Assembly (NCBI GenBank): GCA_040384705.1 | Contig: JAZKIU010000001.1 | Span: 229,675 to 293,674 of the forward strand | Direction: 5' to 3' | From: Patescibacteria group bacterium | Lineage (GTDB): Bacteria > Patescibacteriota > Minisyncoccia > Phycocordibacterales > Phycocordibacteraceae | DNA length: 64,000 nt | Part shown: positions 1 through 64,000 of the stretch, piece by piece | Layout of the letters: every line of letters begins with the position of its first letter | How positions within the stretch are numbered: position 1 is the stretch's first letter | Notes under the pieces: generated by a model | Seen by the model: only the letters and a program-made list of their open reading frames with translations | Told to the model about the DNA's origin: nothing | The model's database searches: none | Position numbers and translations under genes: made by a program

Positions 1-2
1 CG

Positions 3-182
3 TATGGTTCGGGCGCTACGTCGGGAGGAAGCAGCGGGAATAGTGGGAGCGGGGTGACCACTGCGTCTCCTCCGATCGAGCCCTCACCAGCAGCTACCAC
101 TACCGTAGATGCAGAAGAGCCATCAGAAGGATTCTTCCTGTCGCTCTGGCACCGTATCGTGCTGTTCTTCGACTGGTTCTAG
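3..182 (+). CDS. Hypothetical protein, 5'-truncated at the window edge. It has a Gly/Ser-rich region and a hydrophobic C-terminus.
   Basis: An open frame runs from the window start to TAG at 180-182. Coding-like GC3 is the only other support. Confidence 0.3.
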   Translation, partial: YGSGATSGGSSGNSGSGVTTASPPIEPSPAATTTVDAEEPSEGFFLSLWHRIVLFFDWF

Positions 183-493
183 ACATACGAAGCATAGGGT
201 TCGGGCTTTCGGTGAGCAGTCTTCCTCGGACGCTTGGTGAGAACCATCGAGCCAATGAACAGCCCTATGAAGAACGAGAGGAGCGAGAACCCGATCGCGT
301 GGGGCATGAGGCTCGCGAAGAGCCATAGCCACCCCGCTACGAAGAAGTTGGCCATTCCCCATACTACGTTCAGGAGGGAACCCGAGGTCTTCCGGAAGGG
401 GGTTGGGTGCTCCTCTCCCACGATGCCTTTCACGAAATGCGGGACGCCATTGGCGAGGACGAGCCCGGCAAGAAGATAGAGGAGGTATGCCAT
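179..493 (-). CDS. Small hypothetical membrane protein, about 104 aa, with 2-3 predicted TM helices
   Basis: Track ORF with hydrophobic segments (LLYLLAGLVLA, FFVAGWLWLFASLM, LLSFFIGLFIGSMVL). It runs divergently from the next gene. No ribosome-binding site is recognisable. Confidence 0.4.
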   Translation of the reverse strand: MAYLLYLLAGLVLANGVPHFVKGIVGEEHPTPFRKTSGSLLNVVWGMANFFVAGWLWLFASLMPHAIGFSLLSFFIGLFIGSMVLTKRPRKTAHRKPEPYASYV

Positions 494-580
494 ATCCAGG
501 AAGCATTACGCATGAGGCATGAAGCGAGGGTGAACCGCAGCCATGGCGGAGCGGTCGTCGCTCGTGATAGGCTGTGCGCA

Positions 581-913
581 ATGAATCGCCGCTATATCCT
601 GTTGCTGGGAGCCCTTGGATTGGCGGCGCTTCTTCTTATAACGCCCGTAATCCTTCCGCCCGCGACCGATGCTATCCCTGAACCTGTTGCGAATCAGGGG
701 ATGCTAGCGGAAACGTACGTACGTGAGCATATCTCCGAGCTTTCGCCTCTTCCAGAGGTTCTGGGCGGCACGTTCTATGTAACCTCTATTCACGCTGATT
801 CCGGAGCGGGAATCGTGTCGTACGAGGACGGGCACAACGCGTATACGGCTGATTTCCGGTATGCAAGCGATTCCGGTAAGATAACCGTCACCTCCTTCGT
901 CATCAGGAAGTAG
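581..913 (+). CDS. Hypothetical secreted or membrane-anchored protein. The start is placed at the internal Met of track ORF 407..913.
   Basis: MNRRYILLLGALGLAALLLITPV reads as a signal or anchor sequence. The upstream part of the track ORF is Arg-rich and likely non-coding. Confidence 0.4.
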   Translation: MNRRYILLLGALGLAALLLITPVILPPATDAIPEPVANQGMLAETYVREHISELSPLPEVLGGTFYVTSIHADSGAGIVSYEDGHNAYTADFRYASDSGKITVTSFVIRK

Positions 914-982
914 CTGGCCGAACGCCCCATTCGGCCTCGTTCACGAACGATTAAGATTCAATACGCCAGACTAGCTCTATAT

Positions 983-1609
983 ATGTCACGCACCACAATA
1001 CTCATACTCATTGCCGTCGCCGTCCTATTCCTTATAGCCGCTGGCATCGCCATGTATCGTCTGGACGCCGATAGCAAGCGCGAAGTCGTCAATCAGTATC
1101 GCAGTTCGATGTTCACTCTTTCGTACCCGCTCGAGCTCGAGCTCGAGGAATCCTCGAATAGCACCATCGCCATCGGCTCTACCACGCCCCTGGGGTTCGA
1201 TGCCGCGGTCGTGGCCCATATCATTCCGCTCGAGTTCGTAGGCGATGCGACATTCGATTCGCTGGTTGAGGCGGAGCTAGTACGTCTTTGCACAGCCGAC
1301 AGCGCGACGGAGCGCGTGAGCTGCCCGACGATCGAATCGTCCAGCTCGCATGAGACCGCGGCAGGGGAGAGCGCAACCGAGTACTACCTCACGCTCGCGA
1401 GAACGAGCATCGCCACTGGCGAGACGGTGACCGAACGTTTCGGACCGATATATGTGTTCCCGGTATCGGCTGCGAAGGAAGAAGGAGAAGGTATCGATAT
1501 CTCCGCTCTCGTGCTGCATACCCCTCTTCCAGCTTTCCTCGAAAGAAGGGCCGACGGCGTGCTCCTGAGCTATATCACGGAGAAGCTCACTCGAGGCCCG
1601 AGGCGATAG
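983..1609 (+). CDS. Hypothetical signal-anchored protein, 208 aa
   Basis: It has an N-terminal TM segment (ILILIAVAVLFLIAAGIAMY). The rest is polar and acidic. Confidence 0.5.
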   Translation: MSRTTILILIAVAVLFLIAAGIAMYRLDADSKREVVNQYRSSMFTLSYPLELELEESSNSTIAIGSTTPLGFDAAVVAHIIPLEFVGDATFDSLVEAELVRLCTADSATERVSCPTIESSSSHETAAGESATEYYLTLARTSIATGETVTERFGPIYVFPVSAAKEEGEGIDISALVLHTPLPAFLERRADGVLLSYITEKLTRGPRR

Positions 1610-1675
1610 CCCCGTCCCCACCTGCCCTCCCGGCGGCACGGTACAATGAAAGGGTTATCCCATTAACCTATAGAC

Positions 1676-2101
1676 ATGCGTAACCTATTGAATTGCACGT
1701 GCAGCGATAAGTTCTCATCGCTCGCTCCGTTCCTGCTTCGTGTCGTCGTGGGCGCTATCTTCCTCGCGCACGGCTGGCAGAAGCTCTCGGGAGGGGTGGA
1801 CGGTACCGCTGGCTTCCTCGGCTCGCTCGGCTTCCCGGCTCCTGAGCTCTTTGCGGTGCTGCTCATCGCGGCGGAAGTCCTTGGCGGTGCGTTCCTCATC
1901 CTCGGTCTCTTCACGCACTGGGCGGCGAAGGTACTCGTCATCGTTTCCGCGGTCGCGCTCGTTTCCGTGCACCTCACGAAGGGTTTCTTCGTTGCAAGCG
2001 GCGGATACGAGTTCATCCTGCTCATCCTCGTGACCGTCATCTCAGTCATGATCACGGGCCCGGGACGGTGGTCCTTGGACTCCACGCTTAGGAAGCGCTA
2101 A
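1676..2101 (+). CDS. DoxX-family membrane protein
   Basis: It carries the FLAHGWQKL motif and four hydrophobic helices typical of DoxX. A terminator follows immediately. Confidence 0.75.
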   Translation: MRNLLNCTCSDKFSSLAPFLLRVVVGAIFLAHGWQKLSGGVDGTAGFLGSLGFPAPELFAVLLIAAEVLGGAFLILGLFTHWAAKVLVIVSAVALVSVHLTKGFFVASGGYEFILLILVTVISVMITGPGRWSLDSTLRKR

Positions 2102-2115
2102 GTCCTGTATCGAAG

Positions 2116-2145
2116 AAAAGCCCCGCCCAAGAGCGGGGCTTTTCT
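2116..2145 (+). terminator. Rho-independent terminator
   Basis: Hairpin AAAAGCCCCGC-CCAAGA-GCGGGGCTTTTCT. Confidence 0.7.
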
Positions 2146-2191
2146 CATGTGACTCGGGTGTATGCTTATTGCAGGACAGAGGGAGACGGCA

Positions 2192-2476
2192 ATGGATACA
2201 AACAAGCTGGTATTCGAGCAGTTCGGTCCCGACATAGGCAATGGTCGGAGGCAGTACGACATCCGCGTCGAAGCACATTCGCTAGCGACCTTCCCAGAGA
2301 CAGACGTGCTCAAGGGGCTGTATGAGTATTCTTCCATCGGGGCTCCGGGTAGTGAACTCATCGTAGTACGCAGGAACGGTGTCGCGATGATCGTAGAGAT
2401 GCCTGCTCGCCTACAGGACTACCAGGTGCAAGCGTTCGTGCGAGCCGTCGAACGAGAGACGTATTTCACGGGGTAA
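2192..2476 (+). CDS. Hypothetical small protein, about 94 aa
   Basis: A ribosome-binding site GAGGGAG sits 6 nt before ATG 2192. The gene is convergent with the polymerase gene. No family is recognised. Confidence 0.4.
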   Translation: MDTNKLVFEQFGPDIGNGRRQYDIRVEAHSLATFPETDVLKGLYEYSSIGAPGSELIVVRRNGVAMIVEMPARLQDYQVQAFVRAVERETYFTG

Positions 2477-2509
2477 AGAGCGGCTGCACGTAGCCGTTCT
2501 TATCATTTC

Positions 2510-3841
2510 CTAGTACACGTCGCCGAGCATCGGGAGCGAGAAGAGCTTCGGTCGCTTCTCCGCCTTGAAGAGCGAGGCCGGGCGGTACTTCGACATGCTT
2601 CCGATACCACTCCCGTCCGCGGATTGCTTCCGTGCCTTTACCGACTTCGCGCTCGAGCCAAGGTATATCGTGTCGCGGCCGTATTTCTCGGTGAGCTCGT
2701 CCACGTGCTCGAACAGCTGCGAGACCGCGTCATTACGGCCCGGCACGCTGAATATATCGAGCTGCTCGGGCTTCGCCTCGCGCAGTCCTGTGAGCGTGAT
2801 GCCGGTGGTGCGGTACCTGGTTCCTGTGCGATATACCTTGGCGAAGAACGGTTCGAGCGCATGGAGTATCTCGCCCGGGACGCTGGTCGGGCGGGGGAGC
2901 ACGAGGGTGTGCGTGCGATAGCGGAACTCGGATGACTTCAGGAAGAAGGAAAGACCGGTCGCGATGAGGTTATACCGTCTGGCCTTGCGGCACGCTCCCT
3001 CGATGTTCTTGGAAAGCTCCGAATACAGAAGCGAGGCGTCCGCGCTCGCCGGGCTGAAGGTCCGGGTCCTCTGTATGGAATGGTAGTCATCTTTCGTCTC
3101 GGTTACCAAGGGGAATACGAATTCACCGTTCAGCTCCCGCCACAGCTCGTGGATTGGTTTCGTTACCCGAGCACGCACCCATGCCTCGTCCTTCCGTGCG
3201 AGTTCGAGCGCGGTAGAGACGCCATGCTTGCGCAGCAATGCGCCCGTGTTCGGCCCAATGCCCCACACCTTTTCCACCGGGACCGTGGTCAGGAACTGAT
3301 CCTTCCCGAGAAGGGGAATGGCGGTGAATCCGTCGGGCTTCCTATAGTTGGAGCCTATCTTCGCGAGAACCTTCGTGCAGGAGAGCCCGACGGAGAACGT
3401 GATGTCGAGCTCCTGGAACAAATCCTTCTTTATTGAAAGCGCTATTTCCTCGTACGACTTGTTGAGCGTGCGACGGAGCCCGGTAATGTCCCCGAAGCAT
3501 TCATCGATACCGTATTCCTCTACCTCGGGTGTATATCGCCGCATTATCTCGTACATGCGGAGCGAGTAGAGGGTGTAGAGCTGATAGTCGGAGGAGATGA
3601 TGATCGCGTCCGGGCATATTTTCTTCACGTCCTTGAGCGGCACGCCGCGCGTGATGCCGCGGGCCTTCGCTTCATAGGTCGCAGCCGACACGATGCCGCG
3701 TTCCTTGCCGGTTACGACCGGTTTCCCGCGAAGCGATGGGTCCCGTGCCACCTCGCATGCGGCGAAGAAGCCATCGCCGTCGACATGAACGATCGCTCGG
3801 GGATAGTAGTAATTCTTACCCCACCCGACTTCGGTTGGCAT
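2510..3841 (-). CDS. Y-family DNA polymerase (UmuC/DinB-like translesion polymerase)
   Basis: The N-terminus AIVHVDGDGFFAACEVARDPSLRGKPVVTG matches the UmuC/DinB motif I. Palm and little-finger architecture follows. It lies directly downstream of lexA on the same strand. Confidence 0.85.
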   Translation of the reverse strand: MPTEVGWGKNYYYPRAIVHVDGDGFFAACEVARDPSLRGKPVVTGKERGIVSAATYEAKARGITRGVPLKDVKKICPDAIIISSDYQLYTLYSLRMYEIMRRYTPEVEEYGIDECFGDITGLRRTLNKSYEEIALSIKKDLFQELDITFSVGLSCTKVLAKIGSNYRKPDGFTAIPLLGKDQFLTTVPVEKVWGIGPNTGALLRKHGVSTALELARKDEAWVRARVTKPIHELWRELNGEFVFPLVTETKDDYHSIQRTRTFSPASADASLLYSELSKNIEGACRKARRYNLIATGLSFFLKSSEFRYRTHTLVLPRPTSVPGEILHALEPFFAKVYRTGTRYRTTGITLTGLREAKPEQLDIFSVPGRNDAVSQLFEHVDELTEKYGRDTIYLGSSAKSVKARKQSADGSGIGSMSKYRPASLFKAEKRPKLFSLPMLGDVY

Positions 3842-3958
3842 AGGAGAAGTTCCAGAAACGACGAGTCGGCTTCCGGGACACGCGGCGGAGCACGCGCTCG
3901 AAGCTACCGAGCTGATAGAGGGCGGGGGACATGGTTCGGGTAGTCATAGTTGTGGTGG

Positions 3959-4525
3959 TTAGTATTTGCGCACGACGGCGGTGACAACGGCTTCTATTGA
4001 AAGTTCTCCCTTGGGGTAGATCGGCTTGTACGCGGCGTTCGCAGGCTCGAGGAAATAGGAATCGTTCTTCTTGCGGAGATACTTCATCGTGTACTCGCCC
4101 TCGATTGATGCGATGACTATCTGGCCTGGCTTGTAGGTAGGATGGCGTTCGACAATGACGAGGTCGCCCGGACATATTCCCGCATCTATCATCGAGTCGC
4201 CCTTCACCTTGAGGATGTAGCTCGATTCCTTGTGCGGTGTGAGGTATTCATCGAAGTCCATGACGTCGAGGAGCTCCTCTTCTGCGGGCGACGGGAACCC
4301 GGCCTCGACGAGGCCGAGAAGGGGGGCACCTCGCATGAGCCTGCCGGGAATGATATGTCCTTCGCGATCCTTCTCGACGACGCCCGCCTCCACTAGCTTG
4401 CCTATGAGCTTGTACACGGCGTTCTTCGATTTGAAGCCGGTAAGCGCCATAAGCTCCTTGTAGCCCGGCATGCGCTTATGCCGCTCGTAGAACCCCGTTA
4501 CCTTCTTCTTGTACTCATCGAGCAT
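3959..4525 (-). CDS. lexA: LexA-like repressor with a winged helix-turn-helix and an S24 peptidase domain
   Basis: It has an HTH (KELMALTGFKSKNAVYKLIGKLVEAGVV) and an S24 domain with the catalytic GDSM and K motifs (KGDSMIDAGICPGDLVIV). The start is trimmed to the Met at 4525, which sits 16-27 nt downstream of a GAAC-N4-GTTC box. Confidence 0.85.
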   Translation of the reverse strand: MLDEYKKKVTGFYERHKRMPGYKELMALTGFKSKNAVYKLIGKLVEAGVVEKDREGHIIPGRLMRGAPLLGLVEAGFPSPAEEELLDVMDFDEYLTPHKESSYILKVKGDSMIDAGICPGDLVIVERHPTYKPGQIVIASIEGEYTMKYLRKKNDSYFLEPANAAYKPIYPKGELSIEAVVTAVVRKY

Positions 4526-4540
4526 AGTTTCAGTATAGGT

Positions 4541-4552
4541 GAACTCTGGTTC
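4541..4552. promoter_or_regulatory. Cheo-type SOS (LexA) box GAACTCTGGTTC
   Basis: A perfect GAAC-N4-GTTC palindrome lies immediately upstream of the lexA start codon. Confidence 0.6.
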
Positions 4553-4640
4553 ACCTGCAAGGAAACGTGGGGATAAGCATTCATCCATCCTTAATACGCC
4601 GCCTCGTATGGTGTCTTCATACTCGTAAGCACATCCATAT

Positions 4641-4820
4641 ATGGCCGACCCAGACCAGCTCCGTGACGATGCTGACCGTGCAGAAAGCGATGCCGCCGAG
4701 ACCGCAGAACAGCTTCGCCAAGCAGCGGAAGCAGCAGAAGCTGCTGAAGAAGCAGAACGACAAGCACGGGAGGAACGGGAAGAAGCGGATAGGCAGGCAG
4801 CTGCTGCGAACGACGGTTAA
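4641..4820 (+). CDS. Possible small acidic Ala/Glu-rich protein (59 aa) running divergently from lexA. Speculative.
   Basis: An ATG-to-TAA ORF missing from the track because it is under 60 aa. A strong bidirectional terminator follows it. There is no good ribosome-binding site and the sequence is low-complexity. Confidence 0.25.
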   Translation: MADPDQLRDDADRAESDAAETAEQLRQAAEAAEAAEEAERQAREEREEADRQAAAANDG

Positions 4821-4832
4821 TCTCTAGATAAG

Positions 4833-4870
4833 AAGAAAGCCTCGGCACCTTAGTGCCGAGGCTTTCTTTA
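4833..4870. terminator. Bidirectional rho-independent terminator between the small ORF and the acrB-like gene
   Basis: Hairpin GCCTCGGCAC-CTTA-GTGCCGAGGC with an A-run before it and a T-run after it. Confidence 0.7.
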
Positions 4871-4878
4871 CGAGTGAA

Positions 4879-7800
4879 TTACGCCACCGGAGCGAGAGGC
4901 TCGTCCTCCTTCGCGAAGCGCGCCTTCACCTCCTTGCCCGGCCAACGATGGTAGAGGACCGGGATGAGGATGAGCGTGAGTACCATGGAGAAGGAGAGGC
5001 CGAACATGATGGCGACCGCGAGCGGTCCCCATATCGCGGAGGCGAACGAGAGCGGGATCATACCGACCACGGTCACCACCGTGGTGAGGATGATAGGGCG
5101 GAAGCGCGATGAGGCCGCTGCGACCACGACATCGGTGAGCGTCTGGTTCGGATTGCTGCGGCCGATACGCGCGATCGAGTCCATGAGAATGATGGCGTGA
5201 TTGATGATGACGCCCGCGAGCGCGATGACGCCGAGCATGGACGGAAGCGAGAGCGCGGCTCCCGTGAGCATGAGGCCGAACAGAACGCCGATGAGCGAGA
5301 ACGGGATGATGGAAAGGAGATAGAAGGAGTGGCGGAAGGAGTTGAACTCGAGCACGAGGATGCCGAGCATGAGCGCGGCTCCGGCGAGGAGCGCGAGGCC
5401 GAGCTCCGCGAACGACTTATTCACGTCCTCGCTCTCGCCACCGATCTTCAGGTGCACGCCTTCAGGAAGCTGCTCCGCTTCGAGCTGCTTCTGGAACGCT
5501 TGGGATATCTGTATAGGATTCGCGCCGGTAGCGGCGTCCGCGGTGAGTGTCGAGATACGTGTCCCGTCCTCATGACGGATGACGGTGTTCGCTGGTTCGT
5601 ACGATATCGCAGCGATGGTGCCGAGCGGCACAGGGCCGCGCGTTCCGGGAACGGTGAGCTCACGCACCGCGTCGATGGTGACGTGCGTGGTTTCGGAAGG
5701 ATCGCGGTATGCCGGATTGAGATCGAGGCGCGTGCGCACTTCGATATCATCGTCTCCAGTGCGTATGTCGGTCGCCTTCGCGCCATAGAGCGCGGTACGG
5801 AGCGTGTCCGCTACCACGAGCGGGGAGACACCCTGCTCTGCCGCCTTCGCGGTATCGAGCTTCACCACGAACTCCGCACTATCGTCCCTCGTGCTCGTGT
5901 TCACGTTAGTCGCGCCCGGTATGGTTCCGAGGATACGTGCGCCTTGGTCCGCAGCTTCGGTAAGCGCGATGAGGTCATCGCCCTCGAAGGTGACGGAAAC
6001 TGCTGCGGACGTTGGAGGACCCCCTGACGGCTCGGACACGGTGACGCGCGCCGATGTGATAGGGCGCATCTTCGCGCGCAGCTCATCGACTATCTCCGCG
6101 CTCGTCTCCTTCCTGTCTTCCTTATCAACCAGGTTCACGGTGATATTGCCGGCGCGACTGCCTGAGAGCCCGCTCTGCGCGAAGTAGCTACCCGAGCCCA
6201 CCTCGGTCACGAAGGACTTGATGCGTGCATCGCTATACAGGAGTTCCTCGACCTCGCGTACCGAGAGATCGGTCTCCGAAAGTGCTGTGCCCTGCGGCTT
6301 CTCCACCTCGACCGTGATGATGCCGGAGTCCTCCCCTGGGAAGAAGACGACCTTCACCGCGCCGACCATAGGGAGGGCGAGCGACACGACGAGCAGGAGC
6401 GAGATGCCTATGAGGAAGCGGTTCTCTTTCTTCTTGTCGCCGAGAATGCCGCGAAGGACACGTTCGTACCATTCCTTGGCACGCTTGTTGTATTCCTCCT
6501 GGCGCTGCTCGAGCTTCGAGAGGGAAGGGCGGATGATGTACATCGACAGGAGCGGAACGAACCCGAGCGCCACGAAGATGGAGGCGAGAAGCACGAAGAT
6601 AACGGTGTAGGGAATCGATGCGAGGTACTTACCGACGATGCCCGAGATGAAGAAGAGCGGGACGAACACGGCGATGGTTGTGAACGTACCAGCGAACAAA
6701 GGCCATGCGTATTCCTTGATAGCAGCGCGCGCGGATTTCTCCTTATCGCCGTTCTCGACGAAATGCGTATGAATGGCTTCCACCACCACGATGCCGGAGT
6801 CCACGAGGATACCGATGGCGAGGATGAGCGAGAAGAGCGATATGAAATTGATCGTGTTGCCCGACGCCGCGATGCCGATGAACGCGATGAGGAAGGAGAG
6901 CGGGATGGAGGCTGCCGCTGCGAGCGACTCGCGCCAGCCGAGCGTGAAGAAGAGCATGAGCATCACGAGCGCGATGGTCTCGAGGCCGACGTTCGTGAGC
7001 TCGGTAAGGTCATGCTGCACGTCTTCCGACGCGTCGTACGAGATGACGGTCTTCGTTCCTTCAAGCGTCGTGCTCTCGAGCTCCTTGAGCTTCTCCTTCA
7101 CCTTGTCGCCCATCTCGACGACGTTCCCGCCGCGGCTCTTGAATACGGATATGGAAAGCGCGGGCGCTGACGGCGCACCTTCAACCGAGACGCGCGAATG
7201 GGTGACGGCATCCTCAAGACCATCGACCACCTTCGCGACATCGCGGACATGGAGCACGCTACCGGAAGGCCCCGCAAGCGCGATATTCCCGACCTGCTCG
7301 GTGCCTGAGAGTCCCGCTTCAAGACGGACCGCGTACGCGATGTCGTCGACGGTGATGGAGCCGAGCGGGGAGGCGACGCCCGATGCGCGTATCGCGTTTG
7401 TGACGTCGGAAAGGGAAAGTCCGTACTGACGGAGCTTGGACTGCTCGACGATAACGTCCACCTGGCGCTCGCGGACTCCTGAAAGCGCGACCGAAGAGAC
7501 GCTCGGCACGCGCTCGAGCTCGTCCTTCACTATGGTGCCGACCGCAGTCAATTCCGCAGGGGTGAGCTCGCCCGCGATCGAAGCGATGATTATAGGCTGG
7601 TCCGCGAAGTTCACGTCGGTGACCGAGGGATCCTCGGCTTCGGTAGGGAGCTCAGGGCTCACCTTGTCCACCTCGTCCTTGAGGAGCTGGATGGACTTGT
7701 CGATATCAGCCGACGCCGCGAACTCGACCGTGATAGAAGAGACGCCCTCGCCGGAAGTGGAAGTCACCTTCGTAACGTTCTCCACGCCCAGTACCCGGTC

Positions 7801-8007
7801 CTCTATCTTATTCGTGATGAGGCGCTCTACGTCCTCGCTCGAGGCGCCCGGGAGGACGGTGGTGACGATACCGATAGGTATTTGTATCTCTGGAGAGGAT
7901 TCCTTCGGAATGGCGGCCGCGGCATAGGCGCCCGCAAGGATAAGCACCGCCCCCATAAGGATGGTGAAGTGGTGCTTATGGATGAAGAAGAGCCAGAACT
8001 TCGTCAT
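4879..8007 (-). CDS. RND-family efflux transporter (AcrB/HAE-like), 1042 aa
   Basis: It has 12 TM segments in two halves plus large periplasmic loops. Its length and motifs are typical of AcrB-family pumps. Confidence 0.9.
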   Translation of the reverse strand: MTKFWLFFIHKHHFTILMGAVLILAGAYAAAAIPKESSPEIQIPIGIVTTVLPGASSEDVERLITNKIEDRVLGVENVTKVTSTSGEGVSSITVEFAASADIDKSIQLLKDEVDKVSPELPTEAEDPSVTDVNFADQPIIIASIAGELTPAELTAVGTIVKDELERVPSVSSVALSGVRERQVDVIVEQSKLRQYGLSLSDVTNAIRASGVASPLGSITVDDIAYAVRLEAGLSGTEQVGNIALAGPSGSVLHVRDVAKVVDGLEDAVTHSRVSVEGAPSAPALSISVFKSRGGNVVEMGDKVKEKLKELESTTLEGTKTVISYDASEDVQHDLTELTNVGLETIALVMLMLFFTLGWRESLAAAASIPLSFLIAFIGIAASGNTINFISLFSLILAIGILVDSGIVVVEAIHTHFVENGDKEKSARAAIKEYAWPLFAGTFTTIAVFVPLFFISGIVGKYLASIPYTVIFVLLASIFVALGFVPLLSMYIIRPSLSKLEQRQEEYNKRAKEWYERVLRGILGDKKKENRFLIGISLLLVVSLALPMVGAVKVVFFPGEDSGIITVEVEKPQGTALSETDLSVREVEELLYSDARIKSFVTEVGSGSYFAQSGLSGSRAGNITVNLVDKEDRKETSAEIVDELRAKMRPITSARVTVSEPSGGPPTSAAVSVTFEGDDLIALTEAADQGARILGTIPGATNVNTSTRDDSAEFVVKLDTAKAAEQGVSPLVVADTLRTALYGAKATDIRTGDDDIEVRTRLDLNPAYRDPSETTHVTIDAVRELTVPGTRGPVPLGTIAAISYEPANTVIRHEDGTRISTLTADAATGANPIQISQAFQKQLEAEQLPEGVHLKIGGESEDVNKSFAELGLALLAGAALMLGILVLEFNSFRHSFYLLSIIPFSLIGVLFGLMLTGAALSLPSMLGVIALAGVIINHAIILMDSIARIGRSNPNQTLTDVVVAAASSRFRPIILTTVVTVVGMIPLSFASAIWGPLAVAIMFGLSFSMVLTLILIPVLYHRWPGKEVKARFAKEDEPLAPVA

Positions 8008-8014
8008 GCGTTCG

Positions 8015-9616
8015 TTACGGCGCGATGGTTACCTTCTGGCCTGCGGCGAGCCCGCGTGCGTCGGTGACGATGCGTAGCTCGAGCGGGAGGTTGGTGCGCA
8101 CCTCTATGCGGTCACCACGGACTTCGAACACCTCGACTTCGTTCGCGATGAGCGCGCCCTCTGCGTCGACGGTGAAGACGATGCGCTTGTCGCCTGAAAG
8201 CTTCACGGCCGAAAGGGGAAGGAGTGCGGGGCCTGCAGGGACGCCGACCTCTTCCTTCTTGGGTGCCTGGTTCGGGAGTGCGATACGTACCGACTGGCCG
8301 TTCACGATTCCTCCTGCGCTCGCCGCATCAACGGCAACATGCACTTCTATGAGCTTCGTGGTTGGGTCAAGCGCTGGAGCTATGGAGGTCACGATGCCGG
8401 GGATGTCGTCCTCGACGGTGACCTTGGTGCCTGCGGCAAGGAGCGCGCGGTCGTCTTCGCCCACATATGCCACTATCTCGAGCGCGCCGTTCTGGGCAAC
8501 GGTCGCGACGTGCGTGAACGCGGTGACATAGTCACCGACGCGTATAGGAAGGAAGTTCACCTGGCCGCCGATAGGAGCGCGTACCACGGTCTTCTCGAGC
8601 TGCGCCTGCGCGGCTCGGAGCCCGCCGAGCGCGGTCTTCACCGACGCGTCCGCGCTCGCGACCTCGCCGCTGCGTGAATCCGTCTGGTGGCCCGCTACCG
8701 CTTCGGCGGCCTGTGCCGCACGTAGCGCATCGCGCTCTGCCGATAGCGTCGCGAGGAGACCATCGACGTCCGCGCGAGCCGCCGCAAGGTTCGCTTTCTG
8801 GATAGCGGTCGCGCCTGAGCTAGCAGGGGCAGCGATACGGGAAAGGTCTACGAGAAAGGCTGATGTGCGGTTCGTGATACGTTCCGCCTCCGCAAGCAGC
8901 GCTTCAGGATTCTTGGTGCTTGAGGTATCGAGTGCATAGCGCCACGCCTGCATCTCATCACGACGGAGCGCGGAGAATTCACTTCGAACGCTCGCGTTGG
9001 AACCCCCCGAGATGTTAAGCACCGGACTTATGGATGTGCCGCTGAAGAAGCTCTGCGCCTCGTTCGTCAAGAGGCTATCAAGGGTCGTGTACGCGGTGCG
9101 GTACGTGTTACGCGCAGAGGTCTCCGCTTCCTCGAGGGATTCCTCGGTATTAGCTGCTTGGACCTGCGTGATGGAGCGCGCAGCGAGCGCGCTTTCGTAG
9201 GCTCCCTCGGCCTGAAGGACCGCAGCCCGCTCGCTCGAGTTCTCGAGGCTTGCGATGACATATCCAGCAGGAACGTTCCCGCCAAGCTTGGCGTTCACGC
9301 TCCGTACGGTCCCTCCTGACTGCGCGAGGACGTCTGCTTCCGTTATCGAGCGCACGGTACCGAGGATGCTGACGGAATCGCCCTGTCCTGAAAGCTCACC
9401 CACGGTCGCGAGCGTGACGGTGCGGAGTTGGTTACCAGCATCGTGCGCGCCATCCTGACGCAGGAGCGTGATGCCCGCTATGAGGAGGACAGCAAGAAGG
9501 ATCGCGAGAGCGATCTGCTGCCACTTCTTGAGGCCGCGATACCGACGCCACGAGGCAACGGAGAACGCGCGAGTCCGAAGCGCCGTACGGCGTAGAAAGT
9601 TGATGAGAGACTGCAT
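8015..9616 (-). CDS. Efflux periplasmic adaptor (HlyD-family membrane fusion protein) with a long coiled-coil
   Basis: It has an N-terminal TM anchor, an Ala/Glu-rich coiled-coil insert, and a C-terminal beta-barrel and lipoyl-like region. It lies immediately upstream of the RND gene. Confidence 0.8.
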   Translation of the reverse strand: MQSLINFLRRTALRTRAFSVASWRRYRGLKKWQQIALAILLAVLLIAGITLLRQDGAHDAGNQLRTVTLATVGELSGQGDSVSILGTVRSITEADVLAQSGGTVRSVNAKLGGNVPAGYVIASLENSSERAAVLQAEGAYESALAARSITQVQAANTEESLEEAETSARNTYRTAYTTLDSLLTNEAQSFFSGTSISPVLNISGGSNASVRSEFSALRRDEMQAWRYALDTSSTKNPEALLAEAERITNRTSAFLVDLSRIAAPASSGATAIQKANLAAARADVDGLLATLSAERDALRAAQAAEAVAGHQTDSRSGEVASADASVKTALGGLRAAQAQLEKTVVRAPIGGQVNFLPIRVGDYVTAFTHVATVAQNGALEIVAYVGEDDRALLAAGTKVTVEDDIPGIVTSIAPALDPTTKLIEVHVAVDAASAGGIVNGQSVRIALPNQAPKKEEVGVPAGPALLPLSAVKLSGDKRIVFTVDAEGALIANEVEVFEVRGDRIEVRTNLPLELRIVTDARGLAAGQKVTIAP

Positions 9617-9727
9617 ATACCTATATATTGTGTATCACTTTTGGATGTAAGTCAATTTTACCATACTTGTATGGTTTTTCAATGACGTTCGGTAGATTTT
9701 CCCCAGCCTATAGGCGACAATGAGGGA

Positions 9728-12400
9728 ATGCAGTCAACGCGCTGGTACGCGCTCCCCAAGGAACAGGTCGAAGTGCAGCTCGAAGCGAGCGAGCATGGTC
9801 TCGCGTCGCTCACCGCGAAGGAGCGTCTCTTGAAATACGGAGCGAACGCGCTTCCGGAATCTAAGCCCGACGGCATTCTCATCATCTTCCTCCGTCAGTT
9901 CGCGAGCCCACTCATCTATATATTGCTCGGAGCCGCGGCAATCGTGTATTTCACCGAGGAACCAGTCGATGCATACATCATCCTGGCGATACTCTTCTTC
10001 AACGCCATCGTCGGGAGCATCCAGGAAGGGAAGGCGCAGAACACCCTGCGCGCACTTAAGTCGTACGCTACCACCGAAGCGACAGTGCTGCGCGATGGTC
10101 GCGAACTCCTCATTCCTGACCGCGAGGTCGTGCCGGGCGACATCCTCATCTTCTCCGAGGGCGGCAAAGTCGCCGCTGACGCACGCATACTTTCCGCGCG
10201 CGGCCTGCGCATAGACGAGTCCGCGCTCACCGGAGAATCGGAACCCGTCGAGAAGGATATCCATCCGCTTGCAGATACCGAACTCACCGTGGGTGACCAG
10301 CTGAACATGGCATTCAAGGGAACGAATGTCGTTGCGGGCACCGGCCAAGCGCTCGTGGTCGCGACGGGCACCAGCACCGTCCTCGGCTCCATCGCGAAGG
10401 AGCTCTCGGGCGTCGCCACCGAGATACCGCTCCAAGCGAGCATTCGCCGCCTCTCGAAGGCGATCATTGTAGTCGTCGCTATCATCAGCGCGCTCCTGTT
10501 CGTCCTCGGATACCTGAAGGGGCACCCTCCCGTTGAGATGTTCGCAACGGTCGTCACGCTTGCGGTCTCCATTATCCCCGAAGGCCTTCCCATCGTCATG
10601 ACGCTCGTGCTCGCGTCAGGCGTCTGGCGCATGAGCAAGCGCAACGCGCTCGTGAAGAACCTCCAGGCGGTCGAGGCGCTCGGTCAGGCGGCCGTGATTG
10701 CGGTGGATAAGACGGGGACCATCACGAAGAACGAGATGATAGTCCAGAAGGTATATGCGGAAGGGAAGCTCTTCGACGTCACGGGTGCCGGATACGCGCC
10801 CACGGGCGATGTGCTTATCGGCAACGCTTCGATAGTCGCAGCGAATCATCCCGAGCTTCTCTCTGCCGGGAAGATTGCTGCATATACCGCGACCGCGCGC
10901 GTGGTGTACGACGAAGAGCACAAGCTCTGGAGGGTTGCGGGCGACCCAACTGAAGCGGCGCTCATCGTGCTCGCTCGCAAGCTCGGGTTCCAAAAGGAAG
11001 ACCTTGAGCGCGAGTCGCCGCCCCTATTCGAGCTTCCGTTCACTTCGGAGCTTCGCTTCCACGCGGCGGTCCACGCGGGCGCACGCGGTGGTGCGCTTTC
11101 GGTAACGGGAGCGCCCGAGCACATCCTCGCGCGCTCAAGCATGGTGCGTGAGAACGGGAGCGAACACGCAATGACCGCGGAGAAGCGCGGCGAGCTCGAA
11201 GCGCTCATGCTCCGTCTCTCGGAAGACGGGTTCCGCGTGCTCGCGTACGCGGAACGCAACGGTGTGCATGAGGCGCTATCACCCGAGCACGTGGACAAGC
11301 TCACATTCCTCGGCTTCTTCGGGATACGCGATGGTTTGAAACCGGAGGTGCGCAGCGCGCTCCTTGCGGCGCATAACGCGGGAATAAAGGTGGTGATGAT
11401 AACGGGCGACCACGTCGCGACCGCGCGCGCGGTCGCTAAGGAGGCCGGCATATGGAACGAAGGGGACGGCGTGCTCACCGGAACCGAGATGGATGATATG
11501 GACGAGGCCACGCTCATCGATGCGCTTGCTTCAGTAACGGTGTTCGCGCGCGTCACGCCCGACCACAAGCTCCGCATTATCAAGGCGTACAGAGCCAAGG
11601 GTCTCACCATCGCGATGACGGGCGACGGCATTAATGACGCGCCGTCGCTTGTTGCAGCCGACCTTGGTGTCGCGATGGGGAAGATAGGGACGGAAGTCGC
11701 GAAGGAGGCGGCCGACATCGTGCTGCTCGATGACGACTTCGGCAGTATCGTCGCTGCGGTCGAAGAGGGTCGCGGCATATACCAGAGCATCCGTCGCGTC
11801 GCGCTGTATCTCTTCTCGACGTCTGCCGGCGAGACGCTTGCCATCACGGGAGCGCTCGTCGTCAGCTACCCGCTCCCCGTGCTCCCGGCACAGATAATCT
11901 GGCTCAACTTCGTGACCGACGGATTCCTCGATGTGGCGCTCGCGATGGAACCGAAAGAGAAGAACCTCATGGCGCGCAAATTCACCATGCCCGGCAAATA
12001 TCTTATCGATAAGTCGATGTTCCTGCGCATGGGACTCATGGCGACGACGATGGCGGTCGTCACGCTCGTGCTTTTCGGCATGCATCTCTCCGAAGGTCTC
12101 CCGAAGGCGCTCACCATCTCGCTTTCAGTACTCGCGGTGCTCCAGTGGTACAACGCCTGGAACTGCCGCTCCGAGACGCGTTCGATATTCTCCATGAACC
12201 CGTTCAGCAACCCATATCTCATCGGTGCAACGACGGTGGTCGTCATCCTCCAGATACTCGCGGTGTACACGCCGTTCCTCCAGGGAGTGCTCCACACCGT
12301 GCCGCTCTCGCTCGATGAGTGGAAGCTCGTTCTCGTCGCAGGACTTCCTATCATCGTCGTGGAAGAGATACGCAAGCTATTCGCGCGCATGGGTCGTTAA
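9728..12400 (+). CDS. P-type cation-transporting ATPase (type II-like, Ca2+/Mg2+ family)
   Basis: It carries the DKTGTIT phosphorylation motif and the GDGINDAPSL hinge. It has 10 TM helices and an N-terminal cation-ATPase domain. Confidence 0.9.
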   Translation: MQSTRWYALPKEQVEVQLEASEHGLASLTAKERLLKYGANALPESKPDGILIIFLRQFASPLIYILLGAAAIVYFTEEPVDAYIILAILFFNAIVGSIQEGKAQNTLRALKSYATTEATVLRDGRELLIPDREVVPGDILIFSEGGKVAADARILSARGLRIDESALTGESEPVEKDIHPLADTELTVGDQLNMAFKGTNVVAGTGQALVVATGTSTVLGSIAKELSGVATEIPLQASIRRLSKAIIVVVAIISALLFVLGYLKGHPPVEMFATVVTLAVSIIPEGLPIVMTLVLASGVWRMSKRNALVKNLQAVEALGQAAVIAVDKTGTITKNEMIVQKVYAEGKLFDVTGAGYAPTGDVLIGNASIVAANHPELLSAGKIAAYTATARVVYDEEHKLWRVAGDPTEAALIVLARKLGFQKEDLERESPPLFELPFTSELRFHAAVHAGARGGALSVTGAPEHILARSSMVRENGSEHAMTAEKRGELEALMLRLSEDGFRVLAYAERNGVHEALSPEHVDKLTFLGFFGIRDGLKPEVRSALLAAHNAGIKVVMITGDHVATARAVAKEAGIWNEGDGVLTGTEMDDMDEATLIDALASVTVFARVTPDHKLRIIKAYRAKGLTIAMTGDGINDAPSLVAADLGVAMGKIGTEVAKEAADIVLLDDDFGSIVAAVEEGRGIYQSIRRVALYLFSTSAGETLAITGALVVSYPLPVLPAQIIWLNFVTDGFLDVALAMEPKEKNLMARKFTMPGKYLIDKSMFLRMGLMATTMAVVTLVLFGMHLSEGLPKALTISLSVLAVLQWYNAWNCRSETRSIFSMNPFSNPYLIGATTVVVILQILAVYTPFLQGVLHTVPLSLDEWKLVLVAGLPIIVVEEIRKLFARMGR

Positions 12401-12435
12401 CTCGCACTTCACTATATATAGGAGAGTATGGGCGG

Positions 12436-13314
12436 ATGCGGAATCGTAATTTCGAACGTAAGTCGAAGATTCCACCGCAGAAGCAGGACATGCGTCCGGG
12501 AAGGACGATGCCCATGCAGCCTGCGCCCGAGGATAAGATGGAATGCTATGAGGGGAGCGGAAAGCTCACTGGTAAAGTAGCGCTGATTACGGGCGGTGAT
12601 AGCGGGATAGGACGAGCGACTGCGATAGCGTTCGCGAAGGAAGGCGCGTCAGTTGCCATCATCTATTTCAACGAGGACGATGACGCGAAGGAGACCGCGC
12701 ACCACATCGAGGACGTCGCGGGCGAAGGGCAGGTGACCTTGCTCCGCGCCGATATAGGGAAACCTGCAGTCGCGAAGCGGGTGGTGGAGCAGATAGTGAA
12801 GCGCCTCGGTGGGCTCGACATACTCGTGAACAACGCCGCCGAGCAGCATCCGCAGTCCTCCTTGCTCGATATCAGTCCCGAACAGCTCGAGCGCACCTTC
12901 CGCACGAACGTCTTCGGCATGTTCTATATGACCCAAGCTGCACTCCCGCACCTCAAGGCCGGAAGCGCCATCATCAATACGACATCGGTGACTGCATATA
13001 AGGGAAGCGCAGAGCTCATCGACTATTCTGCAACTAAGGGAGCGATAGTCGCGTTCACACGCTCCTTATCGCAATCGCTCGCAGAAAAGAAGATACGGGT
13101 GAACGCAGTCGCGCCCGGTCCCATATGGACGCCGCTCATCCCCTCGACGTTCTCGAAGGAGAAGGTGGGGAAGTTCGGGCAGGATACGACGCTAGGCCGC
13201 CCGGGGCAGCCGGATGAGATAGCACCTGCGTTCGTGTTCCTTGCGTCGGACGACTCCTCATATATGACGGGGCAGGTGCTTCATCCGAATGGGGGGACGA
13301 TAGTCAACGGTTAA
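12436..13314 (+). CDS. SDR-family oxidoreductase (YghA/YhdF general-stress type)
   Basis: It has the TGGDSGIGRA Rossmann motif, a YxxxK active site, and the N-terminal PPQKQ...YEGSGKL leader typical of YghA/YhdF. The start is trimmed to ATG 12436, which has a GGAGAG ribosome-binding site. Confidence 0.85.
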   Translation: MRNRNFERKSKIPPQKQDMRPGRTMPMQPAPEDKMECYEGSGKLTGKVALITGGDSGIGRATAIAFAKEGASVAIIYFNEDDDAKETAHHIEDVAGEGQVTLLRADIGKPAVAKRVVEQIVKRLGGLDILVNNAAEQHPQSSLLDISPEQLERTFRTNVFGMFYMTQAALPHLKAGSAIINTTSVTAYKGSAELIDYSATKGAIVAFTRSLSQSLAEKKIRVNAVAPGPIWTPLIPSTFSKEKVGKFGQDTTLGRPGQPDEIAPAFVFLASDDSSYMTGQVLHPNGGTIVNG

Positions 13315-13371
13315 TGCGGCCTTCATTGTGGTTGAGCTTTACTAACTCTCTTATCCACTAGCAATAACCGC

Positions 13372-13911
13372 ATGAAGAAATTTACCGTTGGAGTATTTGC
13401 CGCAAGAGAGGATGCGGAGAAAGCTATTAACCGCCTGCATAACGAGCTCACTATCCCGAACGAGGATATCTCCTACCTCTATCGCAACAGCGAGGGAGAG
13501 GTCAGGGAAGTGCATGCTGAACACATAGCGACCTCGACACCGGTCGAAGGCGCAGGAAAGGGCGCGGCAGTGGGAGGCGCGATAGGCGCGCTCGCAGGTA
13601 TCGCTGCGGTTGCAGGCGTCATCCCTGTAATTGGACCATTGTTCGCTGCAGGCCCGCTCGCCGTCGCGCTTGGCCTCACGGGCGCAGTGGGCACGACCGC
13701 TGCAGGAGCCATGACCGGAGCTGCCGCAGGCGGGCTCATCGGTGCGCTCGCGAACATGGGCATCGGCGAGGAGCGTGCCCAGCGCTACGCGGACCGCGTG
13801 AGTGCGGGCGACATACTTGTCGCAGCGTATGCGGACGAGGGCACCGATGTACAGTCCCTCCTTACGGACGCAGGAGCGCTTGAAACCGAGACATATAGCC
13901 TGAAGGTCTAA
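13372..13911 (+). CDS. YflT-like general stress protein with a glycine-zipper membrane segment (GSP17M family)
   Basis: The N-terminal VGVFAAREDAEKAINRL matches the YflT domain. A central Gly/Ala-rich glycine-zipper follows. The C-terminus carries ERAQRYADRVSAGDILVAAYAD. Confidence 0.75.
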   Translation: MKKFTVGVFAAREDAEKAINRLHNELTIPNEDISYLYRNSEGEVREVHAEHIATSTPVEGAGKGAAVGGAIGALAGIAAVAGVIPVIGPLFAAGPLAVALGLTGAVGTTAAGAMTGAAAGGLIGALANMGIGEERAQRYADRVSAGDILVAAYADEGTDVQSLLTDAGALETETYSLKV

Positions 13912-13943
13912 TAATCTCGTGAGTTCAGGGCGGCATAGATGAT

Positions 13944-16202
13944 ATGCTGGGTGCAATGAAACGGCGTATCATCGCGATCTCATTCCTGGCCGCCCTTATC
14001 GTCGCTCCGACTGCGCACGCGGCTACGACCGAGGAGTTGCTCTCCCTCATACATACGCTGCAGGCGGAGCTTTCTGCGCTTACAGCCAAGATAGCCACTA
14101 CGATTACGCCGCCTGTCATCACTCGCACGCTCGATGTTGGTGCGGAAGGAGCGGACGTAGTCGCGCTCCAGGCATACCTCAAGGCGCTCGGCTTCTATAC
14201 GCACCCGACAACGACGGGCTTCTTCGGTCCGGTCACGCAAGCGGCGGTCACTGCATACCAGCAAGCCAACGGACTTCCGGGGGTCGGCGCAGTCGGGCCA
14301 CTCACCATGGCGAAGCTAGCTGGAGTATCGCCAACTCCTCCGCCACCCGCGAATTACGTAGCTGATGCTCCGACGAAGAAGCCTGCTTCACGAGATCGAG
14401 GACACGGCGGGTCTGCTGCGGAGGAAACACCTATTCCTGTTACTCTCGCCACTCTCACACTTTCCGCTTCCACCATTGTCGAGAACAGTCCGGCGGACAC
14501 GGTCGTCGGTACGCTCCAGGGCACCACTACCGGCTCGACTCTTTCCCTCACCGACACGGCAGGCGGTCGCTTTAAGGTTGTGGGCGACGTCGTCATGACG
14601 GACTCGACCGTGACTGACTATGAGACGACGGCCTCGCACAACATCACCGTCCGCGAAACATACGCAGGCGCGACCAATACGCCGCTCGATACCATTCTCT
14701 CTATTACCGTCACGAACACTGCGGAGGGAACCCTTTCGGCGCTCACACTTTCCGCTGCAACGGTGCCTGAGAATAGCGCGGCCGATACGGTGGTGGGAAC
14801 CCTGCAAGGCACTACTACGGGCTCGACCCTCTCTCTCACCGACTCCGCGACCGGCCGCTTCAAGCTGGTAGCGGGAGTCATCTTGACTGATTCCGTCGCT
14901 ACCAATTACGAGAGCGCGACTTCACACAGTATTACCGTCCGTGAGACCTATGCGGAGGCCGCCAATTCACCACGCGATACCATACTCGCTATCACCGTTA
15001 CGAATGTCGCGGAAGGGACGCTCTCGGCTCTCACTCTTTCTGCTTCCACTATCGCGGAGAACAGCCCAGCGGACACGGTCGTCGGAACGCTCCAGAGCAC
15101 GACCACCGGCTCCACCCTCTCTCTCACTGACACTGCGAGCGGCCGCTTCAAGCTCGTCGGTGGGGTCATCCTTGCTGACTCTGTCGCTACCGACTATGAA
15201 GGTGCGACTTCCCACAACATCACTGTTCGTGAGACATATGCAGAAGCCTCCAACTCACCGCGCGATACCACGCTTGCCATCAGCGTGACCGATGTATACG
15301 AAGCAACCTCGGCCGCTCGCTGGCGCGTGCGTGTGTATGGCGCTCAAGGGCTCGATGGAACCACCGGAGCCGGGGCGCACTCGATTGCCGAACTGAAGTT
15401 CATGACGAGCGCAGGCGCAGGTGCGCAACCAACCACTGGTACTCCTATTTCAAGCAACGATGGCGGAGGCGGGGCAAAGGCTAATGCATTCGATGGCTCG
15501 AACTCGACGTATTGGTACGACGGCGCTAACGCTGACTCATGGCTCGGCTATACCTTCGACAGCGCAGTCGCCATCACCCACGTCAGCATGACCTCGCGCG
15601 ATTCGTTCTATCAGACCCCGAAGACATTCTTCGTTGAATATTCCACGAACGGCGGCTCGAGCTGGAATACGGCAGCGTACATCGTGTCGTCGAACTGGAC
15701 GGCAGCGGCCCAGACCAAGGTCGTATCGCTCGCAACCGCCTACCCAAGCAATGACCTGTCGGCGCTCGATGAGCCGGGCGGCTACCGCTATTGGGCAATA
15801 AAGGCGAAGAGCCCGGGTTCGTACGCTGGAAGCTTCAACGCGAATCAGACGGACATCCTGCTCAAGAGGAATGGCACGAGTATCGGGCCTGACCAGCATG
15901 CCAATCGTGGGCTCAATGCGACGGTGGTGAACTCGACGCCATTCAATAACGTCACCGGCGACAACTATTGGTACTTCGGCGCAGCAGACCAGTACGTGAT
16001 GGTCGACTTCGGGTACAAGCGCGTCGTCGACCAGGTGGGTGTGCTCGTGCGCAGCGGTTTCCCATCCCAAGCACTCCGGTACTACGAGGTATGGGCGGGC
16101 AACAGTGCCTTCACGCTCGCTTCCATGTCGCTCATCACGACCGTGGACGATAATACTGGTACGCCAACGGGAGGAACCGCGCATCTCTTCAGTATTCCTT
16201 AA
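13944..16202 (+). CDS. Secreted surface protein. It has a signal peptide, a PG_binding_1-like domain, three tandem 96-aa cadherin-like repeats, and two C-terminal F5/8 type C (discoidin)-like domains.
   Basis: The signal peptide is followed by ALQAYLKALGFYTHPTTTGFFGPVTQAAVTAYQQANGLPGVG, which is the peptidoglycan-binding motif. The repeat region is near-identical. The C-terminus has a carbohydrate-binding-like beta-sandwich. Confidence 0.8.
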   Translation: MLGAMKRRIIAISFLAALIVAPTAHAATTEELLSLIHTLQAELSALTAKIATTITPPVITRTLDVGAEGADVVALQAYLKALGFYTHPTTTGFFGPVTQAAVTAYQQANGLPGVGAVGPLTMAKLAGVSPTPPPPANYVADAPTKKPASRDRGHGGSAAEETPIPVTLATLTLSASTIVENSPADTVVGTLQGTTTGSTLSLTDTAGGRFKVVGDVVMTDSTVTDYETTASHNITVRETYAGATNTPLDTILSITVTNTAEGTLSALTLSAATVPENSAADTVVGTLQGTTTGSTLSLTDSATGRFKLVAGVILTDSVATNYESATSHSITVRETYAEAANSPRDTILAITVTNVAEGTLSALTLSASTIAENSPADTVVGTLQSTTTGSTLSLTDTASGRFKLVGGVILADSVATDYEGATSHNITVRETYAEASNSPRDTTLAISVTDVYEATSAARWRVRVYGAQGLDGTTGAGAHSIAELKFMTSAGAGAQPTTGTPISSNDGGGGAKANAFDGSNSTYWYDGANADSWLGYTFDSAVAITHVSMTSRDSFYQTPKTFFVEYSTNGGSSWNTAAYIVSSNWTAAAQTKVVSLATAYPSNDLSALDEPGGYRYWAIKAKSPGSYAGSFNANQTDILLKRNGTSIGPDQHANRGLNATVVNSTPFNNVTGDNYWYFGAADQYVMVDFGYKRVVDQVGVLVRSGFPSQALRYYEVWAGNSAFTLASMSLITTVDDNTGTPTGGTAHLFSIP
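14440..15305 (+). repeat. Three tandem copies of a 288-nt (96-aa) in-frame repeat inside the surface protein gene
   Basis: The motif ctcacactttccgct recurs at 14454 and 14742 with a 288-nt period. The protein repeat TLSASTIVENSPADTVVGTLQGTTTGSTLSLTD... recurs three times. Confidence 0.8.
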
Positions 16203-16236
16203 GGGTAGCGTTCTTCAGGAAAACTTTATCTTCGCT

Positions 16237-16261
16237 CCAGGCCCCGCAACGCGGGGTCTGG
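16237..16261 (+). terminator. Hairpin after the surface protein gene, with a weak T-tract
   Basis: CCAGGCCCCGC-AAC-GCGGGGTCTGG. Confidence 0.45.
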
Positions 16262-16273
16262 TAGTATCGGTGG

Positions 16274-17938
16274 ATGACCCAGAGCGAAGCCTTGCAAGTA
16301 CTCAAGACCGGAGCGAACGTTTTCCTTACCGGAGAGCCTGGTAGCGGCAAGACGCATACCATCAATGAGTACGTGAAGTGGCTACGCTCTCATGCAATCG
16401 AGCCATCCATCACGGCGTCGACCGGCATAGCAGCGACCCACATCCACGGCGTGACCATCCACTCCTGGAGCGGCATCGGCATCGCGGAACGCCTCACCGC
16501 GGACCTGCTTGAGCGCGTCTCGCAGAAGGAGCATGTGGTGAAGCGCATACAGCGCACGGACGTGCTCATCATCGACGAGGTCTCCATGCTTTCGGGCGAT
16601 GTCCTCACGATGGTGGACGCGGTCGCTAAAGAAGTCAGGCGCCGCGAGGAACCATTCGGCGGCATGCAGGTGGTGCTCGTGGGCGACTTCTTCCAGCTGC
16701 CTCCGATCGGGAAGGTGGGGCGGCCCTCGGCGTTCGCATTCGAGAGCCCGGCGTGGCCTGCGCTCAATCCGATCATCTGCTACCTGCATGAGCAGCATCG
16801 TCAGGAGGACGGGGCGTTCCTCGATCTCCTTGGCGCCATACGCACGAGCTCCTGGGACCACACGCACGTCTCGCTCATCACGGCGCGCGAGACCGACGGC
16901 GAAGGGCTCGATGAGGACATTCCCCAGTTGTATACGCATAACGCGGACGTAGACCGGATAAACGAAGGGAAGCTCGCAGCGCTTCCAGGCAACGGGAAGC
17001 GCTTCACGATGACCGGCCAAGGGGCTCCCATGCTCATCGAGGGCCTCAAGCGCGGCTGCCTCTCGCCTGAGACCCTCGTGCTCAAAGAAGGTGCGGTCGT
17101 GATGGCGACGAAGAACAATCCTATAGCGGGATACGCGAACGGTACGCTCGGTATCATTACTGGCTTCGAGCGCGGTACTAGCTATCCGATGATAGAGACA
17201 CGCGACGGAAGGGAAATAACGATAGCGCCCGCCGAGTGGGCGGTAGAGGAGGGCGGGAAGGCGCGCGCCAAGATAATGCAGGTGCCGCTCCGCCTCGCCT
17301 GGGCCATCACGGTGCATAAGAGCCAGGGAATGAGCATGGACGCAGCCGCTATGGACCTCTCACGTTCGTTCGAGTATGGACAAGGGTACGTAGCGCTCTC
17401 TCGCGTGCGTACGCTCGCCGGGCTCTCCCTTCTCGGCTGGAACGAGAACGCGCTCAATGTGCACCCGGGAGTGGCAACCAAGGATAAGCTCTTCCGCGAG
17501 CTATCCGAGCAAGCTGCCGTCGCGTTCGGTCTTCTAGAAGAGAGCGGAGAACGTACGACAATGGAGCAGAATTTCATAAAGGCATCAGGCGGCTCGCTCG
17601 AGGTGCGTGACGCATCCATCGCGAAAGTGAAGCGCAGCACGTATGACGAGACGTACGATCTCCTCAAGGAAGGGAAGACAATCAATGACATCAAGGCGCT
17701 GCGCGGGCTTACACTCGGCACCATTGCCGACCATCTGCAAAAGCTGAAGGAAGCAGGGCGGATAACTACAGACGAGGTACAGGATCTGCTTCCTGAAGCG
17801 ATCATCGACGGGCTCCCTAAGATATTCGTCGCCATGAAGGCGGTGGGGAGCGAGAAGCTTGCGCCGATATATTCAAAACTCAAGGGAAAGTATACGTACG
17901 ATGATTTGAAACTCGCACGTGTCGTCTACGAAGAATAA
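16274..17938 (+). CDS. PIF1/RecD-family ATP-dependent DNA helicase with a C-terminal helix-hairpin or HTH-like domain
   Basis: It has Walker A TGEPGSGKTH, Walker B DEVSML, and GDFFQLPPI motifs characteristic of the Pif1 family. The C-terminal roughly 100 aa form a helical domain. Confidence 0.8.
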   Translation: MTQSEALQVLKTGANVFLTGEPGSGKTHTINEYVKWLRSHAIEPSITASTGIAATHIHGVTIHSWSGIGIAERLTADLLERVSQKEHVVKRIQRTDVLIIDEVSMLSGDVLTMVDAVAKEVRRREEPFGGMQVVLVGDFFQLPPIGKVGRPSAFAFESPAWPALNPIICYLHEQHRQEDGAFLDLLGAIRTSSWDHTHVSLITARETDGEGLDEDIPQLYTHNADVDRINEGKLAALPGNGKRFTMTGQGAPMLIEGLKRGCLSPETLVLKEGAVVMATKNNPIAGYANGTLGIITGFERGTSYPMIETRDGREITIAPAEWAVEEGGKARAKIMQVPLRLAWAITVHKSQGMSMDAAAMDLSRSFEYGQGYVALSRVRTLAGLSLLGWNENALNVHPGVATKDKLFRELSEQAAVAFGLLEESGERTTMEQNFIKASGGSLEVRDASIAKVKRSTYDETYDLLKEGKTINDIKALRGLTLGTIADHLQKLKEAGRITTDEVQDLLPEAIIDGLPKIFVAMKAVGSEKLAPIYSKLKGKYTYDDLKLARVVYEE

Positions 17939-17975
17939 AAAGTCCGCCAGGGCCCGAGGGCGCCTGGCGGAGAAG
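17937..17975. terminator. Bidirectional terminator, with the purB side the stronger
   Basis: CCGCCAGGGCCCGAGGGCGCCTGGCGG is flanked by AAAA on the plus strand, which reads as a T-run on the minus strand. Confidence 0.6.
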
Positions 17976-17979
17976 TCGA

Positions 17980-19389
17980 TCACAGGATGGGTGCGGGATT
18001 GTAGCCGGCTGCCGCTCCATGGCGACTGATGACGAGGTCGGCGAAGTGCATGACCGTGTCCGCTTGGTCCTCCGCCAGGCCCGTATTCGGCACGATGAGG
18101 GCGTCTATCTCCTCGGCAGACAATGGGAAGGACGAATCCATCCCGAGAAGTCTGGAGAACACCGAAGCATCCTCGCCTTGCCGTATTCGCGTGAGAGCGG
18201 CCGTCGAGTAGCGCTTGATAAGTGCATGCGCGTCCTCGCGTCCCATTCCCTTGTCGATGGCGGCCATCAAGATGGCGGTTGTAGAAAGGAAGGGGAGTTC
18301 AGTCGCAAGTTCTCGCTCGATGATGGCCGGAAATACTGCCATCTCATCGAGCACGGTCATCGTCGCCTCGAAGAGTCCATCGAGTGCGAAGAACGCATCG
18401 CTTAGAAGGATGCGTCGCGGAACAGAGCAGCTCACGTCGCCCTCATACCACTGGTGACCCATGAGGCCGCTTGCCATGGTCACGTAGCCCGAAAGGATGT
18501 TCAGAAACCCGCCGATGCGCTCGCACGTCCGCATATTCATCTTGTGCGGCATTGCGGAGGAACCGGTCTGGCCCTCCTTGAACCCCTCGGTCACTTGGGA
18601 TTGGCCCGCCATGAGCCGCATCGTGCTGGCGAAGTTAGCCGGCGCAGACGCGAGCTGTGCTAGGGCCGCGACAACCATGAAGTCGAGGGAGCGAGGGTAG
18701 ACCTGGCCCACCGCGACGAGCGTGCGTCCGAAACCGAGATGCTCGCGCACCACGACTTCCAGTTGTAGAGCGTTATCCGTACCCAGGAGTGTTTGCATGT
18801 CCTGCTGGGTTCCCACGGGCCCTTTCATGCCCCGAAGCGGATAGGTCGCGATGATGGATTCCAGATGCTCGAACGCGCAGAGGAATTCCTCCATCCACAT
18901 CGCGAAGCGCTTGCCGAGCGTCGTGGCTTGCGCCGGCACGTTATGGGTCCGTCCGCATATGACCATCGCCTCGTATTCATTCGTCCGGTCTCGTAGTCGC
19001 CGCAGTATCGCGACGGCTCGATTCCGCACGAGCTCAAGGGAGCGGTGAATTTGCACCTGCTCGACGTTGTCGGTCAGGTCGCGTGACGTCATGGCTTCGT
19101 GGATATGCTGGCATCCTGCGAGCGCGTTGTACTCTTCGATACGCGCCTTCACGTCGTGTCGCAGAATGGCTTCTCGAGCAGCAATAGAGGCCAGGTCGAC
19201 GACCTCGACGTTCTTTTCGTACGCGATGATGTCGTCGTCCGAGATGTCTCGTCCAGCCGCGCGCTGGGCCTTAAGCACCGCAAGCCACAGGCGCCGCTCG
19301 GCGATTATCTTCCCGCGCGCTGACCAGATGGCCTTCATGGCTTCGCTCGCATACCGTTGAGCGAGCACGTTCTCGATGACTTCGGTCAT
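17980..19389 (-). CDS. purB: Adenylosuccinate lyase
   Basis: Full-length lyase_1 fold with fumarate-lyase signature regions. The start is trimmed to MTEVIENVLAQRYAS, which has a GGAAAGGA ribosome-binding site. Confidence 0.9.
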   Translation of the reverse strand: MTEVIENVLAQRYASEAMKAIWSARGKIIAERRLWLAVLKAQRAAGRDISDDDIIAYEKNVEVVDLASIAAREAILRHDVKARIEEYNALAGCQHIHEAMTSRDLTDNVEQVQIHRSLELVRNRAVAILRRLRDRTNEYEAMVICGRTHNVPAQATTLGKRFAMWMEEFLCAFEHLESIIATYPLRGMKGPVGTQQDMQTLLGTDNALQLEVVVREHLGFGRTLVAVGQVYPRSLDFMVVAALAQLASAPANFASTMRLMAGQSQVTEGFKEGQTGSSAMPHKMNMRTCERIGGFLNILSGYVTMASGLMGHQWYEGDVSCSVPRRILLSDAFFALDGLFEATMTVLDEMAVFPAIIERELATELPFLSTTAILMAAIDKGMGREDAHALIKRYSTAALTRIRQGEDASVFSRLLGMDSSFPLSAEEIDALIVPNTGLAEDQADTVMHFADLVISRHGAAAGYNPAPIL

Positions 19390-19496
19390 GATACCTATCC
19401 TTTCCCGTGTGCTTCCGGAAGTATTCCGGTTCCGCAGGGATAGTACCTTTTCCGAAATGTTTAGCAATCGCCCGTGTGAGGTACAATCAGTAGAAT

Positions 19497-20498
19497 ATGC
19501 AGTTTTCGTTCTACCGACCGAAGCGGGATATACGCCGCAAGCTCATCCTGTGGGGCATAGGGGCGATAGCGCTCATCGTCACGTTCCTCCTTGTCTACTC
19601 CAACATGTTCGGGCCGGTCGCGCAGTATGCAGAACCCGAGGAATTCATTGTGAATCCGGACACTCCCATCGAGGAAGTGGCGTCGGGCCTCAAGGAATTG
19701 AATTTCATAAAGAGCGAGCTCGCGTTCCGTATGGCATATGCGCTAACGGGCCACGAAGATATCGTTGAGGGAGGGTACAAGATAAGCCGGAGCCAGGACG
19801 CGTGGACCCTCGCGGAAGCGTTCGCGCGTCCCCCGTACCTTGCGTGGGTCACCATCCCGCCCGGGCTGCGCAAGGAGCAGATAGCGGAACTGCTGCAGAG
19901 GAAGCTCGGATGGACCGATGAGCAGGTCGAGAAGTGGGTGACGGTCGATACCGCTCCTGATGCCACCCTCATCGAGGGCGTGTACTTCGGCGATACGTAC
20001 CTCATCGCGTCCGACCAATCACCGGAGCAAGTAGCGCAGCGGCTGCGCGGCCGGTTCGAGGAAGTCTTCGCGCCGTACGCGGATCAGGCTGCCGACATGG
20101 ACCTCTCGTGGAACGAGCTCATCACGATGGCGTCACTCGTCGAGCGCGAGTCTGCGAAGAATGACAAAGCGCTCGTCGCAGGCATCATGTGGAATCGTCT
20201 CGATACTGGCATGCGGCTCCAGGTGGACGCTACCTTCCAGTACATCCGCGGGAAGAAAGGGAACTGGTGGCCAACACCGACCAAGGATGATAAATACATC
20301 GACTCACCATTCAATACGTATAAATACGCGGGACTCCCGCCGCACCCTATTGCTAACCCGAGCCTTGCTTCGATAAAAGCGGTGCTTGAGCCCGAGAACA
20401 CCGACTGCCTCTACTACCTCCATGATATGGATGGGGTAATACATTGCTCCGCGAACTATGCGGGGCAGCTGAGGAACGTTGATACGTATTTGCGATAG
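19497..20498 (+). CDS. mltG: Endolytic murein transglycosylase MltG (YceG family)
   Basis: It has an N-terminal TM anchor and YceG signature regions (FQYIRGKKGNWWPTP, YNTYKYAGLPPHPIANPSLASIKAVL). Confidence 0.85.
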   Translation: MQFSFYRPKRDIRRKLILWGIGAIALIVTFLLVYSNMFGPVAQYAEPEEFIVNPDTPIEEVASGLKELNFIKSELAFRMAYALTGHEDIVEGGYKISRSQDAWTLAEAFARPPYLAWVTIPPGLRKEQIAELLQRKLGWTDEQVEKWVTVDTAPDATLIEGVYFGDTYLIASDQSPEQVAQRLRGRFEEVFAPYADQAADMDLSWNELITMASLVERESAKNDKALVAGIMWNRLDTGMRLQVDATFQYIRGKKGNWWPTPTKDDKYIDSPFNTYKYAGLPPHPIANPSLASIKAVLEPENTDCLYYLHDMDGVIHCSANYAGQLRNVDTYLR

Positions 20499-20520
20499 GT
20501 TCGATACCTAGTCTGCCAGC
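20499..20520 (+). repeat. Copy 1 of a 22-nt direct repeat GTTCGATACCTAGTCTG(C/T)CAGC that resembles a tRNA T-loop and 3' end
   Basis: A 22/23-nt match to 29315..29336. It starts 1 nt after the mltG stop codon. Confidence 0.7.
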
Positions 20521-20524
20521 AAGA

Positions 20525-20560
20525 ACTCCGCGCCTTTCAGGGCGCGGAGTGCGAGGTCTT
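20525..20560 (+). terminator. Hairpin downstream of mltG
   Basis: ACTCCGCGCC-TTTCAG-GGCGCGGAGT. Confidence 0.5.
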
Positions 20561-20563
20561 CCT

Positions 20564-20857
20564 TCAACGTAGGTCACCTTGTCCTTCGAGGAGGTTCAAG
20601 GCTGCATTCCGAATGCGGATCTTCATGGCGTCGTCCACCGCGTCCGGATAGCCGGCGAGAAGCCGGACGGCCTCGATGGGGATGATCGCACCGAGTGTTC
20701 GTCCGTAGCGGTGAAAGCCCGTGATGCTCTTGAGCCCGAAGGCATCTTGGAGAATGTCTGGGAGGTTCCTTCTCCCCTCAGAGGTGGAGCAGAAACGTGC
20801 GGGGAATGCGGGAGTGGTACTCCCAAGCAACCACTGTTTACGAGTTCCCGAGGACAT
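20564..20857 (-). CDS. Hypothetical small protein, about 97 aa. The family is unclear and the C-terminus might be AbrB- or ribbon-helix-helix-like.
   Basis: A ribosome-binding site AGGAG sits 7 nt upstream of ATG 20857. The C-terminus reads GAIIPIEAVRLLAGYPDAVDDAMKIRIRNAALNLLE. A competing plus-strand ORF 20579..20875 has no ribosome-binding site. Confidence 0.35.
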   Translation of the reverse strand: MSSGTRKQWLLGSTTPAFPARFCSTSEGRRNLPDILQDAFGLKSITGFHRYGRTLGAIIPIEAVRLLAGYPDAVDDAMKIRIRNAALNLLEGQGDLR

Positions 20858-20935
20858 GAGCGTTCTCCTGAATGAGTCTAGACAGAACCTAACATGGATT
20901 GCATAAGGGTTCCAACCTCGTGCCAGATCCTCGCA

Positions 20936-20980
20936 AAAATAAAAAAAAGACCGCCACACGGATGTCGTGGGCGGTCTTTT
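20936..20980. terminator. Bidirectional rho-independent terminator
   Basis: AAAAAAAAGACCGCCACACGGATGTCGTGGGCGGTCTTTTGGG. Confidence 0.75.
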
Positions 20981-20999
20981 GGGCGGTGACCGATTCGGG

Positions 21000-21209
21000 T
21001 TAGACCAAAGTCATGTATCCGCGCGGGATACTGACCTGGGAAGGATCGATCCCATGCTTGTGCAGGAAGTTCAGCAGGTCTTGAAGCGTGATGCTGTCGC
21101 GGTTGCCGTGGAAACCGGGATTCGTTCCAAGAGCCCTCTTTCCCTTCGCGCTCCCGCTTTTCAGCGGAGCGCGGATATAGAATTTGTCGGTGCTTCGTGC
21201 GCGCGGCAT
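21000..21209 (-). CDS. Small conserved basic protein, 69 aa, with a C-terminal HeH or Rho_N-like helix pair
   Basis: A perfect ribosome-binding site GAGGAGGG sits 6 nt upstream of ATG. The protein is MPRARSTDKFYIRAPLKSGSAKGKRALG...ITLQDLLNFLHKHGIDPSQV. A terminator follows. Confidence 0.55.
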   Translation of the reverse strand: MPRARSTDKFYIRAPLKSGSAKGKRALGTNPGFHGNRDSITLQDLLNFLHKHGIDPSQVSIPRGYMTLV

Positions 21210-21455
21210 TTCGCCCTCCTCGCAGTTGGTACAGTTCGGTATCTACTATACGCATTATATTGACTTTGTCAATCACGACGGTTCTCGCATCGGGCGCAAC
21301 CACATCGTAGCTTTCGCGTACTCAGGTAAGGCAGGACGGGGTCGCGCTGGATTCCTTTATATAGCTAATGGATTGACGCTTCATCTATATAAAGGTATTC
21401 TATTTTCAATTGCCCGCGGGGCCTTTTTATTTTATTCGCAAGCCAGATTCGTCAT

Positions 21456-23243
21456 ATGGAAACCCGGAATATCGCCATCATCGCCCACGTGGATCACGGA
21501 AAGACCACGCTCACCGACGCCATCCTCAAGGAAACGGGCGCCGCAGCCGCTGGCGTGTCCATGGACTCCAACGCGCTCGAGCACGAGCGTGGTATCACCA
21601 TCTACTCCAAGAACGCCTCGGTGGAGTACAAGGGAACGAAGATAAACATCGTCGACACCCCGGGACACTCCGACTTCGGCTCTGAAGTTGAGCGCGTGCT
21701 CCGTTCCATCGATTCGGTGCTCCTCATCGTGGACGCGCAGGAAGGTCCTATGCCGCAGACCCGCTTCGTACTTAAGAAGTCGCTCGAGCTCGGCCTCAAG
21801 CCTATCGTGGTGCTCAATAAGATAGACAAGCCAGCAGCGGACCCCGATCGCGCCGAAGAGCAGGTGCTTGAGCTCTTCCTCGAGCTCGGTGCTTCTGATG
21901 AGCAGTCCGACTTCAAGGTGGTATATGCCATCGGCCGCGAAGGCGTCGCCATGAAGAAGCTCGACGACGAGCGCGTGAACCTCGAACCGCTTCTCGATAC
22001 CGTTCTTGAGAACGTACCGGCAGCGTCTGAAGCTGGGGACGAAGCGAAGCCCCTCAAGCTCCAGTCATTCAATCTCGCGTACGATAACTTCCTCGGCCGC
22101 CTCGCCATCTGCCGCGTATACGAGGGAACCCTCACTCCGGGACAGAACGTCATCGTGAAGAAGCCCGACGGCACCGCACGTAACGGAAAGACGACGAAGA
22201 TATTCACCTTCAAGGGTCTTGAGCGCATCGAAGCTACGGAGGCGACCGCAGGCGACATCGTCATCGTCGCCGGTCTCCCTGACGTATTCATCGGAGAGAC
22301 CATCACTACCGACCCTGCTATGGAGCCGATGCCCGCTATCGCCATCGACGAGCCGACCATCACAGTGAACTTCCTCGTGAACAACTCACCATTCGCCGGA
22401 CGCGAAGGGAAGTACGTGACGAGCCGCCAGCTCCGCGAATACCTCGAGCGCGAGCTCGAAGTGAACGTGGGACTCAAGGTGGACTTCGTTTCCCCTGACG
22501 CCTTCAAGGTTTCGGGCCGCGGTGAGCTCCACATCGCTATCCTCCTCGAGAACATGCGCCGTGCAGGATACGAGATGCAGGTCTCCCAGCCGCAGGTAAT
22601 CATCCGCGAGGAGGAGGGCCAGAAGCTCGAGCCGTACGAGGAGGTCACTATCGATACCCCTACCGAATTCCAGGGCGCGATCATCGAGCGCCTGGGTACC
22701 CGCGCATTCGTGCTCATGAACCTCGTGCAGCACGGCGACACGGTGCGCCTCACGCTCGAGGGCCCTACTCGCGGCCTTCTCGGATACCGCAACCAGTTCG
22801 TCGTCGACACCAAGGGCGAAGGGATACTTTCAACGCGCGTGCTCGGCTTCAAGCCGTACGCAGGCGAGATAAAGAAGCGCCAGGTGGGCTCCATGATCTC
22901 CATGGCGACCGGCAAGGCGCTCGGCTACGCGCTTTGGAGCATGCAGGAGCGTGGCGTCCTCTACATCACCCCAGCTACCGAAGTGTACGAAGGCATGGTG
23001 GTGGGCAATACCTCGAAGGGCGAGGAGATGGTGGTGAACCCGACCAAAGGAAAGAACCAGAGCAACGTCCGCTCGTCCGGTATGGACGAGGCCATCAACC
23101 TCGTGCCTGCATTCACCCTCTCCATCGAGCGCGGCCTCGAAGTCATGACCGACGACGAGTACCTCGAGATCACACCGCTATCGGTGCGTCTGCGTAAGCA
23201 GGGGCTTACTGAGAGCGATCGCTCAAAGAACCGCCGCTCATAG
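21456..23243 (+). CDS. typA: Translational GTPase TypA/BipA
   Basis: It carries IAIIAHVDHGKTTL, DTPGHSDF and NKID G-motifs. The domain order and length (595 aa) are EF-G-like. Confidence 0.95.
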   Translation: METRNIAIIAHVDHGKTTLTDAILKETGAAAAGVSMDSNALEHERGITIYSKNASVEYKGTKINIVDTPGHSDFGSEVERVLRSIDSVLLIVDAQEGPMPQTRFVLKKSLELGLKPIVVLNKIDKPAADPDRAEEQVLELFLELGASDEQSDFKVVYAIGREGVAMKKLDDERVNLEPLLDTVLENVPAASEAGDEAKPLKLQSFNLAYDNFLGRLAICRVYEGTLTPGQNVIVKKPDGTARNGKTTKIFTFKGLERIEATEATAGDIVIVAGLPDVFIGETITTDPAMEPMPAIAIDEPTITVNFLVNNSPFAGREGKYVTSRQLREYLERELEVNVGLKVDFVSPDAFKVSGRGELHIAILLENMRRAGYEMQVSQPQVIIREEEGQKLEPYEEVTIDTPTEFQGAIIERLGTRAFVLMNLVQHGDTVRLTLEGPTRGLLGYRNQFVVDTKGEGILSTRVLGFKPYAGEIKKRQVGSMISMATGKALGYALWSMQERGVLYITPATEVYEGMVVGNTSKGEEMVVNPTKGKNQSNVRSSGMDEAINLVPAFTLSIERGLEVMTDDEYLEITPLSVRLRKQGLTESDRSKNRRS

Positions 23244-23245
23244 AG

Positions 23246-23274
23246 AAAGCCGAGCTTAGCTCGGCTTTTTCTTT
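23246..23274 (+). terminator. Rho-independent terminator after typA
   Basis: AAAGCCGAGCTTAGCTCGGCTTTTTCTTT. Confidence 0.8.
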
Positions 23275-23383
23275 GCATTGTGGAGCAGGCATATCTCTGC
23301 TAGGTTACGTCGGGTTTCACCGAATCAATCAAGCGGGTAGATGAAGGCATTGTGCCTAAAATGCCCGAAGGGAGGTCTTTGTC

Positions 23384-23722
23384 ATGACTCAAGGCACGTT
23401 CGACGACCGATTCCAGGCGCTCATGCATCAGAGACGTCAAACGTCCCTCGAGGAGCAGCAACTCCGCGGTGTCGAAGAAGTGGGTTTCCGCGTGGCTATC
23501 TCGATGGATGAATCGGAGGAGGGCCGCCAAGAGCTTCGATTGGGCGAAAACACCCTCATCGCCTGGTTCCGCTCTGGCTGCAAGAACAAGGGCGGAGCGG
23601 AGTGCACCGCAATGGGTGTGGAGCTCATCCGTCCGCCGGAACTGACTCACGAGCAGTACGCGGTGGCGAAAACCTGGCTCGCGGGACTGATCGAAGCTCA
23701 TGTGTGCCAGCATCTTCTATAA
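23384..23722 (+). CDS. Hypothetical protein, 112 aa
   Basis: A ribosome-binding site GGGAGG sits 8 nt upstream. A hairpin follows. No family is recognised. Confidence 0.5.
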   Translation: MTQGTFDDRFQALMHQRRQTSLEEQQLRGVEEVGFRVAISMDESEEGRQELRLGENTLIAWFRSGCKNKGGAECTAMGVELIRPPELTHEQYAVAKTWLAGLIEAHVCQHLL

Positions 23723-23820
23723 AGTTGAAGAAAGGGACGGTCCATCAGGGCCGTCCCTTCACCATTTCTATATATAGCTTTTCATACCGTATAAGGGTTA
23801 TTAGTCACTAACGAAATTCC

Positions 23821-23973
23821 ATGTTCTACACCATCGCAGTGATACTTCTGGTGCTCTGGCTTCTCGGCCTCGTGACGTCGTACACGCTTGGTGGATTCAT
23901 CCATCTGCTTCTCGTCGTCGCGGTCATCATGGTCCTGGTGCGTCTCATCCAGGGCAGAAACCCGATAGCCTAA
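23821..23973 (+). CDS. lmo0937-family small membrane protein, 50 aa
   Basis: MFYTIAVILLVLWLLGLVTSYTLGGFIHLLLVVAVIMVLVRLIQGRNP matches the conserved lmo0937 small-protein family. It is under 60 aa and so absent from the track. Confidence 0.7.
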   Translation: MFYTIAVILLVLWLLGLVTSYTLGGFIHLLLVVAVIMVLVRLIQGRNPIA

Positions 23974-23979
23974 AACTGT

Positions 23980-24283
23980 ATGCCGCGCGGGGATAAATCA
24001 GCGTACTACCGACAAGCAGAAGCGCCAAGCCGAGTATATCGAAGAAGGATATGAGGAGCGGGGCGTACCTGAAAAGGAAGCTGAAGCCCGCGCATGGGCC
24101 ACGGTGAACAAGATGACCGGAGGAGGCAAGAAGAGCGGTTCAGGAAGAGGGAAGAAGGTGAACAAGGCGCCCGCGAAGAAAGGCGGCCGCAAGGGCGGGG
24201 CAGCGAGTGCTAAGCGCTCTGCGGCCGCGAAGTCCAAGTCAGCTAAGAAAGCCGCCGGTACGCGGGCGAGACAGAAGAGCTGA
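23980..24283 (+). pseudogene. Small Lys/Gly-rich conserved stress protein whose reading frame is interrupted by a +1 frameshift near codon 9. In actinobacteria the family is often annotated as a plasmid stabilization protein.
   Basis: ATG 23980 encodes MPRGDKSAY, then the frame breaks around 24004-24010. Frame +2 continues as TDKQKRQAEYIEEGYEERGVPEKEAEARAWATVNKMTGGGKKSGSGRGKK...KKAAGTRARQKS and ends at 24283. A strong terminator follows. Confidence 0.5.
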
Positions 24284-24296
24284 TACGGACGTAAGG

Positions 24297-24338
24297 GAAA
24301 CAACGAGGCACCGTCATGGCGGTGCCTCGTTGTTTTTG
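24297..24338 (+). terminator. Strong rho-independent terminator
   Basis: AACAACGAGGCACCG-TCATGG-CGGTGCCTCGTTGTTTTTGGG. Confidence 0.85.
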
Positions 24339-24429
24339 GGCGAGGGTGGTAACATCCGGCCAGAAGAAGGAGTTCTACGGTATAGAGCCGCGCTCTTCGA
24401 CACTCTAACCCCTTATCTAGGAGCATGTG

Positions 24430-24975
24430 ATGACGGACGTTCCGCTTACGCCTGAGCAACTGCTCCGCAGAGCGAAAAGCCAGGTAACTGCACCGGCTTC
24501 CGGCCGCATCCTGGTGATGCTGTGCCCGGAAATGCCCGAATGGAATACCTTCGACGAGCTCGTCTCGCTCGGAGCGCCCAGTACCGATGCCGGATGCCGC
24601 TCCCGCATGTGGGAGGGAGCCCGGACGTGCTGCGAGCATAGGAAGGCAGGACGACCGCTTATCCTGCTCAACTACGGGCTCGGCAGCCATACGTATCTCG
24701 ATGACCCCCTCGCGTGGGGCCGGAAGGAGGGATTGGTTCCTGCGTGCGTCCATACATGCCTCGGCATTTCGGCTGCGCACCCCAATCTTCCGATTGACCG
24801 GTTTAAGCTCCATAGCGAACCGGGATTCAGCCTCTTCGTCCCGATCGTATACGACCATGAGAGCGAACGCCGCAACTTCCGTATCGGGTACAACGGGATC
24901 CGGCGCACGCTCGAGTGCTCATGGGCGGGATATGGGATAAGCGGGCACAACTGGTCCGTGTTCGAGGCCGCTTAG
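24430..24975 (+). CDS. Hypothetical Cys-rich protein, 181 aa
   Basis: A ribosome-binding site AGGAG sits 6 nt upstream. The protein has eight Cys, including a CC pair and a CxxxC. A terminator follows. No family is recognised. Confidence 0.5.
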   Translation: MTDVPLTPEQLLRRAKSQVTAPASGRILVMLCPEMPEWNTFDELVSLGAPSTDAGCRSRMWEGARTCCEHRKAGRPLILLNYGLGSHTYLDDPLAWGRKEGLVPACVHTCLGISAAHPNLPIDRFKLHSEPGFSLFVPIVYDHESERRNFRIGYNGIRRTLECSWAGYGISGHNWSVFEAA

Positions 24976-24986
24976 TTGCCTGATTC

Positions 24987-25025
24987 GACGCCTCGCCCTG
25001 CTTTCGGGCGGGGCGTCATTTGTTT
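24987..25025 (+). terminator. Rho-independent terminator
   Basis: GACGCCTCGCCC-TGCTTTC-GGGCGGGGCGTCATTTGTTT. Confidence 0.8.
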
Positions 25026-25214
25026 ACACACCTTGCAAAACAAGGAGGTAAGTGCTATAGTTCCCCCACAACGGTTACTCCATAGTGTTTGACGTCTTGA
25101 GAGCGAACTCATCAGGACCAGCCAAAGCGGAAAGCGCATCGGCTTGAAACTCTCGAGGACGGTTGATTACTCAACACGAAGAGCGATTACGCTCTCGTTC
25201 AAACAGATACATAC

Positions 25215-26624
25215 ATGCAAAATAGCAATTTCTCTTCACGCGATAAGCGTGGAGGCAATCGGTCGGGTGGTTCATCCTCCCGTCCTAGCCGCAGCGGCTC
25301 CAGCCGTGGTGGCGCAAGCAACGCGTACGAAGCGGGCATGCAGTTCGCTCTTGCGAACGGCGCTCCTCGTCGTCCTCAGCGTAGTTTCGGACCGCCTCGT
25401 GGCGGTGGCGGCTCCCGTGGCCCCTCGTCCTCTTCGCGTCCTTCGTTCGACCGTGGCCCTCGTGGTGGCGGTTCCTCGAACCGTTCCGGCGGCAAGCGCG
25501 GCTTCCAGGAGATGAACGTCGACCTGAATAAGCTCATCAACAAGGCCTCAGCACCTGAAACGGTAGAGGCATACGTACCCGAGCACGCATTCGCGGGCTT
25601 CGCTATCGATGAACGCCTCAAAGCGAACATCGCAAGCAAGGGATACGTCACCCCAACCCCTATCCAGGACCAGTCCATACCGCACGTCCTCAAGGGGCTC
25701 GATGTGGTTGGTCTCGCGAACACGGGTACTGGCAAGACAGCGGCATTCCTCATTCCGCTCATCGACAAGGTGCTCAAGTTCCGTGCGCTCGGCCAGACTG
25801 AGCGCGTGCTCATCATGGTTCCTACCCGCGAGCTCGCCATCCAGATTGAGCAGGAGTTCTTCGGCTTCGCCAAGGGCCTCCAGCTCAATTCAGTGACCAT
25901 CGTCGGAGGAGCTAACATCTCTCCGCAGATTCGTGTCCTTCGCCGCAACCCTTCCTTCGTCATTGGTACGCCCGGACGTCTCAAGGACATCATGGAGCGC
26001 AAGGAGCTCGACCTCTCCGACTTCGGTACCGTTGTTCTCGACGAGGCCGATCGCATGCTCGACATGGGATTCATCAACGATATGCGTTTCATCATGGGCT
26101 TCATGCGGAACGTCCGTCACACGCTCTTCTTCTCGGCAACGCTGTCGAAGGATATCGAGCGCCTCATCGGAGAGTTCCTCAAGGATCCGGTCCGCGTCTC
26201 GGTGAAGACCCGCGAGACCTCGCACACCATCGACCAGGACGTCGTGCGCGTCGCGCCTTCCGAGAAGCTCAACAAGCTCGTTGACCTTCTCCAGGCTCCG
26301 GACATGGAACGCGTGCTCGTCTTCGGACGCACCAAGCACGGCGTGGAGCGCCTCGCGAAGGACCTTCGCCAGGCCGGCATCAAGGCCGATTCCATCCACG
26401 GCAACAAGACGCACTCCGCGCGCCAGAAGGCCCTTGGGCTCTTCAAGCAGTCGCATGTGCGCGTGCTTGTGGCAACTGACGTCGCGGCTCGTGGTCTCGA
26501 CATCTCGGGGGTGACGCACGTCATCAACTTCGACCTGCCGGGCACCTACGAGGATTACACCCACCGCATCGGCCGCACTGGTCGCGCGGGCATGGGTGGG
26601 AAGGCGCTTACGTTCATCTCATAA
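25215..26624 (+). CDS. DEAD-box ATP-dependent RNA helicase with an N-terminal Arg/Gly/Ser-rich low-complexity extension
   Basis: It carries Q-motif, GTGKTAAF, DEAD (VLDEADRML), SAT and HRIGRTGR motifs. About 100 aa of RGG/SR-rich sequence precede the helicase core. A long 5' UTR separates the gene from the previous terminator. Confidence 0.9.
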   Translation: MQNSNFSSRDKRGGNRSGGSSSRPSRSGSSRGGASNAYEAGMQFALANGAPRRPQRSFGPPRGGGGSRGPSSSSRPSFDRGPRGGGSSNRSGGKRGFQEMNVDLNKLINKASAPETVEAYVPEHAFAGFAIDERLKANIASKGYVTPTPIQDQSIPHVLKGLDVVGLANTGTGKTAAFLIPLIDKVLKFRALGQTERVLIMVPTRELAIQIEQEFFGFAKGLQLNSVTIVGGANISPQIRVLRRNPSFVIGTPGRLKDIMERKELDLSDFGTVVLDEADRMLDMGFINDMRFIMGFMRNVRHTLFFSATLSKDIERLIGEFLKDPVRVSVKTRETSHTIDQDVVRVAPSEKLNKLVDLLQAPDMERVLVFGRTKHGVERLAKDLRQAGIKADSIHGNKTHSARQKALGLFKQSHVRVLVATDVAARGLDISGVTHVINFDLPGTYEDYTHRIGRTGRAGMGGKALTFIS

Positions 26625-26642
26625 GGGATCGAACGACGCCAC

Positions 26643-26680
26643 ACAAAAGCCGCGGCACTGCCCGCGGCTTTTGTGCTATT
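26643..26680 (+). terminator. Rho-independent terminator
   Basis: ACAAAAGCCGCGG-CACTGC-CCGCGGCTTTTGTGCTATTT. Confidence 0.8.
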
Positions 26681-26739
26681 TGACTCCTAGAATGAGTACC
26701 GCACTATGTATCTAGATGGTTTAAACTCGGAGAACGCAG

Positions 26740-27186
26740 ATGCCGAATCGCCCGCTTGTGCCGAAGGATTTCAGTTTCACCTTGCTTGACGCAATGAGTA
26801 GCGAGTTTGAGGGAGGGCAAGACTTCCAACTCATCGCCCTTCATTTCATGGAGCATGTCACGGAATGGAAGGAACGCGCGAAGACTCGCGGCCTTGAGCA
26901 TTTCATTCCGGAGGATGCAGAACCTTTTATGGAAGGGATCGCGTGCGCACTCAAACGGTCGATGAAGGGCAGCGCCGATCTCGCGCCGGTTCCAAGCATA
27001 CCGGTTCCTGATGCGTACGCTGCGGCTGAGGCCTTCGCGAAGCGGCTGCTCGCTTTCGACGTAGTCCGAGCTTCGACCGAAGAACGGTCAGGTATTCGGA
27101 AATTCCTCGCCGATTTCCACAGTGGCATGATGACGAATCTGGAAGATACTTTCTTTCATGGTCGGCGTCGGCGCCATGCCCTCTGA
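26740..27186 (+). CDS. Hypothetical protein, 148 aa
   Basis: A ribosome-binding site GGAG sits 8 nt upstream. A terminator follows. No family is recognised. Confidence 0.5.
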   Translation: MPNRPLVPKDFSFTLLDAMSSEFEGGQDFQLIALHFMEHVTEWKERAKTRGLEHFIPEDAEPFMEGIACALKRSMKGSADLAPVPSIPVPDAYAAAEAFAKRLLAFDVVRASTEERSGIRKFLADFHSGMMTNLEDTFFHGRRRRHAL

Positions 27187-27196
27187 CTGATGCGGC

Positions 27197-27230
27197 AAAG
27201 ACCCCAGGCGCTTGCGCCTGGGGTTTTGGT
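27197..27230 (+). terminator. Rho-independent terminator
   Basis: AAAGACCCCAGGCGC-TTG-CGCCTGGGGTTTTGG. Confidence 0.85.
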
Positions 27231-27270
27231 ATACTAAGGGCTATTGGAAATAAAAGGGCGTAATACTTAT

Positions 27271-27969
27271 ATGGAAAAAGCAGATACTGGTTCGTTCATG
27301 GAGAAGTACATGACCCCTATCGCGGTCATAGTGGGTGCGCTTATCATCGCAGGTGCGTTCGCGTTCGGTCGCGGGGATGGCATGCCTACGCAACCAGGGG
27401 AGCAGGCAGCGAAGGCAGTTAACATCAAGGATGTGAAGGATAACGGTCCGTTCCTGGGCGATAAGAACGCGCCGGTCGTCATGGCGTACTGGTTCGATTA
27501 CCAGTGCCCGTTCTGCAAGCAGTTCGAGCAGACGGCGATGGTGCAGATATACGACACCTATGTCGCGACCGGGAAAGTGAAGATCCTCATCAAGGACTTC
27601 CAGTTCCTCGGGCCTGATTCAGAAGCAGGCGCGCTCTACTCGCGTGCCGTATGGGAGGCGCATCCAGAGCTCTATTACGAGTGGTACAAGGCGATGTTCG
27701 TCGCGCAGGACGAAGAGCATGGCGGGTTCGGCGATGAGAAGAGCGTCGATACGCTGACTCGTGGTGTCGCCGGCATCGACGGCGACCGCGTCGCAGCGCT
27801 CGTAGCGTCCAATCGCGCCAAGTACTTGGAGGCCATCGCAGCTGACCGTGCAGAAGGTTCCGCGCTTGGCGTCACCGGCACCCCAGCGATGATAGTCGGG
27901 AAGTCGCTTCTCGCAGGCGCCCAGCCGTTCGCATCGGTCGCAGCGTTGATTGATGCAGAATTGAAGTAA
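27271..27969 (+). CDS. DsbA-like thiol:disulfide oxidoreductase with a thioredoxin fold and a membrane-anchored N-terminus
   Basis: It has a CPFC active site (YWFDYQCPFCKQFE) and an N-terminal TM anchor. The start is uncertain among TTG 27244, ATG 27271 and ATG 27298. Confidence 0.8.
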   Translation: MEKADTGSFMEKYMTPIAVIVGALIIAGAFAFGRGDGMPTQPGEQAAKAVNIKDVKDNGPFLGDKNAPVVMAYWFDYQCPFCKQFEQTAMVQIYDTYVATGKVKILIKDFQFLGPDSEAGALYSRAVWEAHPELYYEWYKAMFVAQDEEHGGFGDEKSVDTLTRGVAGIDGDRVAALVASNRAKYLEAIAADRAEGSALGVTGTPAMIVGKSLLAGAQPFASVAALIDAELK

Positions 27970-27986
27970 TCAAAGACGCTTTTAAC

Positions 27987-28016
27987 AAAATGGCCTTCCT
28001 ATAGGAAGGCCATTTT
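27987..28016. terminator. Rho-independent terminator
   Basis: AAAATGGCCTTCC-TATA-GGAAGGCCATTTTG. Confidence 0.8.
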
Positions 28017-28038
28017 GCGTATACGCTATACTTCCTTT

Positions 28039-28233
28039 ATGAAAATCGAATGGAACACCGTGAACTGGTACTCGCAGGCAGTCGCTATCGTGCTCTTCGT
28101 CCTCGTGTTCGCGCTCGGGTTCTGGCTCGGGACCCAGTACCAGATGAGGGCATTCGAGAATGCCATCAAGGCCGAGCTCGAGGAGATGATGACGCAACCT
28201 GCTCCTTCTTCAGGCGAAGAAGCCGCTTCCTAG
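28039..28233 (+). CDS. Possible small membrane protein, about 64 aa
   Basis: It has one TM segment (AVAIVLFVLVFALGFWLG) then a polar tail. There is no clear ribosome-binding site. The track ORF starts at TTG 28015 inside the terminator. Confidence 0.35.
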   Translation: MKIEWNTVNWYSQAVAIVLFVLVFALGFWLGTQYQMRAFENAIKAELEEMMTQPAPSSGEEAAS

Positions 28234-28892
28234 GCCTTCTCGTTCACGCCGCGGAGGAAGAGGTATCCGCCGATGAATATGATGACGCCGCCCACGAGCG
28301 GCATGCCAATCGTGATGAGGAGCGAGCCTTCGGAGAAGTCGAGGAGCGAGCCGAAGAGGACGAGTGTCGCTGACATCACGGCCGAGAGCGGAAGCAGTAT
28401 GGAGATGAATATCGGATAGGGAAGGCGGGAGAGGCCGGTGCCGTACGAGATGAGCTCAGGGAGCGCGAAGCAGGTGAGGCACATATGGATGAAGCCTTTT
28501 ACCGTGCCTACATGCTCCACGACGCGGGACAGGAGGCCGTGCTCGTTCCCGGCTATCATCTTGCGTACGAAGGGGTACCCGAACCTGCGTGCGAGGAAGA
28601 ATGCACCCGTATATCCGAGGAAGTCACCGATGAGCACATACAGGAGCCCTGGCCAGAACCCGAAGAAGAGGCCGACGATAGGATAGAGGGGGGCGCCCGA
28701 TAGCGGGGCGATGATGACCGTCGATGCCTTGAGGAGTATGAACACGAGCGGCGCGAAGGGGCCCGACGCGAGCACGTACGCCTTCAGGGCTTCCATATCG
28801 ACGAAGAACGCTATGAGGACGAGGACGCCGATGGTGACGAGCAGCCCGATAACTCCCAACTGCTCGCTTATCTTGGCGTGGCGGATATTCAT
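28230..28892 (-). CDS. TVP38/TMEM64 (DedA-like, SNARE-associated) family membrane protein
   Basis: It has multiple TM helices and the conserved G(F/Y)xxGxxxAR motif region (FLGYTGAFFLARRFG). The start is trimmed to MNIRHAKI. Confidence 0.8.
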   Translation of the reverse strand: MNIRHAKISEQLGVIGLLVTIGVLVLIAFFVDMEALKAYVLASGPFAPLVFILLKASTVIIAPLSGAPLYPIVGLFFGFWPGLLYVLIGDFLGYTGAFFLARRFGYPFVRKMIAGNEHGLLSRVVEHVGTVKGFIHMCLTCFALPELISYGTGLSRLPYPIFISILLPLSAVMSATLVLFGSLLDFSEGSLLITIGMPLVGGVIIFIGGYLFLRGVNEKA

Positions 28893-28910
28893 GTGTATGG
28901 AGTATAAACT

Positions 28911-29327
28911 ATGGACATGGATATACGTGAATTCGAGGCGATAGCCGCAGAAGAGTGGAAGAAGGTGCCGGAGCGGTTCGCAGGCTCCGTGAAGAATGTA
29001 GCCCTCCTCATCGAAGACGAGCCGAGCGAGGCCGTACGGGAGGAAGAAGAGCTCGAGCACGAAGAGACCCTGCTCGGCCTGTATCACGGCGTTCCGCTCT
29101 CGGAGCGCGGCAGCGACTACGGCATCGGCGGCACCATGCCGGACACTATCACCCTCTATAGACTACCCATCATCGAGGAAGCGGAGGAGATGGATAGGGA
29201 ATTCCGGGATGCGATACGCATCGTGATACGCGAGACCATATGGCACGAGCTCGGCCATTATTTCGGTATGGATGAGCCGCATGTGCAGAACAGGGAGGAG
29301 GAGGGGACTAATAAGTTCGATACCTAG
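28911..29327 (+). CDS. Zincin-like metallopeptidase family protein (PF06262/DUF1025 type)
   Basis: The C-terminal HExxH-like motif WHELGHYFGMDE and the overall length match a family conserved in actinobacteria. Confidence 0.75.
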   Translation: MDMDIREFEAIAAEEWKKVPERFAGSVKNVALLIEDEPSEAVREEEELEHEETLLGLYHGVPLSERGSDYGIGGTMPDTITLYRLPIIEEAEEMDREFRDAIRIVIRETIWHELGHYFGMDEPHVQNREEEGTNKFDT

Positions 29328-29336
29328 TCTGTCAGC
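29315..29336 (+). repeat. Copy 2 of the 22-nt direct repeat GTTCGATACCTAGTCTGTCAGC
   Basis: A 22/23-nt match to 20499..20520. It overlaps the last codons and the TAG stop of the metallopeptidase gene. Confidence 0.7.
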
Positions 29337-29774
29337 TCAATTAGGCAGCTCCTTGTTGGGAGCGTACGTGTCTAGAACGCTTTCGATCATGAGGGATATC
29401 TCCTCGATCGTTGAGTCGGACTTATGGATGAATTCACGGACGCCGAGCGCGTGAGCTTTTTCGCGATCGCTTTCTGAACTGAGGTTGGAGAATACGATGA
29501 CCGGAATGTCTTTAAAGGTGGGGTCTTCTCCTTGCATGTGCTTAAGGAATTCAAACCCGGTCATGCCCGGCAACAGGATGTCGAGCAATATAACATCAGG
29601 CTTCTGCTTACGAACTTCCTCGACCGCTTTTTCACCATCAAAGGCTGAAGTAATAGCGACGCCGCGCGTCTTGAGCGCAGAAAGCTTATTGGTAAGGAGG
29701 TTCTGGAGTAGCCAGTCATCCTCGACGATGAGCAGGTGCCTGCCCGCAAGAGAGCGTTCCTCGGTAGTAGACAT
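29337..29774 (-). CDS. Orphan single-domain response regulator (CheY-like receiver only)
   Basis: The phospho-acceptor pocket is present (DD...D in LLIVEDDWLL/ILLDILLPGMTG, with K near the C-terminus). There is no output domain and no histidine kinase nearby. Confidence 0.8.
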   Translation of the reverse strand: MSTTEERSLAGRHLLIVEDDWLLQNLLTNKLSALKTRGVAITSAFDGEKAVEEVRKQKPDVILLDILLPGMTGFEFLKHMQGEDPTFKDIPVIVFSNLSSESDREKAHALGVREFIHKSDSTIEEISLMIESVLDTYAPNKELPN

Positions 29775-29914
29775 GGGTTAATTATAGCTCAGAGGGAAGG
29801 GTAGGCCCTTCCAGCAGGTGAGATGTTGGTATGACACGAGGAAGAATATAATCATTTTCCAACTATTCTGGAGAATCACTGAGGGTTACGTCCTATTCCC
29901 GAAGGTTCGAGGCA

Positions 29915-29943
29915 TTGACTTGCAAAAGGATATATGATATCTT
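29915..29943 (+). promoter_or_regulatory. Candidate sigma70-type promoter (TTGACT, 17-nt spacer, TATCTT)
   Basis: The -35 and -10 elements are separated by the canonical spacing. It sits upstream of a hairpin and terminator module. Confidence 0.4.
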
Positions 29944-29949
29944 CTATGT

Positions 29950-30076
29950 AATCGTGCGTATGAGACGAGCTGTTTACGGCTTACCTCCATCACTTGTGAT
30001 GTAGCATTTTTACAACTAAGCCGTAAACAATTCGTCTTGTGCAAGAAGAAAAGCCGCTCCCGGGAGCGGCTTTTCC
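29950..30076 (+). ncRNA. Candidate small RNA or cis-regulatory leader. It has a long imperfect hairpin (12-bp perfect arms GTTTACGGCTTA/TAAGCCGTAAAC extendable to about 19 bp) with a nested CATCAC/GTGATG mini-palindrome, and ends in an intrinsic terminator.
   Basis: The structure and terminator AAAAGCCGCTCCCGGGAGCGGCTTTTCC are read directly from the sequence. No plus-strand gene upstream could use that terminator. The downstream gene starts about 40 nt after it. Confidence 0.3.
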
Positions 30077-30117
30077 TGTGCTACCCTTACGGCCATAACC
30101 ATAGAGCGTCATTACGT

Positions 30118-30744
30118 ATGAGCATGAAGATAGTCATGTGGGTGCTGGGAGGGATCCTTATCGCGGGCGCAGGCACGTATGCAGCGATGAGTATGGACGG
30201 AGAGGCGCAGGTCGAGAAGGATACTGCCGATACCAACACTACTGGCGTTACCTCCATCTCCGCACTGCTCTCGCTTCCCATACCCCAGAAATGCGAGTTT
30301 ACGGACGAAACAGGGGCTGCGAAGACGTCCGGCACGGTATATGTCTCAGGCGGCAAGATGCGTGGCGATTTTGTCGCGAATGCCGCAGGCACCGAGTACC
30401 ATGCGCACACCATCATGGACGGTGCGACCGCGCATTCGTGGGTAGATGAGACGAAGATAGGAGTGAAGAGCGCGATGAGCGTATCGAGCGATACCGCAGT
30501 CTCGTCTAACCAGGGACTCGACGCGTCGAAGAACCTGGAATATCGCTGCGTACCATGGATCCCTGATACGGCCGTGTTCGAGCTGCCAACGAACATCTCC
30601 TTCATCGATGCTGGCATGTCCGCAGGAGCAGGAGCGAGCGGGTCGGCGGGCGCCGGAATGGACGCATCGGTGAGCGTATGCGCGCAGTGCGAGAAGGTTC
30701 CGGAAGCATACCGTGCGCAGTGCCGCGTCGCAGCGGGCTGCTAA
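30118..30744 (+). CDS. Hypothetical secreted protein with a Cys-rich C-terminus
   Basis: It has a signal or anchor sequence MSMKIVMWVLGGILIAGAGTYAA and a C-terminal CAQCEKVPEAYRAQCRVAAGC. The start is trimmed from the track ORF at 30037 to ATG 30118, after the terminator. Confidence 0.55.
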   Translation: MSMKIVMWVLGGILIAGAGTYAAMSMDGEAQVEKDTADTNTTGVTSISALLSLPIPQKCEFTDETGAAKTSGTVYVSGGKMRGDFVANAAGTEYHAHTIMDGATAHSWVDETKIGVKSAMSVSSDTAVSSNQGLDASKNLEYRCVPWIPDTAVFELPTNISFIDAGMSAGAGASGSAGAGMDASVSVCAQCEKVPEAYRAQCRVAAGC

Positions 30745-30749
30745 CGCAA

Positions 30750-30778
30750 ATAAAAAGACCGGACGCAGGGTCCGGTCG
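30750..30778 (-). terminator. Rho-independent terminator for the minus-strand small membrane protein gene
   Basis: The hairpin GACCGGAC-GCAGG-GTCCGGTC is followed by a T-run on the minus strand. Confidence 0.7.
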
Positions 30779-30793
30779 GGTATGGAGGGAGAA

Positions 30794-31123
30794 TCAGAGG
30801 TTAGTGTACGCGGCTTGCGGAAGGGGGAAGGGCGGGGTGGTGAAAGGCATAGCGGAGAGCGGGACGGATAGATTGGTGCTTCCAGCAGAAGCAGCAATAT
30901 TCGTCGCGACGCCGGCTGATATGCGTGCACCGTGCAAGAACGCGATGATAGTAGCCTCGAGTTCGCTCCATATAGCAGGAACCATCGATTGCAGGACCAA
31001 GATAAGCACCAAGAGACCGAGGGCGCGGAATATAGTCATATTCGTTGCGTTAGAGTTCGAGTAAAGGGCGCGTATGTTGGACCCCGCGTGAATGAATCCA
31101 CGCGACGACGTTCCGGCTGTCAA
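30794..31123 (-). CDS. Small membrane protein, 109 aa, likely co-transcribed with msrA. Family unknown.
   Basis: A TTG start has a perfect AGGAGG ribosome-binding site 5 nt upstream. The gene lies 33 nt downstream of the msrA stop. It has a central TM helix (IFRALGLLVLILVLQSMVPAIW). A terminator follows. Confidence 0.55.
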   Translation of the reverse strand: MTAGTSSRGFIHAGSNIRALYSNSNATNMTIFRALGLLVLILVLQSMVPAIWSELEATIIAFLHGARISAGVATNIAASAGSTNLSVPLSAMPFTTPPFPLPQAAYTNL

Positions 31124-31155
31124 AGATCCTCCTGTCCCCTAGAACACCCCTCCGC

Positions 31156-31695
31156 TTAGGAAGGTTGCGAGAGAAGCTCGGCGTACGCCTTCTGCACCTT
31201 CTGGAGCTTCGGCGCTATGACTACCTGGCAGTACGCCTGCTCAGGATGCTTCTCGAAATAGTCCTTGTGATAGTCCTCAGCAGGGTAGAAGACCGCGTTC
31301 TCCTCGATGGTGGTGACGATAGGGTCGCCGTCGGTGCTCGAAGTCTCGAGCTCACGAATGAATGCTTCTGTCTCGATTTTCTGCTCGGGCGTCGTAGGAA
31401 AGACTGCAGAGCGATACTGGGTACCAATATCGTTGCCCTGCTGATTCAGCTGCGTGGCATCGTGGGAAGCGAAGAATATCGTGAGAAGCGTGCGATACGC
31501 AACGACCGCAGGGTCGTATTCGATGCGGATGACCTCGGCGTGGCCGGTGTCTCCGACAGATACTTCTTCATAGGTCGGGTTCTCGGTGTGCCCACCCGCA
31601 TAGCCTGGTGCGACCGAAGCCACGCCCCTGAGCATTTTGAATACCGCTTCGGTGCACCAGAAGCATCCGCCGCCGAATATCGCTATCTCCTTCAT
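31156..31695 (-). CDS. msrA: Peptide methionine-S-sulfoxide reductase
   Basis: MKEIAIFGGGCFWCTEAVF carries the GCFWC active site. The gene is full length. Confidence 0.9.
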   Translation of the reverse strand: MKEIAIFGGGCFWCTEAVFKMLRGVASVAPGYAGGHTENPTYEEVSVGDTGHAEVIRIEYDPAVVAYRTLLTIFFASHDATQLNQQGNDIGTQYRSAVFPTTPEQKIETEAFIRELETSSTDGDPIVTTIEENAVFYPAEDYHKDYFEKHPEQAYCQVVIAPKLQKVQKAYAELLSQPS

Positions 31696-31717
31696 CCGCC
31701 TACTGTATCATCAGTAT

Positions 31718-32689
31718 ATGAAGAGGGCCGGAACCATACTCCTCATATTCGCTGCAGCATTCAGTCTCACGCTTTTCGCACTCAACTCCCAAAGTGTGGA
31801 GTTCAGGACCCTCACTAGCCAGGCGGGCATATTCCAGAAGAAAGAGGAGATAAAGACCGCGACGGTCCTGTTCGTGGGTGATATGATGTTCGACCGCTAT
31901 ATACGTACCGTGCTTGCCCGGAACGGGAACGCGCATGTGCTCGGTGGCGTCGGGCAGCTCTTGGCGGAAGCGGATATGAATGTCGGGAATCTGGAAGGAC
32001 CGATAACAGACAACCCCTCGCAATCACAAGGGACGGCAGTAGGTGAACTCACTAACATGCGCTTCACGTTCGCGCCGAGTGTACGGAAGCTCCTGCTCGA
32101 TTACGGCTTCAGCATGGTCTCGATTGGGAACAACCATATCCAGGATTTCGGGACCGACGGCGCGCGCTCGACTACCAAATACTTGTCCGGTGCAGGCATC
32201 GAATACGTAGGCGACCCGACCGGAGATTCTATTGAACCCGTCATTCAGGAAGTGAACGGCATACGCCTCGCATTCGTTTCGTATAGCGACTTCGTGGGCG
32301 GGGATTCTGCGCGTGCTCGTCAGGCGCTTGAAAGCGACGCGGCGCAGAGCGCGGACGCTGTCATCGTGCTCGCGCACTGGGGGAGTGAATACGAGACCGC
32401 TCCGCCCGCACGAGTACGCGAGCTCGCACGAGCATTCGCGAACGCGGGAGCGGACCTCATCATCGGCACGCACTCGCATGTTGTGGGGGAGGTGGAGGAT
32501 ATCGGCAACACTCGCGTGTATTACTCTCTTGGCAATTTCGTATTCGATCAGTATTGGACGCCGAGCGTGCGTTGCGGTCTCGCAGTCACCGCGACCTTCA
32601 TAAAGGAAGGGGATGCAACGAACACGCGGTATGCGGAAACCAACGTAGGGATGAGGAAGGACGGTGCAACCGCTCTTGGCTGCTCTTAG
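31718..32689 (+). CDS. CapA/PGA_cap-family metallophosphatase-like protein (poly-gamma-glutamate biosynthesis-type)
   Basis: It has an N-terminal signal or anchor, then the VLFVGDMMFDRY metallophosphatase motif. The C-terminal GTHSHVVGEVE and LGNFVFDQYW regions are typical of CapA. Confidence 0.8.
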   Translation: MKRAGTILLIFAAAFSLTLFALNSQSVEFRTLTSQAGIFQKKEEIKTATVLFVGDMMFDRYIRTVLARNGNAHVLGGVGQLLAEADMNVGNLEGPITDNPSQSQGTAVGELTNMRFTFAPSVRKLLLDYGFSMVSIGNNHIQDFGTDGARSTTKYLSGAGIEYVGDPTGDSIEPVIQEVNGIRLAFVSYSDFVGGDSARARQALESDAAQSADAVIVLAHWGSEYETAPPARVRELARAFANAGADLIIGTHSHVVGEVEDIGNTRVYYSLGNFVFDQYWTPSVRCGLAVTATFIKEGDATNTRYAETNVGMRKDGATALGCS

Positions 32690-33084
32690 CCTTCCTTCTC
32701 GAACGCGAGACAGACGGAATTGATGCAGTACCGCTTTCCGCCTGCTTCAGTCGGGCCGTCATCGAATACATGCCCTAGGTGCCCATCGCATTTCTTGCAG
32801 TACACCTCGGTGCGATGCATGCCGTATGTGTCGTCGGGGCGGGTACCTACGTTCTCCGCTACCGCGGGATCGGTGAACGACGGCCATCCGGTACCGGAGT
32901 CGAACTTCTGCTCGGAGGTGAATAATAGATTCCCGCAGGCCCGGCAGCGGTAGCTACCTTCCTCGTGATTCTCTACGTAGGCGCCCGAGAAGGGAGCCTC
33001 GGTCTCGCGCTCACGGAGCACCCGGTATTCCTCGGGCGAGAGCTTCTCGCGCCACTCTTCGTCTGTCTGCGGCATCGGTTCCAT
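32686..33084 (-). CDS. msrB: Peptide methionine-R-sulfoxide reductase
   Basis: SelR domain. It has two CxxC pairs (CRACGNLLF and CKKCDGHLGHVF) and the catalytic region HVFDDG. Confidence 0.9.
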   Translation of the reverse strand: MEPMPQTDEEWREKLSPEEYRVLRERETEAPFSGAYVENHEEGSYRCRACGNLLFTSEQKFDSGTGWPSFTDPAVAENVGTRPDDTYGMHRTEVYCKKCDGHLGHVFDDGPTEAGGKRYCINSVCLAFEKEG

Positions 33085-33133
33085 AGCATAAGTATACCCA
33101 TTTGCCGCCCATACGTCCGCAGGCTAGGATAGC

Positions 33134-33598
33134 TTGATGAACACCCGCGTCGGGCTCCTCGTGACATTGCTCGCACTCGCATTCCTTGGTATTGCGGATG
33201 CCTGGTATCTCTCGCTTTCGGCACTCCAGGGCGCTGCACTCTTCTGCGATGTGGGCGCGGTGCTCGATGGCTGCAACATCGTCGCGCAGAGCCCGTATTC
33301 GAAGCTCTGGGGCGTACCGCTCGCGCTCTACGGCGTCGTGTTCTACTGCCTCCTTTTCATCCTGGTTTCCGTACTCTTCGTCCGTACCCACCACCCGCTC
33401 TATCAGGCGGTCGCGGTGCTCGGCGTTCTCGGCCTCATCGCATCCCTGATATTCCTATTCATCCAGTTCGCGCTCATCAAGGCGCTCTGCATCTACTGCA
33501 TTGCGTCAGCGGTCATAGCGGCTCTCATATGCCTCATCGCCATAAGGTTATGGGCCAAGCACGCACCCGGACGCCTCAAACCCCCTGTGGTATCCTGA
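33134..33598 (+). CDS. Vitamin K epoxide reductase (VKOR) family membrane protein
   Basis: It has four or five TM helices and CxxC pairs (CDVGAVLDGC and CIYC). The topology matches VKOR. Confidence 0.8.
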   Translation: MMNTRVGLLVTLLALAFLGIADAWYLSLSALQGAALFCDVGAVLDGCNIVAQSPYSKLWGVPLALYGVVFYCLLFILVSVLFVRTHHPLYQAVAVLGVLGLIASLIFLFIQFALIKALCIYCIASAVIAALICLIAIRLWAKHAPGRLKPPVVS

Positions 33599-33602
33599 AT
33601 CC

Positions 33603-34751
33603 ATGAAGCGTCGGCTGCTAGCGCTTGCACTCCTCCTCGTCATTCCGGGCATAACGCTGGCGTCCACGGTACGGACGGACCGAACCCTCGTCGTATCGGA
33701 ACCTATTAGCGACAACGCGTACCTGACGGGTACCGATGTGAATGTGTCCGCACCCATTGGCGGGGATGTTCTCGCGGCAGGAGGAACCCTCACCCTTTCA
33801 GCAGCGGTCGCGGGCGACGCCACGCTTGCAGGAGGAACGATAGACCTGAAGCGACCGGTTGCAGGCGACGTGCGCGCAGCCGGTGGACGCATCATCATCG
33901 AGGACACCGTCGGTGGCGACCTCATCCTCGCGGGAGGCTCGGTCGTGGTGACGGGCACCGCATCCTCGACCCGTATCGCAGGAGCGAGCGTCCGCCTTGA
34001 GAACGGTGCTACGGGCCCGGTCGTTATCTACGGAGGTGATGTGTATCTTGCTGGCGAGTACTTGGGCGACGTAGAAGTGGTCGCGTCGGAGCGCCTCACG
34101 CTCGGGGAGGGCACGCACATCCACGGCGTACTCAAATACAACGCACCGCAGCAGGCAGGTGTCCCTGCGTCGACCGCCGTCGATGGAGGCGTGGAGTACA
34201 CGGGAGCTTCCGCATATCTTCCAACCGTCGAGGAAGCGAAGCGGTTCGCCATCGCAGGCGCAGGCGTCTTCTTCGTCGCGAGCGTCATCGCTGCAGTCAT
34301 CGCTGCTGGTCTCCTCGCTGGTCTCTTCCCACGCTTCACTTCCCGGGTGACCGAGCGCGTGCTCGCCCGTTCCCCAAGACGTTTCATACTGTTCGCCCTT
34401 CTTGGGTTCGCCGTCACGGTCGCGACCCCTGCCCTCATAATCCTGCTCCTCATCTCGTTCGTAGGGACGGTAGTAGCGATGCTGCTCCTGCTCGCATACC
34501 TCTCACTCCTTCTTGTCGGTTACTTATACGCGGGCATTCTCGCTGGCGCTGCCCTCATGCGTGGGCTCTTCAAGCGACAAGGCGTCTCGTGGCGCGGAGC
34601 GGTGCTCGGCATGTTCGTGCTGTATCTCGTCGGCATTATTCCGGTGATCGGCAAGGTATTCGTGCTCGTGCTCTCCGCAGCCGCTATCGGGGCGATAGTC
34701 GCTATCGCGTACGGCTTTGCGTTCTCGCGTACGGACGAGGTGGACGTATGA
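33603..34751 (+). CDS. Bactofilin-like protein (polymer-forming cytoskeletal family, DUF583-like) with a signal peptide and C-terminal TM helices
   Basis: Repetitive G/A-rich beta-helix-like units (GDVLAAGGTLTLSAAVAGDATLAGGTIDLKRPVAGDVRAAGGRIII...) are followed by a hydrophobic C-terminal third. Confidence 0.6.
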   Translation: MKRRLLALALLLVIPGITLASTVRTDRTLVVSEPISDNAYLTGTDVNVSAPIGGDVLAAGGTLTLSAAVAGDATLAGGTIDLKRPVAGDVRAAGGRIIIEDTVGGDLILAGGSVVVTGTASSTRIAGASVRLENGATGPVVIYGGDVYLAGEYLGDVEVVASERLTLGEGTHIHGVLKYNAPQQAGVPASTAVDGGVEYTGASAYLPTVEEAKRFAIAGAGVFFVASVIAAVIAAGLLAGLFPRFTSRVTERVLARSPRRFILFALLGFAVTVATPALIILLLISFVGTVVAMLLLLAYLSLLLVGYLYAGILAGAALMRGLFKRQGVSWRGAVLGMFVLYLVGIIPVIGKVFVLVLSAAAIGAIVAIAYGFAFSRTDEVDV

Positions 34752-35215
34752 TGCCCAAGGTAGGGGAGACTGCTCCCGACTTCACGCTCCAGGACCAGGA
34801 CGGCGCTCAGCACACCCTCTCGAGCTATCGCGGCAAGCCCGTCCTCATCTATTTCTACCCGAAGGACGATACTCCCGGCTGCACCAAGCAGGCGTGTGCC
34901 ATTCGCGACGCAGAACCCGATTTCCAGAAGCTTAAGGCAGTGGTGCTCGGTATCTCGGCTGATAGCATAAAGAGCCACAAGAAGTTTGTGGAGAAGTACG
35001 GCCTTACGTTCCCGCTGCTTGCGGACGAGGATAAGAAGGTAGTGAACGCATACGGTGTGTGGGGACGAAAGAAGTTTATGGGCCGTGAATACGATGGGAT
35101 ATTCCGCACCTCGTTCCTAGTGGGAGCTGACGGAACCATACTGAAGCTGTATGAGGGAGTGAAGGCGGAGAAGCATGCCGAAGAAGTGCTCTCAGATCTC
35201 CGCGAGCTTGCCTAA
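34748..35215 (+). CDS. bcp: Thiol peroxidase Bcp (peroxiredoxin)
   Basis: FYPKDDTPGCTKQACA carries the peroxidatic Cys motif. The start ATGATG overlaps the previous stop (ATGA). Confidence 0.9.
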   Translation: MMPKVGETAPDFTLQDQDGAQHTLSSYRGKPVLIYFYPKDDTPGCTKQACAIRDAEPDFQKLKAVVLGISADSIKSHKKFVEKYGLTFPLLADEDKKVVNAYGVWGRKKFMGREYDGIFRTSFLVGADGTILKLYEGVKAEKHAEEVLSDLRELA

Positions 35216-35220
35216 AGCCT

Positions 35221-35904
35221 ATGAGCCAACTTCCGATGCTCGATCCTAAGTTCGAGGAACGAAAGGAGCGGATGGGGAAGATACTCGCGTATCTCAAGAA
35301 GACCTATCCAGTCCCCAAGACCGAACTCAACTATTCCACCCCATTCCAGCTGGTCGTCGCGGTCATTCTCTCTGCGCAGTGCACGGACAAGAAGGTGAAT
35401 GCTGTCACGGAGACGCTTTTCAAGAAATACAGAACAGTCGAGGATTTCGCGAACGCTGACCCTGGCGTATTCTCCCGCGAGACCTCGAGCATCACGTTCC
35501 ATCAGAGCAAGACGAAGTACATCTTGAGTTCCGCACAACTCCTCCTTGATGAGTTCGGTGGGGAGGTGCCCAAGACGGAGCCCGAGCTCGTGAAGCTTCC
35601 GGGTGTCGCGTACAAGACCGCGCATGTGGTGCTCGGCGAGTTGTATAACATCTGGGAAGGCATACCGACCGATACGCACGTGCGGCGCTTCGCTATTCGC
35701 TTCGACTTGGTGGATAGCACCGAGCTCACGAAGATATCGAAGGAGCTCGAGGCCTTGGTACCCAAGAAGGATTGGCGGTACGTGAATAATGGTCTGGTGC
35801 TGTATGGCCGCTACGTCTGCACTGCTATCCCGCACCCCTGCGAGGATCATCCGTTGACGAAGATATGGCCTCCGGCCGCCCTTGTCTGGCCCAAGGCGAA
35901 GTGA
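35221..35904 (+). CDS. nth: Endonuclease III (HhH-GPD DNA glycosylase)
   Basis: It has HhH-GPD motifs (LPGVAYKTAHVVLGE, catalytic K/D region). The C-terminal Cys ligand region is CTAIPHPCEDHP. Confidence 0.85.
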   Translation: MSQLPMLDPKFEERKERMGKILAYLKKTYPVPKTELNYSTPFQLVVAVILSAQCTDKKVNAVTETLFKKYRTVEDFANADPGVFSRETSSITFHQSKTKYILSSAQLLLDEFGGEVPKTEPELVKLPGVAYKTAHVVLGELYNIWEGIPTDTHVRRFAIRFDLVDSTELTKISKELEALVPKKDWRYVNNGLVLYGRYVCTAIPHPCEDHPLTKIWPPAALVWPKAK

Positions 35905-35918
35905 GGTAGGATTGGGGT

Positions 35919-36611
35919 ATGGAAACCCAGAAGCCAGTAGCGGTCTTCGATATAGACGGCACGCTGTTCCGCTCCTCGCTCCTGATAGAGCTCGTTGAAG
36001 AGCTCATCAAGCGGGAGATATTCCCAGCAGACGCTCGCAAGAGCTACGAGACCTCGCAATTAGAATGGCTGAACAGGAAAGGGGAGTACGAGCCTTTTAT
36101 AAAGAAAGTAGTGCAGGCGTTCGGCAAGCATGCGAAGGGTGCGCCGTATGGCGATGTCGCGGACGTTGCGGGAGAGATAATAGAGTCGAAGAAGGACAGG
36201 ACGTATCGCTATACCCGCGACCTCGTCGATGATTTGAAGGCGAAGGGCTACTTCCTCCTCGCTATCTCGCACTCACCGAAGTTCATTGTGGACGGTTTCG
36301 CGTACGAACTCGGGTTCCACAAGTCCTATGGCACGTTCTACGAGACCGGGGCCTCTAACCGCTTCACGGGAGAGATAGCTGATGAGCACCTCATCATGAA
36401 CAAGAGCGCAGTGCTCAAGCGTGCGGTCGAGAAGGAGAACCTCACGTTCAAGAATTCCTATGGAGTGGGAGACACGGAGAGCGACATCTCCATGCTTACG
36501 ATGGTCGAGAATCCTATCGCCTTCAATCCAAACCGTCTTCTCTATCGGCATGCGAAGAAGCATGGGTGGCCTGTTGTGGTTGAGCGGAAGGATGTGATTT
36601 ATGAGATATAG
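35919..36611 (+). CDS. HAD-superfamily hydrolase (HAD-IB/PSPase-like)
   Basis: It carries motif I VAVFDIDGTLF and downstream HAD motifs. Confidence 0.75.
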   Translation: METQKPVAVFDIDGTLFRSSLLIELVEELIKREIFPADARKSYETSQLEWLNRKGEYEPFIKKVVQAFGKHAKGAPYGDVADVAGEIIESKKDRTYRYTRDLVDDLKAKGYFLLAISHSPKFIVDGFAYELGFHKSYGTFYETGASNRFTGEIADEHLIMNKSAVLKRAVEKENLTFKNSYGVGDTESDISMLTMVENPIAFNPNRLLYRHAKKHGWPVVVERKDVIYEI

Positions 36612-36667
36612 GGCCAAAACCTAGTCGGCCATTTCCGCTTCCTTCAGTAATTCCGTATAATGCCCCT

Positions 36668-36922
36668 ATGACAAAGAAACTCTACAGAAGCCGGGAGAAT
36701 AAGATGATCGCCGGGCTCTGCGGCGGCGCAGGCGAGTATCTGAACGTCGACGCGAACGCCATCCGACTTGTCTACACGATAGTCACCGTCCTTACAGGTG
36801 TTTTCCCCGGAATCATCGCGTATATCCTCGGAATCTTCATCGTGCCTTCAGAGCCTCTCATAACTCCTGTCACACCAGCACCTGCTCCGGACACCACGGA
36901 GGATGACACCATCAACCTTTAG
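36668..36922 (+). CDS. PspC-domain membrane protein
   Basis: RSRENKMIAGLCGGAGEYLNVDANAIRLVY is the PspC domain, followed by one TM helix. A TATAAT -10 element sits at 36652-36657. Confidence 0.7.
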   Translation: MTKKLYRSRENKMIAGLCGGAGEYLNVDANAIRLVYTIVTVLTGVFPGIIAYILGIFIVPSEPLITPVTPAPAPDTTEDDTINL

Positions 36923-37712
36923 GGCTCTCATCTGGAAGCATTACCGCACGCAGGGCAGGCATGACCTGCCGTGGCGGAAAACCACGGATGCATACCGAAT
37001 CCTCGTCTCCGAAGTAATGCTCCAGCAGACGCAGGTGGAGCGCGTCATTCCATACTATAAGAACTTCCTCAAGGAGTTCCCGACAGTCGTTGCACTCGCG
37101 AAAGCGCCCCTGTCCTCTGTTCTACGACAGTGGCAAGGGCTCGGATACAATCGTCGCGCCAAAATGCTGCATGAAGCAGCTAAAGTCGTGGTACGCGAAC
37201 ACAAAGTAAGAATGCCGACAGACATAATCGTGCTGGAATCCCTGCCAGGCATTGGTCCATACACGGCTCGTGCCGTCGCGGCGTTCTCTTCGAACACGGA
37301 CAGTATTTTCATAGAAACAAACATTCGGACGGTCATCACGCACCACTTCTTTCCGACGAAGGAAACTGTCTCGGATAAAGAGGTGCTCGAAGTACTTAAC
37401 AAGGCATATCCGAAAGGGAAGGCGCGGGAATGGTATGCAGCCCTCATGGACTATGGCTCGCATCTAAAGCGAAGCGGCGTCCGCATCAACGCAAGAGCGA
37501 AGGGATACACGAAGCAATCAAGATTCGAGGGTTCAGAACGCCAAGCGCGTGGCGCCATACTCCGCGCCCTTCTATCCGGGCCCAAAACGAAGAAAGCCCT
37601 CATAGGACTTCTTGGAATAGAACGCCAACCCCAGATGGAGTCTGCCCTTGCAAAGCTTACTCAGGAAGGCTTGGTGGCAAGGACTGGGACAAGGTTCTCC
37701 CTGCCTGGGTAG
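36903..37712 (+). CDS. MutY/Nth-family HhH-GPD DNA glycosylase lacking both the Fe-S cluster loop and the C-terminal NUDIX domain
   Basis: The N-terminal LIWKHYRTQGRHDLPWRK, ILVSEVMLQQTQVERVIPYY and LPGIGPYTARAV motifs match the MutY catalytic domain. The C-terminus has no Cys. Confidence 0.7.
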   Translation: MTPSTFRALIWKHYRTQGRHDLPWRKTTDAYRILVSEVMLQQTQVERVIPYYKNFLKEFPTVVALAKAPLSSVLRQWQGLGYNRRAKMLHEAAKVVVREHKVRMPTDIIVLESLPGIGPYTARAVAAFSSNTDSIFIETNIRTVITHHFFPTKETVSDKEVLEVLNKAYPKGKAREWYAALMDYGSHLKRSGVRINARAKGYTKQSRFEGSERQARGAILRALLSGPKTKKALIGLLGIERQPQMESALAKLTQEGLVARTGTRFSLPG

Positions 37713-38881
37713 CGGGTGTCCTGGACGCGCAGCCCCATCACCGTGCCGGCAAACGCAATGGCAAGACCGAGTACGAAGAAGAGCATGCTATAGCCACCGA
37801 GGATGAGGAAGAGGCTGCCGAGCAAGGGTGCGACGAGCGCGCCCCCCGGCCGCATCATGCGGAACACGCTCACCGTGTTAGGGTCACGCTCGGAGACACG
37901 CCTGAAGAAGTGCCCCTCAACCATCGCTTCGGCGAGCGCCGCACCGATGCGGGTGAGCACCAATATAGCGAGGATGACAGCAAGCGGCGTCGCGGCGTCA
38001 ACGAAGGTGAACGCCGCGAACGCGAGGCCCATGATGATGAATCCCGCGACCAGAAGGAGCCGGTCGCCGAAGTACCGGTCAGCGAGATACCCCGCAGGGT
38101 ACTCGAGGAACACGAACGGGAGCACCATGATGGCGAACATCCAGCCGAGCTGGTCCCACGGCATGCCGAGTACCGTATGGAGATAGATGGGGATATAGAG
38201 CGGGGCGAGATGGAAGAATATCTGCAAGAGACCGTACGAGAAGGCGACGGCCCGGAAATCACGGTCTCCCCACATGCAGGTGAATACCGACGCTATCTTG
38301 CTCCCGCGAGGGGGCAGTCCCTCCGGTATGTGCTCCACCAGGAAGAGCATGATGAACGGGGTAAGCGATACCGCGGCTGCGAAGAAGACGAGGTCGTATC
38401 GGTTCGTCCCATCAAGGAGAAGTCCCACCAAAAGCGGGGCGAGCACGAGCGCGAGGCTGCCCATCGTCATGAACGCGGTACGGACGCGGCCGGTCGAACC
38501 CTCTTCCTTAACGGTCGCTTCCAGCAGGAGATCGAGCTGGTACGCGAGAAGCGGAGAGGTCGCGCAGGCGAGCGCGACGCACGCGATGGCTATGGCCACT
38601 GAAGGATTGCCCGCAAGTATGGTGAGCACGACTGCCTGGAAGAAGGCGAGCGCGATAGCGATGCGTTTCGCGCCGCGCTTGGCGACCAATCGCGGCATGA
38701 TCGGGAAGAGAAGGAGCGTAATGACCGCCCCCATTGTTATGACGAGCCCGGCTCCTGCGACGCCGATGAGCGTCTCGAGATACGGTCCGACTATGTAAAT
38801 GATGAGGAAGAAGTGCGCGGCAGAGAAGAAATTGCCGAGCCACAGGACCTTTCGCGCTTGCATGTCAGGAAATTGTATCAC
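37661..38881 (-). CDS. MFS transporter
   Basis: It has 12 TM helices and MFS-typical loop motifs. Its 3' end converges on and overlaps the glycosylase gene. Confidence 0.85.
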   Translation of the reverse strand: MIQFPDMQARKVLWLGNFFSAAHFFLIIYIVGPYLETLIGVAGAGLVITMGAVITLLLFPIMPRLVAKRGAKRIAIALAFFQAVVLTILAGNPSVAIAIACVALACATSPLLAYQLDLLLEATVKEEGSTGRVRTAFMTMGSLALVLAPLLVGLLLDGTNRYDLVFFAAAVSLTPFIMLFLVEHIPEGLPPRGSKIASVFTCMWGDRDFRAVAFSYGLLQIFFHLAPLYIPIYLHTVLGMPWDQLGWMFAIMVLPFVFLEYPAGYLADRYFGDRLLLVAGFIIMGLAFAAFTFVDAATPLAVILAILVLTRIGAALAEAMVEGHFFRRVSERDPNTVSVFRMMRPGGALVAPLLGSLFLILGGYSMLFFVLGLAIAFAGTVMGLRVQDTRYPGRENLVPVLATKPS

Positions 38882-38952
38882 TCGCTCCTCCCTCGGTTGC
38901 TATCGGAAGGGAATTGAGGCAGGATGGCGCAAGACCAACAGGGGGAATCGTG

Positions 38953-39651
38953 ATGGCGAACGCCAGGAAGCGTGACTATAAGACCGAGAAAGAGCTCTGG
39001 AGGATGATGTTCGGGCCGACAAAGATAGCGGCTATCCGTCGCGAGCAGGCTGACCAGAACTTCCGGGAGGTATTCGAGGATGGGCACGCCACTTCCATCC
39101 GCGAGTTCCTGGAGCCCTACGCTGAAGACTATCGTCGGATGCTCAGGCGTCGCGGATTGGCATGGAAGCATATGACCCAATTCCATCCCGATGCGTTTCC
39201 GCTCCTGCTCAAACATGGGGTCGACTATGAGCCGTATGTCTTCGATGACTACATGTATCGGGAAAAGATACAGCCGTGGGCGGGGAAATGTTTCGCGAAC
39301 TCATGGTTCATCGTGGACAACCACGCTCGCATGAAAGGGCCGGAAGATCGTTCCCTGACATACGTGGAAGGGTTCCTGATGGGAGTACTTGCGTTACCTA
39401 TGCTGCACGCGTGGAATGGCCTCGACGGAGAGCGACCGGTGGCATGGGACTGGAGCCACTATGCGACTACGGGGTGGAGCCGGTACTTTGGCATCCCTTT
39501 CACGAAGGAAGAGTACGATTTCATCATGCAGACGGCGTACGGCGAGCCGATGATCCATTCCTTGTTCGATCGCAAGAACTTCGAACGACACCGGGCGCCG
39601 CTGCTAGAAGTCCTTTCGCGCCGAGATAACAAAGAGAAGCCCGCTGCATAA
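38953..39651 (+). CDS. Hypothetical cytoplasmic protein, 232 aa
   Basis: A ribosome-binding site AGGGGGAA sits before ATG 38953. A terminator follows. It has conserved-looking Cys (CFANSW) and His residues. No family is recognised. Confidence 0.5.
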   Translation: MANARKRDYKTEKELWRMMFGPTKIAAIRREQADQNFREVFEDGHATSIREFLEPYAEDYRRMLRRRGLAWKHMTQFHPDAFPLLLKHGVDYEPYVFDDYMYREKIQPWAGKCFANSWFIVDNHARMKGPEDRSLTYVEGFLMGVLALPMLHAWNGLDGERPVAWDWSHYATTGWSRYFGIPFTKEEYDFIMQTAYGEPMIHSLFDRKNFERHRAPLLEVLSRRDNKEKPAA

Positions 39652-39673
39652 GTGCAGCGGGCGCTCCTTTTTA
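39639..39673 (+). terminator. Rho-independent terminator overlapping the stop codon
   Basis: GCCCGCTGCA-TAAG-TGCAGCGGGCGCTCCTTTTT. Confidence 0.8.
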
Positions 39674-39682
39674 TGTGTGTGA

Positions 39683-41638
39683 CTAGACCCCGATCAATAC
39701 CGGAATGACCATCGGTGCCTTATTCGTCCTCGCGAAGAGGTACCCTGCCATGGTGTCGGAGAGCGCATTCTTCACGTAGTCGAGGTCGACGGGGTTCATG
39801 CCCTGTGTCGAGTCCTCGACGGTCTTCTTGATGAGAAGGCGTGCCTGGTTGAGCATGTCCTGGCTCTCGCGCAGGTACACGAAGCCACGGCTGATGATGT
39901 CCGGCGACTTGCGCAGCTTCCCGGTCTTGAGGTTCACGGTCGCGATGATGACGAACATGCCGTCCTTCGCGAGCATCTGGCGATCACGTATGACCACCTC
40001 CTGCATGTCCCCGATGGAGAAGCCGTCGACTACGAGCGGAGAAGAAGGAACCTTCTGCTTGTGGACGTTCAGGCGCTCTCCGTCCTCGATATCGATGACG
40101 GTACCGTTATCAGCGACGATGATGCTCTCGCGCGGGCGTCCGGCCTGCTCGATGGCTTTCGCGTGCGAGGCGGTCATCGAGTAGTAGCCATAGGCGGGCA
40201 TGAAGAACTTCGCGTTCACCTGCTGGTTTATCCAGATGAGCTCGCCCGTGTTGCCGTGCCCGGTCGAGTGCACGTCGCTCGATCGGTAGTGGATGAGGGT
40301 AACGCCATTGCGGTAGAGGTTGTCCTTCAGGCGCTGCACCGATATCTCGTTGCCTGGAATAACGGAGGACGAGAGCACGATGGTGTCCTTGTTGGTGAGC
40401 GTGATGTTCTTGTGCTGCTTCGTCGCGATGCGCATGAGGGCAGCGAACTCCTCGCCCTGGGCACCCGTCGCAAGAATGACGACCTTGTCGGGAGGGTAGT
40501 CACCTATTTCCTGCGCCGAGATGAGCGTCTCCTTCTTGATGTTAAGAAGGCCCGTCTTCTGCGCTATCTCGAGGTTCGTCTTGATGGAGCGGCCTTCGGT
40601 GACAATCTTCTTGCCGAGCGATTCAGATATCTCGATGATGCGTATCATGCGCTCGAACTGCGATGCGAAGGTACCGATGATGAGGCGGCCCTGCACCGTC
40701 TTGATGATGTTCTCGAGGGTCTCGTGCACCTTGCGCTCAGGCACGGAGAATCCGTCGCGCTCGGCGTTGGTCGAGTCCGCGATGAAGAAGAGGTTCTTCT
40801 GGGAGGCGAGATGGCCCCACGTCTTCACTTCCTTCTCGGTCGGTATGCCGTTCTCGTGGTCGAGCTTGAGGTCACCGGTGACGACGACGTTTCCGTGCGG
40901 TGTCTCGATAGCGATACCCATCGAGTCAGGAATGGAGTGCGTGACGGGGAAGAACTGCACCTTGGTAGAACCGATGGTCATCGTCTGGCCCACTTCGACG
41001 ACGACGAGGTTCGGCTTTGGCATATCGGGATACTCCTCCTGGCGCTTCGCTATCATCACCGCGGTGAGGTTCTGCGTGTAGATAGGCGGATTGCCGAAGC
41101 GGTTCATGAGGAACGGGATACCGCCGATGTGGTCGAGGTGACCGTGCGTGATGAATACGCCGCGCACGCGGTCGATGTTCTTCTCGAGGTAGCTCGTGTT
41201 CGGGAGGATGTAGTCGACGCCCGGGGAAGTGTCCTCGGACGTGAACTGGAACCCTACGTCGAATATGAATATGTCGCCGTTGGTCTCGACGGTGAACATG
41301 TTGCGGCCGACTTCCTCCACGCCACCCAAGGGAACGATGCGTACGACGCCTTCTGCGGGCTTCGCAGGGAAGTAGTCAGGAATGGCTTTGGCTTGGGTAG
41401 TCGCCTGGGACGGACCGCTTGGGCGACGGAGAGTACGGCGAATTTGGCGCGAGACGCGACCGGGGCGCTCAGCACCTCCGCCGCCACCACGACCGCCGCG
41501 AGAACCGCGGCCACGGGGGGCGTCGCCTTCACGGCGAGGTTCGCGCGGGCCTTGTGGCGGCCGTGCTGACTGGTTGCTTCCTTGCGGGTTCCGGGGAGCC
41601 GGAGCGGGCGCAGGAGCGGGAGCAGGTGATGGAGACAT
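39683..41638 (-). CDS. rnj: Ribonuclease J (beta-CASP metallo-beta-lactamase RNase) with a Pro/Ala- and Arg/Gly-rich N-terminal extension
   Basis: It has an HxHxDH motif (ITHGHLDHIGG) and beta-CASP plus C-terminal domains. About 90 aa of low-complexity sequence (PAPAPAPAPA, RGRGSRGGRGGGGG) precede the catalytic core. Confidence 0.9.
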   Translation of the reverse strand: MSPSPAPAPAPAPAPRNPQGSNQSARPPQGPREPRREGDAPRGRGSRGGRGGGGGAERPGRVSRQIRRTLRRPSGPSQATTQAKAIPDYFPAKPAEGVVRIVPLGGVEEVGRNMFTVETNGDIFIFDVGFQFTSEDTSPGVDYILPNTSYLEKNIDRVRGVFITHGHLDHIGGIPFLMNRFGNPPIYTQNLTAVMIAKRQEEYPDMPKPNLVVVEVGQTMTIGSTKVQFFPVTHSIPDSMGIAIETPHGNVVVTGDLKLDHENGIPTEKEVKTWGHLASQKNLFFIADSTNAERDGFSVPERKVHETLENIIKTVQGRLIIGTFASQFERMIRIIEISESLGKKIVTEGRSIKTNLEIAQKTGLLNIKKETLISAQEIGDYPPDKVVILATGAQGEEFAALMRIATKQHKNITLTNKDTIVLSSSVIPGNEISVQRLKDNLYRNGVTLIHYRSSDVHSTGHGNTGELIWINQQVNAKFFMPAYGYYSMTASHAKAIEQAGRPRESIIVADNGTVIDIEDGERLNVHKQKVPSSPLVVDGFSIGDMQEVVIRDRQMLAKDGMFVIIATVNLKTGKLRKSPDIISRGFVYLRESQDMLNQARLLIKKTVEDSTQGMNPVDLDYVKNALSDTMAGYLFARTNKAPMVIPVLIGV

Positions 41639-41723
41639 AACGATGAATGATTTAGAACAGGATAATTAATTTCCTACCAAGTAGAGAGCAGTAGGCACGG
41701 GAAGCGAGAGGTCGCTTAACCTA

Positions 41724-43445
41724 CTACTTGCTACTCACTAAGATTGGCCACACGAATTCGGTATACCGATGCCAGCTCGCGACCGTAGCGAAACGGTCAG
41801 AGGGCGACGTAACTTGCGGAAGCACGATGCCCTTAAGGTCCTTAGGTACAGCATACAGGAAGTCAGGCGCATGCGTAAAGGCGGCAGGATAGTCAGCTGC
41901 TATAAGCTGGCCCGCGCTCACGATATCGGCGTGCGCAGCCTCCGTATCGCTCTCGGCGCGTGCCTTTGCTAGGAGCGCGTCCACCGTCTCGTTCGTATAC
42001 AGGGCGACGTTGAGCCCTGGGTCCCGGCGCTGGCTTGAGTGCCAGAACGCGAAGAGGTCACGATCGCGTCCCACCACCTCCCCGAAGAGAAGGGCGTCGT
42101 ACTCGCGCGGGCGTATGACTTCCTGCGTGAGGCTGCCCGGCTCATACAGCTCGAGCGCGACCGGTATCCCAAGCAGCTCCCAATCCGCCTGCACCGAGGA
42201 AGCGATGAGCTTGAGCTCTGCCACGCTCGAGGTGCGGAGCGTGATGGTAGGCATTGCGGTCTCTCCCTTCGTCCATCCCACACCCTCCTCATAGTCCCAA
42301 CCGCCCTCATCAAGAATGAGGCGCGCCGCTTCTATGCGGGTAGCAGGGTCAGGAAGCGCTGCCGGCTCGAATGTATCGGCTCCTTCAGGAGGGAGCGGTC
42401 CGGTGAGCGGCGTCGCGTACCCACCAAGCAGGGTGTTCACGATGTTGTCGCGATTGATGGCAACGGAGAGCGCCTCGCGCACTTCTTTGTTCTCGAAGAT
42501 AGGCTGCTTATCCGGGTTATAGAACACCCCGAACACGCGTGCATAGGGCGCACGCAGCGCTCCGTCCTTCGCGACCCCGTATGCGCTCTCGACCGCGCCC
42601 CGACGTACCGCCCCAGCAAGATCGGAAGGGGAGGTGAAGAACTTGAAGTGGATACCATCGAGATAGGGGCGGCCCGTCGCGTATCCCTTGAAGGCGACGA
42701 GATCGTATTCCTTGATGACACCGTTCCCATCACGCAGCACGTTCGTGACGCGGAAGGGACCTGCCGCTACCGGACGCTCCATAAGAGGGGAGAAGGGGAA
42801 CTGGTCGTTCGGCACATTCCTCCAGAGCTTAGAGGGGAGTATGCCGAGCGTGGTGTCCTCGATGAACGGCGCGTACGCCTGCGGTAGCGTGAAGCGCACG
42901 GTGCGTGAGTCCACTACCTCCGCGCGGATGTTAGCCCAGTTCGCGTACTCCGGGGACTTGAGCGTAGGGTCCTGCGCCTTCTCGACGGTGAACACCACGT
43001 CTTCTGCGGTCACCGGCGTATTGTCCGAGAACTTCGCGTGCTGGCGGATGATGAACGTATACGTCTTGCCGTCCTCCGATATGGTGTAGCTCTCAGCAAG
43101 GACCGGGGTGAGCTCGCCGGTAGCGGATATGCCCATGAGCCCTGCGTAGGTGAGCATGGTGAGATCGCGGTCGGCGTCGGTGAGCGCAAGAAGGGGATTC
43201 ACGAAGCGAGGAGCACCCACCATGCCTTCGATGAGCGTTCCGCCGCGAGCAGGCTGCTCGACAAGGAAAGTCTTCTGCAGCTCGCGTATGCCCATGAGGC
43301 AGCTCACGACTACGGCAAGCGCGAGAATGCTCGCGATGAGCTTATCCCCCGGCGGGAGCCTGCGGATATGCGAAAAGAACCGGGAGATAGCCGCCGGCTT
43401 CTGGAACGATGGGAAAGTAGTGGGGAAGCGAGAGAACCGCTCCAT
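41724..43445 (-). CDS. ABC transporter substrate-binding protein, family 5 (peptide/nickel type). No cognate permease or ATPase gene is adjacent.
   Basis: It has an N-terminal anchor and the SBP_bac_5 architecture (OppA/DppA-like). Confidence 0.85.
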   Translation of the reverse strand: MERFSRFPTTFPSFQKPAAISRFFSHIRRLPPGDKLIASILALAVVVSCLMGIRELQKTFLVEQPARGGTLIEGMVGAPRFVNPLLALTDADRDLTMLTYAGLMGISATGELTPVLAESYTISEDGKTYTFIIRQHAKFSDNTPVTAEDVVFTVEKAQDPTLKSPEYANWANIRAEVVDSRTVRFTLPQAYAPFIEDTTLGILPSKLWRNVPNDQFPFSPLMERPVAAGPFRVTNVLRDGNGVIKEYDLVAFKGYATGRPYLDGIHFKFFTSPSDLAGAVRRGAVESAYGVAKDGALRAPYARVFGVFYNPDKQPIFENKEVREALSVAINRDNIVNTLLGGYATPLTGPLPPEGADTFEPAALPDPATRIEAARLILDEGGWDYEEGVGWTKGETAMPTITLRTSSVAELKLIASSVQADWELLGIPVALELYEPGSLTQEVIRPREYDALLFGEVVGRDRDLFAFWHSSQRRDPGLNVALYTNETVDALLAKARAESDTEAAHADIVSAGQLIAADYPAAFTHAPDFLYAVPKDLKGIVLPQVTSPSDRFATVASWHRYTEFVWPILVSSK

Positions 43446-43455
43446 AAGGGTGTCC

Positions 43456-43686
43456 TTAAATGAGGAAACCAGCGACGGCTGCAGCTACGAAAAGGATAGC
43501 GATGACGATAGTCGCGTTGAAAAGGAATTTCTCCGCGCCACGACGCTTGTAGAAGGTCGATGAGAAATTATCGCCTCCGAAAGCCCCTCCAAGGGAAGCG
43601 CCACGATTCTGCAGCACAATGCCGAGAATGAGGAGCACGGAGAGGGCTATCTGTACGTAGGGCAGTGCTGCCGTTAGAGTCTCCAT
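43456..43686 (-). CDS. secG: Preprotein translocase subunit SecG
   Basis: It is 76 aa with two TM helices and the LQNRGASLGGAFGG glycine-rich loop characteristic of SecG. Confidence 0.8.
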   Translation of the reverse strand: METLTAALPYVQIALSVLLILGIVLQNRGASLGGAFGGDNFSSTFYKRRGAEKFLFNATIVIAILFVAAAVAGFLI

Positions 43687-43724
43687 CTGTAGGCCCTACC
43701 TTATCAAATAGGGGAGGGAAATGC

Positions 43725-43750
43725 AAAAGCCCTCCGGGGGTCCGGAGGGC
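43725..43750 (-). terminator. Rho-independent terminator on the minus strand
   Basis: The hairpin GCCCTCCGG-GGGT-CCGGAGGGC is followed by a T-run on the minus strand. Confidence 0.7.
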
Positions 43751-43780
43751 TGCGGGTGAAGGGTTATGGCCTCAGGAGAC

Positions 43781-44047
43781 TTAGTTGGTCTCCTTGGGTT
43801 GGCGCATCCCCCACGATTGGACGAAGAAGAGCAGGACGAGGACGGCGATGAAAGCTCCGGCCGCAAGCGCATGTTCCGGCCGAGTCTGGCCGAGCCAGTG
43901 CGCGATCGCCGCGAAGGCGACGAGGGCGGCGCTGGCGGCGCAGTACCCGAACATATCCTCGCGACGCTGCTGTTGGCGAAGCGTGCGCATGGTGACCCAG
44001 AACGCGCCAAGGGCGCAGATGCCGGCAAGGATGAGGATTGCAGTCAT
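43781..44047 (-). CDS. Small hypothetical membrane protein
   Basis: It has two or three hydrophobic helices. The start is trimmed to MTAILILAG. Confidence 0.4.
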   Translation of the reverse strand: MTAILILAGICALGAFWVTMRTLRQQQRREDMFGYCAASAALVAFAAIAHWLGQTRPEHALAAGAFIAVLVLLFFVQSWGMRQPKETN

Positions 44048-44210
44048 GGCTGGTTCTCCCAGTGGCCAAATTGACGTTACTGAAACTACTATACACATTA
44101 CTTACATATATGTCAAGTATAGAAACTGGGAAGCCATACGCGCATGTAAAATCCAGCTTTTCTTTATGTTTGACGGTGCGCAATGAATTCATATACACTG
44201 TGGATAACTT

Positions 44211-44232
44211 TTAACGCCGTTTTGCGCGTTAA
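44211..44232. promoter_or_regulatory. Inverted repeat TTAACGC-N8-GCGTTAA in the AT-rich groES upstream region. It is a candidate heat-shock operator and is not canonical CIRCE.
   Basis: Perfect 7-bp arms lie 54-75 nt upstream of the groES ATG. The surrounding 240 nt are unusually AT-rich. Confidence 0.3.
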
Positions 44233-44285
44233 AAAGGGAATTCATGTTCACCCGTTACTAACCGCCTAAGCGATATCTTTTCTTT

Positions 44286-44588
44286 ATGGCAAAAGCAGAA
44301 AAACTTTCCATCCAACCGCTTCACGACCGTGTGGTCGTCAAACCCGCTTCTCGTGAAGAAGTCTCCGCCTCAGGCATCATCATCCCGGACTCGGCCAGCC
44401 GAGAAAAGCCGGAGCGGGGAACCGTTGTCGCCGTCGGCTTAGGCCGATACGAAGACGGCGACCTCATCCCCATGACCGTTAAGGTCGGCGATACCGTCCT
44501 CTTCTCCAAGTACGGCTTCGACGAAGTGAAGATAGACGGCACCGAGTACTTCATTCTCTCCGAGTCAGGTATCCTCGCCATCATTTAA
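44286..44588 (+). CDS. groES: Co-chaperonin GroES
   Basis: It is 100 aa and carries the mobile-loop and canonical Cpn10 motifs. Confidence 0.95.
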   Translation: MAKAEKLSIQPLHDRVVVKPASREEVSASGIIIPDSASREKPERGTVVAVGLGRYEDGDLIPMTVKVGDTVLFSKYGFDEVKIDGTEYFILSESGILAII

Positions 44589-44609
44589 TAGAGTCGACTT
44601 CCCTACTAA

Positions 44610-46262
<1,653 letters not shown>

Positions 46263-46282
46263 ATCAGAATAGCGAAAGACGA

Positions 46283-46323
46283 ATGCCGCGGTCCCGTAAG
46301 GGGTCGCGGCACTTTCGTTTGTT
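46283..46323 (+). terminator. Rho-independent terminator after groEL
   Basis: GCCGCGGTCCC-GTAAG-GGGTCGCGGCACTTTCGTTTGTT. Confidence 0.7.
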
Positions 46324-46330
46324 CAGTTCC

Positions 46331-46444
46331 CTATTCAGCGGGAACGAATGGAGCGCGCTGCTCGGTAGGAATGCCGCACAGAGCGAGCCAAAAGTTCACG
46401 TTAATGGGAATCCAGAGCCGGGGGCTATAGGCGAGCCAGAGCAT
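46331..46444 (-). CDS. Possible small hydrophobic peptide, 37 aa, with a very strong Shine-Dalgarno sequence. Speculative.
   Basis: The minus strand reads GGAGGAGG, a 7-nt spacer, then ATG, encoding MLWLAYSPRLWIPINVNFWLALCGIPTEQRAPFVPAE, and ends at TAG. There is no homology evidence. Confidence 0.25.
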   Translation of the reverse strand: MLWLAYSPRLWIPINVNFWLALCGIPTEQRAPFVPAE

Positions 46445-46570
46445 GATGCATCCTCCTCCACGGTAACTATACGTCCCCAAAGCTCATGCATAGGAGATAA
46501 GGGGAGTAATCGGGAATACGTATTTACGCAAGGATTGCCGCCTATTGGCAATCCGCTATACTATAGGTAT

Positions 46571-47131
46571 ATGACCATCCTTTATATCGTTCTGGGCGTC
46601 CTCGCCCTCATCGTGCTCTGGGCTATCTTCGCGTTCAACGGCTTCGTATCGCTCCGCAACCGTGCCAAGGAAGCGTGGTCCGATATCGAGGTGCAGATGA
46701 AGCGCCGCTATGACCTCATCCCGAACCTCATCGAGACGGTGAAGGGATACGCAGCGCATGAGAGCCAGACGCTCGCGAATGTCACCGCAGCACGCACCGC
46801 CGCTATGGGCGCGCAGACGGTAGGTGAGCACGCGCAGGCAGAGAATATGCTCACAGGCGCGCTCAAGTCCCTCTTCGCAGTGTCCGAGGCATATCCTGAC
46901 CTCAAGGCGAACACCAACTTCCTCGAGCTCCAGCGTGAACTCTCCGACACCGAGAACAAGGTCATGGCCTCCCGCCGCTTCTACAACACGAACGTCCAGA
47001 CGCTCAACACTGCTATCGAGCAGTTCCCCGGCAACGTCATTGCAGGCTCGTTCGGCTTCAAGCAGATGGAGCTGTTCGAGCTCGCGGATAGCGAGGCTGC
47101 GGCTCGTGAGCCAGTGAAGGTTTCCTTCTAA
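46571..47131 (+). CDS. LemA-family membrane protein
   Basis: An N-terminal TM helix is followed by the LemA domain (NRAKEAWSDIEVQMKRRYDLIPNL...). The start is trimmed from the track ORF at 46283 to ATG 46571. Confidence 0.8.
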   Translation: MTILYIVLGVLALIVLWAIFAFNGFVSLRNRAKEAWSDIEVQMKRRYDLIPNLIETVKGYAAHESQTLANVTAARTAAMGAQTVGEHAQAENMLTGALKSLFAVSEAYPDLKANTNFLELQRELSDTENKVMASRRFYNTNVQTLNTAIEQFPGNVIAGSFGFKQMELFELADSEAAAREPVKVSF

Positions 47132-47167
47132 GAGTAAGGCGCGCGTTTGTAACGCGTCACTAATACC

Positions 47168-48064
47168 ATGAACCTCTACCAAGAACGCTCAAGCAACGTC
47201 TTCAAGACCTGGGCCCTCATGCTCGGCTTCTTCCTGCTGGTGATTGCGGTAGGTTGGGCAATTTCCTGGTACTACGACTCGCCCGCTATCCTCTACGGCG
47301 CGGTCATCCTCTCCGTGCTCATGAACGTAGGTAGCTACTGGTTCTCGGATAAGCTCGTGCTCTCGATGACGAGCGCCAAGCCCGCGACACGAGCGGAATA
47401 CTTCGATCTCTACACGGTCACAGAGAACCTTGCCATAACGGCAGGGCTCCCTATGCCGAAGCTCTACGTGATAGACGACGCAGCGCCAAACGCATTCGCG
47501 ACCGGACGCGATGAGAAGCATGCTGTGGTCGTAGCGACCACAGGGCTCCTCAATATCCTCGACCGCACCGAGCTTGAGGGCGTCATCGCGCACGAGCTCT
47601 CGCATGTGAAGAACAAGGACATGCTCGTTATGACGGTCGCGGTCGTGCTTGCCGGGTTCCTCGCCATCATCGCCGACATCTTCCTGCGCATGAGCATGTT
47701 CGGCGGAGGCGACCGTGATAGCGGCAAAGCCGGCGCGCTCTTTGCGGTGCTCGCAGTCGTGGGCATCATCCTCGCCCCTATCGCGGCCCAGCTCATACAG
47801 CTCGCCATTTCCCGCCGCCGTGAATACCTCGCCGACTCCTCCGGCGCCCTCCTCACCCGTTACCCGGAAGGCCTCGCTTCTGCGCTCCGGAAGATAGGAA
47901 GCTATGCCGCGCCTATGAAGATCGCGAACCACGCCACTGCGCACTTGTTCATAGGAAATCCGTTCGGTGCACGTGCCTCAAGCTTCACGAACAAACTCTT
48001 CGCTACCCATCCGCCTATCGAGGATCGCATCAAGAAGCTGCTCGGCGCTGCTCGGGCTGAATAA
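47168..48064 (+). CDS. htpX: Zinc metalloprotease HtpX (M48 family)
   Basis: It has a HELSHV HExxH motif, four TM helices and M48 topology. Confidence 0.9.
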   Translation: MNLYQERSSNVFKTWALMLGFFLLVIAVGWAISWYYDSPAILYGAVILSVLMNVGSYWFSDKLVLSMTSAKPATRAEYFDLYTVTENLAITAGLPMPKLYVIDDAAPNAFATGRDEKHAVVVATTGLLNILDRTELEGVIAHELSHVKNKDMLVMTVAVVLAGFLAIIADIFLRMSMFGGGDRDSGKAGALFAVLAVVGIILAPIAAQLIQLAISRRREYLADSSGALLTRYPEGLASALRKIGSYAAPMKIANHATAHLFIGNPFGARASSFTNKLFATHPPIEDRIKKLLGAARAE

Positions 48065-48103
48065 GCCCAGCCTGCAGTGTTTTGTGCTATAACAGCACTA
48101 CCC

Positions 48104-48188
48104 GGAGGCGTCGGATAGCGGTTTATTCCACCACCTTGGAAAGGTGGCATATCGAAAGGTATCGAGAGTTCGAATCTCTCCGCCTCCG
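48104..48188 (+). tRNA. tRNA-Ser with a GGA anticodon and a long variable arm. No CCA is encoded.
   Basis: The acceptor stem is GGAGGCG/CGCCTCC. The anticodon stem CCACC/GGTGG encloses the loop TTGGAAA. The variable arm is 17 nt. The T-arm is GAGAG-TTCGAAT-CTCTC, and the discriminator base is G. Confidence 0.85.
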
Positions 48189-48258
48189 CTACAATCGTTT
48201 TCTTCATACCCACCCACCGGCATAATTCCTGGCGGGTCTGAATGTATACTTCCCATAT

Positions 48259-48891
48259 ATGGGCACGCTTCCTCATGGCGCACGATATGCTGTCGTATTG
48301 CTTGCGGCCTGCGCTATCATGCTCGCTGCGTTCGCGCTCGTGAACGCGGAAGACAGTGTCTTCGGCGAGCACGTCACAAGCCCTCGCCCGACGGTGACTT
48401 CCGCCCTTGTCGTCTCTGCGGGCTCAAGAAGCATCGAGGTAATAGAAGCCGAAGGGACTGACGAATCGGTACTGATCGTCGTGCGTATACTCGCGGACAC
48501 GGTGATATTCGCTGGCAGGGATACGGTTGAATCGGACGCGCTCGCGCAAGGGCAGCGTATCCAGATCCGCGGCACCAGGACGGAGAGTGGGATAGACGCA
48601 AGCATGATACGAATAGTCACCCTCGGAGAGGTCGAGATCGACGAGGAAGAAGTGCAGCCACTGCTCGCGGAAGAAATCGTGCCGGAGACCGTGCAGCCGG
48701 AGCCGGTTCCTGAACCCGCGCCGCCGCTCGAGTCGTCAGCCCCTCCTGCACCTGAGCCGCTCCCACCTGTGGAAGAGCCTGTCGAGGAGGAGGTGCCCGC
48801 GCCGGAACCGGAAGAGCCTCTGCCCGACGAAATAGAGCAGATGCCCGTGGTAGAACCCGCGCCGCCCGAGGGTGAGCAGCCCGAAGCATGA
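48259..48891 (+). CDS. Secreted or anchored protein with a Pro/Glu-rich C-terminal region. It is the first gene of the giant-surface-protein cluster.
   Basis: It has a signal or anchor sequence and a PEPVPEPAPP low-complexity tail. Its stop overlaps the next start (ATGA). Confidence 0.55.
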   Translation: MGTLPHGARYAVVLLAACAIMLAAFALVNAEDSVFGEHVTSPRPTVTSALVVSAGSRSIEVIEAEGTDESVLIVVRILADTVIFAGRDTVESDALAQGQRIQIRGTRTESGIDASMIRIVTLGEVEIDEEEVQPLLAEEIVPETVQPEPVPEPAPPLESSAPPAPEPLPPVEEPVEEEVPAPEPEEPLPDEIEQMPVVEPAPPEGEQPEA

Positions 48892-51800
48892 TGCGGACCG
48901 CGTATACCTCGCGCGTGCGATTCTTGGCAGCGCTCGTCCTGATGACTTTGGTCGTCATCGTCCTCTATCAGGCACTTACCGCACGCGCATTCTCGTCCGG
49001 TGCGGGTACCTGGGACGATCCGTACGTCGTCACTACCTGTGCGGAGCTCGAGAGCATAGGCTCCACGGCCGCCAACCGTCATGCGAATTACGTGCTCGGC
49101 AACGATATTGATTGCTCCAGCATCCCGAGCTACACGCCGATAGGTACTGCCAATAGCCCGTTCACCGGCCGCTTCGACGGCGCAGGGTACACCATCTCGC
49201 ACCTGACCGCAGGCAGCGCGTTCGCATCGTACGTCGGTGTATTCGGGCATGTATACGGCGGCGTCGTGCGGAACGTGCATGTGGATGACGCTGATATCCT
49301 CGGCGAGGATCATTTGGGCGCGGTCGTTGGGCAGCTGAACGCCGGTATGATCCTTGGGGTGCGGGTCACGAACTCCGCCATAGTCGTGAACGACGGACCT
49401 CGCGCAGGCGGCATCGTCGGGAACGCGACCGAATCCTATCTCAATACCGTCTCGGCGACCGGCACGAGCATAACGCTCACCAATGACACCGGGAGCAACA
49501 GCGGCATCGGCGGCATCGCGGGCGATGCGGATTTCACCAATATCACGAACGCGTATTCCGATGCGACCATCGCCGCTACCGGTGCGACCTTGGTCGGCGG
49601 CATCGTCGGCGGCTCGGCGCGCAACGTCGAGATCTCCGATTCCTATTTCGTCGGTACGGTAACCGGCACGAGCCTCGTGGGCGGTATTCTCGGGGGCGCA
49701 TCCACGGCATCAGCACCCATCACCGTGCGTTCATCGTATTTCTCCGGGGCCGCGACCGGCACCGCAGTTACGGCTATAGTGGGAGGCCTTGTCGGCAGCA
49801 TATCCGCTTCCGCATCCTTGATACAGGACTCCTTCTCGACTGGTGCGGTGTCGACAAGCACGAACGCCGGCGGCATCGTCGGCAGCTCGAACACCGCGGC
49901 GGCGAACTTCAGCAATCTCGTGTACTCCCGTGTCGGCACGACACGCTCGCGTTGCGAAGGGAACTCGCTGCCTTTAGGTGACGCTACCTATACATCCGGC
50001 CAATGCACCTTCCAGGATACGGACTCTTATTACAACAGCAGCAGCAATGCCCCGCTCTCGTCCTGGAACTTCACCGACATCTGGGAAACGGTCCCATCGA
50101 ACCGTCCGATACTCCGTGCATTCCCCTTCGTGGAGGCGACCTCCTATACATCAGTCGGCTCATGCGCCGCGCTGTCCGCAGCGCTACTCGACAATGCGAA
50201 CGGCTGGTACAGCCTCACAGGCGACATAGACTGCGCAGGAGATACCGCGCTCGCGCCCTTCGCCAGCACCTCGAGCAAGGCGTTCACGGGCAGACTCGAC
50301 GGGAACGGGCACACCATCGATGGCGTTTCGTACACCACAAGCGCTTCGGGGAACCATTATGGACTCTTCATAGCGGCATTCGGTGCTATCTTCGAGGACT
50401 TCACGCTTGCTGGTACCGGTATCGTTGCGGAGAACAAGACGGAAGTCGGCGGGCTCGCCGGCATCGGGAGCGGCAGCGTACTGCTGGGCGTGCATAGTAC
50501 GGTCCCGGTCGAGACCGGTTCGGGCGGCGACTACGTCATCGGCGGCCTGGTGGGCCAAGGCGGCGGGCTCATCATCGAGGACTCGAGCGTGAATGCCGAC
50601 GTGACGACCGACGGCTTCGGGTACGCGATAGGCGGGTTGGTCGGATTCGCCAACTATCTCCATGTAACGGACAGCCAGTACCTTGGGGGCACGGTTCGGG
50701 GCGGCGATACGGTCGGCGGCATCGTCGGGTTCGCGTCGGCCGTCTATATGGACTCGGTCGCAAGCGCGGGCACCATCACTGGCTCTTCCTATATGGGAGG
50801 CCTTGGAGGCGACGTGCTCGGGCCCTCTACCATCTCGAACTCGTCCTCGACGGCCAGCATCGTCGGGAACACCGACTACGATACCTTCTTCGGGAATATC
50901 GGCGGGCTGGTCGGGAGTGCATTCGATATCGCGTTCCTTAATGTCGTCTCGCAGAACCTCATAGATATCAGTGTCGGCGACGGAGCGGAAAGCGTCGGCG
51001 GCATCGCGGGGGTGATCGATAGCAGCGGATATACGATGACGAACGCGACCTCGACCGCAACCTTCGTCATTGCGGGGGACGCGGGCTCGTTCTGGGGGAG
51101 TATCGGCGGGCTTGTCGGCGGATCCTCCGGCCATACCTATAGCAATCTCTATGCCTCCACCACTATCGAAGTAGCAACGGCGCTCGCGCCTGCCGCTACC
51201 ATCGAGTCCATCGGCCTCATTCTCGGACTGAGCGATGGGGATACCATGGCCAGCAGCTCGGCTCTTGGAGCGATCGTGCTCCATGGCAATACGGCGAGCG
51301 GCGTCCTCAGCGATATTGGCGGCTTGGTCGGATCGATGAACGGATTCGACCACGCCGAGAACTTCGTTACGGCGGACATCGATATCACCGGCTTCAATGT
51401 ATCGAATATCGGCGGATACGCAGGCTCCGCATATGGCATCGGCTCCACACTCACGACTTCGTACGCCACGACCACCGTCACCATCCTTTCCTCGACGCCG
51501 AGCAGTATCGGCGGGTTCTTCGGGGATTTCACCAGCGCGGGGATAACGGAAACGTTCGCTCTGGGCTCGCTCGATATAACGGCCGGGCAAGGAGGCACGG
51601 GCCATGGCACACGCACAGGCGGCTTCGTCGGGAGCGCGTCGGGCGGCACGTTCGAGAACGTATACACTGCCGTGGATATATCGCTTACGGAGAATACTGC
51701 TTCTGGGAATGGCTCATCGTTCGGCGGCTTCGTCGGGTATCTCGCAGGGCTCGTCACGCTCGATAACGTGTACGCTTCGGGCGATCTTATATTCACGGCT

Positions 51801-54329
51801 TCCGGAGGCTCGACCGTTAACAGAATCGGTGGCCTCCTCGGAGAGTCTGCGGCCGCTACGAACGCCATATCGAATAGTTTCAGCGCAGGTGCGGTCACGC
51901 CGATAATCGGCTCGCTCCAGGTCGGTGGGTTCTTGGGCTTGCATAACGGCAGCGAGACGCTTGATAATAATCACTATGACGTCACGCGTTCGGGACAGGC
52001 CTTCTGTACGCAGACTGATGAAGCCTGGTGCACAGGCGACAACGTGGGCTCGGCGGACTCCGACTATTTCTATGATGATGCGAACGAGCCGATGGCGAGC
52101 TGGGACTTCAGTGCCGTCTGGGATTCCCACGATGATACGCATCCGACGTTCGAGTACTTCGCTTCCCTGTTCGGTCCAGGCGCAGAGGACGGAGGGGGAG
52201 CGACCGCGCCCACGATGACGGCCAGTGCCGCGTCCGCGGTCACGGATACCACGGCGACGCTTAACGGGAACATCACTGCCGTCGGTTCCGCGACACCGAC
52301 CGCTCGTGGCTTTGAGTACGGCCTCACGACCGCGTACGGCGCGACGACGACGGAAGCAGGGAGCTTCTCGACCGGAGCGTACACCGCATCCGCGTCGAGT
52401 CTCACATGCAATACCGCGTATCATTTCCGCTCGTACGCGACGAGCGCGGACGGCACCGGCTACAGCGCTGACGACACATTTACGACGAGCGCGTGCACAG
52501 GAGGCGGAGGCGGTGGAGGGAACGGTAGCGGCAGGAGGGAGATAGAGCCGCCCGTCATCTCGAACGTGAGGAGTACCATCACAGACGGAAGCGTCCGGAT
52601 AACGTGGGACACGGATACTCCCGCGTCGACGCAGATAGTATACGGACCGACGCAGTGCCTCGGCCTTTCGACCCCGGAATCCAATACGGGCACGAGCCGT
52701 ACGACCAAGCATGTGGTCGTGCTTCCGACGTTCGCCTGCAGGAACAGTGCCCACTTCTCCGCGCTGTCGGTAGACGCGCATGGGAACAGGAGCGTTTCCC
52801 CCGGACATTCCAATAATCTATTGCTGTGCCCAGCGTTCTCTCCGCCGCCGAGCCCCTCGCTTCTTAGTTGTCCCTATCCGCAGCCAGCTGTGCCTGTGCC
52901 AACTCCAGTGCCAGTAGCGCCCGCGCCCGCGATAAGCAGTCCTGTAGTGGAGATTCCAATCCCGCCCGCAAGCGAAATCGAACCGACGGTCATCGTCAAC
53001 GGAGGGAATCCAATTACGAACGATCCGATAGTGGGTGTACAGGTAACGCCTCCGGCAGGCACGGTCGCCTTCGTACTCTTCGATGCCGAAGATCCCTCCC
53101 ATACGGTATCGGTGCCGGTAGCCGTCGGAACCGTGGTCGTGGACCAGGAATGGGAGCTCTGCACCAATGCTTCAGCGTGTACGGGCGGGGAGCACACGCT
53201 CGCAGTATTCTTCATCGACGCGAGTGGGGCGGAATCGACCGTGATACGCCGCACCGTTACGCTCGTGAGCGGGAGGGAAGAACCGACAGCTATTTCCGCT
53301 GGCACTGAAGGAGATTCGATATTCACGCGGATAGCGGCAGGCATTGAGCGCATACTGACGGATGGCTCCCGAGCAGTCGCTCCTGTCCTCGCCTTGCTAC
53401 CTGCGGCGGGTATCGCCACGAGCGCGCTTGGAATCATCTGGGCCCTCGCTTCGCGGCTGCGTTCGCTTAGCGATATACCGATGCTTGCATATCGCGCGTT
53501 CGCTACGATATTCGGGTTCGGGTACCTGCGCAGGCGTGACAGGGCGTGGGGAACCGTGTACGACAGCCGGACGCGCCGCCCGCTCGACCCTGCGGTCGTC
53601 ACCCTGCATGACGCATCCGGGAAGGATATGAAGACGGTCATCACTGATCTCGACGGACGATTCGCCTTCCTGGCAGATGCAGGCACGTATTCCATCACCG
53701 CCGCGAAGGGCCATCATTCATTCCCTGCGCAGAACCTTCCCGCTATCGATCCGCTCTATCCATACCCATACACGGGCGGACCGATACCGGTGGGAGAGGA
53801 GGGCGTCATCGTGAAGGATATCCCACTCGACCCGGTCGATTTCGACTGGAACGAGTACGAGAAATACCGCCGCGGCCTCTACCGGTTCTTCTCCCGCTTC
53901 GACCGTCCGCTCGCGTACGCCGCCCTCATCCTCACCCCGCTCGGCGCGCTCATTTCGCTCGTTGCTGCGGTCCTCGAGCCATCGGTCATCAATATCGTGT
54001 TCCTCTTCCTCTATGCGCTCATCGGGCTCCTCTATTACGTCGCCGGGTTCGCTCCTCGCGTCTACGGCATGCTGCTTGACGCCACTGGGCAGCCGCTCGC
54101 GTTCGCCGTCGTGAAGGCGTTCCGTCCGGGTGCGACCTCGACCGGCATCCATGTGGTGGCTGACCATCTCGGCCGCTACTACCTCCTCCTGCCGCGCGAA
54201 AGCGAGTTCGATATCCAAGTGGAGATGCGTGCTGGCGAAGAAGCGTATACGCCCGTCTTCCGCGAGCGACTCACGGGATTGAAGGGGCACCTCAATCGTC
54301 ACATCCGCGTACCGCTCGATTTACCGTAG
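48888..54329 (+). CDS. Giant 1813-aa surface protein with many GLUG-type glycine-rich repeats, an Fn3/PKD-like domain, a poly-Gly linker, and C-terminal TM helices flanking two carboxypeptidase-regulatory-like (CarboxypepD_reg) domains
   Basis: It has a signal peptide and repeated IGGLVG, VGGIVG and AGGIVG motifs. PPVISNVRSTITDGSVRITWDTDTPASTQIVYGP reads as Fn3-like. GTVYDSRTRRPLDPAVVTLHDASGKDMKTVITDLDGRFAF reads as CarboxypepD_reg-like. Confidence 0.8.
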   Translation: MMRTAYTSRVRFLAALVLMTLVVIVLYQALTARAFSSGAGTWDDPYVVTTCAELESIGSTAANRHANYVLGNDIDCSSIPSYTPIGTANSPFTGRFDGAGYTISHLTAGSAFASYVGVFGHVYGGVVRNVHVDDADILGEDHLGAVVGQLNAGMILGVRVTNSAIVVNDGPRAGGIVGNATESYLNTVSATGTSITLTNDTGSNSGIGGIAGDADFTNITNAYSDATIAATGATLVGGIVGGSARNVEISDSYFVGTVTGTSLVGGILGGASTASAPITVRSSYFSGAATGTAVTAIVGGLVGSISASASLIQDSFSTGAVSTSTNAGGIVGSSNTAAANFSNLVYSRVGTTRSRCEGNSLPLGDATYTSGQCTFQDTDSYYNSSSNAPLSSWNFTDIWETVPSNRPILRAFPFVEATSYTSVGSCAALSAALLDNANGWYSLTGDIDCAGDTALAPFASTSSKAFTGRLDGNGHTIDGVSYTTSASGNHYGLFIAAFGAIFEDFTLAGTGIVAENKTEVGGLAGIGSGSVLLGVHSTVPVETGSGGDYVIGGLVGQGGGLIIEDSSVNADVTTDGFGYAIGGLVGFANYLHVTDSQYLGGTVRGGDTVGGIVGFASAVYMDSVASAGTITGSSYMGGLGGDVLGPSTISNSSSTASIVGNTDYDTFFGNIGGLVGSAFDIAFLNVVSQNLIDISVGDGAESVGGIAGVIDSSGYTMTNATSTATFVIAGDAGSFWGSIGGLVGGSSGHTYSNLYASTTIEVATALAPAATIESIGLILGLSDGDTMASSSALGAIVLHGNTASGVLSDIGGLVGSMNGFDHAENFVTADIDITGFNVSNIGGYAGSAYGIGSTLTTSYATTTVTILSSTPSSIGGFFGDFTSAGITETFALGSLDITAGQGGTGHGTRTGGFVGSASGGTFENVYTAVDISLTENTASGNGSSFGGFVGYLAGLVTLDNVYASGDLIFTASGGSTVNRIGGLLGESAAATNAISNSFSAGAVTPIIGSLQVGGFLGLHNGSETLDNNHYDVTRSGQAFCTQTDEAWCTGDNVGSADSDYFYDDANEPMASWDFSAVWDSHDDTHPTFEYFASLFGPGAEDGGGATAPTMTASAASAVTDTTATLNGNITAVGSATPTARGFEYGLTTAYGATTTEAGSFSTGAYTASASSLTCNTAYHFRSYATSADGTGYSADDTFTTSACTGGGGGGGNGSGRREIEPPVISNVRSTITDGSVRITWDTDTPASTQIVYGPTQCLGLSTPESNTGTSRTTKHVVVLPTFACRNSAHFSALSVDAHGNRSVSPGHSNNLLLCPAFSPPPSPSLLSCPYPQPAVPVPTPVPVAPAPAISSPVVEIPIPPASEIEPTVIVNGGNPITNDPIVGVQVTPPAGTVAFVLFDAEDPSHTVSVPVAVGTVVVDQEWELCTNASACTGGEHTLAVFFIDASGAESTVIRRTVTLVSGREEPTAISAGTEGDSIFTRIAAGIERILTDGSRAVAPVLALLPAAGIATSALGIIWALASRLRSLSDIPMLAYRAFATIFGFGYLRRRDRAWGTVYDSRTRRPLDPAVVTLHDASGKDMKTVITDLDGRFAFLADAGTYSITAAKGHHSFPAQNLPAIDPLYPYPYTGGPIPVGEEGVIVKDIPLDPVDFDWNEYEKYRRGLYRFFSRFDRPLAYAALILTPLGALISLVAAVLEPSVINIVFLFLYALIGLLYYVAGFAPRVYGMLLDATGQPLAFAVVKAFRPGATSTGIHVVADHLGRYYLLLPRESEFDIQVEMRAGEEAYTPVFRERLTGLKGHLNRHIRVPLDLP

Positions 54330-54520
54330 AGAATTTATCCACAGGTTGTCAACAGTTTTGGACTTCATTGACGCCTCATATACCGAGTGCCACAATTCAT
54401 CACAGGTACACATGGTACGGCGTCCATGCATAATGGATGCGGTGAAGTTCGGCGCGATGGGCTCGCGCAACAGGATTTTTATCAAGCGTTACGCAGACGT
54501 GCGCACTTAATCCATTACCC

Positions 54521-57500
54521 ATGAAAAAGAATGATGCTCGTATGACGGCACTCCGCAAGTCTCTTGCGGTATTTAATGCTGGTCTCCTCATGTTCGCGCT
54601 CGTCGCGATCAATTCCCCTCTCATTGCCATCGCACAGACGACGGACGTCACTCCTGCAGTCGAGCCCGTCGAGGAGGTAGTGCCAGAGACAGAAGAATCG
54701 ATACTGCCGCCTGCGGACGATATCGTCCCACCAGCAGACGATGTGGCACTCGTGCCGCCCGAAGAAGGCGTCGTTCCTCCTCAGGAGGAAGTCCCTCCGG
54801 TAGTAGAGGAGACGGTAGAACCGGTACTTGAACGTGCCGCCGAAGTGCTAGAGGAGGCCGTCCTCATAGACGAAGGGCCTCAGTGCATCATTCTGAGCGA
54901 CACGACGACGCTCGAGGGAGGCGACGCATCTGTCGAGGTATCGCCCTTGAACGCGGGTTGGACCGCGGTAGTCGACGTGCTTGCGAAGTGGATATGGGGC
55001 GAGAACCCTGTCGCTGACCCGATCAACGACGTCACCGAGGTATTCACCAAGACTTTCTCCATCACGGATGACTCGTCGGGGGGTACGCTCATCGTCGCAG
55101 CCGATAACTCGTATACCGTCATGCTCGACGGCAACCCTATCGGGAACCCGAACGATTCCGACGACGAGGATAACTACCATGCCGGGAAGGAGGACACGAT
55201 AGCCATTTCCGCTGCGGCGCTCGGAGCGGGAAGTCACACGCTCACCTTCACGGTGAAGAACTGGGGGCAGGCGAATGGAACCGCTGCGAAGAATCCTGCA
55301 GGACTCAAGTACAAGCTCACCATCGATGAGACGGACTGCGGAACGCCTCCTCCGCCACGCGAGCAGTGCGTGCTCGTGAGCGATACGACGACGCTCGAGG
55401 GTGGTACCGCATCTGCGCTCGTCACGTTCATTCATAATTCGTGGACCGCGCTCATCCAGAGCGCCTCCTGGATATGGGGCGAGGACCCAGCGACCGATAC
55501 GGCCGCGGGCAAGACTGAGATCTTCACCAAGACGTTCTGGCTTGATGGGGCAGTCGCAAGCTCGACGCTCCTCATCGCGGCCGATAACGGCTATACCGTG
55601 GAGCTGAACGGTGTAGAAGTGGGTGCAGACCCGCAGGAGAAGAACTACACCGCGGCAGGGCAGGACGTCATCACGATCGATGCGGGCGACTTCAACGTCG
55701 GCGCCAATACGCTCGTGTTCACCGTCGATAACTTCCCGCTCGCCAACGGAACCTCGCAGACCAACCCGGGTGGCCTCCTCTACAGGCTCACCATCGACGG
55801 GACGGAGTGCGATGACGTACCGCCCGCGCAAGAGACCGCGACGGTGTACATCATGAAGTACCTCAAGACCGCCAACGGCACAGAGCAGGTACTCGATGGC
55901 TCCGGCGCGCCCGCATTCCCGATGACCGCGTCATGGAATGCGACTAATATAGGCGCGGGCTCCGGAGGCTACACGCTCACCGCACCGACCTATGGCGCGA
56001 CCACGTCCGCTATGTCGTCTCCCGCAGACTACACGACGTCCGAAGTCACCGACGGAAGCGTCGTGCTCCCGGCCAATACGCCCGACGAGCAATGCACGCC
56101 AGGGAAGTACCGCCTAGTCGGCTACAAGTCCGGATTCACCCTTACTGACGCCCAGAATGCAGCGGTGAGCGCGACCGCCCCGGTATACACCGACATCACC
56201 TCCGACCGCTACATCATCGTGGTGAACGAGGATTGCGACGAACTGAACGAGGACCCGGACCCTACGACCCTCCAGGTGCATATCTACAAGCATCTCAAGG
56301 ATGAGCAGTCGACGGGGCAGGTTTCGAACGGAGCGAACGTGCCTGACTTCCCTATGACCGCTACCTGGACGACCGCGAACCTCAACGGAGGGGCGACGAC
56401 GAGCGGCGCGTACGTGCTCGGGAACAGCCATGGAGGAGCGACCTTCGAGCACGCGGCCAATACTTCGCCTATGCAAGCTCCCGCTGACTACACCACCTCC
56501 GAAGTCACGGACGGTTCGGTTGTCATCGCGAACGGCCAGCAGTGCGTCGCGGACAAGTACCGTCTCGTCGGCTACAAGTGGGGAACCACGTACGCGGAAG
56601 CTGTCGCGACCACGACGGTAACCGTGGCAGCACCTGAGTTCACCGACCTAACGAGCGACCGCTACGTCATCGTCGTGAACGAGGATTGTGATGATGTTCT
56701 GGACGACGGGGAGCCGACCGGTCCCGACGAGCAGACCATCGTCATCACCGGCAATACGTCGGGAGGCGAGAACCAGCTCGGTTGGTTGTTCAATCGCGAT
56801 ACCAACACCCAGTCACCGTACGCCTTCCAGGCGGGTAACGCAGCGACCGGTACGGGCAGTCTCTACGTGTCCCCGATAACGAACACGATAAACGGGAACA
56901 ACGATAAGTTCATCGGTGAGCTCTTCCTCCAGGAACAGATAGCCGATATCGATAGCATCTCGTACGACTTCAAGATCGGTACCCCGGACAGCACCGTAGA
57001 AGAGCAGTTCTACATGAGCGTCTACGCGAACTTCGGCGAGTCGAGCCCGACCAAGTTCTACGATTGCCGCTACAACGTCGTTCCTTCGACCGGTTCGACC
57101 GGAGGCTTCACGACGGTCACCTTCGACCCATCGCAGGTCTATGGAGTAACCCAGCACGGCACTTCCCCTCATCCTTGCCCTGCAACGCCATCCGGCATGG
57201 ATGCGCTCACCACCGGCTCCTCGACCATTCGCGTGATCGCGTTGAACGTAGGGGACACTACCGGAAGCGATACTGGTGTCAGCGGGTACCTCGACAAGGT
57301 GATAGTCGCGCTGAACGATCTCATCACTACGTATGACTTCGAGCCGGCACCAATTGTTCCGGGTAACGATGGCGACAATAACCGTAGCGGTGGAGGTGGA
57401 GGTGGGGGCGGAGGCTCCAGTTCCTCGGCAGCGCGAACCGGCTCGGTGCTCGGTGCGACAACCGACGCGGTCTGCAGCGCGCTCCTCTCGACCTTCATGA

Positions 57501-57790
57501 GGATGGGAACGACGAACGATGCGACCGAGGTTCTTGAGCTCCAAGGCTTCCTCAACGAGCACATGGGAGCAGGACTGCCCCTCACCGGCTTCTTCGGAGC
57601 CATGACGGACGCGGCGGTGCACGCCTTCCAGAAGAAGCACTGGGAAGATGTGCTCAAGCCATGGTTCCCATATCCTGCTGAGGGTATCCATGATGCGGAC
57701 GATTCCACGGGCTACGTGTACAAGACGACGCAGTGGAAGATAAACGACATCTACTGCCCGGACATAGCGCCGTTCCCACCGCTCCCGTAA
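54521..57790 (+). CDS. Large 1089-aa secreted repeat protein ending in a PG_binding_1 peptidoglycan-binding domain
   Basis: It has a signal peptide, two paired roughly 150-aa repeat types (C..LSDTTTLEGG...WIWGE and ...YRLVGYK...), a poly-Gly linker, and a C-terminal LELQGFLNEHMGAGLPLTGFFGAMTDAAVHAFQKKH. Confidence 0.8.
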   Translation: MKKNDARMTALRKSLAVFNAGLLMFALVAINSPLIAIAQTTDVTPAVEPVEEVVPETEESILPPADDIVPPADDVALVPPEEGVVPPQEEVPPVVEETVEPVLERAAEVLEEAVLIDEGPQCIILSDTTTLEGGDASVEVSPLNAGWTAVVDVLAKWIWGENPVADPINDVTEVFTKTFSITDDSSGGTLIVAADNSYTVMLDGNPIGNPNDSDDEDNYHAGKEDTIAISAAALGAGSHTLTFTVKNWGQANGTAAKNPAGLKYKLTIDETDCGTPPPPREQCVLVSDTTTLEGGTASALVTFIHNSWTALIQSASWIWGEDPATDTAAGKTEIFTKTFWLDGAVASSTLLIAADNGYTVELNGVEVGADPQEKNYTAAGQDVITIDAGDFNVGANTLVFTVDNFPLANGTSQTNPGGLLYRLTIDGTECDDVPPAQETATVYIMKYLKTANGTEQVLDGSGAPAFPMTASWNATNIGAGSGGYTLTAPTYGATTSAMSSPADYTTSEVTDGSVVLPANTPDEQCTPGKYRLVGYKSGFTLTDAQNAAVSATAPVYTDITSDRYIIVVNEDCDELNEDPDPTTLQVHIYKHLKDEQSTGQVSNGANVPDFPMTATWTTANLNGGATTSGAYVLGNSHGGATFEHAANTSPMQAPADYTTSEVTDGSVVIANGQQCVADKYRLVGYKWGTTYAEAVATTTVTVAAPEFTDLTSDRYVIVVNEDCDDVLDDGEPTGPDEQTIVITGNTSGGENQLGWLFNRDTNTQSPYAFQAGNAATGTGSLYVSPITNTINGNNDKFIGELFLQEQIADIDSISYDFKIGTPDSTVEEQFYMSVYANFGESSPTKFYDCRYNVVPSTGSTGGFTTVTFDPSQVYGVTQHGTSPHPCPATPSGMDALTTGSSTIRVIALNVGDTTGSDTGVSGYLDKVIVALNDLITTYDFEPAPIVPGNDGDNNRSGGGGGGGGGSSSSAARTGSVLGATTDAVCSALLSTFMRMGTTNDATEVLELQGFLNEHMGAGLPLTGFFGAMTDAAVHAFQKKHWEDVLKPWFPYPAEGIHDADDSTGYVYKTTQWKINDIYCPDIAPFPPLP

Positions 57791-57814
57791 TCGGGCGGTA
57801 GAAGGAATGCACAA

Positions 57815-57842
57815 GGCCCCGCTTGCGGGGTCTTGTCGTATC
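57815..57842 (+). terminator. Rho-independent terminator
   Basis: GGCCCCGCTTGCGGGGTC with a T-rich tail. Confidence 0.6.
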
Positions 57843-57866
57843 TAAAACGAATGGTAAAATAATTCC

Positions 57867-58859
57867 GTGAAAAGGAAGCACCTCCATCCTGCCCATCGTG
57901 TGTTCAGCGTCGTCGGCATGACGCTCGTGACCCTGTTCGCGGTCGCGCTCCTCGGCGCCACCGCGTTCTACGCACGCACCATGCTCACCTCGGACAACAT
58001 GGCCGCGGTCATCTCCGCCGTCCTTGTCGACCTTACCAACGAGGACCGCAAGGACGAGGACCTCGGTACGCTCACGAGGAACTCTGTTCTCGACGCAGCC
58101 GCGCAAGCGAAGGCGGACGATATGGCGGAGAAAGGATACTTCGCGCACAACTCGCCTGACGGGAAGACCTCCTGGCACTGGTTCCGGGAAGCGGGGTATT
58201 CCTTCTCGTACGCGGGCGAGAATCTCGCGGTCGACTTCGATGACTCGGATGATGTCGAGGAGGCATGGATGGACTCGCCGACGCACCGTGCGAACATACT
58301 CAACGGCAAGTTCACGGAGATAGGCATAGCGACGGCGGTAGGGACATACAAGGGGCAGAAGACGACGTTCGTCGTGCAGATGTTCGGGACCCCGGCAAAG
58401 ACGACGGCTGCCGCTCCGGTAGTGTCGGTAACTGAGCCGACAGCCGCGGAGGATATTGCCATAGGTACCACCGAGGTGCTCGGAGAGGCGGCGGGGGAGC
58501 CAGAGCAAGCCGTGGCTGCTGAGAAAACGGAAGTCGCGCCCGCAGCTTCTATACGGAACGAGAACGTGGAGGCTCCACCGGTAGTCACGCAAGCGGACGC
58601 TCCCTCATACGCTTCTACGCTCGGGCACTTCGCCGCGTCTCCCAAGATGCTGCTGCGAACGCTCTACGTGCTGAGTGCCCTGCTGCTTCTCGCGCTCCTC
58701 GTTCTGGTGACCCGCCTCGAGCTCAAGCGCCATCATGCGCCGCACGTGCTCGCCGCGAGCTTCCTCATCGTGATGATGACCGGGCTCTTCGTGGCGGCGG
58801 ATAGGTATGTGTTTAATTCTCCGACCATAGGCGCAGGCTCGGACGAGCCGCTCGGATAG
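57867..58859 (+). CDS. CAP/SCP (YkwD-like) domain secreted protein with an N-terminal anchor and a C-terminal TM helix
   Basis: The CAP signature region is YFAHNSPDG...GENLAV...WMDSPTHRANILNGKFTEIGIATAVG. Confidence 0.75.
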   Translation: MKRKHLHPAHRVFSVVGMTLVTLFAVALLGATAFYARTMLTSDNMAAVISAVLVDLTNEDRKDEDLGTLTRNSVLDAAAQAKADDMAEKGYFAHNSPDGKTSWHWFREAGYSFSYAGENLAVDFDDSDDVEEAWMDSPTHRANILNGKFTEIGIATAVGTYKGQKTTFVVQMFGTPAKTTAAAPVVSVTEPTAAEDIAIGTTEVLGEAAGEPEQAVAAEKTEVAPAASIRNENVEAPPVVTQADAPSYASTLGHFAASPKMLLRTLYVLSALLLLALLVLVTRLELKRHHAPHVLAASFLIVMMTGLFVAADRYVFNSPTIGAGSDEPLG

Positions 58860-58861
58860 CT

Positions 58862-59338
58862 ATGCGTACCCGGCTCCTCATCGCTGCGCTCGCTCTCGTC
58901 ATCGTCGTACTCGCCGCGCTGCTTATCTATACCCGTGCCCACGCGCCCGCTGAGTCGGTCGTCGCAGATACGGTAGTCAGCAAGGCGGAAGCGCTTCCGG
59001 GCGAGATAGAGGTCGTGGATACGCAGGAGAAGCGAATGCTTGGACTCTCGGGAAGAAAGGATATCGCGGACGACTACGGCATGCTTTTCGTATTCGACGC
59101 GGCAGGGAAGCACGGGTTCTGGATGAAGGACATGCTCTTCACTATCGATATCGTCTGGCTTTCCGATGATGGCACGATCGTGCACGTCGAGCATTCGGTC
59201 CCTCCTTCCAGCTACCCAAGCGTGCTCGTTACGCCGGTGCCCGCTTCGTTCGCACTTGAGACCAATGCTGGATATGCGAAGGAACATGGATGGGATACCG
59301 GCACAAAGCTCGACATCTCCAAGTACCAGTCCAATTGA
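58862..59338 (+). CDS. DUF192 (COG1430) family protein
   Basis: EVVDTQEKRMLGLSGRKDIADDYGMLFVF...DMLFTIDIVWLSDDGTIVHVEH is typical of DUF192. It has a signal or anchor sequence. Confidence 0.75.
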   Translation: MRTRLLIAALALVIVVLAALLIYTRAHAPAESVVADTVVSKAEALPGEIEVVDTQEKRMLGLSGRKDIADDYGMLFVFDAAGKHGFWMKDMLFTIDIVWLSDDGTIVHVEHSVPPSSYPSVLVTPVPASFALETNAGYAKEHGWDTGTKLDISKYQSN

Positions 59339-59366
59339 AAAGACTCGCCGCAAGGCGAGTCTTTTC
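59339..59366. terminator. Bidirectional rho-independent terminator shared by the DUF192 gene (plus) and rnpB (minus)
   Basis: AAAGACTCGCC-GCAA-GGCGAGTCTTTT with A/T runs on both sides. Confidence 0.8.
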
Positions 59367-59706
59367 ATGTATAGCGGACCCGGGCCATAAGCCGAATTCT
59401 GTACTCGTGTCTCCACGAGCGATGACCATCTATCTGGGACTATCGTTACCGATAGCCTCGAGCGGCGCTCCCCGAAGGGCACGGCCTTGCACAGTGGTAA
59501 GGATTTAGCCGTTTCAATCCCGCATCTCGGCGGGCCTGGCCCCGAAGGGCCTCCTTGGCTTTCGCCGCGGACGTCTCTGTTCGCACCTCGCGCCTTGCGG
59601 CGGACGGGCGTTACCCGCTACCGTGCTGCCGCACGAATGCGGCCTGTGTTCGGACTTTCCTCTACGCACCTTGCGGTACGCAGCGATCATCAGACCCGGG
59701 TCCAGA
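59365..59706 (-). ncRNA. rnpB: RNase P RNA, bacterial type A
   Basis: The minus strand carries P4 elements GAGGAAAGUCCG and ACAGAAUUCGGCUUAU. It also has GGGUAACGCCCG (P8/P9-like) and GUGCGAACAGAGA. P1 pairs GGACCCGGGUC with GGCCCGGGUCC. The length is about 340 nt. Confidence 0.85.
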
Positions 59707-59709
59707 TGG

Positions 59710-59738
59710 ATTATACGACACTATGACTTTTCCACAAC
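59710..59738 (-). promoter_or_regulatory. rnpB promoter (minus strand: -35 TTGTGG, 17-nt spacer, -10 TATAAT)
   Basis: The consensus -10 hexamer sits 7 nt upstream of the P1 5' end. Confidence 0.6.
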
Positions 59739-59836
59739 CAGCTTACTTCATGAAGCGCTCGTCCCCAGCCGCGGGCGCTGAGCGAAGCCTTCCGAGCTAT
59801 AATCAGTCCATTAGTAGGGCTGTGTAATAGGAAACC

Positions 59837-62248
59837 ATGCAAGAAAACCAAGCACCATCTGCAGCGGCACGCAGATTCTCGTTCGACAAGGCGGCGACCC
59901 TCGCCATCGTGCTCACCGTCGCGCTCGCCGCGATCGCGATGATATTCCCGTTCAAACCGGTAGTCATCATCCCGTTCCTTTATACGAAGGTCTCCATTCT
60001 CGCTATCGGAGCCCTTATCGCGCTCGCCCTGTTCATACTCGCGCGCCTTACCCGCGGGAACATCGTTATCCCGCCTCCAGCGCTCCTGGGCGCCCTCTGG
60101 CTGGTTCCGTTCGCATACGCGCTTTCGACGCTGTTCTCCGGGGTCTCTGCTGAGGCCGCGTTCTTCGGTCGTGAGCTCGAGACCGATACGTTCGGCTTCG
60201 TGCTCCTGCTCGCGGCGCTTGCGAGCCTTACCGCGCTCGCGTTCCGTCGCGGCAAGGAATACCGCACCTTCTTCCGTGTGCTCGGTGTCACGCTCGGCAT
60301 CGTGCTCGTCGCTGAAGCGGTATTCATCCTGGTCGGACGTCTCGCGCCGAGCCTCATGGCGCCGACGACGAATCTCATCGGTTCCTTCCCCGACCTCGGC
60401 ATGGTGGTCGGTCTTGGGGTCGTTACGACGTTGCTTGCCCTACGTCTCCTCGCGCTCGCCCCACGCACCCGCACCCTCCTCTATATCGCGGGAGCGGTCA
60501 GTCTCCTCATCGTCGCCTTGGTGAACTCTCCGCTCATATGGAGCCTCATCGCGCTTGTCGCGCTCGCGCTCTTTATAGAGGCGATCATGCGCCACCGCAC
60601 TTCGTCTTCTGACGAGAGCGACCTCGACGGTGTCGCGCTCCTCCTCTCCGAGAACGAAGCGGAATCGCGGGGTACGGACTCTCGTTCGCTGCTCGCTCCC
60701 TTGATAACGCTCGCTATTTCCATCTTCTTCATCGTGGGCGGCTCCACCATCGGGAACGCGCTCGTTTCCTCGTTCGGAACGAACCTCATCGACGTCCGTC
60801 CATCGTGGCAGTCGACCTTCGAAGTGGGAAGCCATACCTACGCATCTTCGCCGCTCTTCGGATCAGGCCCCGGCACGTTCGGCGAGCAGTGGCTCAAGTT
60901 CCGTGACCGCGCCATCAATGACACCGTCTTCTGGAACATCGACTTCGTCTCCGGCATAGGCAGTATCCCGACCTCGCTCGTAACGACCGGCATCGTGGGC
61001 GTGCTCGCGTGGCTCGCGTTCCTCGGTATCTTCCTCTTTGTGGGCGTACGCACGCTCCTCTTCCGCTTGCCGCAGGACGCGTTCATGCGCTTCGTCGCCG
61101 TATCCTCATTCGTCGCCAGCCTCTACGTGCTCACGCTCTCGGTATTCACCGTACCCGGGCCCGTCGTGCTCTCGATAGGATTCCTCTTCATCGGTCTCTT
61201 CATCTCATCGCTGCGGCATGCGAGCCGTGCGAACGAATGGGGCATCGTGTTCTCAAAGAATCCCCGAGTCGGCTTCGTCATCGTGTTCGCTCTCACGCTC
61301 CTTCTTCTTGCATCCATTCTCGCGGCATACGTCGTCGTCGGGCGGTACCTCGCGGCAGTCGCGTACACCGACGGCGCGCAGGCACTCGCTGCAGGCGACC
61401 TTGAGAAGGCGAACGGCGCTATCGAGCGCTCCATTGGGTTCGCCGCCAGCGATAGGGCATACCAGCTCGCAAGCGCGGTCGGCATCGCGCGTATGAACCA
61501 GGTCGCGTCGGACAGCGAGCTCGCGCCCGCCACCGCCCAGCAGGCATTCCAGGCTGCGCTCTCCGGAAGCATCCAGGCAGCCCTTACCGCGACGAAGCTC
61601 GGACCGAACAACTACCAGAACTGGGCGATGCTCGGCAATGTGTACCAGACGGTGGTGCCGCTCCGTATCGAGGGAGCGTACGATAATGCGAAGACCGCAT
61701 ACGAGCGTGCGATAAGCCTCAACCCTACCTCGCCGGTCCTGCAGTACGTCGCTGCGCAGCTCGAGATAGCGCAGGGTAACGCTCCTGCGGCAGAGGAACG
61801 CCTCGTATCCGCCATCAACCTCAAGCGCGACTACACCCAGGCTATCTTCCTCCTCTCGCAGCTCGAGGTGCAGCAGGGCCGCGCACGCGAAGCCCTCCAG
61901 GCAGCGGAGGCGGCAGCGTACTTCGCACCGAACGATCCGGTCGTGCTCTTCCAGGTGGGCATCCTCCGTTCCGCGAACGGGGACAACGATGGGGCAATCG
62001 TCGCGCTCGCGCGTGCCGTCGAGCTCAACCCGCAGTACGCGAACGCCCGCTTCTTCCTCGGCGTGATGCACGCTATCAAGGGCCAGTACGCCGAAGCGAT
62101 AGCTGATCTCGAATCGGTCGCTGCGCTCTCCGAAGCGAACGCGCAATCGGTCGCAGCCGACCTCGCGCAGCTCCGTGCCGGCAAGAACCCATTCCCGCCC
62201 TCACGGTTAGGAGCGCTCGGGATACCGGCAACGTCCGTAACCCCGTAA
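59837..62248 (+). CDS. O-antigen ligase (Wzy_C)-family membrane protein fused to a C-terminal TPR-repeat domain
   Basis: It has about 12 TM helices and the O-antigen-ligase loop motif (YASSPLFGSGPGTFGEQW). The C-terminal roughly 300 aa are TPR-like repeats. Confidence 0.8.
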   Translation: MQENQAPSAAARRFSFDKAATLAIVLTVALAAIAMIFPFKPVVIIPFLYTKVSILAIGALIALALFILARLTRGNIVIPPPALLGALWLVPFAYALSTLFSGVSAEAAFFGRELETDTFGFVLLLAALASLTALAFRRGKEYRTFFRVLGVTLGIVLVAEAVFILVGRLAPSLMAPTTNLIGSFPDLGMVVGLGVVTTLLALRLLALAPRTRTLLYIAGAVSLLIVALVNSPLIWSLIALVALALFIEAIMRHRTSSSDESDLDGVALLLSENEAESRGTDSRSLLAPLITLAISIFFIVGGSTIGNALVSSFGTNLIDVRPSWQSTFEVGSHTYASSPLFGSGPGTFGEQWLKFRDRAINDTVFWNIDFVSGIGSIPTSLVTTGIVGVLAWLAFLGIFLFVGVRTLLFRLPQDAFMRFVAVSSFVASLYVLTLSVFTVPGPVVLSIGFLFIGLFISSLRHASRANEWGIVFSKNPRVGFVIVFALTLLLLASILAAYVVVGRYLAAVAYTDGAQALAAGDLEKANGAIERSIGFAASDRAYQLASAVGIARMNQVASDSELAPATAQQAFQAALSGSIQAALTATKLGPNNYQNWAMLGNVYQTVVPLRIEGAYDNAKTAYERAISLNPTSPVLQYVAAQLEIAQGNAPAAEERLVSAINLKRDYTQAIFLLSQLEVQQGRAREALQAAEAAAYFAPNDPVVLFQVGILRSANGDNDGAIVALARAVELNPQYANARFFLGVMHAIKGQYAEAIADLESVAALSEANAQSVAADLAQLRAGKNPFPPSRLGALGIPATSVTP

Positions 62249-62289
62249 TGCACCCTGGCGCTACTTCATTCGGTTCCTAAAAGTACGTC

Positions 62290-63972
62290 ATGGTTCGCAA
62301 CATCCTACGGAAAATAACGGCCCCAGTACGGGGGCTCCATCAAGCCGCGTACCTGCTCGCGGGGCTGACGTTCGGCTCCCAGCTGCTCGCGCTCCTTCGT
62401 GACCGCTTGTTCGCGCACCAGTTCGGGGCGAGCGAGATGCTCGACATCTACTATGCCGCGTTCCGCGTTCCGGATCTCGTCTTCGCCATCGTCGCGTCGC
62501 TCGTGTCCGCGTACGTGCTCATCCCGCGCATAGCGGGCGCTAACAAGGAGGAGACGAAGAAGCTGCTCTCGCACACGGCATCCTTCCTCGTCATCGGCGG
62601 GGGCATCATCTGCGCAGGTCTCGCAGTCATCGCGCCTACGCTCCTATTCGCGCTGTTCCCGACGTTCGAGTCCTCGCCGCATGCAGCGGAGTTCGTGATG
62701 CTCGCACGCATCCTTCTCATCCAGCCCATCCTGCTCGGGCTCTCCGGAATAATCACGAGCGTGACGCAGGTGAACCGGCGCTTCGTCCTCTTCGCGCTTT
62801 CGCCCGTGCTTTACAACCTGGGCATCATCGGCGGCACCCTCTTCCTGTATCCGACGATGGGTCTCATCGGTATCGGATGGGGAGTCGTTGCGGGCGCGGT
62901 GCTGCATCTCGCCATACACATCCCGCTCGTGGCGAAGGCAGGGCTCCTTCCGCGCCCCGTCATCTTCTCGCCTCGGATAGTGTGGTCGGTAGCGCGCGAC
63001 TCCATGCCGCGTTCGCTTGCGCTTGGCGTCGGGGCGCTCGCAACGCTCGCTCTCACGGCTATTGCAGCGCAGACGGGCGAGGGAAGTATCGCCGTGTTCA
63101 CGCTCGCAGGGAACCTTGAGGCCGTCCCGCTCTCGCTCATTGGAGCGGCGTACGCGACCGCGGCATTCCCGGTGCTCGCCGAGCATATGAATGCGAAACG
63201 GTACGAGGAGTTCCGAGCGACGCTTCTCGTCGCTGCGCGCCACATCATCTTCTGGTCGGCGATCGTCTCGGTGCTCGCGCTCGTGCTGCGCGCCCACATC
63301 GTGCGCATCGTACTTGGGTCAGGCGCCTTCGATTGGGACGCGACGCGCCTTACGGCCGCCGTGCTCGCTATTCTTGTCTTCGGCCTTATCGCGCAAGGGC
63401 TCATACTCCTGTGCTCCCGTGCGTTCTATGCCGCTGGCCGCTCCTGGAACCCGCTCATCATCCAGGCGGGCGGCGCGGTCGTCTCGGTGCTCGCCGCCGT
63501 CGTTACCCTCACGCTCGTGAACACTTATCCCGCCCTCAATTACTTCATGGAGGTACTGCTGCGTGTCGAGGGTGTTCCGGGAACGGGCGTGCTGGCGGTA
63601 GCCCTCGGCGCTACGCTCGCGCAGATAGCTATGGCCGCTATTGCGCTTTATACGCTGCGGAGCGTGGCTCCGGGCGTCGCCGGAATGCTCGCCCGCTCTC
63701 TGGGCGAGGGCCTCGCGGCGGCCATACTCGGCGCGTCCGCTACCTACGGCGTGCTTGCGTACTTCGGGACGCTCGCACCACTCACCACGCTCCCCATCGT
63801 CTTTGCGGAGGGCCTCATAGCTGGTATGGTGGGACTCTCGGTGTCCGCGGCCGTTCTCGCGCTCCTCGCGAACCAAGAGTTCAAGGACCTCATAGAATCA
63901 TTGCGCCGCATCACCTCTACCCGTGCGCTTAAGCCTCACGGCGCCCTCATCGATGACCGAACGGATTCGTAA
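62290..63972 (+). CDS. murJ: Lipid II flippase MurJ (MviN)
   Basis: It has 14 TM helices and the N-terminal LRDRLFAHQFGASEMLDIYYAAFRVPDLV signature. Confidence 0.9.
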   Translation: MVRNILRKITAPVRGLHQAAYLLAGLTFGSQLLALLRDRLFAHQFGASEMLDIYYAAFRVPDLVFAIVASLVSAYVLIPRIAGANKEETKKLLSHTASFLVIGGGIICAGLAVIAPTLLFALFPTFESSPHAAEFVMLARILLIQPILLGLSGIITSVTQVNRRFVLFALSPVLYNLGIIGGTLFLYPTMGLIGIGWGVVAGAVLHLAIHIPLVAKAGLLPRPVIFSPRIVWSVARDSMPRSLALGVGALATLALTAIAAQTGEGSIAVFTLAGNLEAVPLSLIGAAYATAAFPVLAEHMNAKRYEEFRATLLVAARHIIFWSAIVSVLALVLRAHIVRIVLGSGAFDWDATRLTAAVLAILVFGLIAQGLILLCSRAFYAAGRSWNPLIIQAGGAVVSVLAAVVTLTLVNTYPALNYFMEVLLRVEGVPGTGVLAVALGATLAQIAMAAIALYTLRSVAPGVAGMLARSLGEGLAAAILGASATYGVLAYFGTLAPLTTLPIVFAEGLIAGMVGLSVSAAVLALLANQEFKDLIESLRRITSTRALKPHGALIDDRTDS

Positions 63973-64000
63973 TTTCAGTATCATTGCCCATATAGACCAT
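63953..64000 (+). CDS. lepA: Elongation factor 4 (LepA), 5'-partial. Only the first 16 codons fall in the window.
   Basis: MTERIRNFSIIAHIDH is the canonical LepA N-terminus and G1 lead-in. The start overlaps the last 20 nt of murJ. Confidence 0.7.
   Translation, partial: MTERIRNFSIIAHIDH

Follow-up and report, generated by a model that had tools for sequence, protein, structure and literature searches.

A covarying hairpin RNA family of Patescibacteria and its probable stand-alone small-RNA gene in a 343-nt intergenic gap

Patescibacteria have tiny genomes, and to our knowledge almost no regulatory RNA has been characterised in them. A 64-kb stretch of DNA from an ultrasmall member of this group (the window) contains a 343-nt gap, nominally intergenic, between the genes for a response regulator and a secreted Cys-rich protein. 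The question raised by this locus is whether the gap holds a gene of its own or signals that belong to its neighbours. An earlier reading made from the letters of the window alone (the sequence-only reading) offered four interpretations: a short transcript that could be a stand-alone sRNA, a leader of the Cys-rich gene, a coding upstream ORF (uORF) and a DNA operator. Comparison with related loci supports the first of these and argues against the other three.

The gap contains a module at 29915–30079, all on the plus strand, that consists of a sigma70-like promoter, a hairpin of ~85 nt and a GC-rich terminator, and every feature described in the sequence-only reading was found where that reading had placed it. 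The −35 hexamer TTGACT (29915–29920) is separated by the proposed 17-nt spacer from the −10 hexamer TATCTT (29938–29943), and the promoter is extended by a TG two bases upstream of the latter (TG-A-TATCTT, 29935–29943). A promoter scan of 29000–31000 returned this TTGACT-17-TATCTT site alone; shuffled sequence averages 1.6 promoter-like sites per 2 kb, which places a single site within chance, so the promoter call rests on conservation and not on the scan. The extended −10 element is the same in L013 and L016, two close relatives whose homology to the module opens at 29914, and two bases of the spacer are changed in L016 relative to the window. Transcription is predicted to start at ~29950. 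The start of the next ORF, that of the Cys-rich protein, was verified at 30118 on the same strand, 41 nt past the module.

The hairpin is built on an inverted repeat (29963–29983/30017–30037) of 21 nt with 90% complementarity, and the perfect 12-bp core and 33-nt arm separation described previously were both recovered. The predicted folding energy of the 141-nt plus-strand RNA is −58.8 kcal/mol. Dinucleotide shuffles average −32.0 ± 3.6 kcal/mol (z = −7.5), and not one of 200 was as good. The minus strand of the module gives an equally good fold, so the strand was taken from the comparative data. At the base of the hairpin, GUAUGAGACGAGC (29958–29970) pairs with AUUCGUCUUGUGC (30030–30042) with a C-A mismatch at 29970/30030. 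This basal stem is supported by both the fold and covariation, and its segments AUGAGACGAG and UUCGUCUUGU conform to the family basal motif, 5′ (A/U)UGAGR opposite a YCUUAU-like strand. The inverted repeat and the alignment define the core helix, which is formed by U-GUUUACGGCUUA (29971–29983) and UAAGCCGUAAAC-A (30017–30029) and matches the 12-bp family core GUUUACGGCUUA/UAAGCCGUAAAC exactly at 29972–29983/30017–30028. Together the basal stem and the core make a coaxial helix of ~24 bp, or about two helical turns. The fold places a variable apical hairpin at 29985–30004 with seven pairs, one C-U mismatch and a CUUG loop; the nested CATCAC-TT-GTGATG palindrome reported earlier is present at 29988–30001. 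An unpaired 12-nt bulge, CAUUUUUACAAC (30005–30016), follows on the 3′ side with the family consensus C-N-N-UUUYACAAC. Opposite the bulge is C29984 alone, and the family has a single pyrimidine at this position.

A covariance model of the hairpin (R1) scored 87 bits on the plus strand of the window (E = 1e-22) and 42 bits on the minus strand, with the window sequence included in the seed alignment. Neither the model nor an arm-sequence search located a second copy in the 64 kb, and the model found one copy in each fetched locus. A degenerate upstream copy suggested by direct repeats at 29829–29840 and 29855–29865 was rejected as chance, with 53 of 300 shuffles aligning as well. ARAGORN found no tRNA or tmRNA at the module, and a search of the 64 kb for targets of the bulge complement GTTGTAAAAA gave no convincing one. 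The sequence GCCGUAAAC presumably also occurs in conserved 16S rRNA near position 810; this 9-mer match is within chance and the helical contexts differ.

The terminator (30048–30079) is a 14-bp GC-rich palindrome with arms GAAAAGCCGCTCCC and GGGAGCGGCTTTTC (30048–30075), as had been recognised from the sequence. Its 3′ arm ends in UUUUC and is followed by CUGU, and its shape is bidirectional. The A and U tracts pair together, the plus strand has only UUUU before CC, and a terminator scan of 29000–31000 did not list this element. The terminator is kept in L013 and L016, where the loop and tail differ and the U-tracts are longer (UUUUCUUCUUU and UUUCUUCUU). Folds also place terminator hairpins directly after the element at the loci L014 and L012. 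Inspection by eye of four modules (those of the window, L013, L014 and L012), in sequence and in fold, revealed no conserved alternative antiterminator pairing.

Searches of Rfam yielded no known family at the module. Rfam 15 run on the whole window at gathering thresholds returned only RNase P RNA (59372–59703), and a search of 29000–31000 at E ≤ 10 returned only terminator-type matches of 14–24 bits. The best of these sub-threshold matches (STnc320, Thr_leader and ryfA) align to the terminator hairpin or to a generic hairpin shape only, fall far under their gathering scores of 50–80 and leave the conserved hairpin uncovered. Seven family loci searched at E ≤ 1 gave only a spurious miRNA-precursor match on the element (E = 0.84).

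Fourteen further distinct copies of the hairpin were obtained from a metagenome scan and from sampling of homologous proteins, with the pattern scan locating the same arms in ten metagenome loci. In every copy a covarying basal stem carries a near-invariant 12-bp core and an invariant UUUYACAAC bulge, with a variable hairpin at the apex. In the resulting 15-sequence alignment (A4), ten copies have a core that was fixed by the pattern used to find them, and five test it independently. In the copies reached via protein (L021, L022, L023, L031 and L033) the core is near-invariant and has changed by a single G-C to A-U swap and, three times, from U-A to U-G. Paired cells make up 94.5% of A4, and sliding the 3′ partners lowers this to 33–40%. 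Of the 28 pairs, 14 have changed on both sides, and none of 500 shuffles reaches the observed values. Changes on both sides affect 9 of 23 pairs in the long helix. Covariation is seen in all five aligned pairs of the apical hairpin, which differs in sequence and length in every lineage and folds in L012, L013, L014 and L017.

The GAG at 29962–29964 is invariant in all 15 sequences, and the bulge is kept in all 15 though it lies outside the search pattern. The bulge is present on a single strand only and thus fixes the strand of the RNA, and the element keeps one orientation with respect to its promoter and the gene after it. The spacing between the arms ranges from 27 to 35 nt. Searches of viral contigs (two patterns) and of phage and plasmid records gave nothing but one terminator-like match. 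Sequence comparison identifies the hairpin as an RNA family of Paceibacterota/Parcubacteria-type Patescibacteria, of which the window bacterium carries a member.

Most loci have the hairpin within the leader (5′ UTR) of a gene encoding a CxxC-x17-CxxC zinc-ribbon protein, which is its usual site. Of seven CxxC homologues that were sampled independently (43–54% identity to the L017 protein), five have it in their 5′ UTR at 76–92 bits, and it is absent at L035 and L036, the two more distant homologues. The hairpin is close to the start of these mRNAs, and in L031 the start codon of the CxxC gene is located within the basal stem. No conserved structure other than the hairpin was found in the CxxC 5′ UTRs. 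A 4-bp pairing between the bulge and the AACGUUG conserved at the 5′ end of these leaders was discarded as too short and is absent from the window. A cold-shock-domain gene adjoins the CxxC gene in three loci.

The CxxC protein matches PF23477 and TIGR04272 and is composed of an RGG-like N-terminus, a zinc ribbon, a coiled coil and a Lys-rich tail. AlphaFold models it as a zinc ribbon, predicted with confidence, and a single long helix. A PDB sequence search with the protein gave coiled-coil noise only, and Foldseek against the PDB gave nothing below E = 1. The CxxC-x17-CxxC domain is widespread in Patescibacteria. Zinc binding by this domain has been shown without a function, and the domain also occurs in Methanosarcina (PMC12704099). 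No description of the hairpin RNA and no function for the CxxC domain were found in the literature. The 64-kb window contains no PF23477/TIGR04272 gene, and no CxxC homologue cluster among the best 120 of 295 is on a 640-kb contig, so a CxxC partner of the RNA may be missing from the genome of the window.

The second arrangement is a stand-alone form with a terminator right after the hairpin (type B), represented by the window, L012, L013, L014 and L016. It occurs in three lineages (the window clade, L014 and L012) whose basal stems differ by compensatory changes, and L012 has a promoter, TTGACA-17-TATCTT, at the equivalent place. The homology block shared with L013 and L016 spans 29914–30073, beginning at the −35 box and ending in the U-tract of the terminator. 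The Cys-rich gene is absent from both relatives, and a convergent operon lies past the terminator with no downstream gene on the same strand. The regulator gene is replaced in L016, the relative whose contig extends that far. The hairpin is identical at 82 of 84 positions in the window, L013 and L016 compared with 88–90% identity in the flanking genes, a conservation that spans little evolutionary time because the relatives are close. By these sequence comparisons the hairpin is under purifying selection and the module is independent of both neighbouring genes. Since the relatives keep the −35-to-terminator block without the Cys-rich gene, and L016 without the regulator, the module is likely to be an independent sRNA gene of the hairpin family with a product of ~125–130 nt. 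The extent of the block agrees with the plus-strand transcription unit of ~125 nt that had been suggested, and the relatives that keep the module with no same-strand gene downstream favour the stand-alone reading of it. The module is presumably expressed.

The alternative that survives best is an attenuator or riboswitch-type leader, in which a ligand, a protein or temperature would set termination or read-through at 30048–30076 and thereby control the gene at 30118. The module is on the same strand 5′ of the Cys-rich gene and supplies the sole promoter-like site upstream of it. The U-tract in the window is weak; with its short UUUUCC tract and no other promoter-like site upstream, read-through may place the module in the 5′ leader of the Cys-rich gene here. 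Same-strand genes also follow the stand-alone terminators of L012 and L014, and varied downstream genes with or without a terminator are the usual pattern of a cis-regulatory RNA class. However, L013 and L016 retain promoter, hairpin and terminator with no same-strand gene to control, and the loci of the closest homologues of the Cys-rich gene (53–47% identity; L006–L008) have no hairpin upstream, which together speak against a conserved leader of the Cys-rich gene. A genome-collection scan for this gene recovered only 3 distant loci. The genes downstream of the hairpin share no common function, encoding TatD at L012, a peptidoglycan-binding protein at L014, PAP2 at L011, where the hairpin lies between two unrelated genes, and the CxxC proteins elsewhere. 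The AAGCCG common to the core and terminator of the window is missing in L014, and a sequence-invariant 12-bp helix is atypical of a ligand pocket. An attenuator is unlikely on this evidence.

It is quite unlikely that the helix is an RNase III-type processing or stability element, a nuclease site or 5′ stabiliser governing mRNA half-life of which the window copy would be a leftover leader. RNase III needs roughly two helical turns, as in the E. coli rnc and pnp leaders, and the ~24-bp helix has this length and is close to the 5′ ends of the CxxC mRNAs. Neither RNase III nor 5′ stabilisers need an invariant sequence or an invariant bulge, however, and compensatory changes maintain the stand-alone copies, with a promoter and terminator of their own, in three lineages.

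A functionless, decaying remnant of the 5′ UTR of a lost CxxC gene is a decidedly improbable origin for the module. The CxxC gene is the usual context and is not in the window, and gene content near the module fluctuates among strains. Against decay stand the excess conservation of the hairpin over its flanks in the three strains, a homology block bounded exactly by promoter and terminator, and a structure that is still intact at the z-score given above. Independent type-B lineages also maintain the pairing by compensatory changes, each having gained or retained a terminator.

We give very little credence to a DNA-level element, either an operator for the response regulator and a partner or another dimeric factor, or an attC/REP/MITE-type hairpin. 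In its favour are a perfect 12-bp inverted repeat that contains a nested palindrome, its place next to a response regulator and flanking genes that differ between strains. Several observations weigh against it. With arm spacings that vary between 27 and 35 nt in the family, half-sites would turn out of phase; covariation affects both the basal stem and the inner hairpin; the bulge is strand-specific; and the regulator is a receiver-only protein (145 aa; PF00072 alone, residues 15–119) whose gene is absent in L016. The hairpin also has the same orientation in every locus, with a promoter on one side and a gene on the other, is single-copy in the 64 kb, is absent from the viral contigs, phages and plasmids searched and has no adjoining integrase or transposase gene. 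An ANTAR-type dual-hairpin antiterminator, suggested by the adjacent response regulator, was considered separately and rejected, the regulator having no ANTAR domain and the RNA being a single long hairpin with a 4-nt apical loop.

Virtually no probability attaches to a coding uORF or small toxic peptide over the 5′ arm: the 14-codon frame MRRAVYGLPPSLVM that opens at the ATG at 29960 exists and has no Shine-Dalgarno sequence, as first noted, but the frame reads AUG AGA UAA in most members, L011 and L012 have AUU and AUC in place of AUG, and neither the peptide sequence nor any reading frame is conserved across the hairpin family, which argues against a coding role.

The explanation that we favour is that the module is a self-contained small-RNA gene for a stand-alone member of the CxxC-leader hairpin family, and this account is probably correct overall. 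The sigma70-type promoter would drive a ~125–130-nt transcript with a short 5′ tail, the long bipartite hairpin and the intrinsic terminator. The invariant helix and bulge would most simply constitute a sequence-specific protein-binding site. As part of the CxxC mRNA, the hairpin would be a cis-acting operator for feedback control. The stand-alone RNA, such as that of the window, would work in trans to decoy or scaffold the same partner, for which the CxxC protein or some other RNA-binding protein is the most plausible candidate. We advance this operator and decoy mechanism tentatively. A more specific version, which we regard as speculative and somewhat doubtful, makes the hairpin the cognate RNA ligand of the CxxC zinc-ribbon family in a lineage-specific RNA-protein module of Patescibacteria. 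Binding of the invariant helix and bulge would let the protein repress the mRNA that encodes it. In some genomes the operator would have become a separate sRNA gene, whose product acts in trans to titrate either this protein or a second partner.

Known systems resemble parts of this proposed arrangement. Autoregulatory leaders such as those of ribosomal-protein operons, the thrS operator and the cspA cold box are likewise conserved structured elements in the stretch from promoter to start codon of genes for one protein family, with sequence-conserved helix and loop nucleotides that suggest protein recognition. The start codon in the stem of L031 and the cold-shock-domain gene beside the CxxC gene in three loci fit this likeness. 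They differ from the present hairpin in that it occurs also as a separate gene, complete with promoter and terminator, and binding by the CxxC protein is putative. CsrB and RsmZ, which act on CsrA, and 6S RNA, which acts on RNA polymerase, are stand-alone, terminator-ended sRNAs like the one proposed here. The GGA hairpins of CsrB also duplicate an element of CsrA-regulated leaders, as the sRNA here duplicates part of an mRNA leader. The Csr/Rsm and 6S RNAs have no sequence or structural similarity to the hairpin, which has a single site per RNA in place of many repeats. The long stem between the 5′ and 3′ ends, sequence-conserved helix, bulge and variable distal part presumably also resemble Y RNA, the partner of Ro60 (Rsr), and Y RNA genes often adjoin the gene of their protein partner. 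In contrast, no TROVE/Ro60 gene was seen near any copy of the hairpin, and the hairpin has no tRNA-like domain and no Rfam Y RNA match.

These results define a well-supported, covariation-backed structured RNA family that is without an Rfam match and occurs in two arrangements, as an mRNA leader and as a probable free-standing sRNA gene. For genome annotation, they mean that a 343-nt gap recorded as intergenic would hold a gene. The split between leader and stand-alone forms is a possible natural case of the passage from a cis operator to a trans-acting RNA. The association with the CxxC-x17-CxxC protein provides a testable handle on a zinc-binding domain that has no assigned role. If the hairpin is indeed the RNA ligand of this protein family, sequence-specific RNA binding with feedback control would be the first function of the CxxC zinc-binding domain.

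Inspection of 29300-30700 bears out all elements named by the sequence-only reading. The intergenic module opens with a sigma70-like promoter whose -35 and -10 hexamers, TTGACT (29915-29920) and TATCTT (29938-29943), are separated by 17 nt; a TG lies two bases 5' of the -10 hexamer. This is the sole promoter-like site between 29000 and 31000, and with shuffled sequences averaging 1.6 such sites per 2 kb, one site is within chance. The inverted repeat reported by the sequence-only reading is located at 29963-29983 and 30017-30037; its 21-nt arms are 90% complementary, include a perfect 12-bp core and are separated by 33 nt that contain the nested palindrome CATCAC-TT-GTGATG. The terminator stem, also correctly recognized, is a 14+14-nt palindrome (30048-30075) whose plus-strand U-tract is limited to UUUU ahead of CC. 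The next gene begins at 30118. The plus-strand RNA from 29945 to 30085 has a predicted folding energy of -58.8 kcal/mol compared to -32.0 ± 3.6 kcal/mol for shuffled sequences (z = -7.5). The minus strand folds equally well, so the strand cannot be assigned from folding alone. The module, in a Patescibacteria metagenome-assembled genome, is flanked on the left by a receiver-only response regulator of 145 aa (29337-29774, minus strand) and on the right by a membrane-anchored protein (30118-30744, plus strand) that has conserved cysteines, matches no Pfam family and is identical to NCBI V4681_01610, encoded on a 640-kb contig.

Scanning of metagenome contigs for both 12-nt arms spaced 20-45 nt apart yielded ten loci. 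The inter-arm sequence in these loci varies from 27 to 35 nt and always contains a short hairpin of varying sequence followed by C-N-N-UUUYACAAC. The basal stem outside the arms (AUGAGR.../...YCUUAU) carries compensatory substitutions among the loci. Neither the bulge on the 3' side nor the basal motif was in the search pattern, and their conservation is therefore independent evidence. Covariation, the check called for by the sequence-only reading, was evaluated in a MAFFT alignment of 15 hairpins in which 94.5% of the cells pair; pairing fell to 33-40% in controls with the 3' partners slid by 1-3 columns. Changes on both sides occur in 14 of the 28 pairs, and none of 500 shuffles reached the observed values. 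The core block (12-bp core plus the closing U-A) has 12 of 13 pairs that are invariant or changed on one side only, with the 12 core pairs fixed by the search pattern in 10 of the 15 sequences. A covariance model of the family scores the window hairpin at 87 bits on the plus strand versus 42 bits on the minus strand, and the element is oriented as the window plus strand in every locus with a recognizable promoter or downstream gene. The one-strand bulge, the model scores and the constant orientation together assign the RNA to the plus strand, as had been assumed.

The element is positioned 30-45 nt 5' of an ORF beginning MAEYKK in 5 of the 10 scan loci, with a TTGAC(T)...TAGTAT-type promoter ahead of the element. 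The ORF encodes a CxxC-x17-CxxC zinc-ribbon protein (PF23477, 8e-14; TIGR04272, 2e-13). The association was tested independently of the arms by sampling homologues of this CxxC protein and fetching their contigs. All five homologues with 43-54% identity (P0053, P0055, P0062, P0081 and P0091) have the element immediately 5' of the gene, with scores of 76-92 bits, and no element was found upstream of the more distant homologues P0107 (35%) and P0103 (40%). The core is almost invariant in the five independently found copies: a single G-C to A-U swap occurs in the L031 locus and a U-A to U-G change in each of three copies.

The leader loci have additional features. The basal stem in L031 includes, in its 3' strand, the CxxC start codon (MPDFKK..., 1995-2003), which the hairpin would thereby occlude; at the equivalent place in L023 (about 2001) there is an in-frame upstream AUG that was chosen by the gene caller. 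Six CxxC-type leaders (L015, L018, L020, L021, L023 and L033) share a further conserved motif, AUAACGUUG, about 20 nt 5' of the hairpin and close to the predicted transcription start; it contains the palindrome AACGTT and is absent from the window copy. A conserved protein of ~79 aa (...WSLDQHRKKVMDWLP...) without a Pfam or NCBIfam match recurs beside the hairpin or the CxxC gene on the minus strand of four loci (L015 4167-4406, L022 1329-1565, L021 2594-2815 and L011 843-1055). In L011 the stop codon of this gene falls partly within the basal stem, and a PAP2 gene is on the other side of the hairpin. Besides the CxxC protein, the ~79-aa protein is a candidate partner of the hairpin RNA. In three loci (L015 5431-5631, L021 3007-3204 and L022 2705-2905, all minus strand) a cold-shock-domain gene and the CxxC gene are convergent, a hint of a cold-shock or RNA-chaperone context for the CxxC protein and its leader.

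The window copy represents a second, stand-alone form. In its close relatives L013 and L016, the flanking genes are 88-90% identical to the window and a block of homology starts at 29914 (L016) or 29890 (L013) and ends at 30073, spanning the -35 box to the terminator U-tract with 96% (L016) and 93% (L013) identity. Identical positions in the two relatives number 27-29 of 29 in the -35/-10 segment, 14 of 14 in the 5' tail, 82 of 84 in the hairpin and 29-30 of 35 in the linker and terminator. Homology after 30073 resumes at 30789, and thus the Cys-rich gene is missing from both relatives. The response-regulator side is covered by the L016 contig and not by the L013 contig, and in L016 the regulator gene is absent, with about 840 nt of unrelated sequence in its place. 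Past the terminator, both relatives have a second, oppositely oriented terminator and then the convergent msrA-side genes, leaving nothing 3' of the module for cis regulation, which supports the stand-alone sRNA offered by the sequence-only reading. In L014 and L012, two other lineages, a strong GC-rich terminator hairpin follows within 0-10 nt of the hairpin, the basal stems differ from the window by compensatory changes (ACGAG/UUCGU, GCGAG/GUCGC, AUGAG/UUCAU), and the L012 promoter is TTGACA-17-TATCTT. The same architecture in further lineages argues that the stand-alone form is maintained and is not a one-off relic. About 60 nt 5' of the L014 copy is a tRNA 3'-end-like sequence (GTTCGATTCCGGCCCCCGCA, 6865-6897) that ARAGORN does not call as a tRNA and that may be an integration scar.

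The lesser alternative that the module is a cis-attenuator upstream of the Cys-rich gene is consistent with the short window U-tract and with the lack of another promoter-like site ahead of 30118, but the link between module and gene is not conserved. Attenuation is possible in this one genome, but not as a conserved relationship. A conserved leader for the Cys-rich gene is not supported by the closest homologues of that gene (53, 49 and 47% identity; contigs L006, L007 and L008-L010), whose upstream regions lack the hairpin by inspection and by the covariance model. L006 repeats the divergent arrangement of a Cys-rich homologue and a response regulator, across a short gap with no hairpin, and a HisKA/HATPase histidine kinase is alongside. 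The response regulator and Cys-rich gene may form a functional unit that has nothing to do with the RNA. A DNA operator for the response regulator does not fit an arm spacing that varies by 8 bp, a covarying inner hairpin, a strand-specific bulge and a dispensable regulator gene. The uORF suggested in the 5' arm is discarded: most members read AUG AGA UAA, and L011 and L012 have no AUG. ANTAR-type control was rejected because the response regulator has no output domain, a mobile or repeated element because arm-sequence and covariance-model searches found no second copy in the 64 kb and scans of viral, phage and plasmid collections gave nothing, and a relic second copy upstream of the module because it was not significant.

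The genes around the module form a thiol/disulfide and methionine-sulfoxide repair cluster (27244-33598) with a DsbA-like thioredoxin, MsrA, MsrB and VKOR. In the secreted Cys-rich family, which matches no Pfam entry and counts about 48 relatives, the named ones being Patescibacteria, C59 and C144 are invariant and C191 and C202 are conserved in at least 90%; C188, C191, C202 and C208 are invariant in the seven closest members. A gap of 410 nt separates the Cys-rich gene from msrA; in it, at 30757-31123 on the minus strand, is an ORF that spans 30794-31039 if the start is MTIFRALGLLVLILV. It encodes a hydrophobic helix, is also found in L013 and L016, lies near a good minus-strand terminator (30777-30757) and has no gene call on the matching Logan contig. 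This ORF may encode a small membrane protein that annotation has missed and that is co-transcribed with msrA.

Rfam 15 at gathering thresholds matched only the class A bacterial RNase P RNA in the whole window (59372-59703, minus strand; 120 bits, E = 3e-36), and between 29000 and 31000 at E <= 10 only weak terminator-shaped matches appeared. ARAGORN calls no tRNA or tmRNA at the module; the sole tRNA in the 64 kb is tRNA-Ser (GGA) at 48104-48189 on the plus strand. Seven family loci matched no Rfam family, and no description of the hairpin RNA was found in the literature. The hairpin constitutes a new family within a familiar class, the small structured RNAs or 5'-UTR elements of bacteria.

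The hairpin RNA is modeled as a single long, rigid helix with about 24 bp. The 12-bp segment and the adjacent 12-nt bulge are constant and the distal hairpin is free to vary, a constancy that persists in lineages where identity of the associated protein is down to about 45%. Judged from these sequence comparisons, the constant helix and bulge would mark a site at which a macromolecule binds sequence-specifically, as opposed to a ligand pocket or an element with a purely thermodynamic role. The CxxC protein has an RGG-like amino terminus, a zinc ribbon, a coiled coil and a Lys-rich tail, a composition that suggests a nucleic-acid binder and a putative RNA partner. In the simplest model, the CxxC protein as candidate partner would repress its own mRNA by feedback via the hairpin, and the trans role of the stand-alone copy would be that of a decoy or scaffold for this candidate partner. 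Counted against this model, no CxxC gene was found in the 64-kb window and, among the matches listed, no CxxC homologue cluster is on a contig of 640 kb. A role in RNase III processing or stability is a lesser alternative to feedback repression with a trans-acting decoy or scaffold. The module would act like autoregulatory leader operators and protein-sponging sRNAs and belongs to no described family.

New RNA motifs are found regularly; to our knowledge, almost no regulatory RNA is known in this phylum. The hairpin family has strong comparative support and an unusual leader/stand-alone duality, and it provides a handle on the CxxC protein domain of uncharacterized function.

Follow-up and report, generated by a model that had tools for sequence, protein, structure and literature searches.

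The locus described here raises two questions: whether five neighbouring genes for exported or membrane-anchored proteins form a single machine, and how the largest of their products, a protein of 1813 residues, is held at the cell surface. The genes lie in a stretch of 64,000 nucleotides (the window) from a Patescibacteria MAG (NCBI protein name 'Patescibacteria group bacterium'), which agrees with the small-genome organism suspected in an earlier note on this DNA. In NCBI their products are MES2994735-39, encoded on a 640-kb contig. The five co-directional genes proposed in that note are real: all five ORFs were found at the coordinates listed below, and most of the junctions are seen in independent assemblies. 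With a GC content of ~60%, we calculated the chance of an 1813-codon open frame as ~1e-26. We read the block, located between htpX/tRNA-Ser and rnpB, as a variable locus for surface proteins in a Patescibacteria (CPR) genome rather than as a single five-gene machine. Its features are as follows.

48104..48189 (+): tRNA-Ser(GGA), found by ARAGORN between htpX and the small gene; 5' boundary of the block
48259..48891 (+): 210-aa partner protein: TM anchor at the N-terminus, then a small beta domain, then a tail of ~90 aa rich in Pro and Glu
48888..54329 (+): 1813-aa surface protein (MES2994736.1; the giant), from ORF, full-length homologs and NCBI annotation
48888..48995 (+): predicted signal peptide of the giant, aa 1-36, with an Arg-containing n-region, hydrophobic core and TARA|FS
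48996..50123 (+): GLUG-type beta-helix unit 1, aa 37-412, with a G.GT..DPY cap, 6 GGxxG turns and a W.F..W end cap
50124..52163 (+): GLUG-type beta-helix unit 2, aa 413-1092, with 15 GGxxG turns, from homology to protein P0010
52164..52517 (+): Fn3-like domain a, aa 1093-1210, from homology to fn3/Pur_ac_phosph_N proteins
52518-52553 (+): poly-Gly linker, directly after Fn3-like domain a
52554..52823 (+): tentative Fn3-like domain b, aa 1223-1312 (Pur_ac_phosph_N at E=1.2, very weak)
52824..53273 (+): Pro-rich linker (aa 1313-1372, 32% Pro) followed by a beta-rich region (aa 1373-1462), from composition
53367..54326 (+): conserved C-terminal anchor module, aa 1494-1813, from conservation, profile search and AlphaFold2
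53385..53528 (+): TM1-TM2 hairpin, aa 1500-1547, from hydropathy, family alignment and AlphaFold2; conserved Pro and Arg in TM2
53550..53834 (+): beta-sandwich 1, aa 1555-1649, CarboxypepD_reg/transthyretin-like
53910..54044 (+): TM3-TM4 hairpin, aa 1675-1719, preceded by a Lys/Arg-rich amphipathic helix; conserved Asn and Tyr in TM4
54066..54275 (+): beta-sandwich 2, aa 1727-1796, from the AlphaFold2 model
54521..57790 (+): 1089-aa wall-associated protein (MES2994737.1) with signal peptide, Pro/Glu-rich spacer, repeats and PG_binding_1
54881-55834 (+): its two ~160-aa lectin/CBM-like repeats, from internal repeat comparison
55787-56719 (+): its two ~150-aa SpaA-like repeats, from internal repeat comparison and homologs with SpaA
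56729-57394 (+): its ~220-aa domain of no recognised type, followed by a poly-Gly stretch
57524-57640 (+): its putative PG_binding_1 domain, from a Pfam scan
57867..58859 (+): membrane-anchored CAP/YkwD-like protein, 330 aa from GTG, from CAP and YkwD models
58862..59338 (+): DUF192 (COG1430) protein, 158 aa, with an N-terminal TM or signal segment; starts 2 nt after the CAP gene
59372..59703 (-): RNase P RNA (class A), Rfam RF00010, 120 bits; 3' boundary of the block
13944-16202: protein with PG_binding_1, three 96-aa repeats and discoidin

The C-terminus of the giant is indeed as unusual as had been supposed. It consists of a TM hairpin, a transthyretin/CnaB-like sandwich, a second TM hairpin and a second sandwich, and both hydropathy and AlphaFold2 confirmed the proposal that TM helices flank the two sandwiches. 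The AlphaFold2 model of this module contains four helices and two sandwiches at a mean pLDDT of 82.8, with moderate inter-domain confidence (pTM 0.56) and a short TM2 of 14 helical residues. Of the two CarboxypepD_reg domains that had been claimed, sandwich 1 passes the Pfam cut-off (PF13620, 43-54 bits vs 32.3) and carries the motifs RPWGTVYDS.T..PLDPA, ITDLDGR and IPLDP..FDWNE; sandwich 2 is present in the model but scores a sub-threshold 21.5 bits. Structure searches matched the sandwiches to extracellular stalk domains, namely the carboxypeptidase D transthyretin-like domain, CnaB2, SdrD-B, pilins and SlaB.

What the earlier note missed is that this module is no peculiarity of one protein but a phylum-wide cassette. 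A profile built from 178 members scores 358 bits on aa 1477-1814 of the giant, and the family motifs RPWGTVYDS.TK.PLDPA, ITDLDGRYGF, IPLDP..FDWNEF.K and GRYY.LVP are all present there. Module matches in clusters numbered 3446, 2306 and 630 at E<=1e-3, 1e-10 and 1e-30, and species-representative genomes hold at least 468 loci, nearly all labelled Patescibacteria; at least five MAGs contain two module loci each. Of 226 proteins of 211-3020 aa, 221 carry the module at their very C-terminal end, and the heads fused to it are as different as NHL propellers, VWA, cadherin, fn3, Big_13 and GLUG. An N-terminal hydrophobic segment occurs in 70 of 80 genomic members, and in the positional 'core' orthologs a Pro/Thr/Glu-rich spacer also precedes the module. 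HMM scans returned no whole-module model from Pfam or NCBIfam, structure searches no solved structure matching the whole module, and a literature search no paper describing it. The module is thus apparently undescribed and apparently carried by thousands of otherwise unrelated Patescibacteria surface proteins. It is best read as a reusable, phylum-specific C-terminal cassette that may serve as the anchor or base of surface proteins.

Taking all observations together, we consider it reasonably probable that the block is a variable locus with a core pair of small and giant genes, and that the giant is a beta-helical adhesin mounted on a modular, phylum-specific membrane anchor. In this model, the giant would be exported by way of its N-terminal signal peptide (signal peptides were assessed by eye and hydropathy only). 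Its tip would be formed by the two GLUG-type beta-helix units, whose homologs are the non-catalytic repeats found in M26/IgA1-protease-type and other GLUG surface proteins; no protease domain accompanies them. Below the tip, a stalk of Fn3-like domains and the Pro-rich linker would span the cell wall, and the ~320-aa C-terminal module would hold the protein in the cytoplasmic membrane. The fast-evolving tip may then bind a ligand on a partner cell or in the environment.

With its invariant motifs and the conserved Arg, Asn and Tyr inside TM helices, the module is far more conserved than a passive anchor requires, which counts against a plain anchor. Judged from sequence, charge pattern and helix count conflict over its topology. 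Lys/Arg-rich flanks tend to face the cytoplasm (the positive-inside rule). Averaged over the family, the stretches on either side of the sandwiches contain 4.0, 5.1 and 3.2 Lys plus Arg residues, and the two short loops between helices 0.14 and 0.28. By this rule the sandwiches should be cytoplasmic, but with an exported head and an even number of TM helices after it they should lie outside. Possibly, though we lean against it, both sandwiches are cytoplasmic, with TM2 re-entrant or the topology otherwise unusual, and the module couples the external adhesin to the cell interior by signalling, force transmission or docking to a cytoplasmic structure. The ~12 Lys/Arg residues flanking the sandwiches, compared with ~0.4 in the two short loops (means of 178 family members), are consistent with this arrangement, as is a short TM2 with conserved Arg and Pro. 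However, all four helices are clearly hydrophobic, giving an even count after the exported head, the sandwich fold best matches extracellular stalk domains, and no cytoplasmic partner domain is evident.

The same excess of conservation over the needs of anchoring would suit a domain for sorting or processing that a metalloprotease embedded in the membrane recognises and cleaves, so that the head is released or passed to the cell wall or S-layer, in the manner of sortase or rhombosortase signals. We regard this as unlikely. An M50 site-2-protease-like gene (HEVAHG ... PPLDG) lies directly upstream of 27 of 123 module genes and rpsL directly downstream of 28, with both neighbours present in 16; yet 84 of the 123 have neither, and the adjacency may reflect conserved housekeeping gene order around one positional ortholog. 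In the window, as in two relative lineages (L001-L003 and L089), the small and giant genes come right after htpX (M48), but the pairing of LemA with HtpX is itself common. Moreover, we identified no cleavage motif, and the 64-kb window contains no M50 gene.

The overlap between the stop of the 210-aa gene and the start of the giant gene, noticed earlier, is real (ATGA), and because these codons overlap the two genes are probably translationally coupled; they probably represent the core unit of the locus. This unit would combine a 210-aa membrane-anchored protein with a Pro/Glu-rich spacer, whose beta domain is weakly DUF5666-like (DUF5666 at 15-17 bits), and the 1813-aa adhesin-like protein. 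The pair is kept in four diverged relative lineages (L001-L003, L004, L089 and L090), and a protein of matching composition lies directly upstream of the giant in L001, L004, L089 and L090, with permuted domain order in two of them. In relatives with the pair, the flanking LemA and HtpX are 80-89% identical and the giant 43-48%. The tRNA-Ser(GGA) occupies an equivalent position in L001 and L089.

The genes downstream do not share this stability. The claim of one five-gene apparatus is not supported, because only the small and giant pair recurs in the four relative lineages, and what follows it is rearranged or exchanged in all but close relatives. In L001 the giant is followed by a 472-aa protein, a SpaA-like protein and a sortase, with shuffled modules in common with the 1089-aa protein; in L004 it is followed by a 151-aa protein, DUF2238 and a release factor. 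That the five genes nevertheless act together as a dedicated, co-regulated attachment apparatus seems improbable to us. They lie close together in one direction, every product is exported or anchored in the membrane and made up of adhesin-type modules, as the earlier note had correctly stated, and a full-length homolog of the 1089-aa protein (46% identity) follows the giant in L089, but in only this one of the four diverged lineages. The order 1089-CAP-DUF192 is also kept in L133 and L134. These are, however, close relatives (82-100% identity), so that the shared order says little about function, and CAP-DUF192 adjacency was seen in these close relatives only. CAP/YkwD and DUF192 are generic families, and promoter-like sites occur in the 191-nt gap ahead of the 1089 gene and the 76-nt gap ahead of the CAP gene, which is weak evidence because their number is not above chance. 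The 1089, CAP and DUF192 genes are neighbouring envelope genes and are probably transcribed separately.

The domain assignments of these three neighbours largely stand. Both internal repeat pairs of the 1089-aa protein were confirmed by comparison; the protein also shows a rhamnosidase N-terminal-like match, and its homologs carry SpaA, SpaA_4, DUF642 and PG_binding_1. The PG_binding_1 domain (PF01471, cut-off 23), for which only the first 41 of 57 model positions match, reaches 24.6 bits when aa 985-1089 are scanned alone but only 19.9 bits in the whole protein, which PGAP names peptidoglycan-binding. The CAP domain is secure (PF00188, 68.2 bits vs 21.1), and the protein scores 103.5 bits with YkwD (TIGR02909), under the 171-bit subfamily cut-off; its supposed single C-terminal anchor is instead one N-terminal and two C-terminal TM helices. 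Its start is more likely M18 (57918, 313 aa), as called in an independent assembly. The DUF192 identification was upheld by Pfam (PF02643, 101.5 bits vs 27). The protein at 13944-16202, introduced earlier as a sixth relative of the cluster, has only a domain type in common with it. PG_binding_1 is present there, but of two discoidin domains one passes Pfam and the second is sub-threshold, and the three 'perfect' 96-aa repeats are 71-80% identical, with no underlying DNA tandem repeat.

The ectodomain of the giant contains 21 GG[ILF]xG motifs, mostly spaced 27-36 aa apart within each unit, and all 16 of its Cys residues. The GLUG repeats attributed to it find strong support in homology to P0010, an M26 family/GLUG motif-containing protein (E=3.4e-164 by database search, E=4e-45 pairwise), with whose repeated units beta-helix unit 1 aligns; but a Pfam scan, even at E<=10, gave no match of the giant to Glug (PF07581) or Peptidase_M26_N (PF05342), both of which its homologs carry. 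Among relatives, Glug matches are only 'faint' in P0002-P0004, and P0122 reaches 25.7 bits as a whole protein (cut-off 20.5) without any single stretch passing alone. The Fn3 claim similarly holds only by homology: domain a is 44-48% identical to modules of the fn3/Pur_ac_phosph_N proteins P0015 and P0022, and neither aa 1093-1210 nor aa 1223-1312 gave a Pfam match (fn3, PF00041), including when each was scanned alone. The expected poly-Gly linker is present, and so is a Pro-rich one, which together with the beta-rich region (aa 1313-1462) has no Pfam match.

Conservation is uneven along the protein. The beta-helices are 33-46% identical across family members (36-46% in five close ones), with unit 1 at 37-46% and unit 2, the fastest-evolving part, at 33-42%. 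The two best-conserved parts are Fn3-like domain a, at 50-78% (64-78% in the five close members, 50% in the distant P0009), and the C-terminal module, at 58-68% in the close members and 30% in P0009. Judging adhesion from domain types only, the giant is best read as a fast-evolving beta-helical adhesin. Its homology to M26-family proteins and a weak match of beta-helix unit 2 to the IgA1 protease structure 7UVK might instead suggest a secreted M26/IgA1-protease-like peptidase, which we consider very improbable: the similarity is limited to the non-catalytic GLUG/M26_N beta-helix repeats, and a motif search found no HExxH anywhere in the giant and Pfam no Peptidase_M26_C match. The absence of this catalytic zinc-binding domain effectively refutes an M26 peptidase identity.

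Only the unusual protein sizes could suggest an assembly chimera or spurious ORFs, and either is practically inconceivable given identical junctions in independent assemblies from other samples (L133 and L134), equivalent arrangements in diverged relatives (L001-L003 and L089), full-length homologs and an even base composition over the whole block. An independent Logan contig carries the giant, 1089, CAP and DUF192 genes in this order, its 1089-aa protein being 100% identical, and a contig from Hainich groundwater reads 1089-homolog, CAP, DUF192, TPR and MurJ; the small/giant junction recurs solely in diverged relatives. For the checked junctions, these independent contigs rule out the assembly chimera that the earlier note had named as one way its reading could fail.

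Large adhesin-like proteins have been noted in Parcubacteria/OD1 (Nelson and Stegen 2015, PMC4508563), and the giant fits the description given there; a keyword search of that text found no description of the C-terminal TM/transthyretin-like module or of the paired small gene. With GLUG-motif/Peptidase_M26_N surface proteins (such as the IgA1 protease/Zmp family of pneumococci and the large GLUG proteins of Clostridia and of haloarchaea), the giant shares the N-terminal cap G.GT..DPY.I ... DIDL ... F.G.FDG.G..I, GGxxG turns of ~30 aa and the W.F..W end cap. It differs from them in lacking the M26 catalytic domain with HExxH and a Pfam Glug score, and its anchor is the Patescibacteria module rather than LPXTG, PGF-CTERM, S-layer-homology or dockerin.

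As a conserved C-terminal cassette on many unrelated secreted proteins of one lineage, the module resembles the T9SS CTD and the PEP-CTERM/exosortase, PGF-CTERM/archaeosortase and GlyGly-CTERM/rhombosortase systems. Unlike these sorting domains, it is ~ten times longer, comprises four TM helices and two folded domains, and comes without an identified cognate sorting enzyme, the M50 adjacency being a lead only; no NCBIfam sorting-signal model scores on it.

The head-stalk-anchor logic of the giant is that of Gram-positive LPXTG adhesins and pilins with CnaB/SdrD-B/transthyretin-like stalks. The sandwiches of the module superpose best on CnaB2, SdrD-B, UafA and pilin domains, and relatives encode a sortase and SpaA-like proteins beside the giant gene. 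None of the five proteins has a C-terminal LPXTG-hydrophobic helix-positive tail, and LPxTG-like strings are internal only (LPAAG in TM1 and LPLTG in the PG_binding_1 motif of the 1089-aa protein). While the Gram-positive LPXTG anchor consists of a short signal and one TM helix, the giant ends in a polytopic module of ~320 aa with sandwiches between TM hairpins.

We confirmed that the five co-directional reading frames, which the earlier note had read as one attachment apparatus, lie exactly where it placed them, between a tRNA gene and the gene for RNase P RNA:

48104-48189, + strand: tRNA-Ser(GGA), one border of the block
48259-48891, + strand: small protein, 210 aa
48888-54329, + strand: giant protein, 1813 aa
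54521-57790, + strand: 1089-aa protein
57867-58859, + strand: CAP protein, 330 aa when read from GTG, though an independent gene call makes 313 aa, starting at M18, the likelier length
58862-59338, + strand: DUF192 protein, 158 aa
59372-59703, - strand: RNase P RNA, bacterial class A (120 bits), the other border

In NCBI the five proteins carry the accessions MES2994735-MES2994739, and their contig (640,007 bp) comes from a MAG labelled 'Patescibacteria group bacterium'. The small and giant genes overlap by ATGA, and an open frame of 1813 codons at about 60% GC cannot be attained by chance. Beyond the block, the upstream side encodes GroEL, LemA and HtpX, and the downstream side a TPR protein, which is polytopic, and MurJ. 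The RNase P RNA occupies most of the gap of about 500 nt between the DUF192 and TPR genes and is largely overlapped, on the opposite strand, by a 90-aa frame (59555-59827) that may be spurious. The mechanical CAP frame starts at GTG 57867; independent gene calls of 313 and 310 aa fit a start at ATG 57918 (M18), which sits just after a promoter-like site (57833-57860). Such sites are present in the two larger intergenic gaps, in a number not above chance.

Full-length homologs of the giant with 43-48% identity occur in several assemblies. Three related loci (L001-L003) run from LemA (82% identical) and HtpX (80%) through tRNA-Ser and a 230-aa small protein to an 1806-aa giant. Behind the giant come a 472-aa protein, a SpaA-like protein, a sortase and one more protein; three of these four have modules in common, in shuffled form, with the 1089-aa protein of the window. 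In L001 the modules of the latter (a lectin-like repeat and a domain of about 220 residues, aa 737-958) are split over three genes (9557-15387) beside the sortase, and this spread indicates that domains have been shuffled among neighbouring surface-protein genes. A further relative, L089, has HtpX (89%), tRNA-Ser(GGA), two extra genes inserted after the tRNA (for a response regulator and a 101-aa frame), a 212-aa small protein, a 1613-aa giant, again with a 4-nt overlap, and a 1015-aa protein homologous to the 1089-aa protein from end to end. A small TM plus Pro/Glu-rich protein also directly precedes the giant in L004, where the downstream genes are unrelated, and in L090, where the contig stops right after the giant. 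The order 1089, CAP, DUF192, TPR, MurJ is reproduced in a close relative (L133, 82% identity), and the exact order giant, 1089, CAP, DUF192 in an independent Logan assembly (L134). Therefore, we can reject an assembly chimera for the junctions checked. Metagenomes scanned for close kin of the C-terminal module of the giant yielded distant members only (at most 40% identity, bar two 68-residue fragments at 48%) and thus added no synteny data. With these comparisons the proposed five-gene apparatus is only partly supported: the small and giant pair is the conserved unit, and the remainder is a variable envelope-gene neighbourhood.

The position of tRNA-Ser(GGA) between htpX and this pair is itself conserved (window 48104-48189, + strand; L001 3004-3092; L089 884-971); downstream of it gene content varies, but nothing in the GC content points to a foreign island. 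Integration of a genomic island at the tRNA is unsupported, since GC is even across the block and relatives keep the tRNA-small-giant arrangement. Across the window (1-64000) GC ranges from 55 to 64%, a high value for this phylum, since most Patescibacteria have AT-rich genomes or a moderate GC content. The window also encodes, at 4879-9616 on the - strand, a full-length AcrB-type RND transporter (623 bits) adjoining a HlyD-family adaptor; components of tripartite pumps are more typical of diderms and seem out of place in a CPR cell, which is presumably monoderm.

Among the domain assignments, CarboxypepD_reg, CAP and DUF192 all score above Pfam thresholds. Pfam searches of the giant for GLUG and fn3 found neither, even at E ≤ 10 or with excised domains. 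The GLUG assignment is nevertheless essentially right by homology and repeat pattern: relatives carry Glug and Peptidase_M26_N matches, the giant aligns with units that recur in an annotated M26/GLUG protein (E = 4e-45), and its 21 GG[ILF]xG turns fall into two capped units in which consecutive turns are mostly 27-36 aa apart. A weak match to the beta-helix of IgA1 protease 7UVK was also found. As the giant contains no HExxH, it is not a protease, and we rejected an M26 identity. The Fn3 assignment lacks HMM support; it comes from modules in fn3/Pur_ac_phosph_N proteins that are 44-48% identical. For the beta domain of the small protein, DUF5666 (14-17 bits in two of five relatives) is a lead.

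PG_binding_1 falls short of threshold in the whole 1089-aa protein (19.9 versus 23 bits) but reaches 24.6 bits with the C-terminal 105 residues alone; homologs carry it, and the PGAP name of the protein agrees. Both internal repeat pairs are present, the first resembling the carbohydrate-binding part at the N-terminus of a rhamnosidase. SpaA, SpaA_4 and DUF642 domains are present in homologs of the protein, and a PDB sequence search gave no matches. A 752-aa protein (13944-16202, + strand), previously counted as a sixth member, bears no specific relation to the cluster. It has PG_binding_1 and one clear discoidin domain, the second being sub-threshold, and its three 96-aa repeats, once called perfect, are only 71-80% identical. 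We found no DNA tandem repeat in this gene; the repeat motif (ENS.ADTVVGTL ... DYE ... H.ITV) looks cadherin-like by eye.

The 11-kb locus is thus a real, unexceptional and variable CPR surface-protein neighbourhood, and its main value lies in the C-terminal cassette of the giant. The 'unusual C-terminus' pointed out before is a phylum-wide, strictly C-terminal module of about 320 residues with four TM helices (TM1-TM4, two hairpins) and two sandwiches. Residues 1480-1813, searched against 1.84 billion cluster representatives, gave 3446 matches at E ≤ 1e-3, of which 2306 reach E ≤ 1e-10 and 630 reach E ≤ 1e-30. The match ends at most 30 residues from the C-terminus in 221 of 226 retrieved proteins, and the proteins that carry the module are 211 to 3020 aa long. 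Named members belong to Nomurabacteria, Paceibacterota, Parcubacteria and similar groups; species-representative genomes hold at least 468 module loci, nearly all labelled Patescibacteria, with two loci each in at least five MAGs. The heads of long members include NHL propellers (7/34), fn3, VWA, cadherin, Big_13 or GLUG, and the only Pfam matches of short members are transthyretin-like and come from the module itself. A hydrophobic segment starts 70 of 80 genomic members. Among five close relatives of the giant, Fn3a (64-78%) and the last 320 or so residues (58-68%) are the most conserved parts (50% and 30% in the distant family member P0009), and the distal beta-helices are the most diverged (33-46% within the family). 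An AlphaFold2 model from an 81-sequence alignment (mean pLDDT 82.8, pTM 0.56), which replaced a poor first run with seven sequences (mean pLDDT 54.8), places helices at 24-42 and 50-63, a sandwich at 76-170, a short helix, helices at 193-217 and 221-238, and a second sandwich at 248-317. Pfam and NCBIfam contain no model covering the module, and the literature searched contained no description of it. As far as could be checked, the cassette is undescribed. We believe that it is probably a modular anchor, or base, that ties diverse adhesin-like heads to the membrane; in the giant the head would be a fast-evolving double GLUG beta-helix.

As to how the module may sit in the membrane, an even count of hydrophobic helices behind an exported head predicts that the sandwiches lie outside, and their fold type also favours this location. 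The charge pattern contradicts this topology throughout the family: in an alignment of 178 sequences (module at window 53367-54326), the mean number of K+R is 4.0 just after TM2, 5.1 before TM3 and 3.2 after TM4, as against 0.14 in the TM1-TM2 loop and 0.28 in the TM3-TM4 loop. Some 12 K/R residues thus flank the two sandwiches versus almost none in the two short inter-helix loops. By the positive-inside rule, this extreme pattern predicts that both sandwiches are cytoplasmic, against the helix count and the fold type. On balance we expect external sandwiches with moderate confidence and regard cytoplasmic ones as a minority option. The conserved Pro and Arg of TM2, the Asn and Tyr of TM4 and the invariant motifs RPWGTVYDS.TK.PLDPA, ITDLDGRYGF and IPLDP..FDWNEF.K suggest that the module does more than anchor passively.

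A bolder and rather doubtful proposal is that the module represents an undescribed phylum-wide system for anchoring or sorting Patescibacteria surface proteins, protease-processed and/or with cytoplasmic sandwiches. In the first version a cognate membrane protease would process the module, and the leads are gene neighbours. Among 123 module genes in the loci examined, 27 have a small M50 site-2-protease-like gene directly upstream, 28 have rpsL directly downstream, and 16 have both. In many Paceibacterota genomes the module gene sits between an M50-like gene of about 210 aa (HEVAHG ... PPLDG) and rpsL (for example L011, L013, L016, L018, L020, L028, L049, L052, L065 and L066, in all of which the module gene lies at about 6001). 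These core orthologs, defined by this shared position, are mostly about 560-700 aa long, with a signal peptide, three GYAW.EN.GWI.F repeats, a Cys/Asp-rich stretch, a Pro/Thr/Glu-rich spacer and the module, a layout that makes the window's giant a paralog with an expanded head. Within their N-terminal 250-350 residues or so (L009-L132), for which no Pfam family was reported, the repeats precede an acidic, Cys-containing stretch resembling DDDGDGLID. The M50-like gene beside the rpsL-linked core ortholog would be the candidate protease, and HtpX upstream of the giant pair is a second pointer; both adjacencies may equally be mere conserved gene order. Alternatively, and compatibly with processing, cytoplasmic sandwiches could couple external adhesins to the cell interior. 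Either version, if true, would offer a way into the construction and turnover of the surface by which these epibionts contact their hosts.

A large part of bacterial diversity belongs to Patescibacteria, whose cultivated members live attached to other cells. To our knowledge, how they anchor and display surface proteins is largely unknown. The cassette is common to thousands of otherwise unrelated adhesin-like proteins, and a single profile search could bring together, for any CPR genome, the proteins that are exposed at the surface and probably make contact with the host. In the few CPR systems that are tractable, the module also gives structural and genetic studies something definite to aim at. 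Since the simplest topology conflicts with its charge distribution, it is a test case for the topology rules of membrane proteins as well. Its kind is already known, namely that of C-terminal anchoring domains; the nearest literature statement is a passage in a 2015 paper that OD1 genomes encode proteins of more than 1500 aa with adhesin-like features (PMC4508563).

Follow-up and report, generated by a model that had tools for sequence, protein, structure and literature searches.

The gap of about 500 nt between a DUF192 gene and a TPR membrane protein gene is, we conclude with a probability of about 0.96, occupied on the minus strand by rnpB, the gene for RNase P RNA, which forms a separate transcription unit and encodes an RNA with the universal bacterial core and a periphery remodelled in a lineage-specific way. 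The gap lies in a stretch of 64,000 nucleotides, analysed here at its full length and referred to as the window. RNase P RNA is the catalytic subunit, a ribozyme, that removes 5' leaders from tRNA precursors. Judged from its sequence, the window RNA would have the same catalytic activity. We establish the identity of the gene, its structure by means of covariation, and the conservation of its promoter and terminator. Coordinates of all features are collected in Table 1.

Identity of the gene and its surroundings

A scan of the whole window with Rfam 15 returned a single hit at the gathering threshold. This was RF00010 (bacterial RNase P class A), with a score of 120.4 bits against a gathering score of 100, and an E-value of 2.7e-36. 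The match is untruncated, spanning model positions 1-367 and hence the full model, and is far beyond chance. Since the P12-P14 and P15-P17 regions misfit the model, the score exceeds the threshold by just 20 bits and the alignment accuracy is 0.82. In a permissive rescan of the region, RF00010 was still top of its clan and lower-scoring members were dropped by clan competition. The first-pass annotation had placed an RNase P RNA on the minus strand of this gap, and had suggested a covariance-model search of this kind. The significant match, at 59372-59703(-), bears out the assignment, and each of the motifs quoted in that annotation is present on the minus strand where it had been placed. Note that P1 spans 59703 (a 5' G) to 59376, while the Rfam match takes in four more nucleotides (GCUA). 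Of 100 dinucleotide-shuffled versions of the region, all fold less well than the original (z -3.9). This minimum free energy fold cannot form the pseudoknot and mispairs the S-domain, so it was used as a significance check only and is not the true structure.

The source of the DNA is a metagenome-assembled genome (MAG) of the Patescibacteria, of Paceibacteria type. The product of the neighbouring DUF192 gene (58862-59338, Pfam PF02643) is 100% identical to an NCBI protein of a Patescibacteria MAG, and its homologs are almost exclusively from Paceibacteria/Parcubacteria. Locally, genes for a CAP-domain protein and DUF192 are followed, beyond the gap of about 500 nt, by those for a TPR membrane protein of 803 aa and for MurJ. 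This order recurs in relatives whose DUF192 protein is just ~47% identical. Relatives further away have a ribonucleotide reductase gene within this order, with rnpB on the other strand and still adjoining the TPR gene. Every relative for which the junction between rnpB and the TPR membrane gene was fetched has an RF00010 match, at 117-124 bits. A 21-nt stretch, GAGGAAAGTCCGRACACAGGC, which runs from the P4 5' strand through P5 into the base of the hairpin that follows, occurs in 77 contigs among 185,579 species genomes. All 77 come from MAGs, which are either Patescibacteria or unclassified. The window was found to have no rnpA protein gene, nor would one be expected here. Similarly, a search of the window for rpmH, the normal neighbour of rnpA, found none. 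For a specialist there is nothing unexpected in all this: rnpB is an ordinary housekeeping RNA gene, found by a standard Infernal/Rfam pass, and is usable here as a phylogenetic and completeness marker.

Three overlapping ORFs, called mechanically on the plus strand, cover the same DNA. Were these real small protein genes, the similarity to RNase P RNA would be incidental. We consider the probability of this negligible. The ORFs do exist, and long antisense stop-free stretches over rnpB are common in the relatives, with a median of 86 codons. Note that the length of such stretches is uninformative; we relied instead on the reading frame of indels and on codon periodicity. Within each of the ORFs, relatives have indels of lengths not divisible by 3, and variable columns fall evenly on the three codon positions (14/17/17, 21/26/21, and 13/12/18, respectively). 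Variation tracks the base pairs of the RNA. None of the ORFs has a Pfam match at E<=1, and the public gene calls of the relatives place no gene over rnpB. The openness of the antisense strand reflects conserved G+C-rich sequence and does not speak for coding. The first-pass annotation had called the ORFs spurious, and we agree. Relative to the ORF track, one essential RNA gene replaces three meaningless ORFs.

Table 1. Features of the rnpB locus, in window coordinates
Feature	Coordinates	Strand	Evidence or remark
rnpB (RNase P RNA gene)	59372..59703	-	RF00010 match, syntenic homologs, covariation in 64 relatives
-35 element TTGTGG	59732..59737	-	read from sequence; close relatives alike
-10 box TATAAT	59710..59715	-	read from sequence; positional conservation
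P1 strands GGACCCGGGTC / GGCCCGGGTCC	59703-59693 / 59386-59376	-	read from sequence
P4-strand sequences quoted in the first-pass annotation, GAGGAAAGTCCG / ACAGAATTCGGCTTAT	59662-59651 / 59402-59387	-	read from sequence
Further quoted elements, GGGTAACGCCCG / GTGCGAACAGAGA	59616-59605 / 59586-59574	-	read from sequence
P4 5' strand AAGUCCGAA, U59654 bulged	59649..59657	-	pairs with 59389-59396
P4 3' strand UUCGGCUU	59389..59396	-	pair counts in 64 sequences
Extra hairpin GCCGCA-UUCG-UGCGGC, between P5 and P7	59628..59643	-	insertion relative to RF00010 consensus
Short P12, 20 nt: 3-bp outer stem, 2x2 internal loop, 3-bp inner stem, GAAA loop	59552..59571	-	
Two hairpins 3' of P12: GGCCC-UUCG-GGGCC; GCCCGC-(C)GAGA(U)-GCGGGA	59518..59551	-	
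Minimal P15: 3-bp stem, internal loop CGUG / AGC, 3-bp stem with UUCG loop	59464..59486	-	
P18, 8 bp, GUAA (GNRA) loop	59438..59457	-	96% paired; 8/8 pairs changed on both sides
P19-like hairpin CUCGUG-GAGA-CACGAG, between P2 3' and P4 3' strands	59404..59419	-	
Bidirectional intrinsic terminator AAAA-GACTCGCC-TTGC-GGCGAGTC-TTTT	59338..59365	.	folding and conservation
Terminator arms AAAAGACTCGCC / GGCGAGTCTTTT	59365-59354 / 59349-59338	-	read from sequence
Three overlapping mechanical ORFs (59290..59827)	59290-59508, 59487-59726, 59555-59827	+	not genes

Covariation and the conserved core

For comparative analysis of 64 non-identical relatives, nhmmer and a MAFFT alignment were used. The structure was derived by hand, on the basis of the Rfam alignment together with seven initial homologs, and then mapped on the alignment of 64 sequences. 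Standard pairs fill 87.4% of cells, compared with 71.7% after shuffling partners. Sliding partners by 1-3 columns reduces the figure to 37-45%, a control in which the structure is favoured, since it derives partly from the window sequence. Similarly, 76 of 102 pairs have changed on both sides, compared with 64.8 for shuffled partners and 47-55 for slid partners. The observed pairing values were reached by none of 500 shuffles.

The core helices P1, P2, P3, P5, P7, P8, P9, P10/11, P12, and P15 are all present and, with the exception of P1 and P12, each is 89-100% paired. Changes on both sides are seen in most of them. In P2, P3, P8, P9, P10, P15, and P18, compensatory changes accompany pairing of 90-100%. 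The P1 helix has 11 perfect pairs in the window and is 46% paired in the alignment, a low score that arises because MAFFT misplaces the variable termini.

The long-range P4 helix, which forms the pseudoknot between GAAAGUCC... and ...GGCUU, consists of eight pairs. Pairing of its strands had been named beforehand as a point on which the identification could fail. Across the 64 sequences, pairing extends to 100% of cells. RNA positions 54/309 show a compensatory change, with A-U in 57 sequences and G-C in seven, and the U at RNA position 50 is unpaired. The RNA keeps the universal bacterial core. This includes helices P1-P5, P7-P11, P15, and P18, as well as a P4 pseudoknot with a bulged U.

Loop sequences are also constrained. 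Within L18 (GUAA), G255 and A258 are invariant in the 64 relatives, as are U91, A92, and A93 of L8 (UAACG). L9 is GCAA, with A109 invariant, and there are runs of C-G/G-C pairs in P1. Hence, the loop elements for the type A contacts L18-P8, L8-P4, and L9-P1 are present. The contacts themselves are predicted: L8, L9, and L18 would make the known inter-domain contacts of type A RNAs.

Promoter and terminator

The first-pass annotation had proposed that the gene has its own promoter. Both hexamers are in place upstream of P1 and the -10 element is conserved, though the spacer is 16 nt rather than the 17 nt given there. Likewise, the -10 box had been described as 7 nt upstream of P1. It is indeed there, with six bases separating TATAAT from P1, whose first G (G59703) is the seventh base downstream. 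A hexamer matching TATAAT at at least five of six positions, and starting 8-13 nt before the start of the RNA, was found in 59 of 69 relatives. Elsewhere, over the 110 further positions examined, such hexamers occur as scattered singles. The extended form TGnTATAAT occurs in many relatives. The -35 element of the closest relatives is TTGTGA (two sequences, L002 and L006) or TTGTCA (L007 and L009), at the same position and with the same 16-nt spacing. Thus, a sigma-70-type promoter (TTGTGG, 16 nt, TATAAT) would start transcription at or beside G59703, the first base of P1.

Downstream of the gene, a hairpin, AAAAGACUCGCC-UUGC-GGCGAGUCUUUU, folds on both strands. The predicted stability is -28.1 kcal/mol (z -6.2) for the rnpB strand and -27.5 kcal/mol (z -7.2) for the plus strand. 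An 8-bp G+C-rich stem is extended by A/U pairs and followed, on either strand, by UUUUC. Since the final base of the DUF192 stop codon (TGA, 59336-59338) is also the first of the hairpin, the latter can serve both of the convergent genes. Equivalent elements, with an A-tract, a GC hairpin, and a T-tract, follow rnpB in 51 of 69 relatives when a strict rule is applied, and visual inspection finds them in nearly all. The proposal of a bidirectional terminator common to rnpB and the DUF192 gene therefore stands, supported by folding and by positional conservation. Because the hairpin is also present at loci where rnpB is not beside DUF192, it is primarily the rnpB terminator. The transcript is predicted to end at this hairpin and its U-tract, 7-10 nt beyond P1, and the same hairpin would end that of the convergent DUF192 gene.

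Note that a simple consensus scanner for promoters and terminators found neither element; the two were recognised by reading the sequence, by folding, and by comparison with relatives. The promoter was missed because TTGTGG fits TTGACA at just three of six positions. The terminator was probably missed because pairing between its A and T tracts lengthens the stem. To our knowledge, few promoters have been looked at in Patescibacteria. The locus provides a complete predicted transcription unit, with promoter, start, and terminator, for a genome of this group.

A remodelled periphery and its relation to known types

Outside the core, the RNA departs from the class A model at several places, and comparison of the relatives bears each of these out. 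The extra hairpin between P5 and P7 occupies the site of the P6 5' strand, which is the P5.1 position of type B RNAs. In the 64 relatives it is 89% paired, with four of six pairs changed on both sides, though its universality across the clade is biased by selection, since relatives were gathered with a motif covering the base of this hairpin. The loop varies freely (UUCG, GAAA, GCAA, and others).

The short P12 is 74-81% paired, and all six of its pairs have changed on both sides in the 64 relatives. Of the two hairpins that follow, the first is 71% paired and the second 87.5%, and every pair has changed on both sides. The second has a GNRA-type loop, in which G176 and A179 are at least 90% conserved. 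At the same site, four relatives (L015, L062, L032, and L056) have a single hairpin. The sequence UGAAAC (59511-59516) matches the Rfam J12/13 consensus GUGAAA and is located 3' of both hairpins. It leads directly into GGCUAAAUCC, the 3' strand of P11, with no helices between. Consistent with this, the Rfam alignment marks P13/P14 pairs as non-canonical or deleted. In E. coli-type RNAs, P13/P14 follow the J12/13 motif. Hence, the two hairpins are not at the canonical P13/P14 position. We considered naming them P13/P14 and refrained from claiming homology, given the location of UGAAAC and the relatives with one hairpin, though they might be displaced homologs.

Between the two strands of P15, the Rfam alignment has 15 nt, forming a 3-bp hairpin with a UUCG loop, in place of 44 consensus positions. 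With this replacement, P16, P17, and the P6-forming loop are gone, and P6 has no partner in L17. The P15 pairs are 97-99% paired in the 64 relatives, with compensatory changes. In the internal loop, the 64 relatives show no variation at C221, G222, U223, and G236, and conservation of at least 90% at G224 and A235. The motif GGU, which in the L15 of type A RNAs pairs with the 3'-CCA of tRNA, is absent from this loop in the 64 relatives. P10.1, P15.1, and P15.2 are also absent, as the intervals P15-P18 and P10-P11 hold no helix. The P19-like hairpin is present in about 40 of the 64 relatives and absent from the rest. It is 88% paired, with six of six pairs changed on both sides.

A more unusual arrangement is seen outside the window, in the relative L073, where an ORF of 86 aa for a GIY-YIG nuclease is enclosed by the P15 hairpin of rnpB, between 18-bp inverted repeats. 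The same 18-bp inverted repeats also form the enlarged P3 of its RNase P RNA. A group I intron was sought in the 300-nt insertion of this relative and none was found.

The type A architecture (Haas & Brown; Massire et al.) is summarised in PMC5066622, PMC7191817, and PMC2858038. The first-pass annotation had called the RNA a textbook type A. The RF00010 match agrees with type A, but P6/P16/P17 and GGU are absent and there are extra hairpins, so 'textbook' does not hold. In common with class A RNAs (RF00010, exemplified by E. coli M1 RNA and Thermotoga maritima), the window RNA has a full-length model match, P1-P5, P7-P12, P15, P18, and the P4 pseudoknot with a bulged U. It also shares the junctions GAGGAAAGUCC, ACAGA, UGAAAC-GG-CUAAAUCC, GCAAGG, AGAUAGAUG, and ACAGAAUUCGGCUUAU. 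The GNRA L18, GYAA L9, and tandem G-C pairs of P1 are as expected from the known contacts (PMC5066622). Unlike class A RNAs, it has no P6 pseudoknot, P16, P17, or GGU in L15, and P12 is just 20 nt. There is an extra hairpin between P5 and P7. Furthermore, two hairpins lie between P12 and UGAAAC, whereas E. coli has P13/P14 between J12/13 and the P11 3' strand.

Class B RNAs (RF00011, Bacillus subtilis) resemble the window RNA in other respects. They too lack P6/P16/P17, have hairpins at the P5.1 and P19 positions, and have a UGAAAC-type junction that passes straight into the 3' strand of P11. However, the window RNA lacks P15.1, and so the L5.1-L15.1 contact, as well as P10.1 and P15.2. In addition, the loop of its extra hairpin is not conserved, and the type A model outscores other clan members. 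P5.1 is confined to type B, and P10.1 and P15.1 are common to types B and C (PMC2858038 Table 3; PMC7191817). A type A RNA remodelled independently and by convergence has a published precedent in type C, found in Thermomicrobium roseum (Chloroflexi). Type C RNAs keep P6/P16/P17 and have P10.1 and P15.1 (PMC2858038 Table 3); the window RNA has none of these. Membership of type B was rejected since P15.1 and P10.1 are absent. The same absences, and that of P6/P16/P17, led us to reject type C.

Alternatively, the RNA might not be type A at all. The Paceibacteria-type RNase P RNAs could be a separate architectural class, with no P6 pseudoknot and with a hairpin at the P5.1 position in the absence of P15.1. 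The P6 pseudoknot is the hallmark of the type A C-domain, and the L5.1-L15.1 contact that of type B (PMC5066622), while P5.1 is listed for type B only (PMC2858038 Table 3). Hence, the loss of P6/P16/P17 and the covarying P5.1-position hairpin would both fit, as would the location of the two extra hairpins 5' of UGAAAC, rather than 3' as for P13/P14 of E. coli-type RNAs. Conversely, the Rfam type A model is still the best in the clan, and above threshold. Type A-like sequences are found at the S-domain junctions and in loops L8, L9, and L18. Moreover, the section of Lui et al. 2021 (PLoS Comput Biol, PMC8172020) drawn on here calls the loss of P13/14/16/17 'not unusual' among type A RNAs of derived form. 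On balance we regard a separate class as unlikely. Note that this is a question of classification, and the identity of the gene is unchanged.

Reduced RNase P RNAs of this general kind are the form seen in Patescibacteria with tiny genomes, and those of the Candidate Phyla Radiation (CPR) are already published in the same section of Lui et al. 2021 (PMC8172020). There, many CPR RNase P RNAs are reported to lack P13, P14, P16, and P17, and the CCA-binding motif is missing in 23 of 35. Ten of the 35 were below Rfam thresholds, and most needed manual refolding after cmsearch. The window RNA, from the same superphylum, shares the loss of P13/P14/P16/P17 and of the CCA motif. Compared with the diverged CPR RNAs of that section, it passes the Rfam threshold and keeps P12, P15, and P18. 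Hence, it is a mild member of the group.

Missing helices and a low Rfam score could also indicate decay. A non-functional rnpB pseudogene would account for a score of just 120 bits and for the lack of P6/P16/P17, canonical P13/P14, and GGU. Nevertheless, 64 relatives keep the reduced architecture. Each helix has compensatory changes, the catalytic core is invariant, and relatives score the same (117-124 bits). Promoter and terminator are conserved, and the window has no other Rfam hit. In addition, the reductions match those in published complete CPR genomes with a single rnpB, as given in the section of PMC8172020 drawn on here. We therefore consider a pseudogene highly improbable.

The hairpin at the P5.1 position, and the placement of the hairpins after P12, are not mentioned in that section of PMC8172020. 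A literature search joining RNase P RNA and Patescibacteria gave no match. Measured against that section, both details, at the P5.1 position and in the S-domain, may be previously undescribed; they refine a picture already known. More tentatively, and with the odds leaning somewhat against it, Paceibacteria-type Patescibacteria might share an RNase P RNA architecture outside the named types. In such RNAs, a type A core would be retained. P6/P16/P17 would have given way to a lone hairpin at the P5.1 position, with no P15.1, and P13/P14 to two hairpins between P12 and J12/13. The conserved GNRA loop of one of them could assume an L14-like role in docking. GGU would have been lost. If correct, this would be a further independent route, after types B and C, to remodel the periphery of the ribozyme, and a clade marker for the lineage.

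Finally, we looked at tRNA genes in the fetched loci. Among 43 distinct genes, 34 have no encoded CCA. These include tRNA-Ser(GGA), at 48104-48189, the only tRNA gene of the window. Loss of GGU fits these tRNA genes, and the two may be linked. The reduced periphery is consistent with the published picture of a trimmed CPR RNase P, acting on tRNA precursors that mostly have no encoded CCA.

Insertion in the rnpB gene of a Ca. Kaiserbacteria relative

An unusual RNase P RNA gene (rnpB) among relatives of the window is in a locus that we call L073, where the match to RF00010 scores only 44.4 bits. Here, around 300 nt are inserted in the distal P15 hairpin of the RNA. The inserted DNA contains an ORF for a GIY-YIG nuclease of 86 aa (Pfam PF01541, E 3e-17), and a perfect 18-bp stem (CCAGCCCCAGTTTTAGGT...ACCTAAAACTGGGGCTGG) closes the insertion. 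A group I intron was also sought in the inserted DNA but none was detected. Note that the base of helix P3, which is enlarged in the same RNA, consists of the same 13-mer, and complement, found in the insertion stem. Likewise, the P3 base of a second relative, L085, is built from the L073 13-mer and its complement. The insertion resembles a mobile element, palindromic in sequence, that inserts into rnpB hairpin loops and may or may not carry a GIY-YIG ORF. The window lacks a palindromic element of this type.

Coordinates of rnpB genes and nearby features
Feature	Position	Remark
rnpB with insertion	L073:3756-4353	Ca. Kaiserbacteria MAG JAPLWH010000032.1
Site related to L073 insertion	L085:5711-5723
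rnpB	window 59372-59703 (-)
rnpB	L010:6038-6364	strand inverted relative to window
rnpB	L011:6107-6425	strand inverted relative to window
(C)ATG and purine/A-rich run	window 59366-59371	ACATGAAAAG; between P1 3' end and terminator hairpin
TPR membrane protein gene	window 59837-62248	803 aa
tRNA-Ser(GGA) gene	window 48104-48189	11 kb from rnpB
Two very large ORFs	window 48888-57790 (+)	upstream of CAP-domain protein

Other enlarged rnpB genes

Several relatives (L019, L024, L026, L080, and L090) have rnpB genes of 407-453 nt, with insertions of 70-100 nt near P15 that are visible as split nhmmer hits. Extended P15 helices are known in some CPR RNase P RNAs, according to a figure legend (PMC8172020, S5 Fig), and the insertions are consistent with these.

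Genes and sequences flanking rnpB

In the more distant relatives L010 and L011, rnpB still adjoins the gene for an 800-aa TPR membrane protein, with DUF192 and rnpB separated by a gene for a class II-like ribonucleotide reductase. The polytopic membrane region at the N terminus of the TPR protein in the window has no Pfam match. The two very large ORFs in the window are of secreted or surface type. One (1813 aa) has a CarboxypepD_reg domain; the other (1089 aa) contains internal duplications and has a weak peptidoglycan-binding match.

In many relatives (many of loci L014-L090), a tRNA-Ser(GGA) gene lies no more than a few kb from rnpB. Among 43 tRNA genes in the rnpB loci, 34 do not encode the 3' CCA.

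Between the P1 3' end and the terminator hairpin, 42 of 69 relatives have a short (C)ATG that leads into a purine/A-rich run. This may be a 3'-processing determinant or may merely be context for the terminator A-tract.
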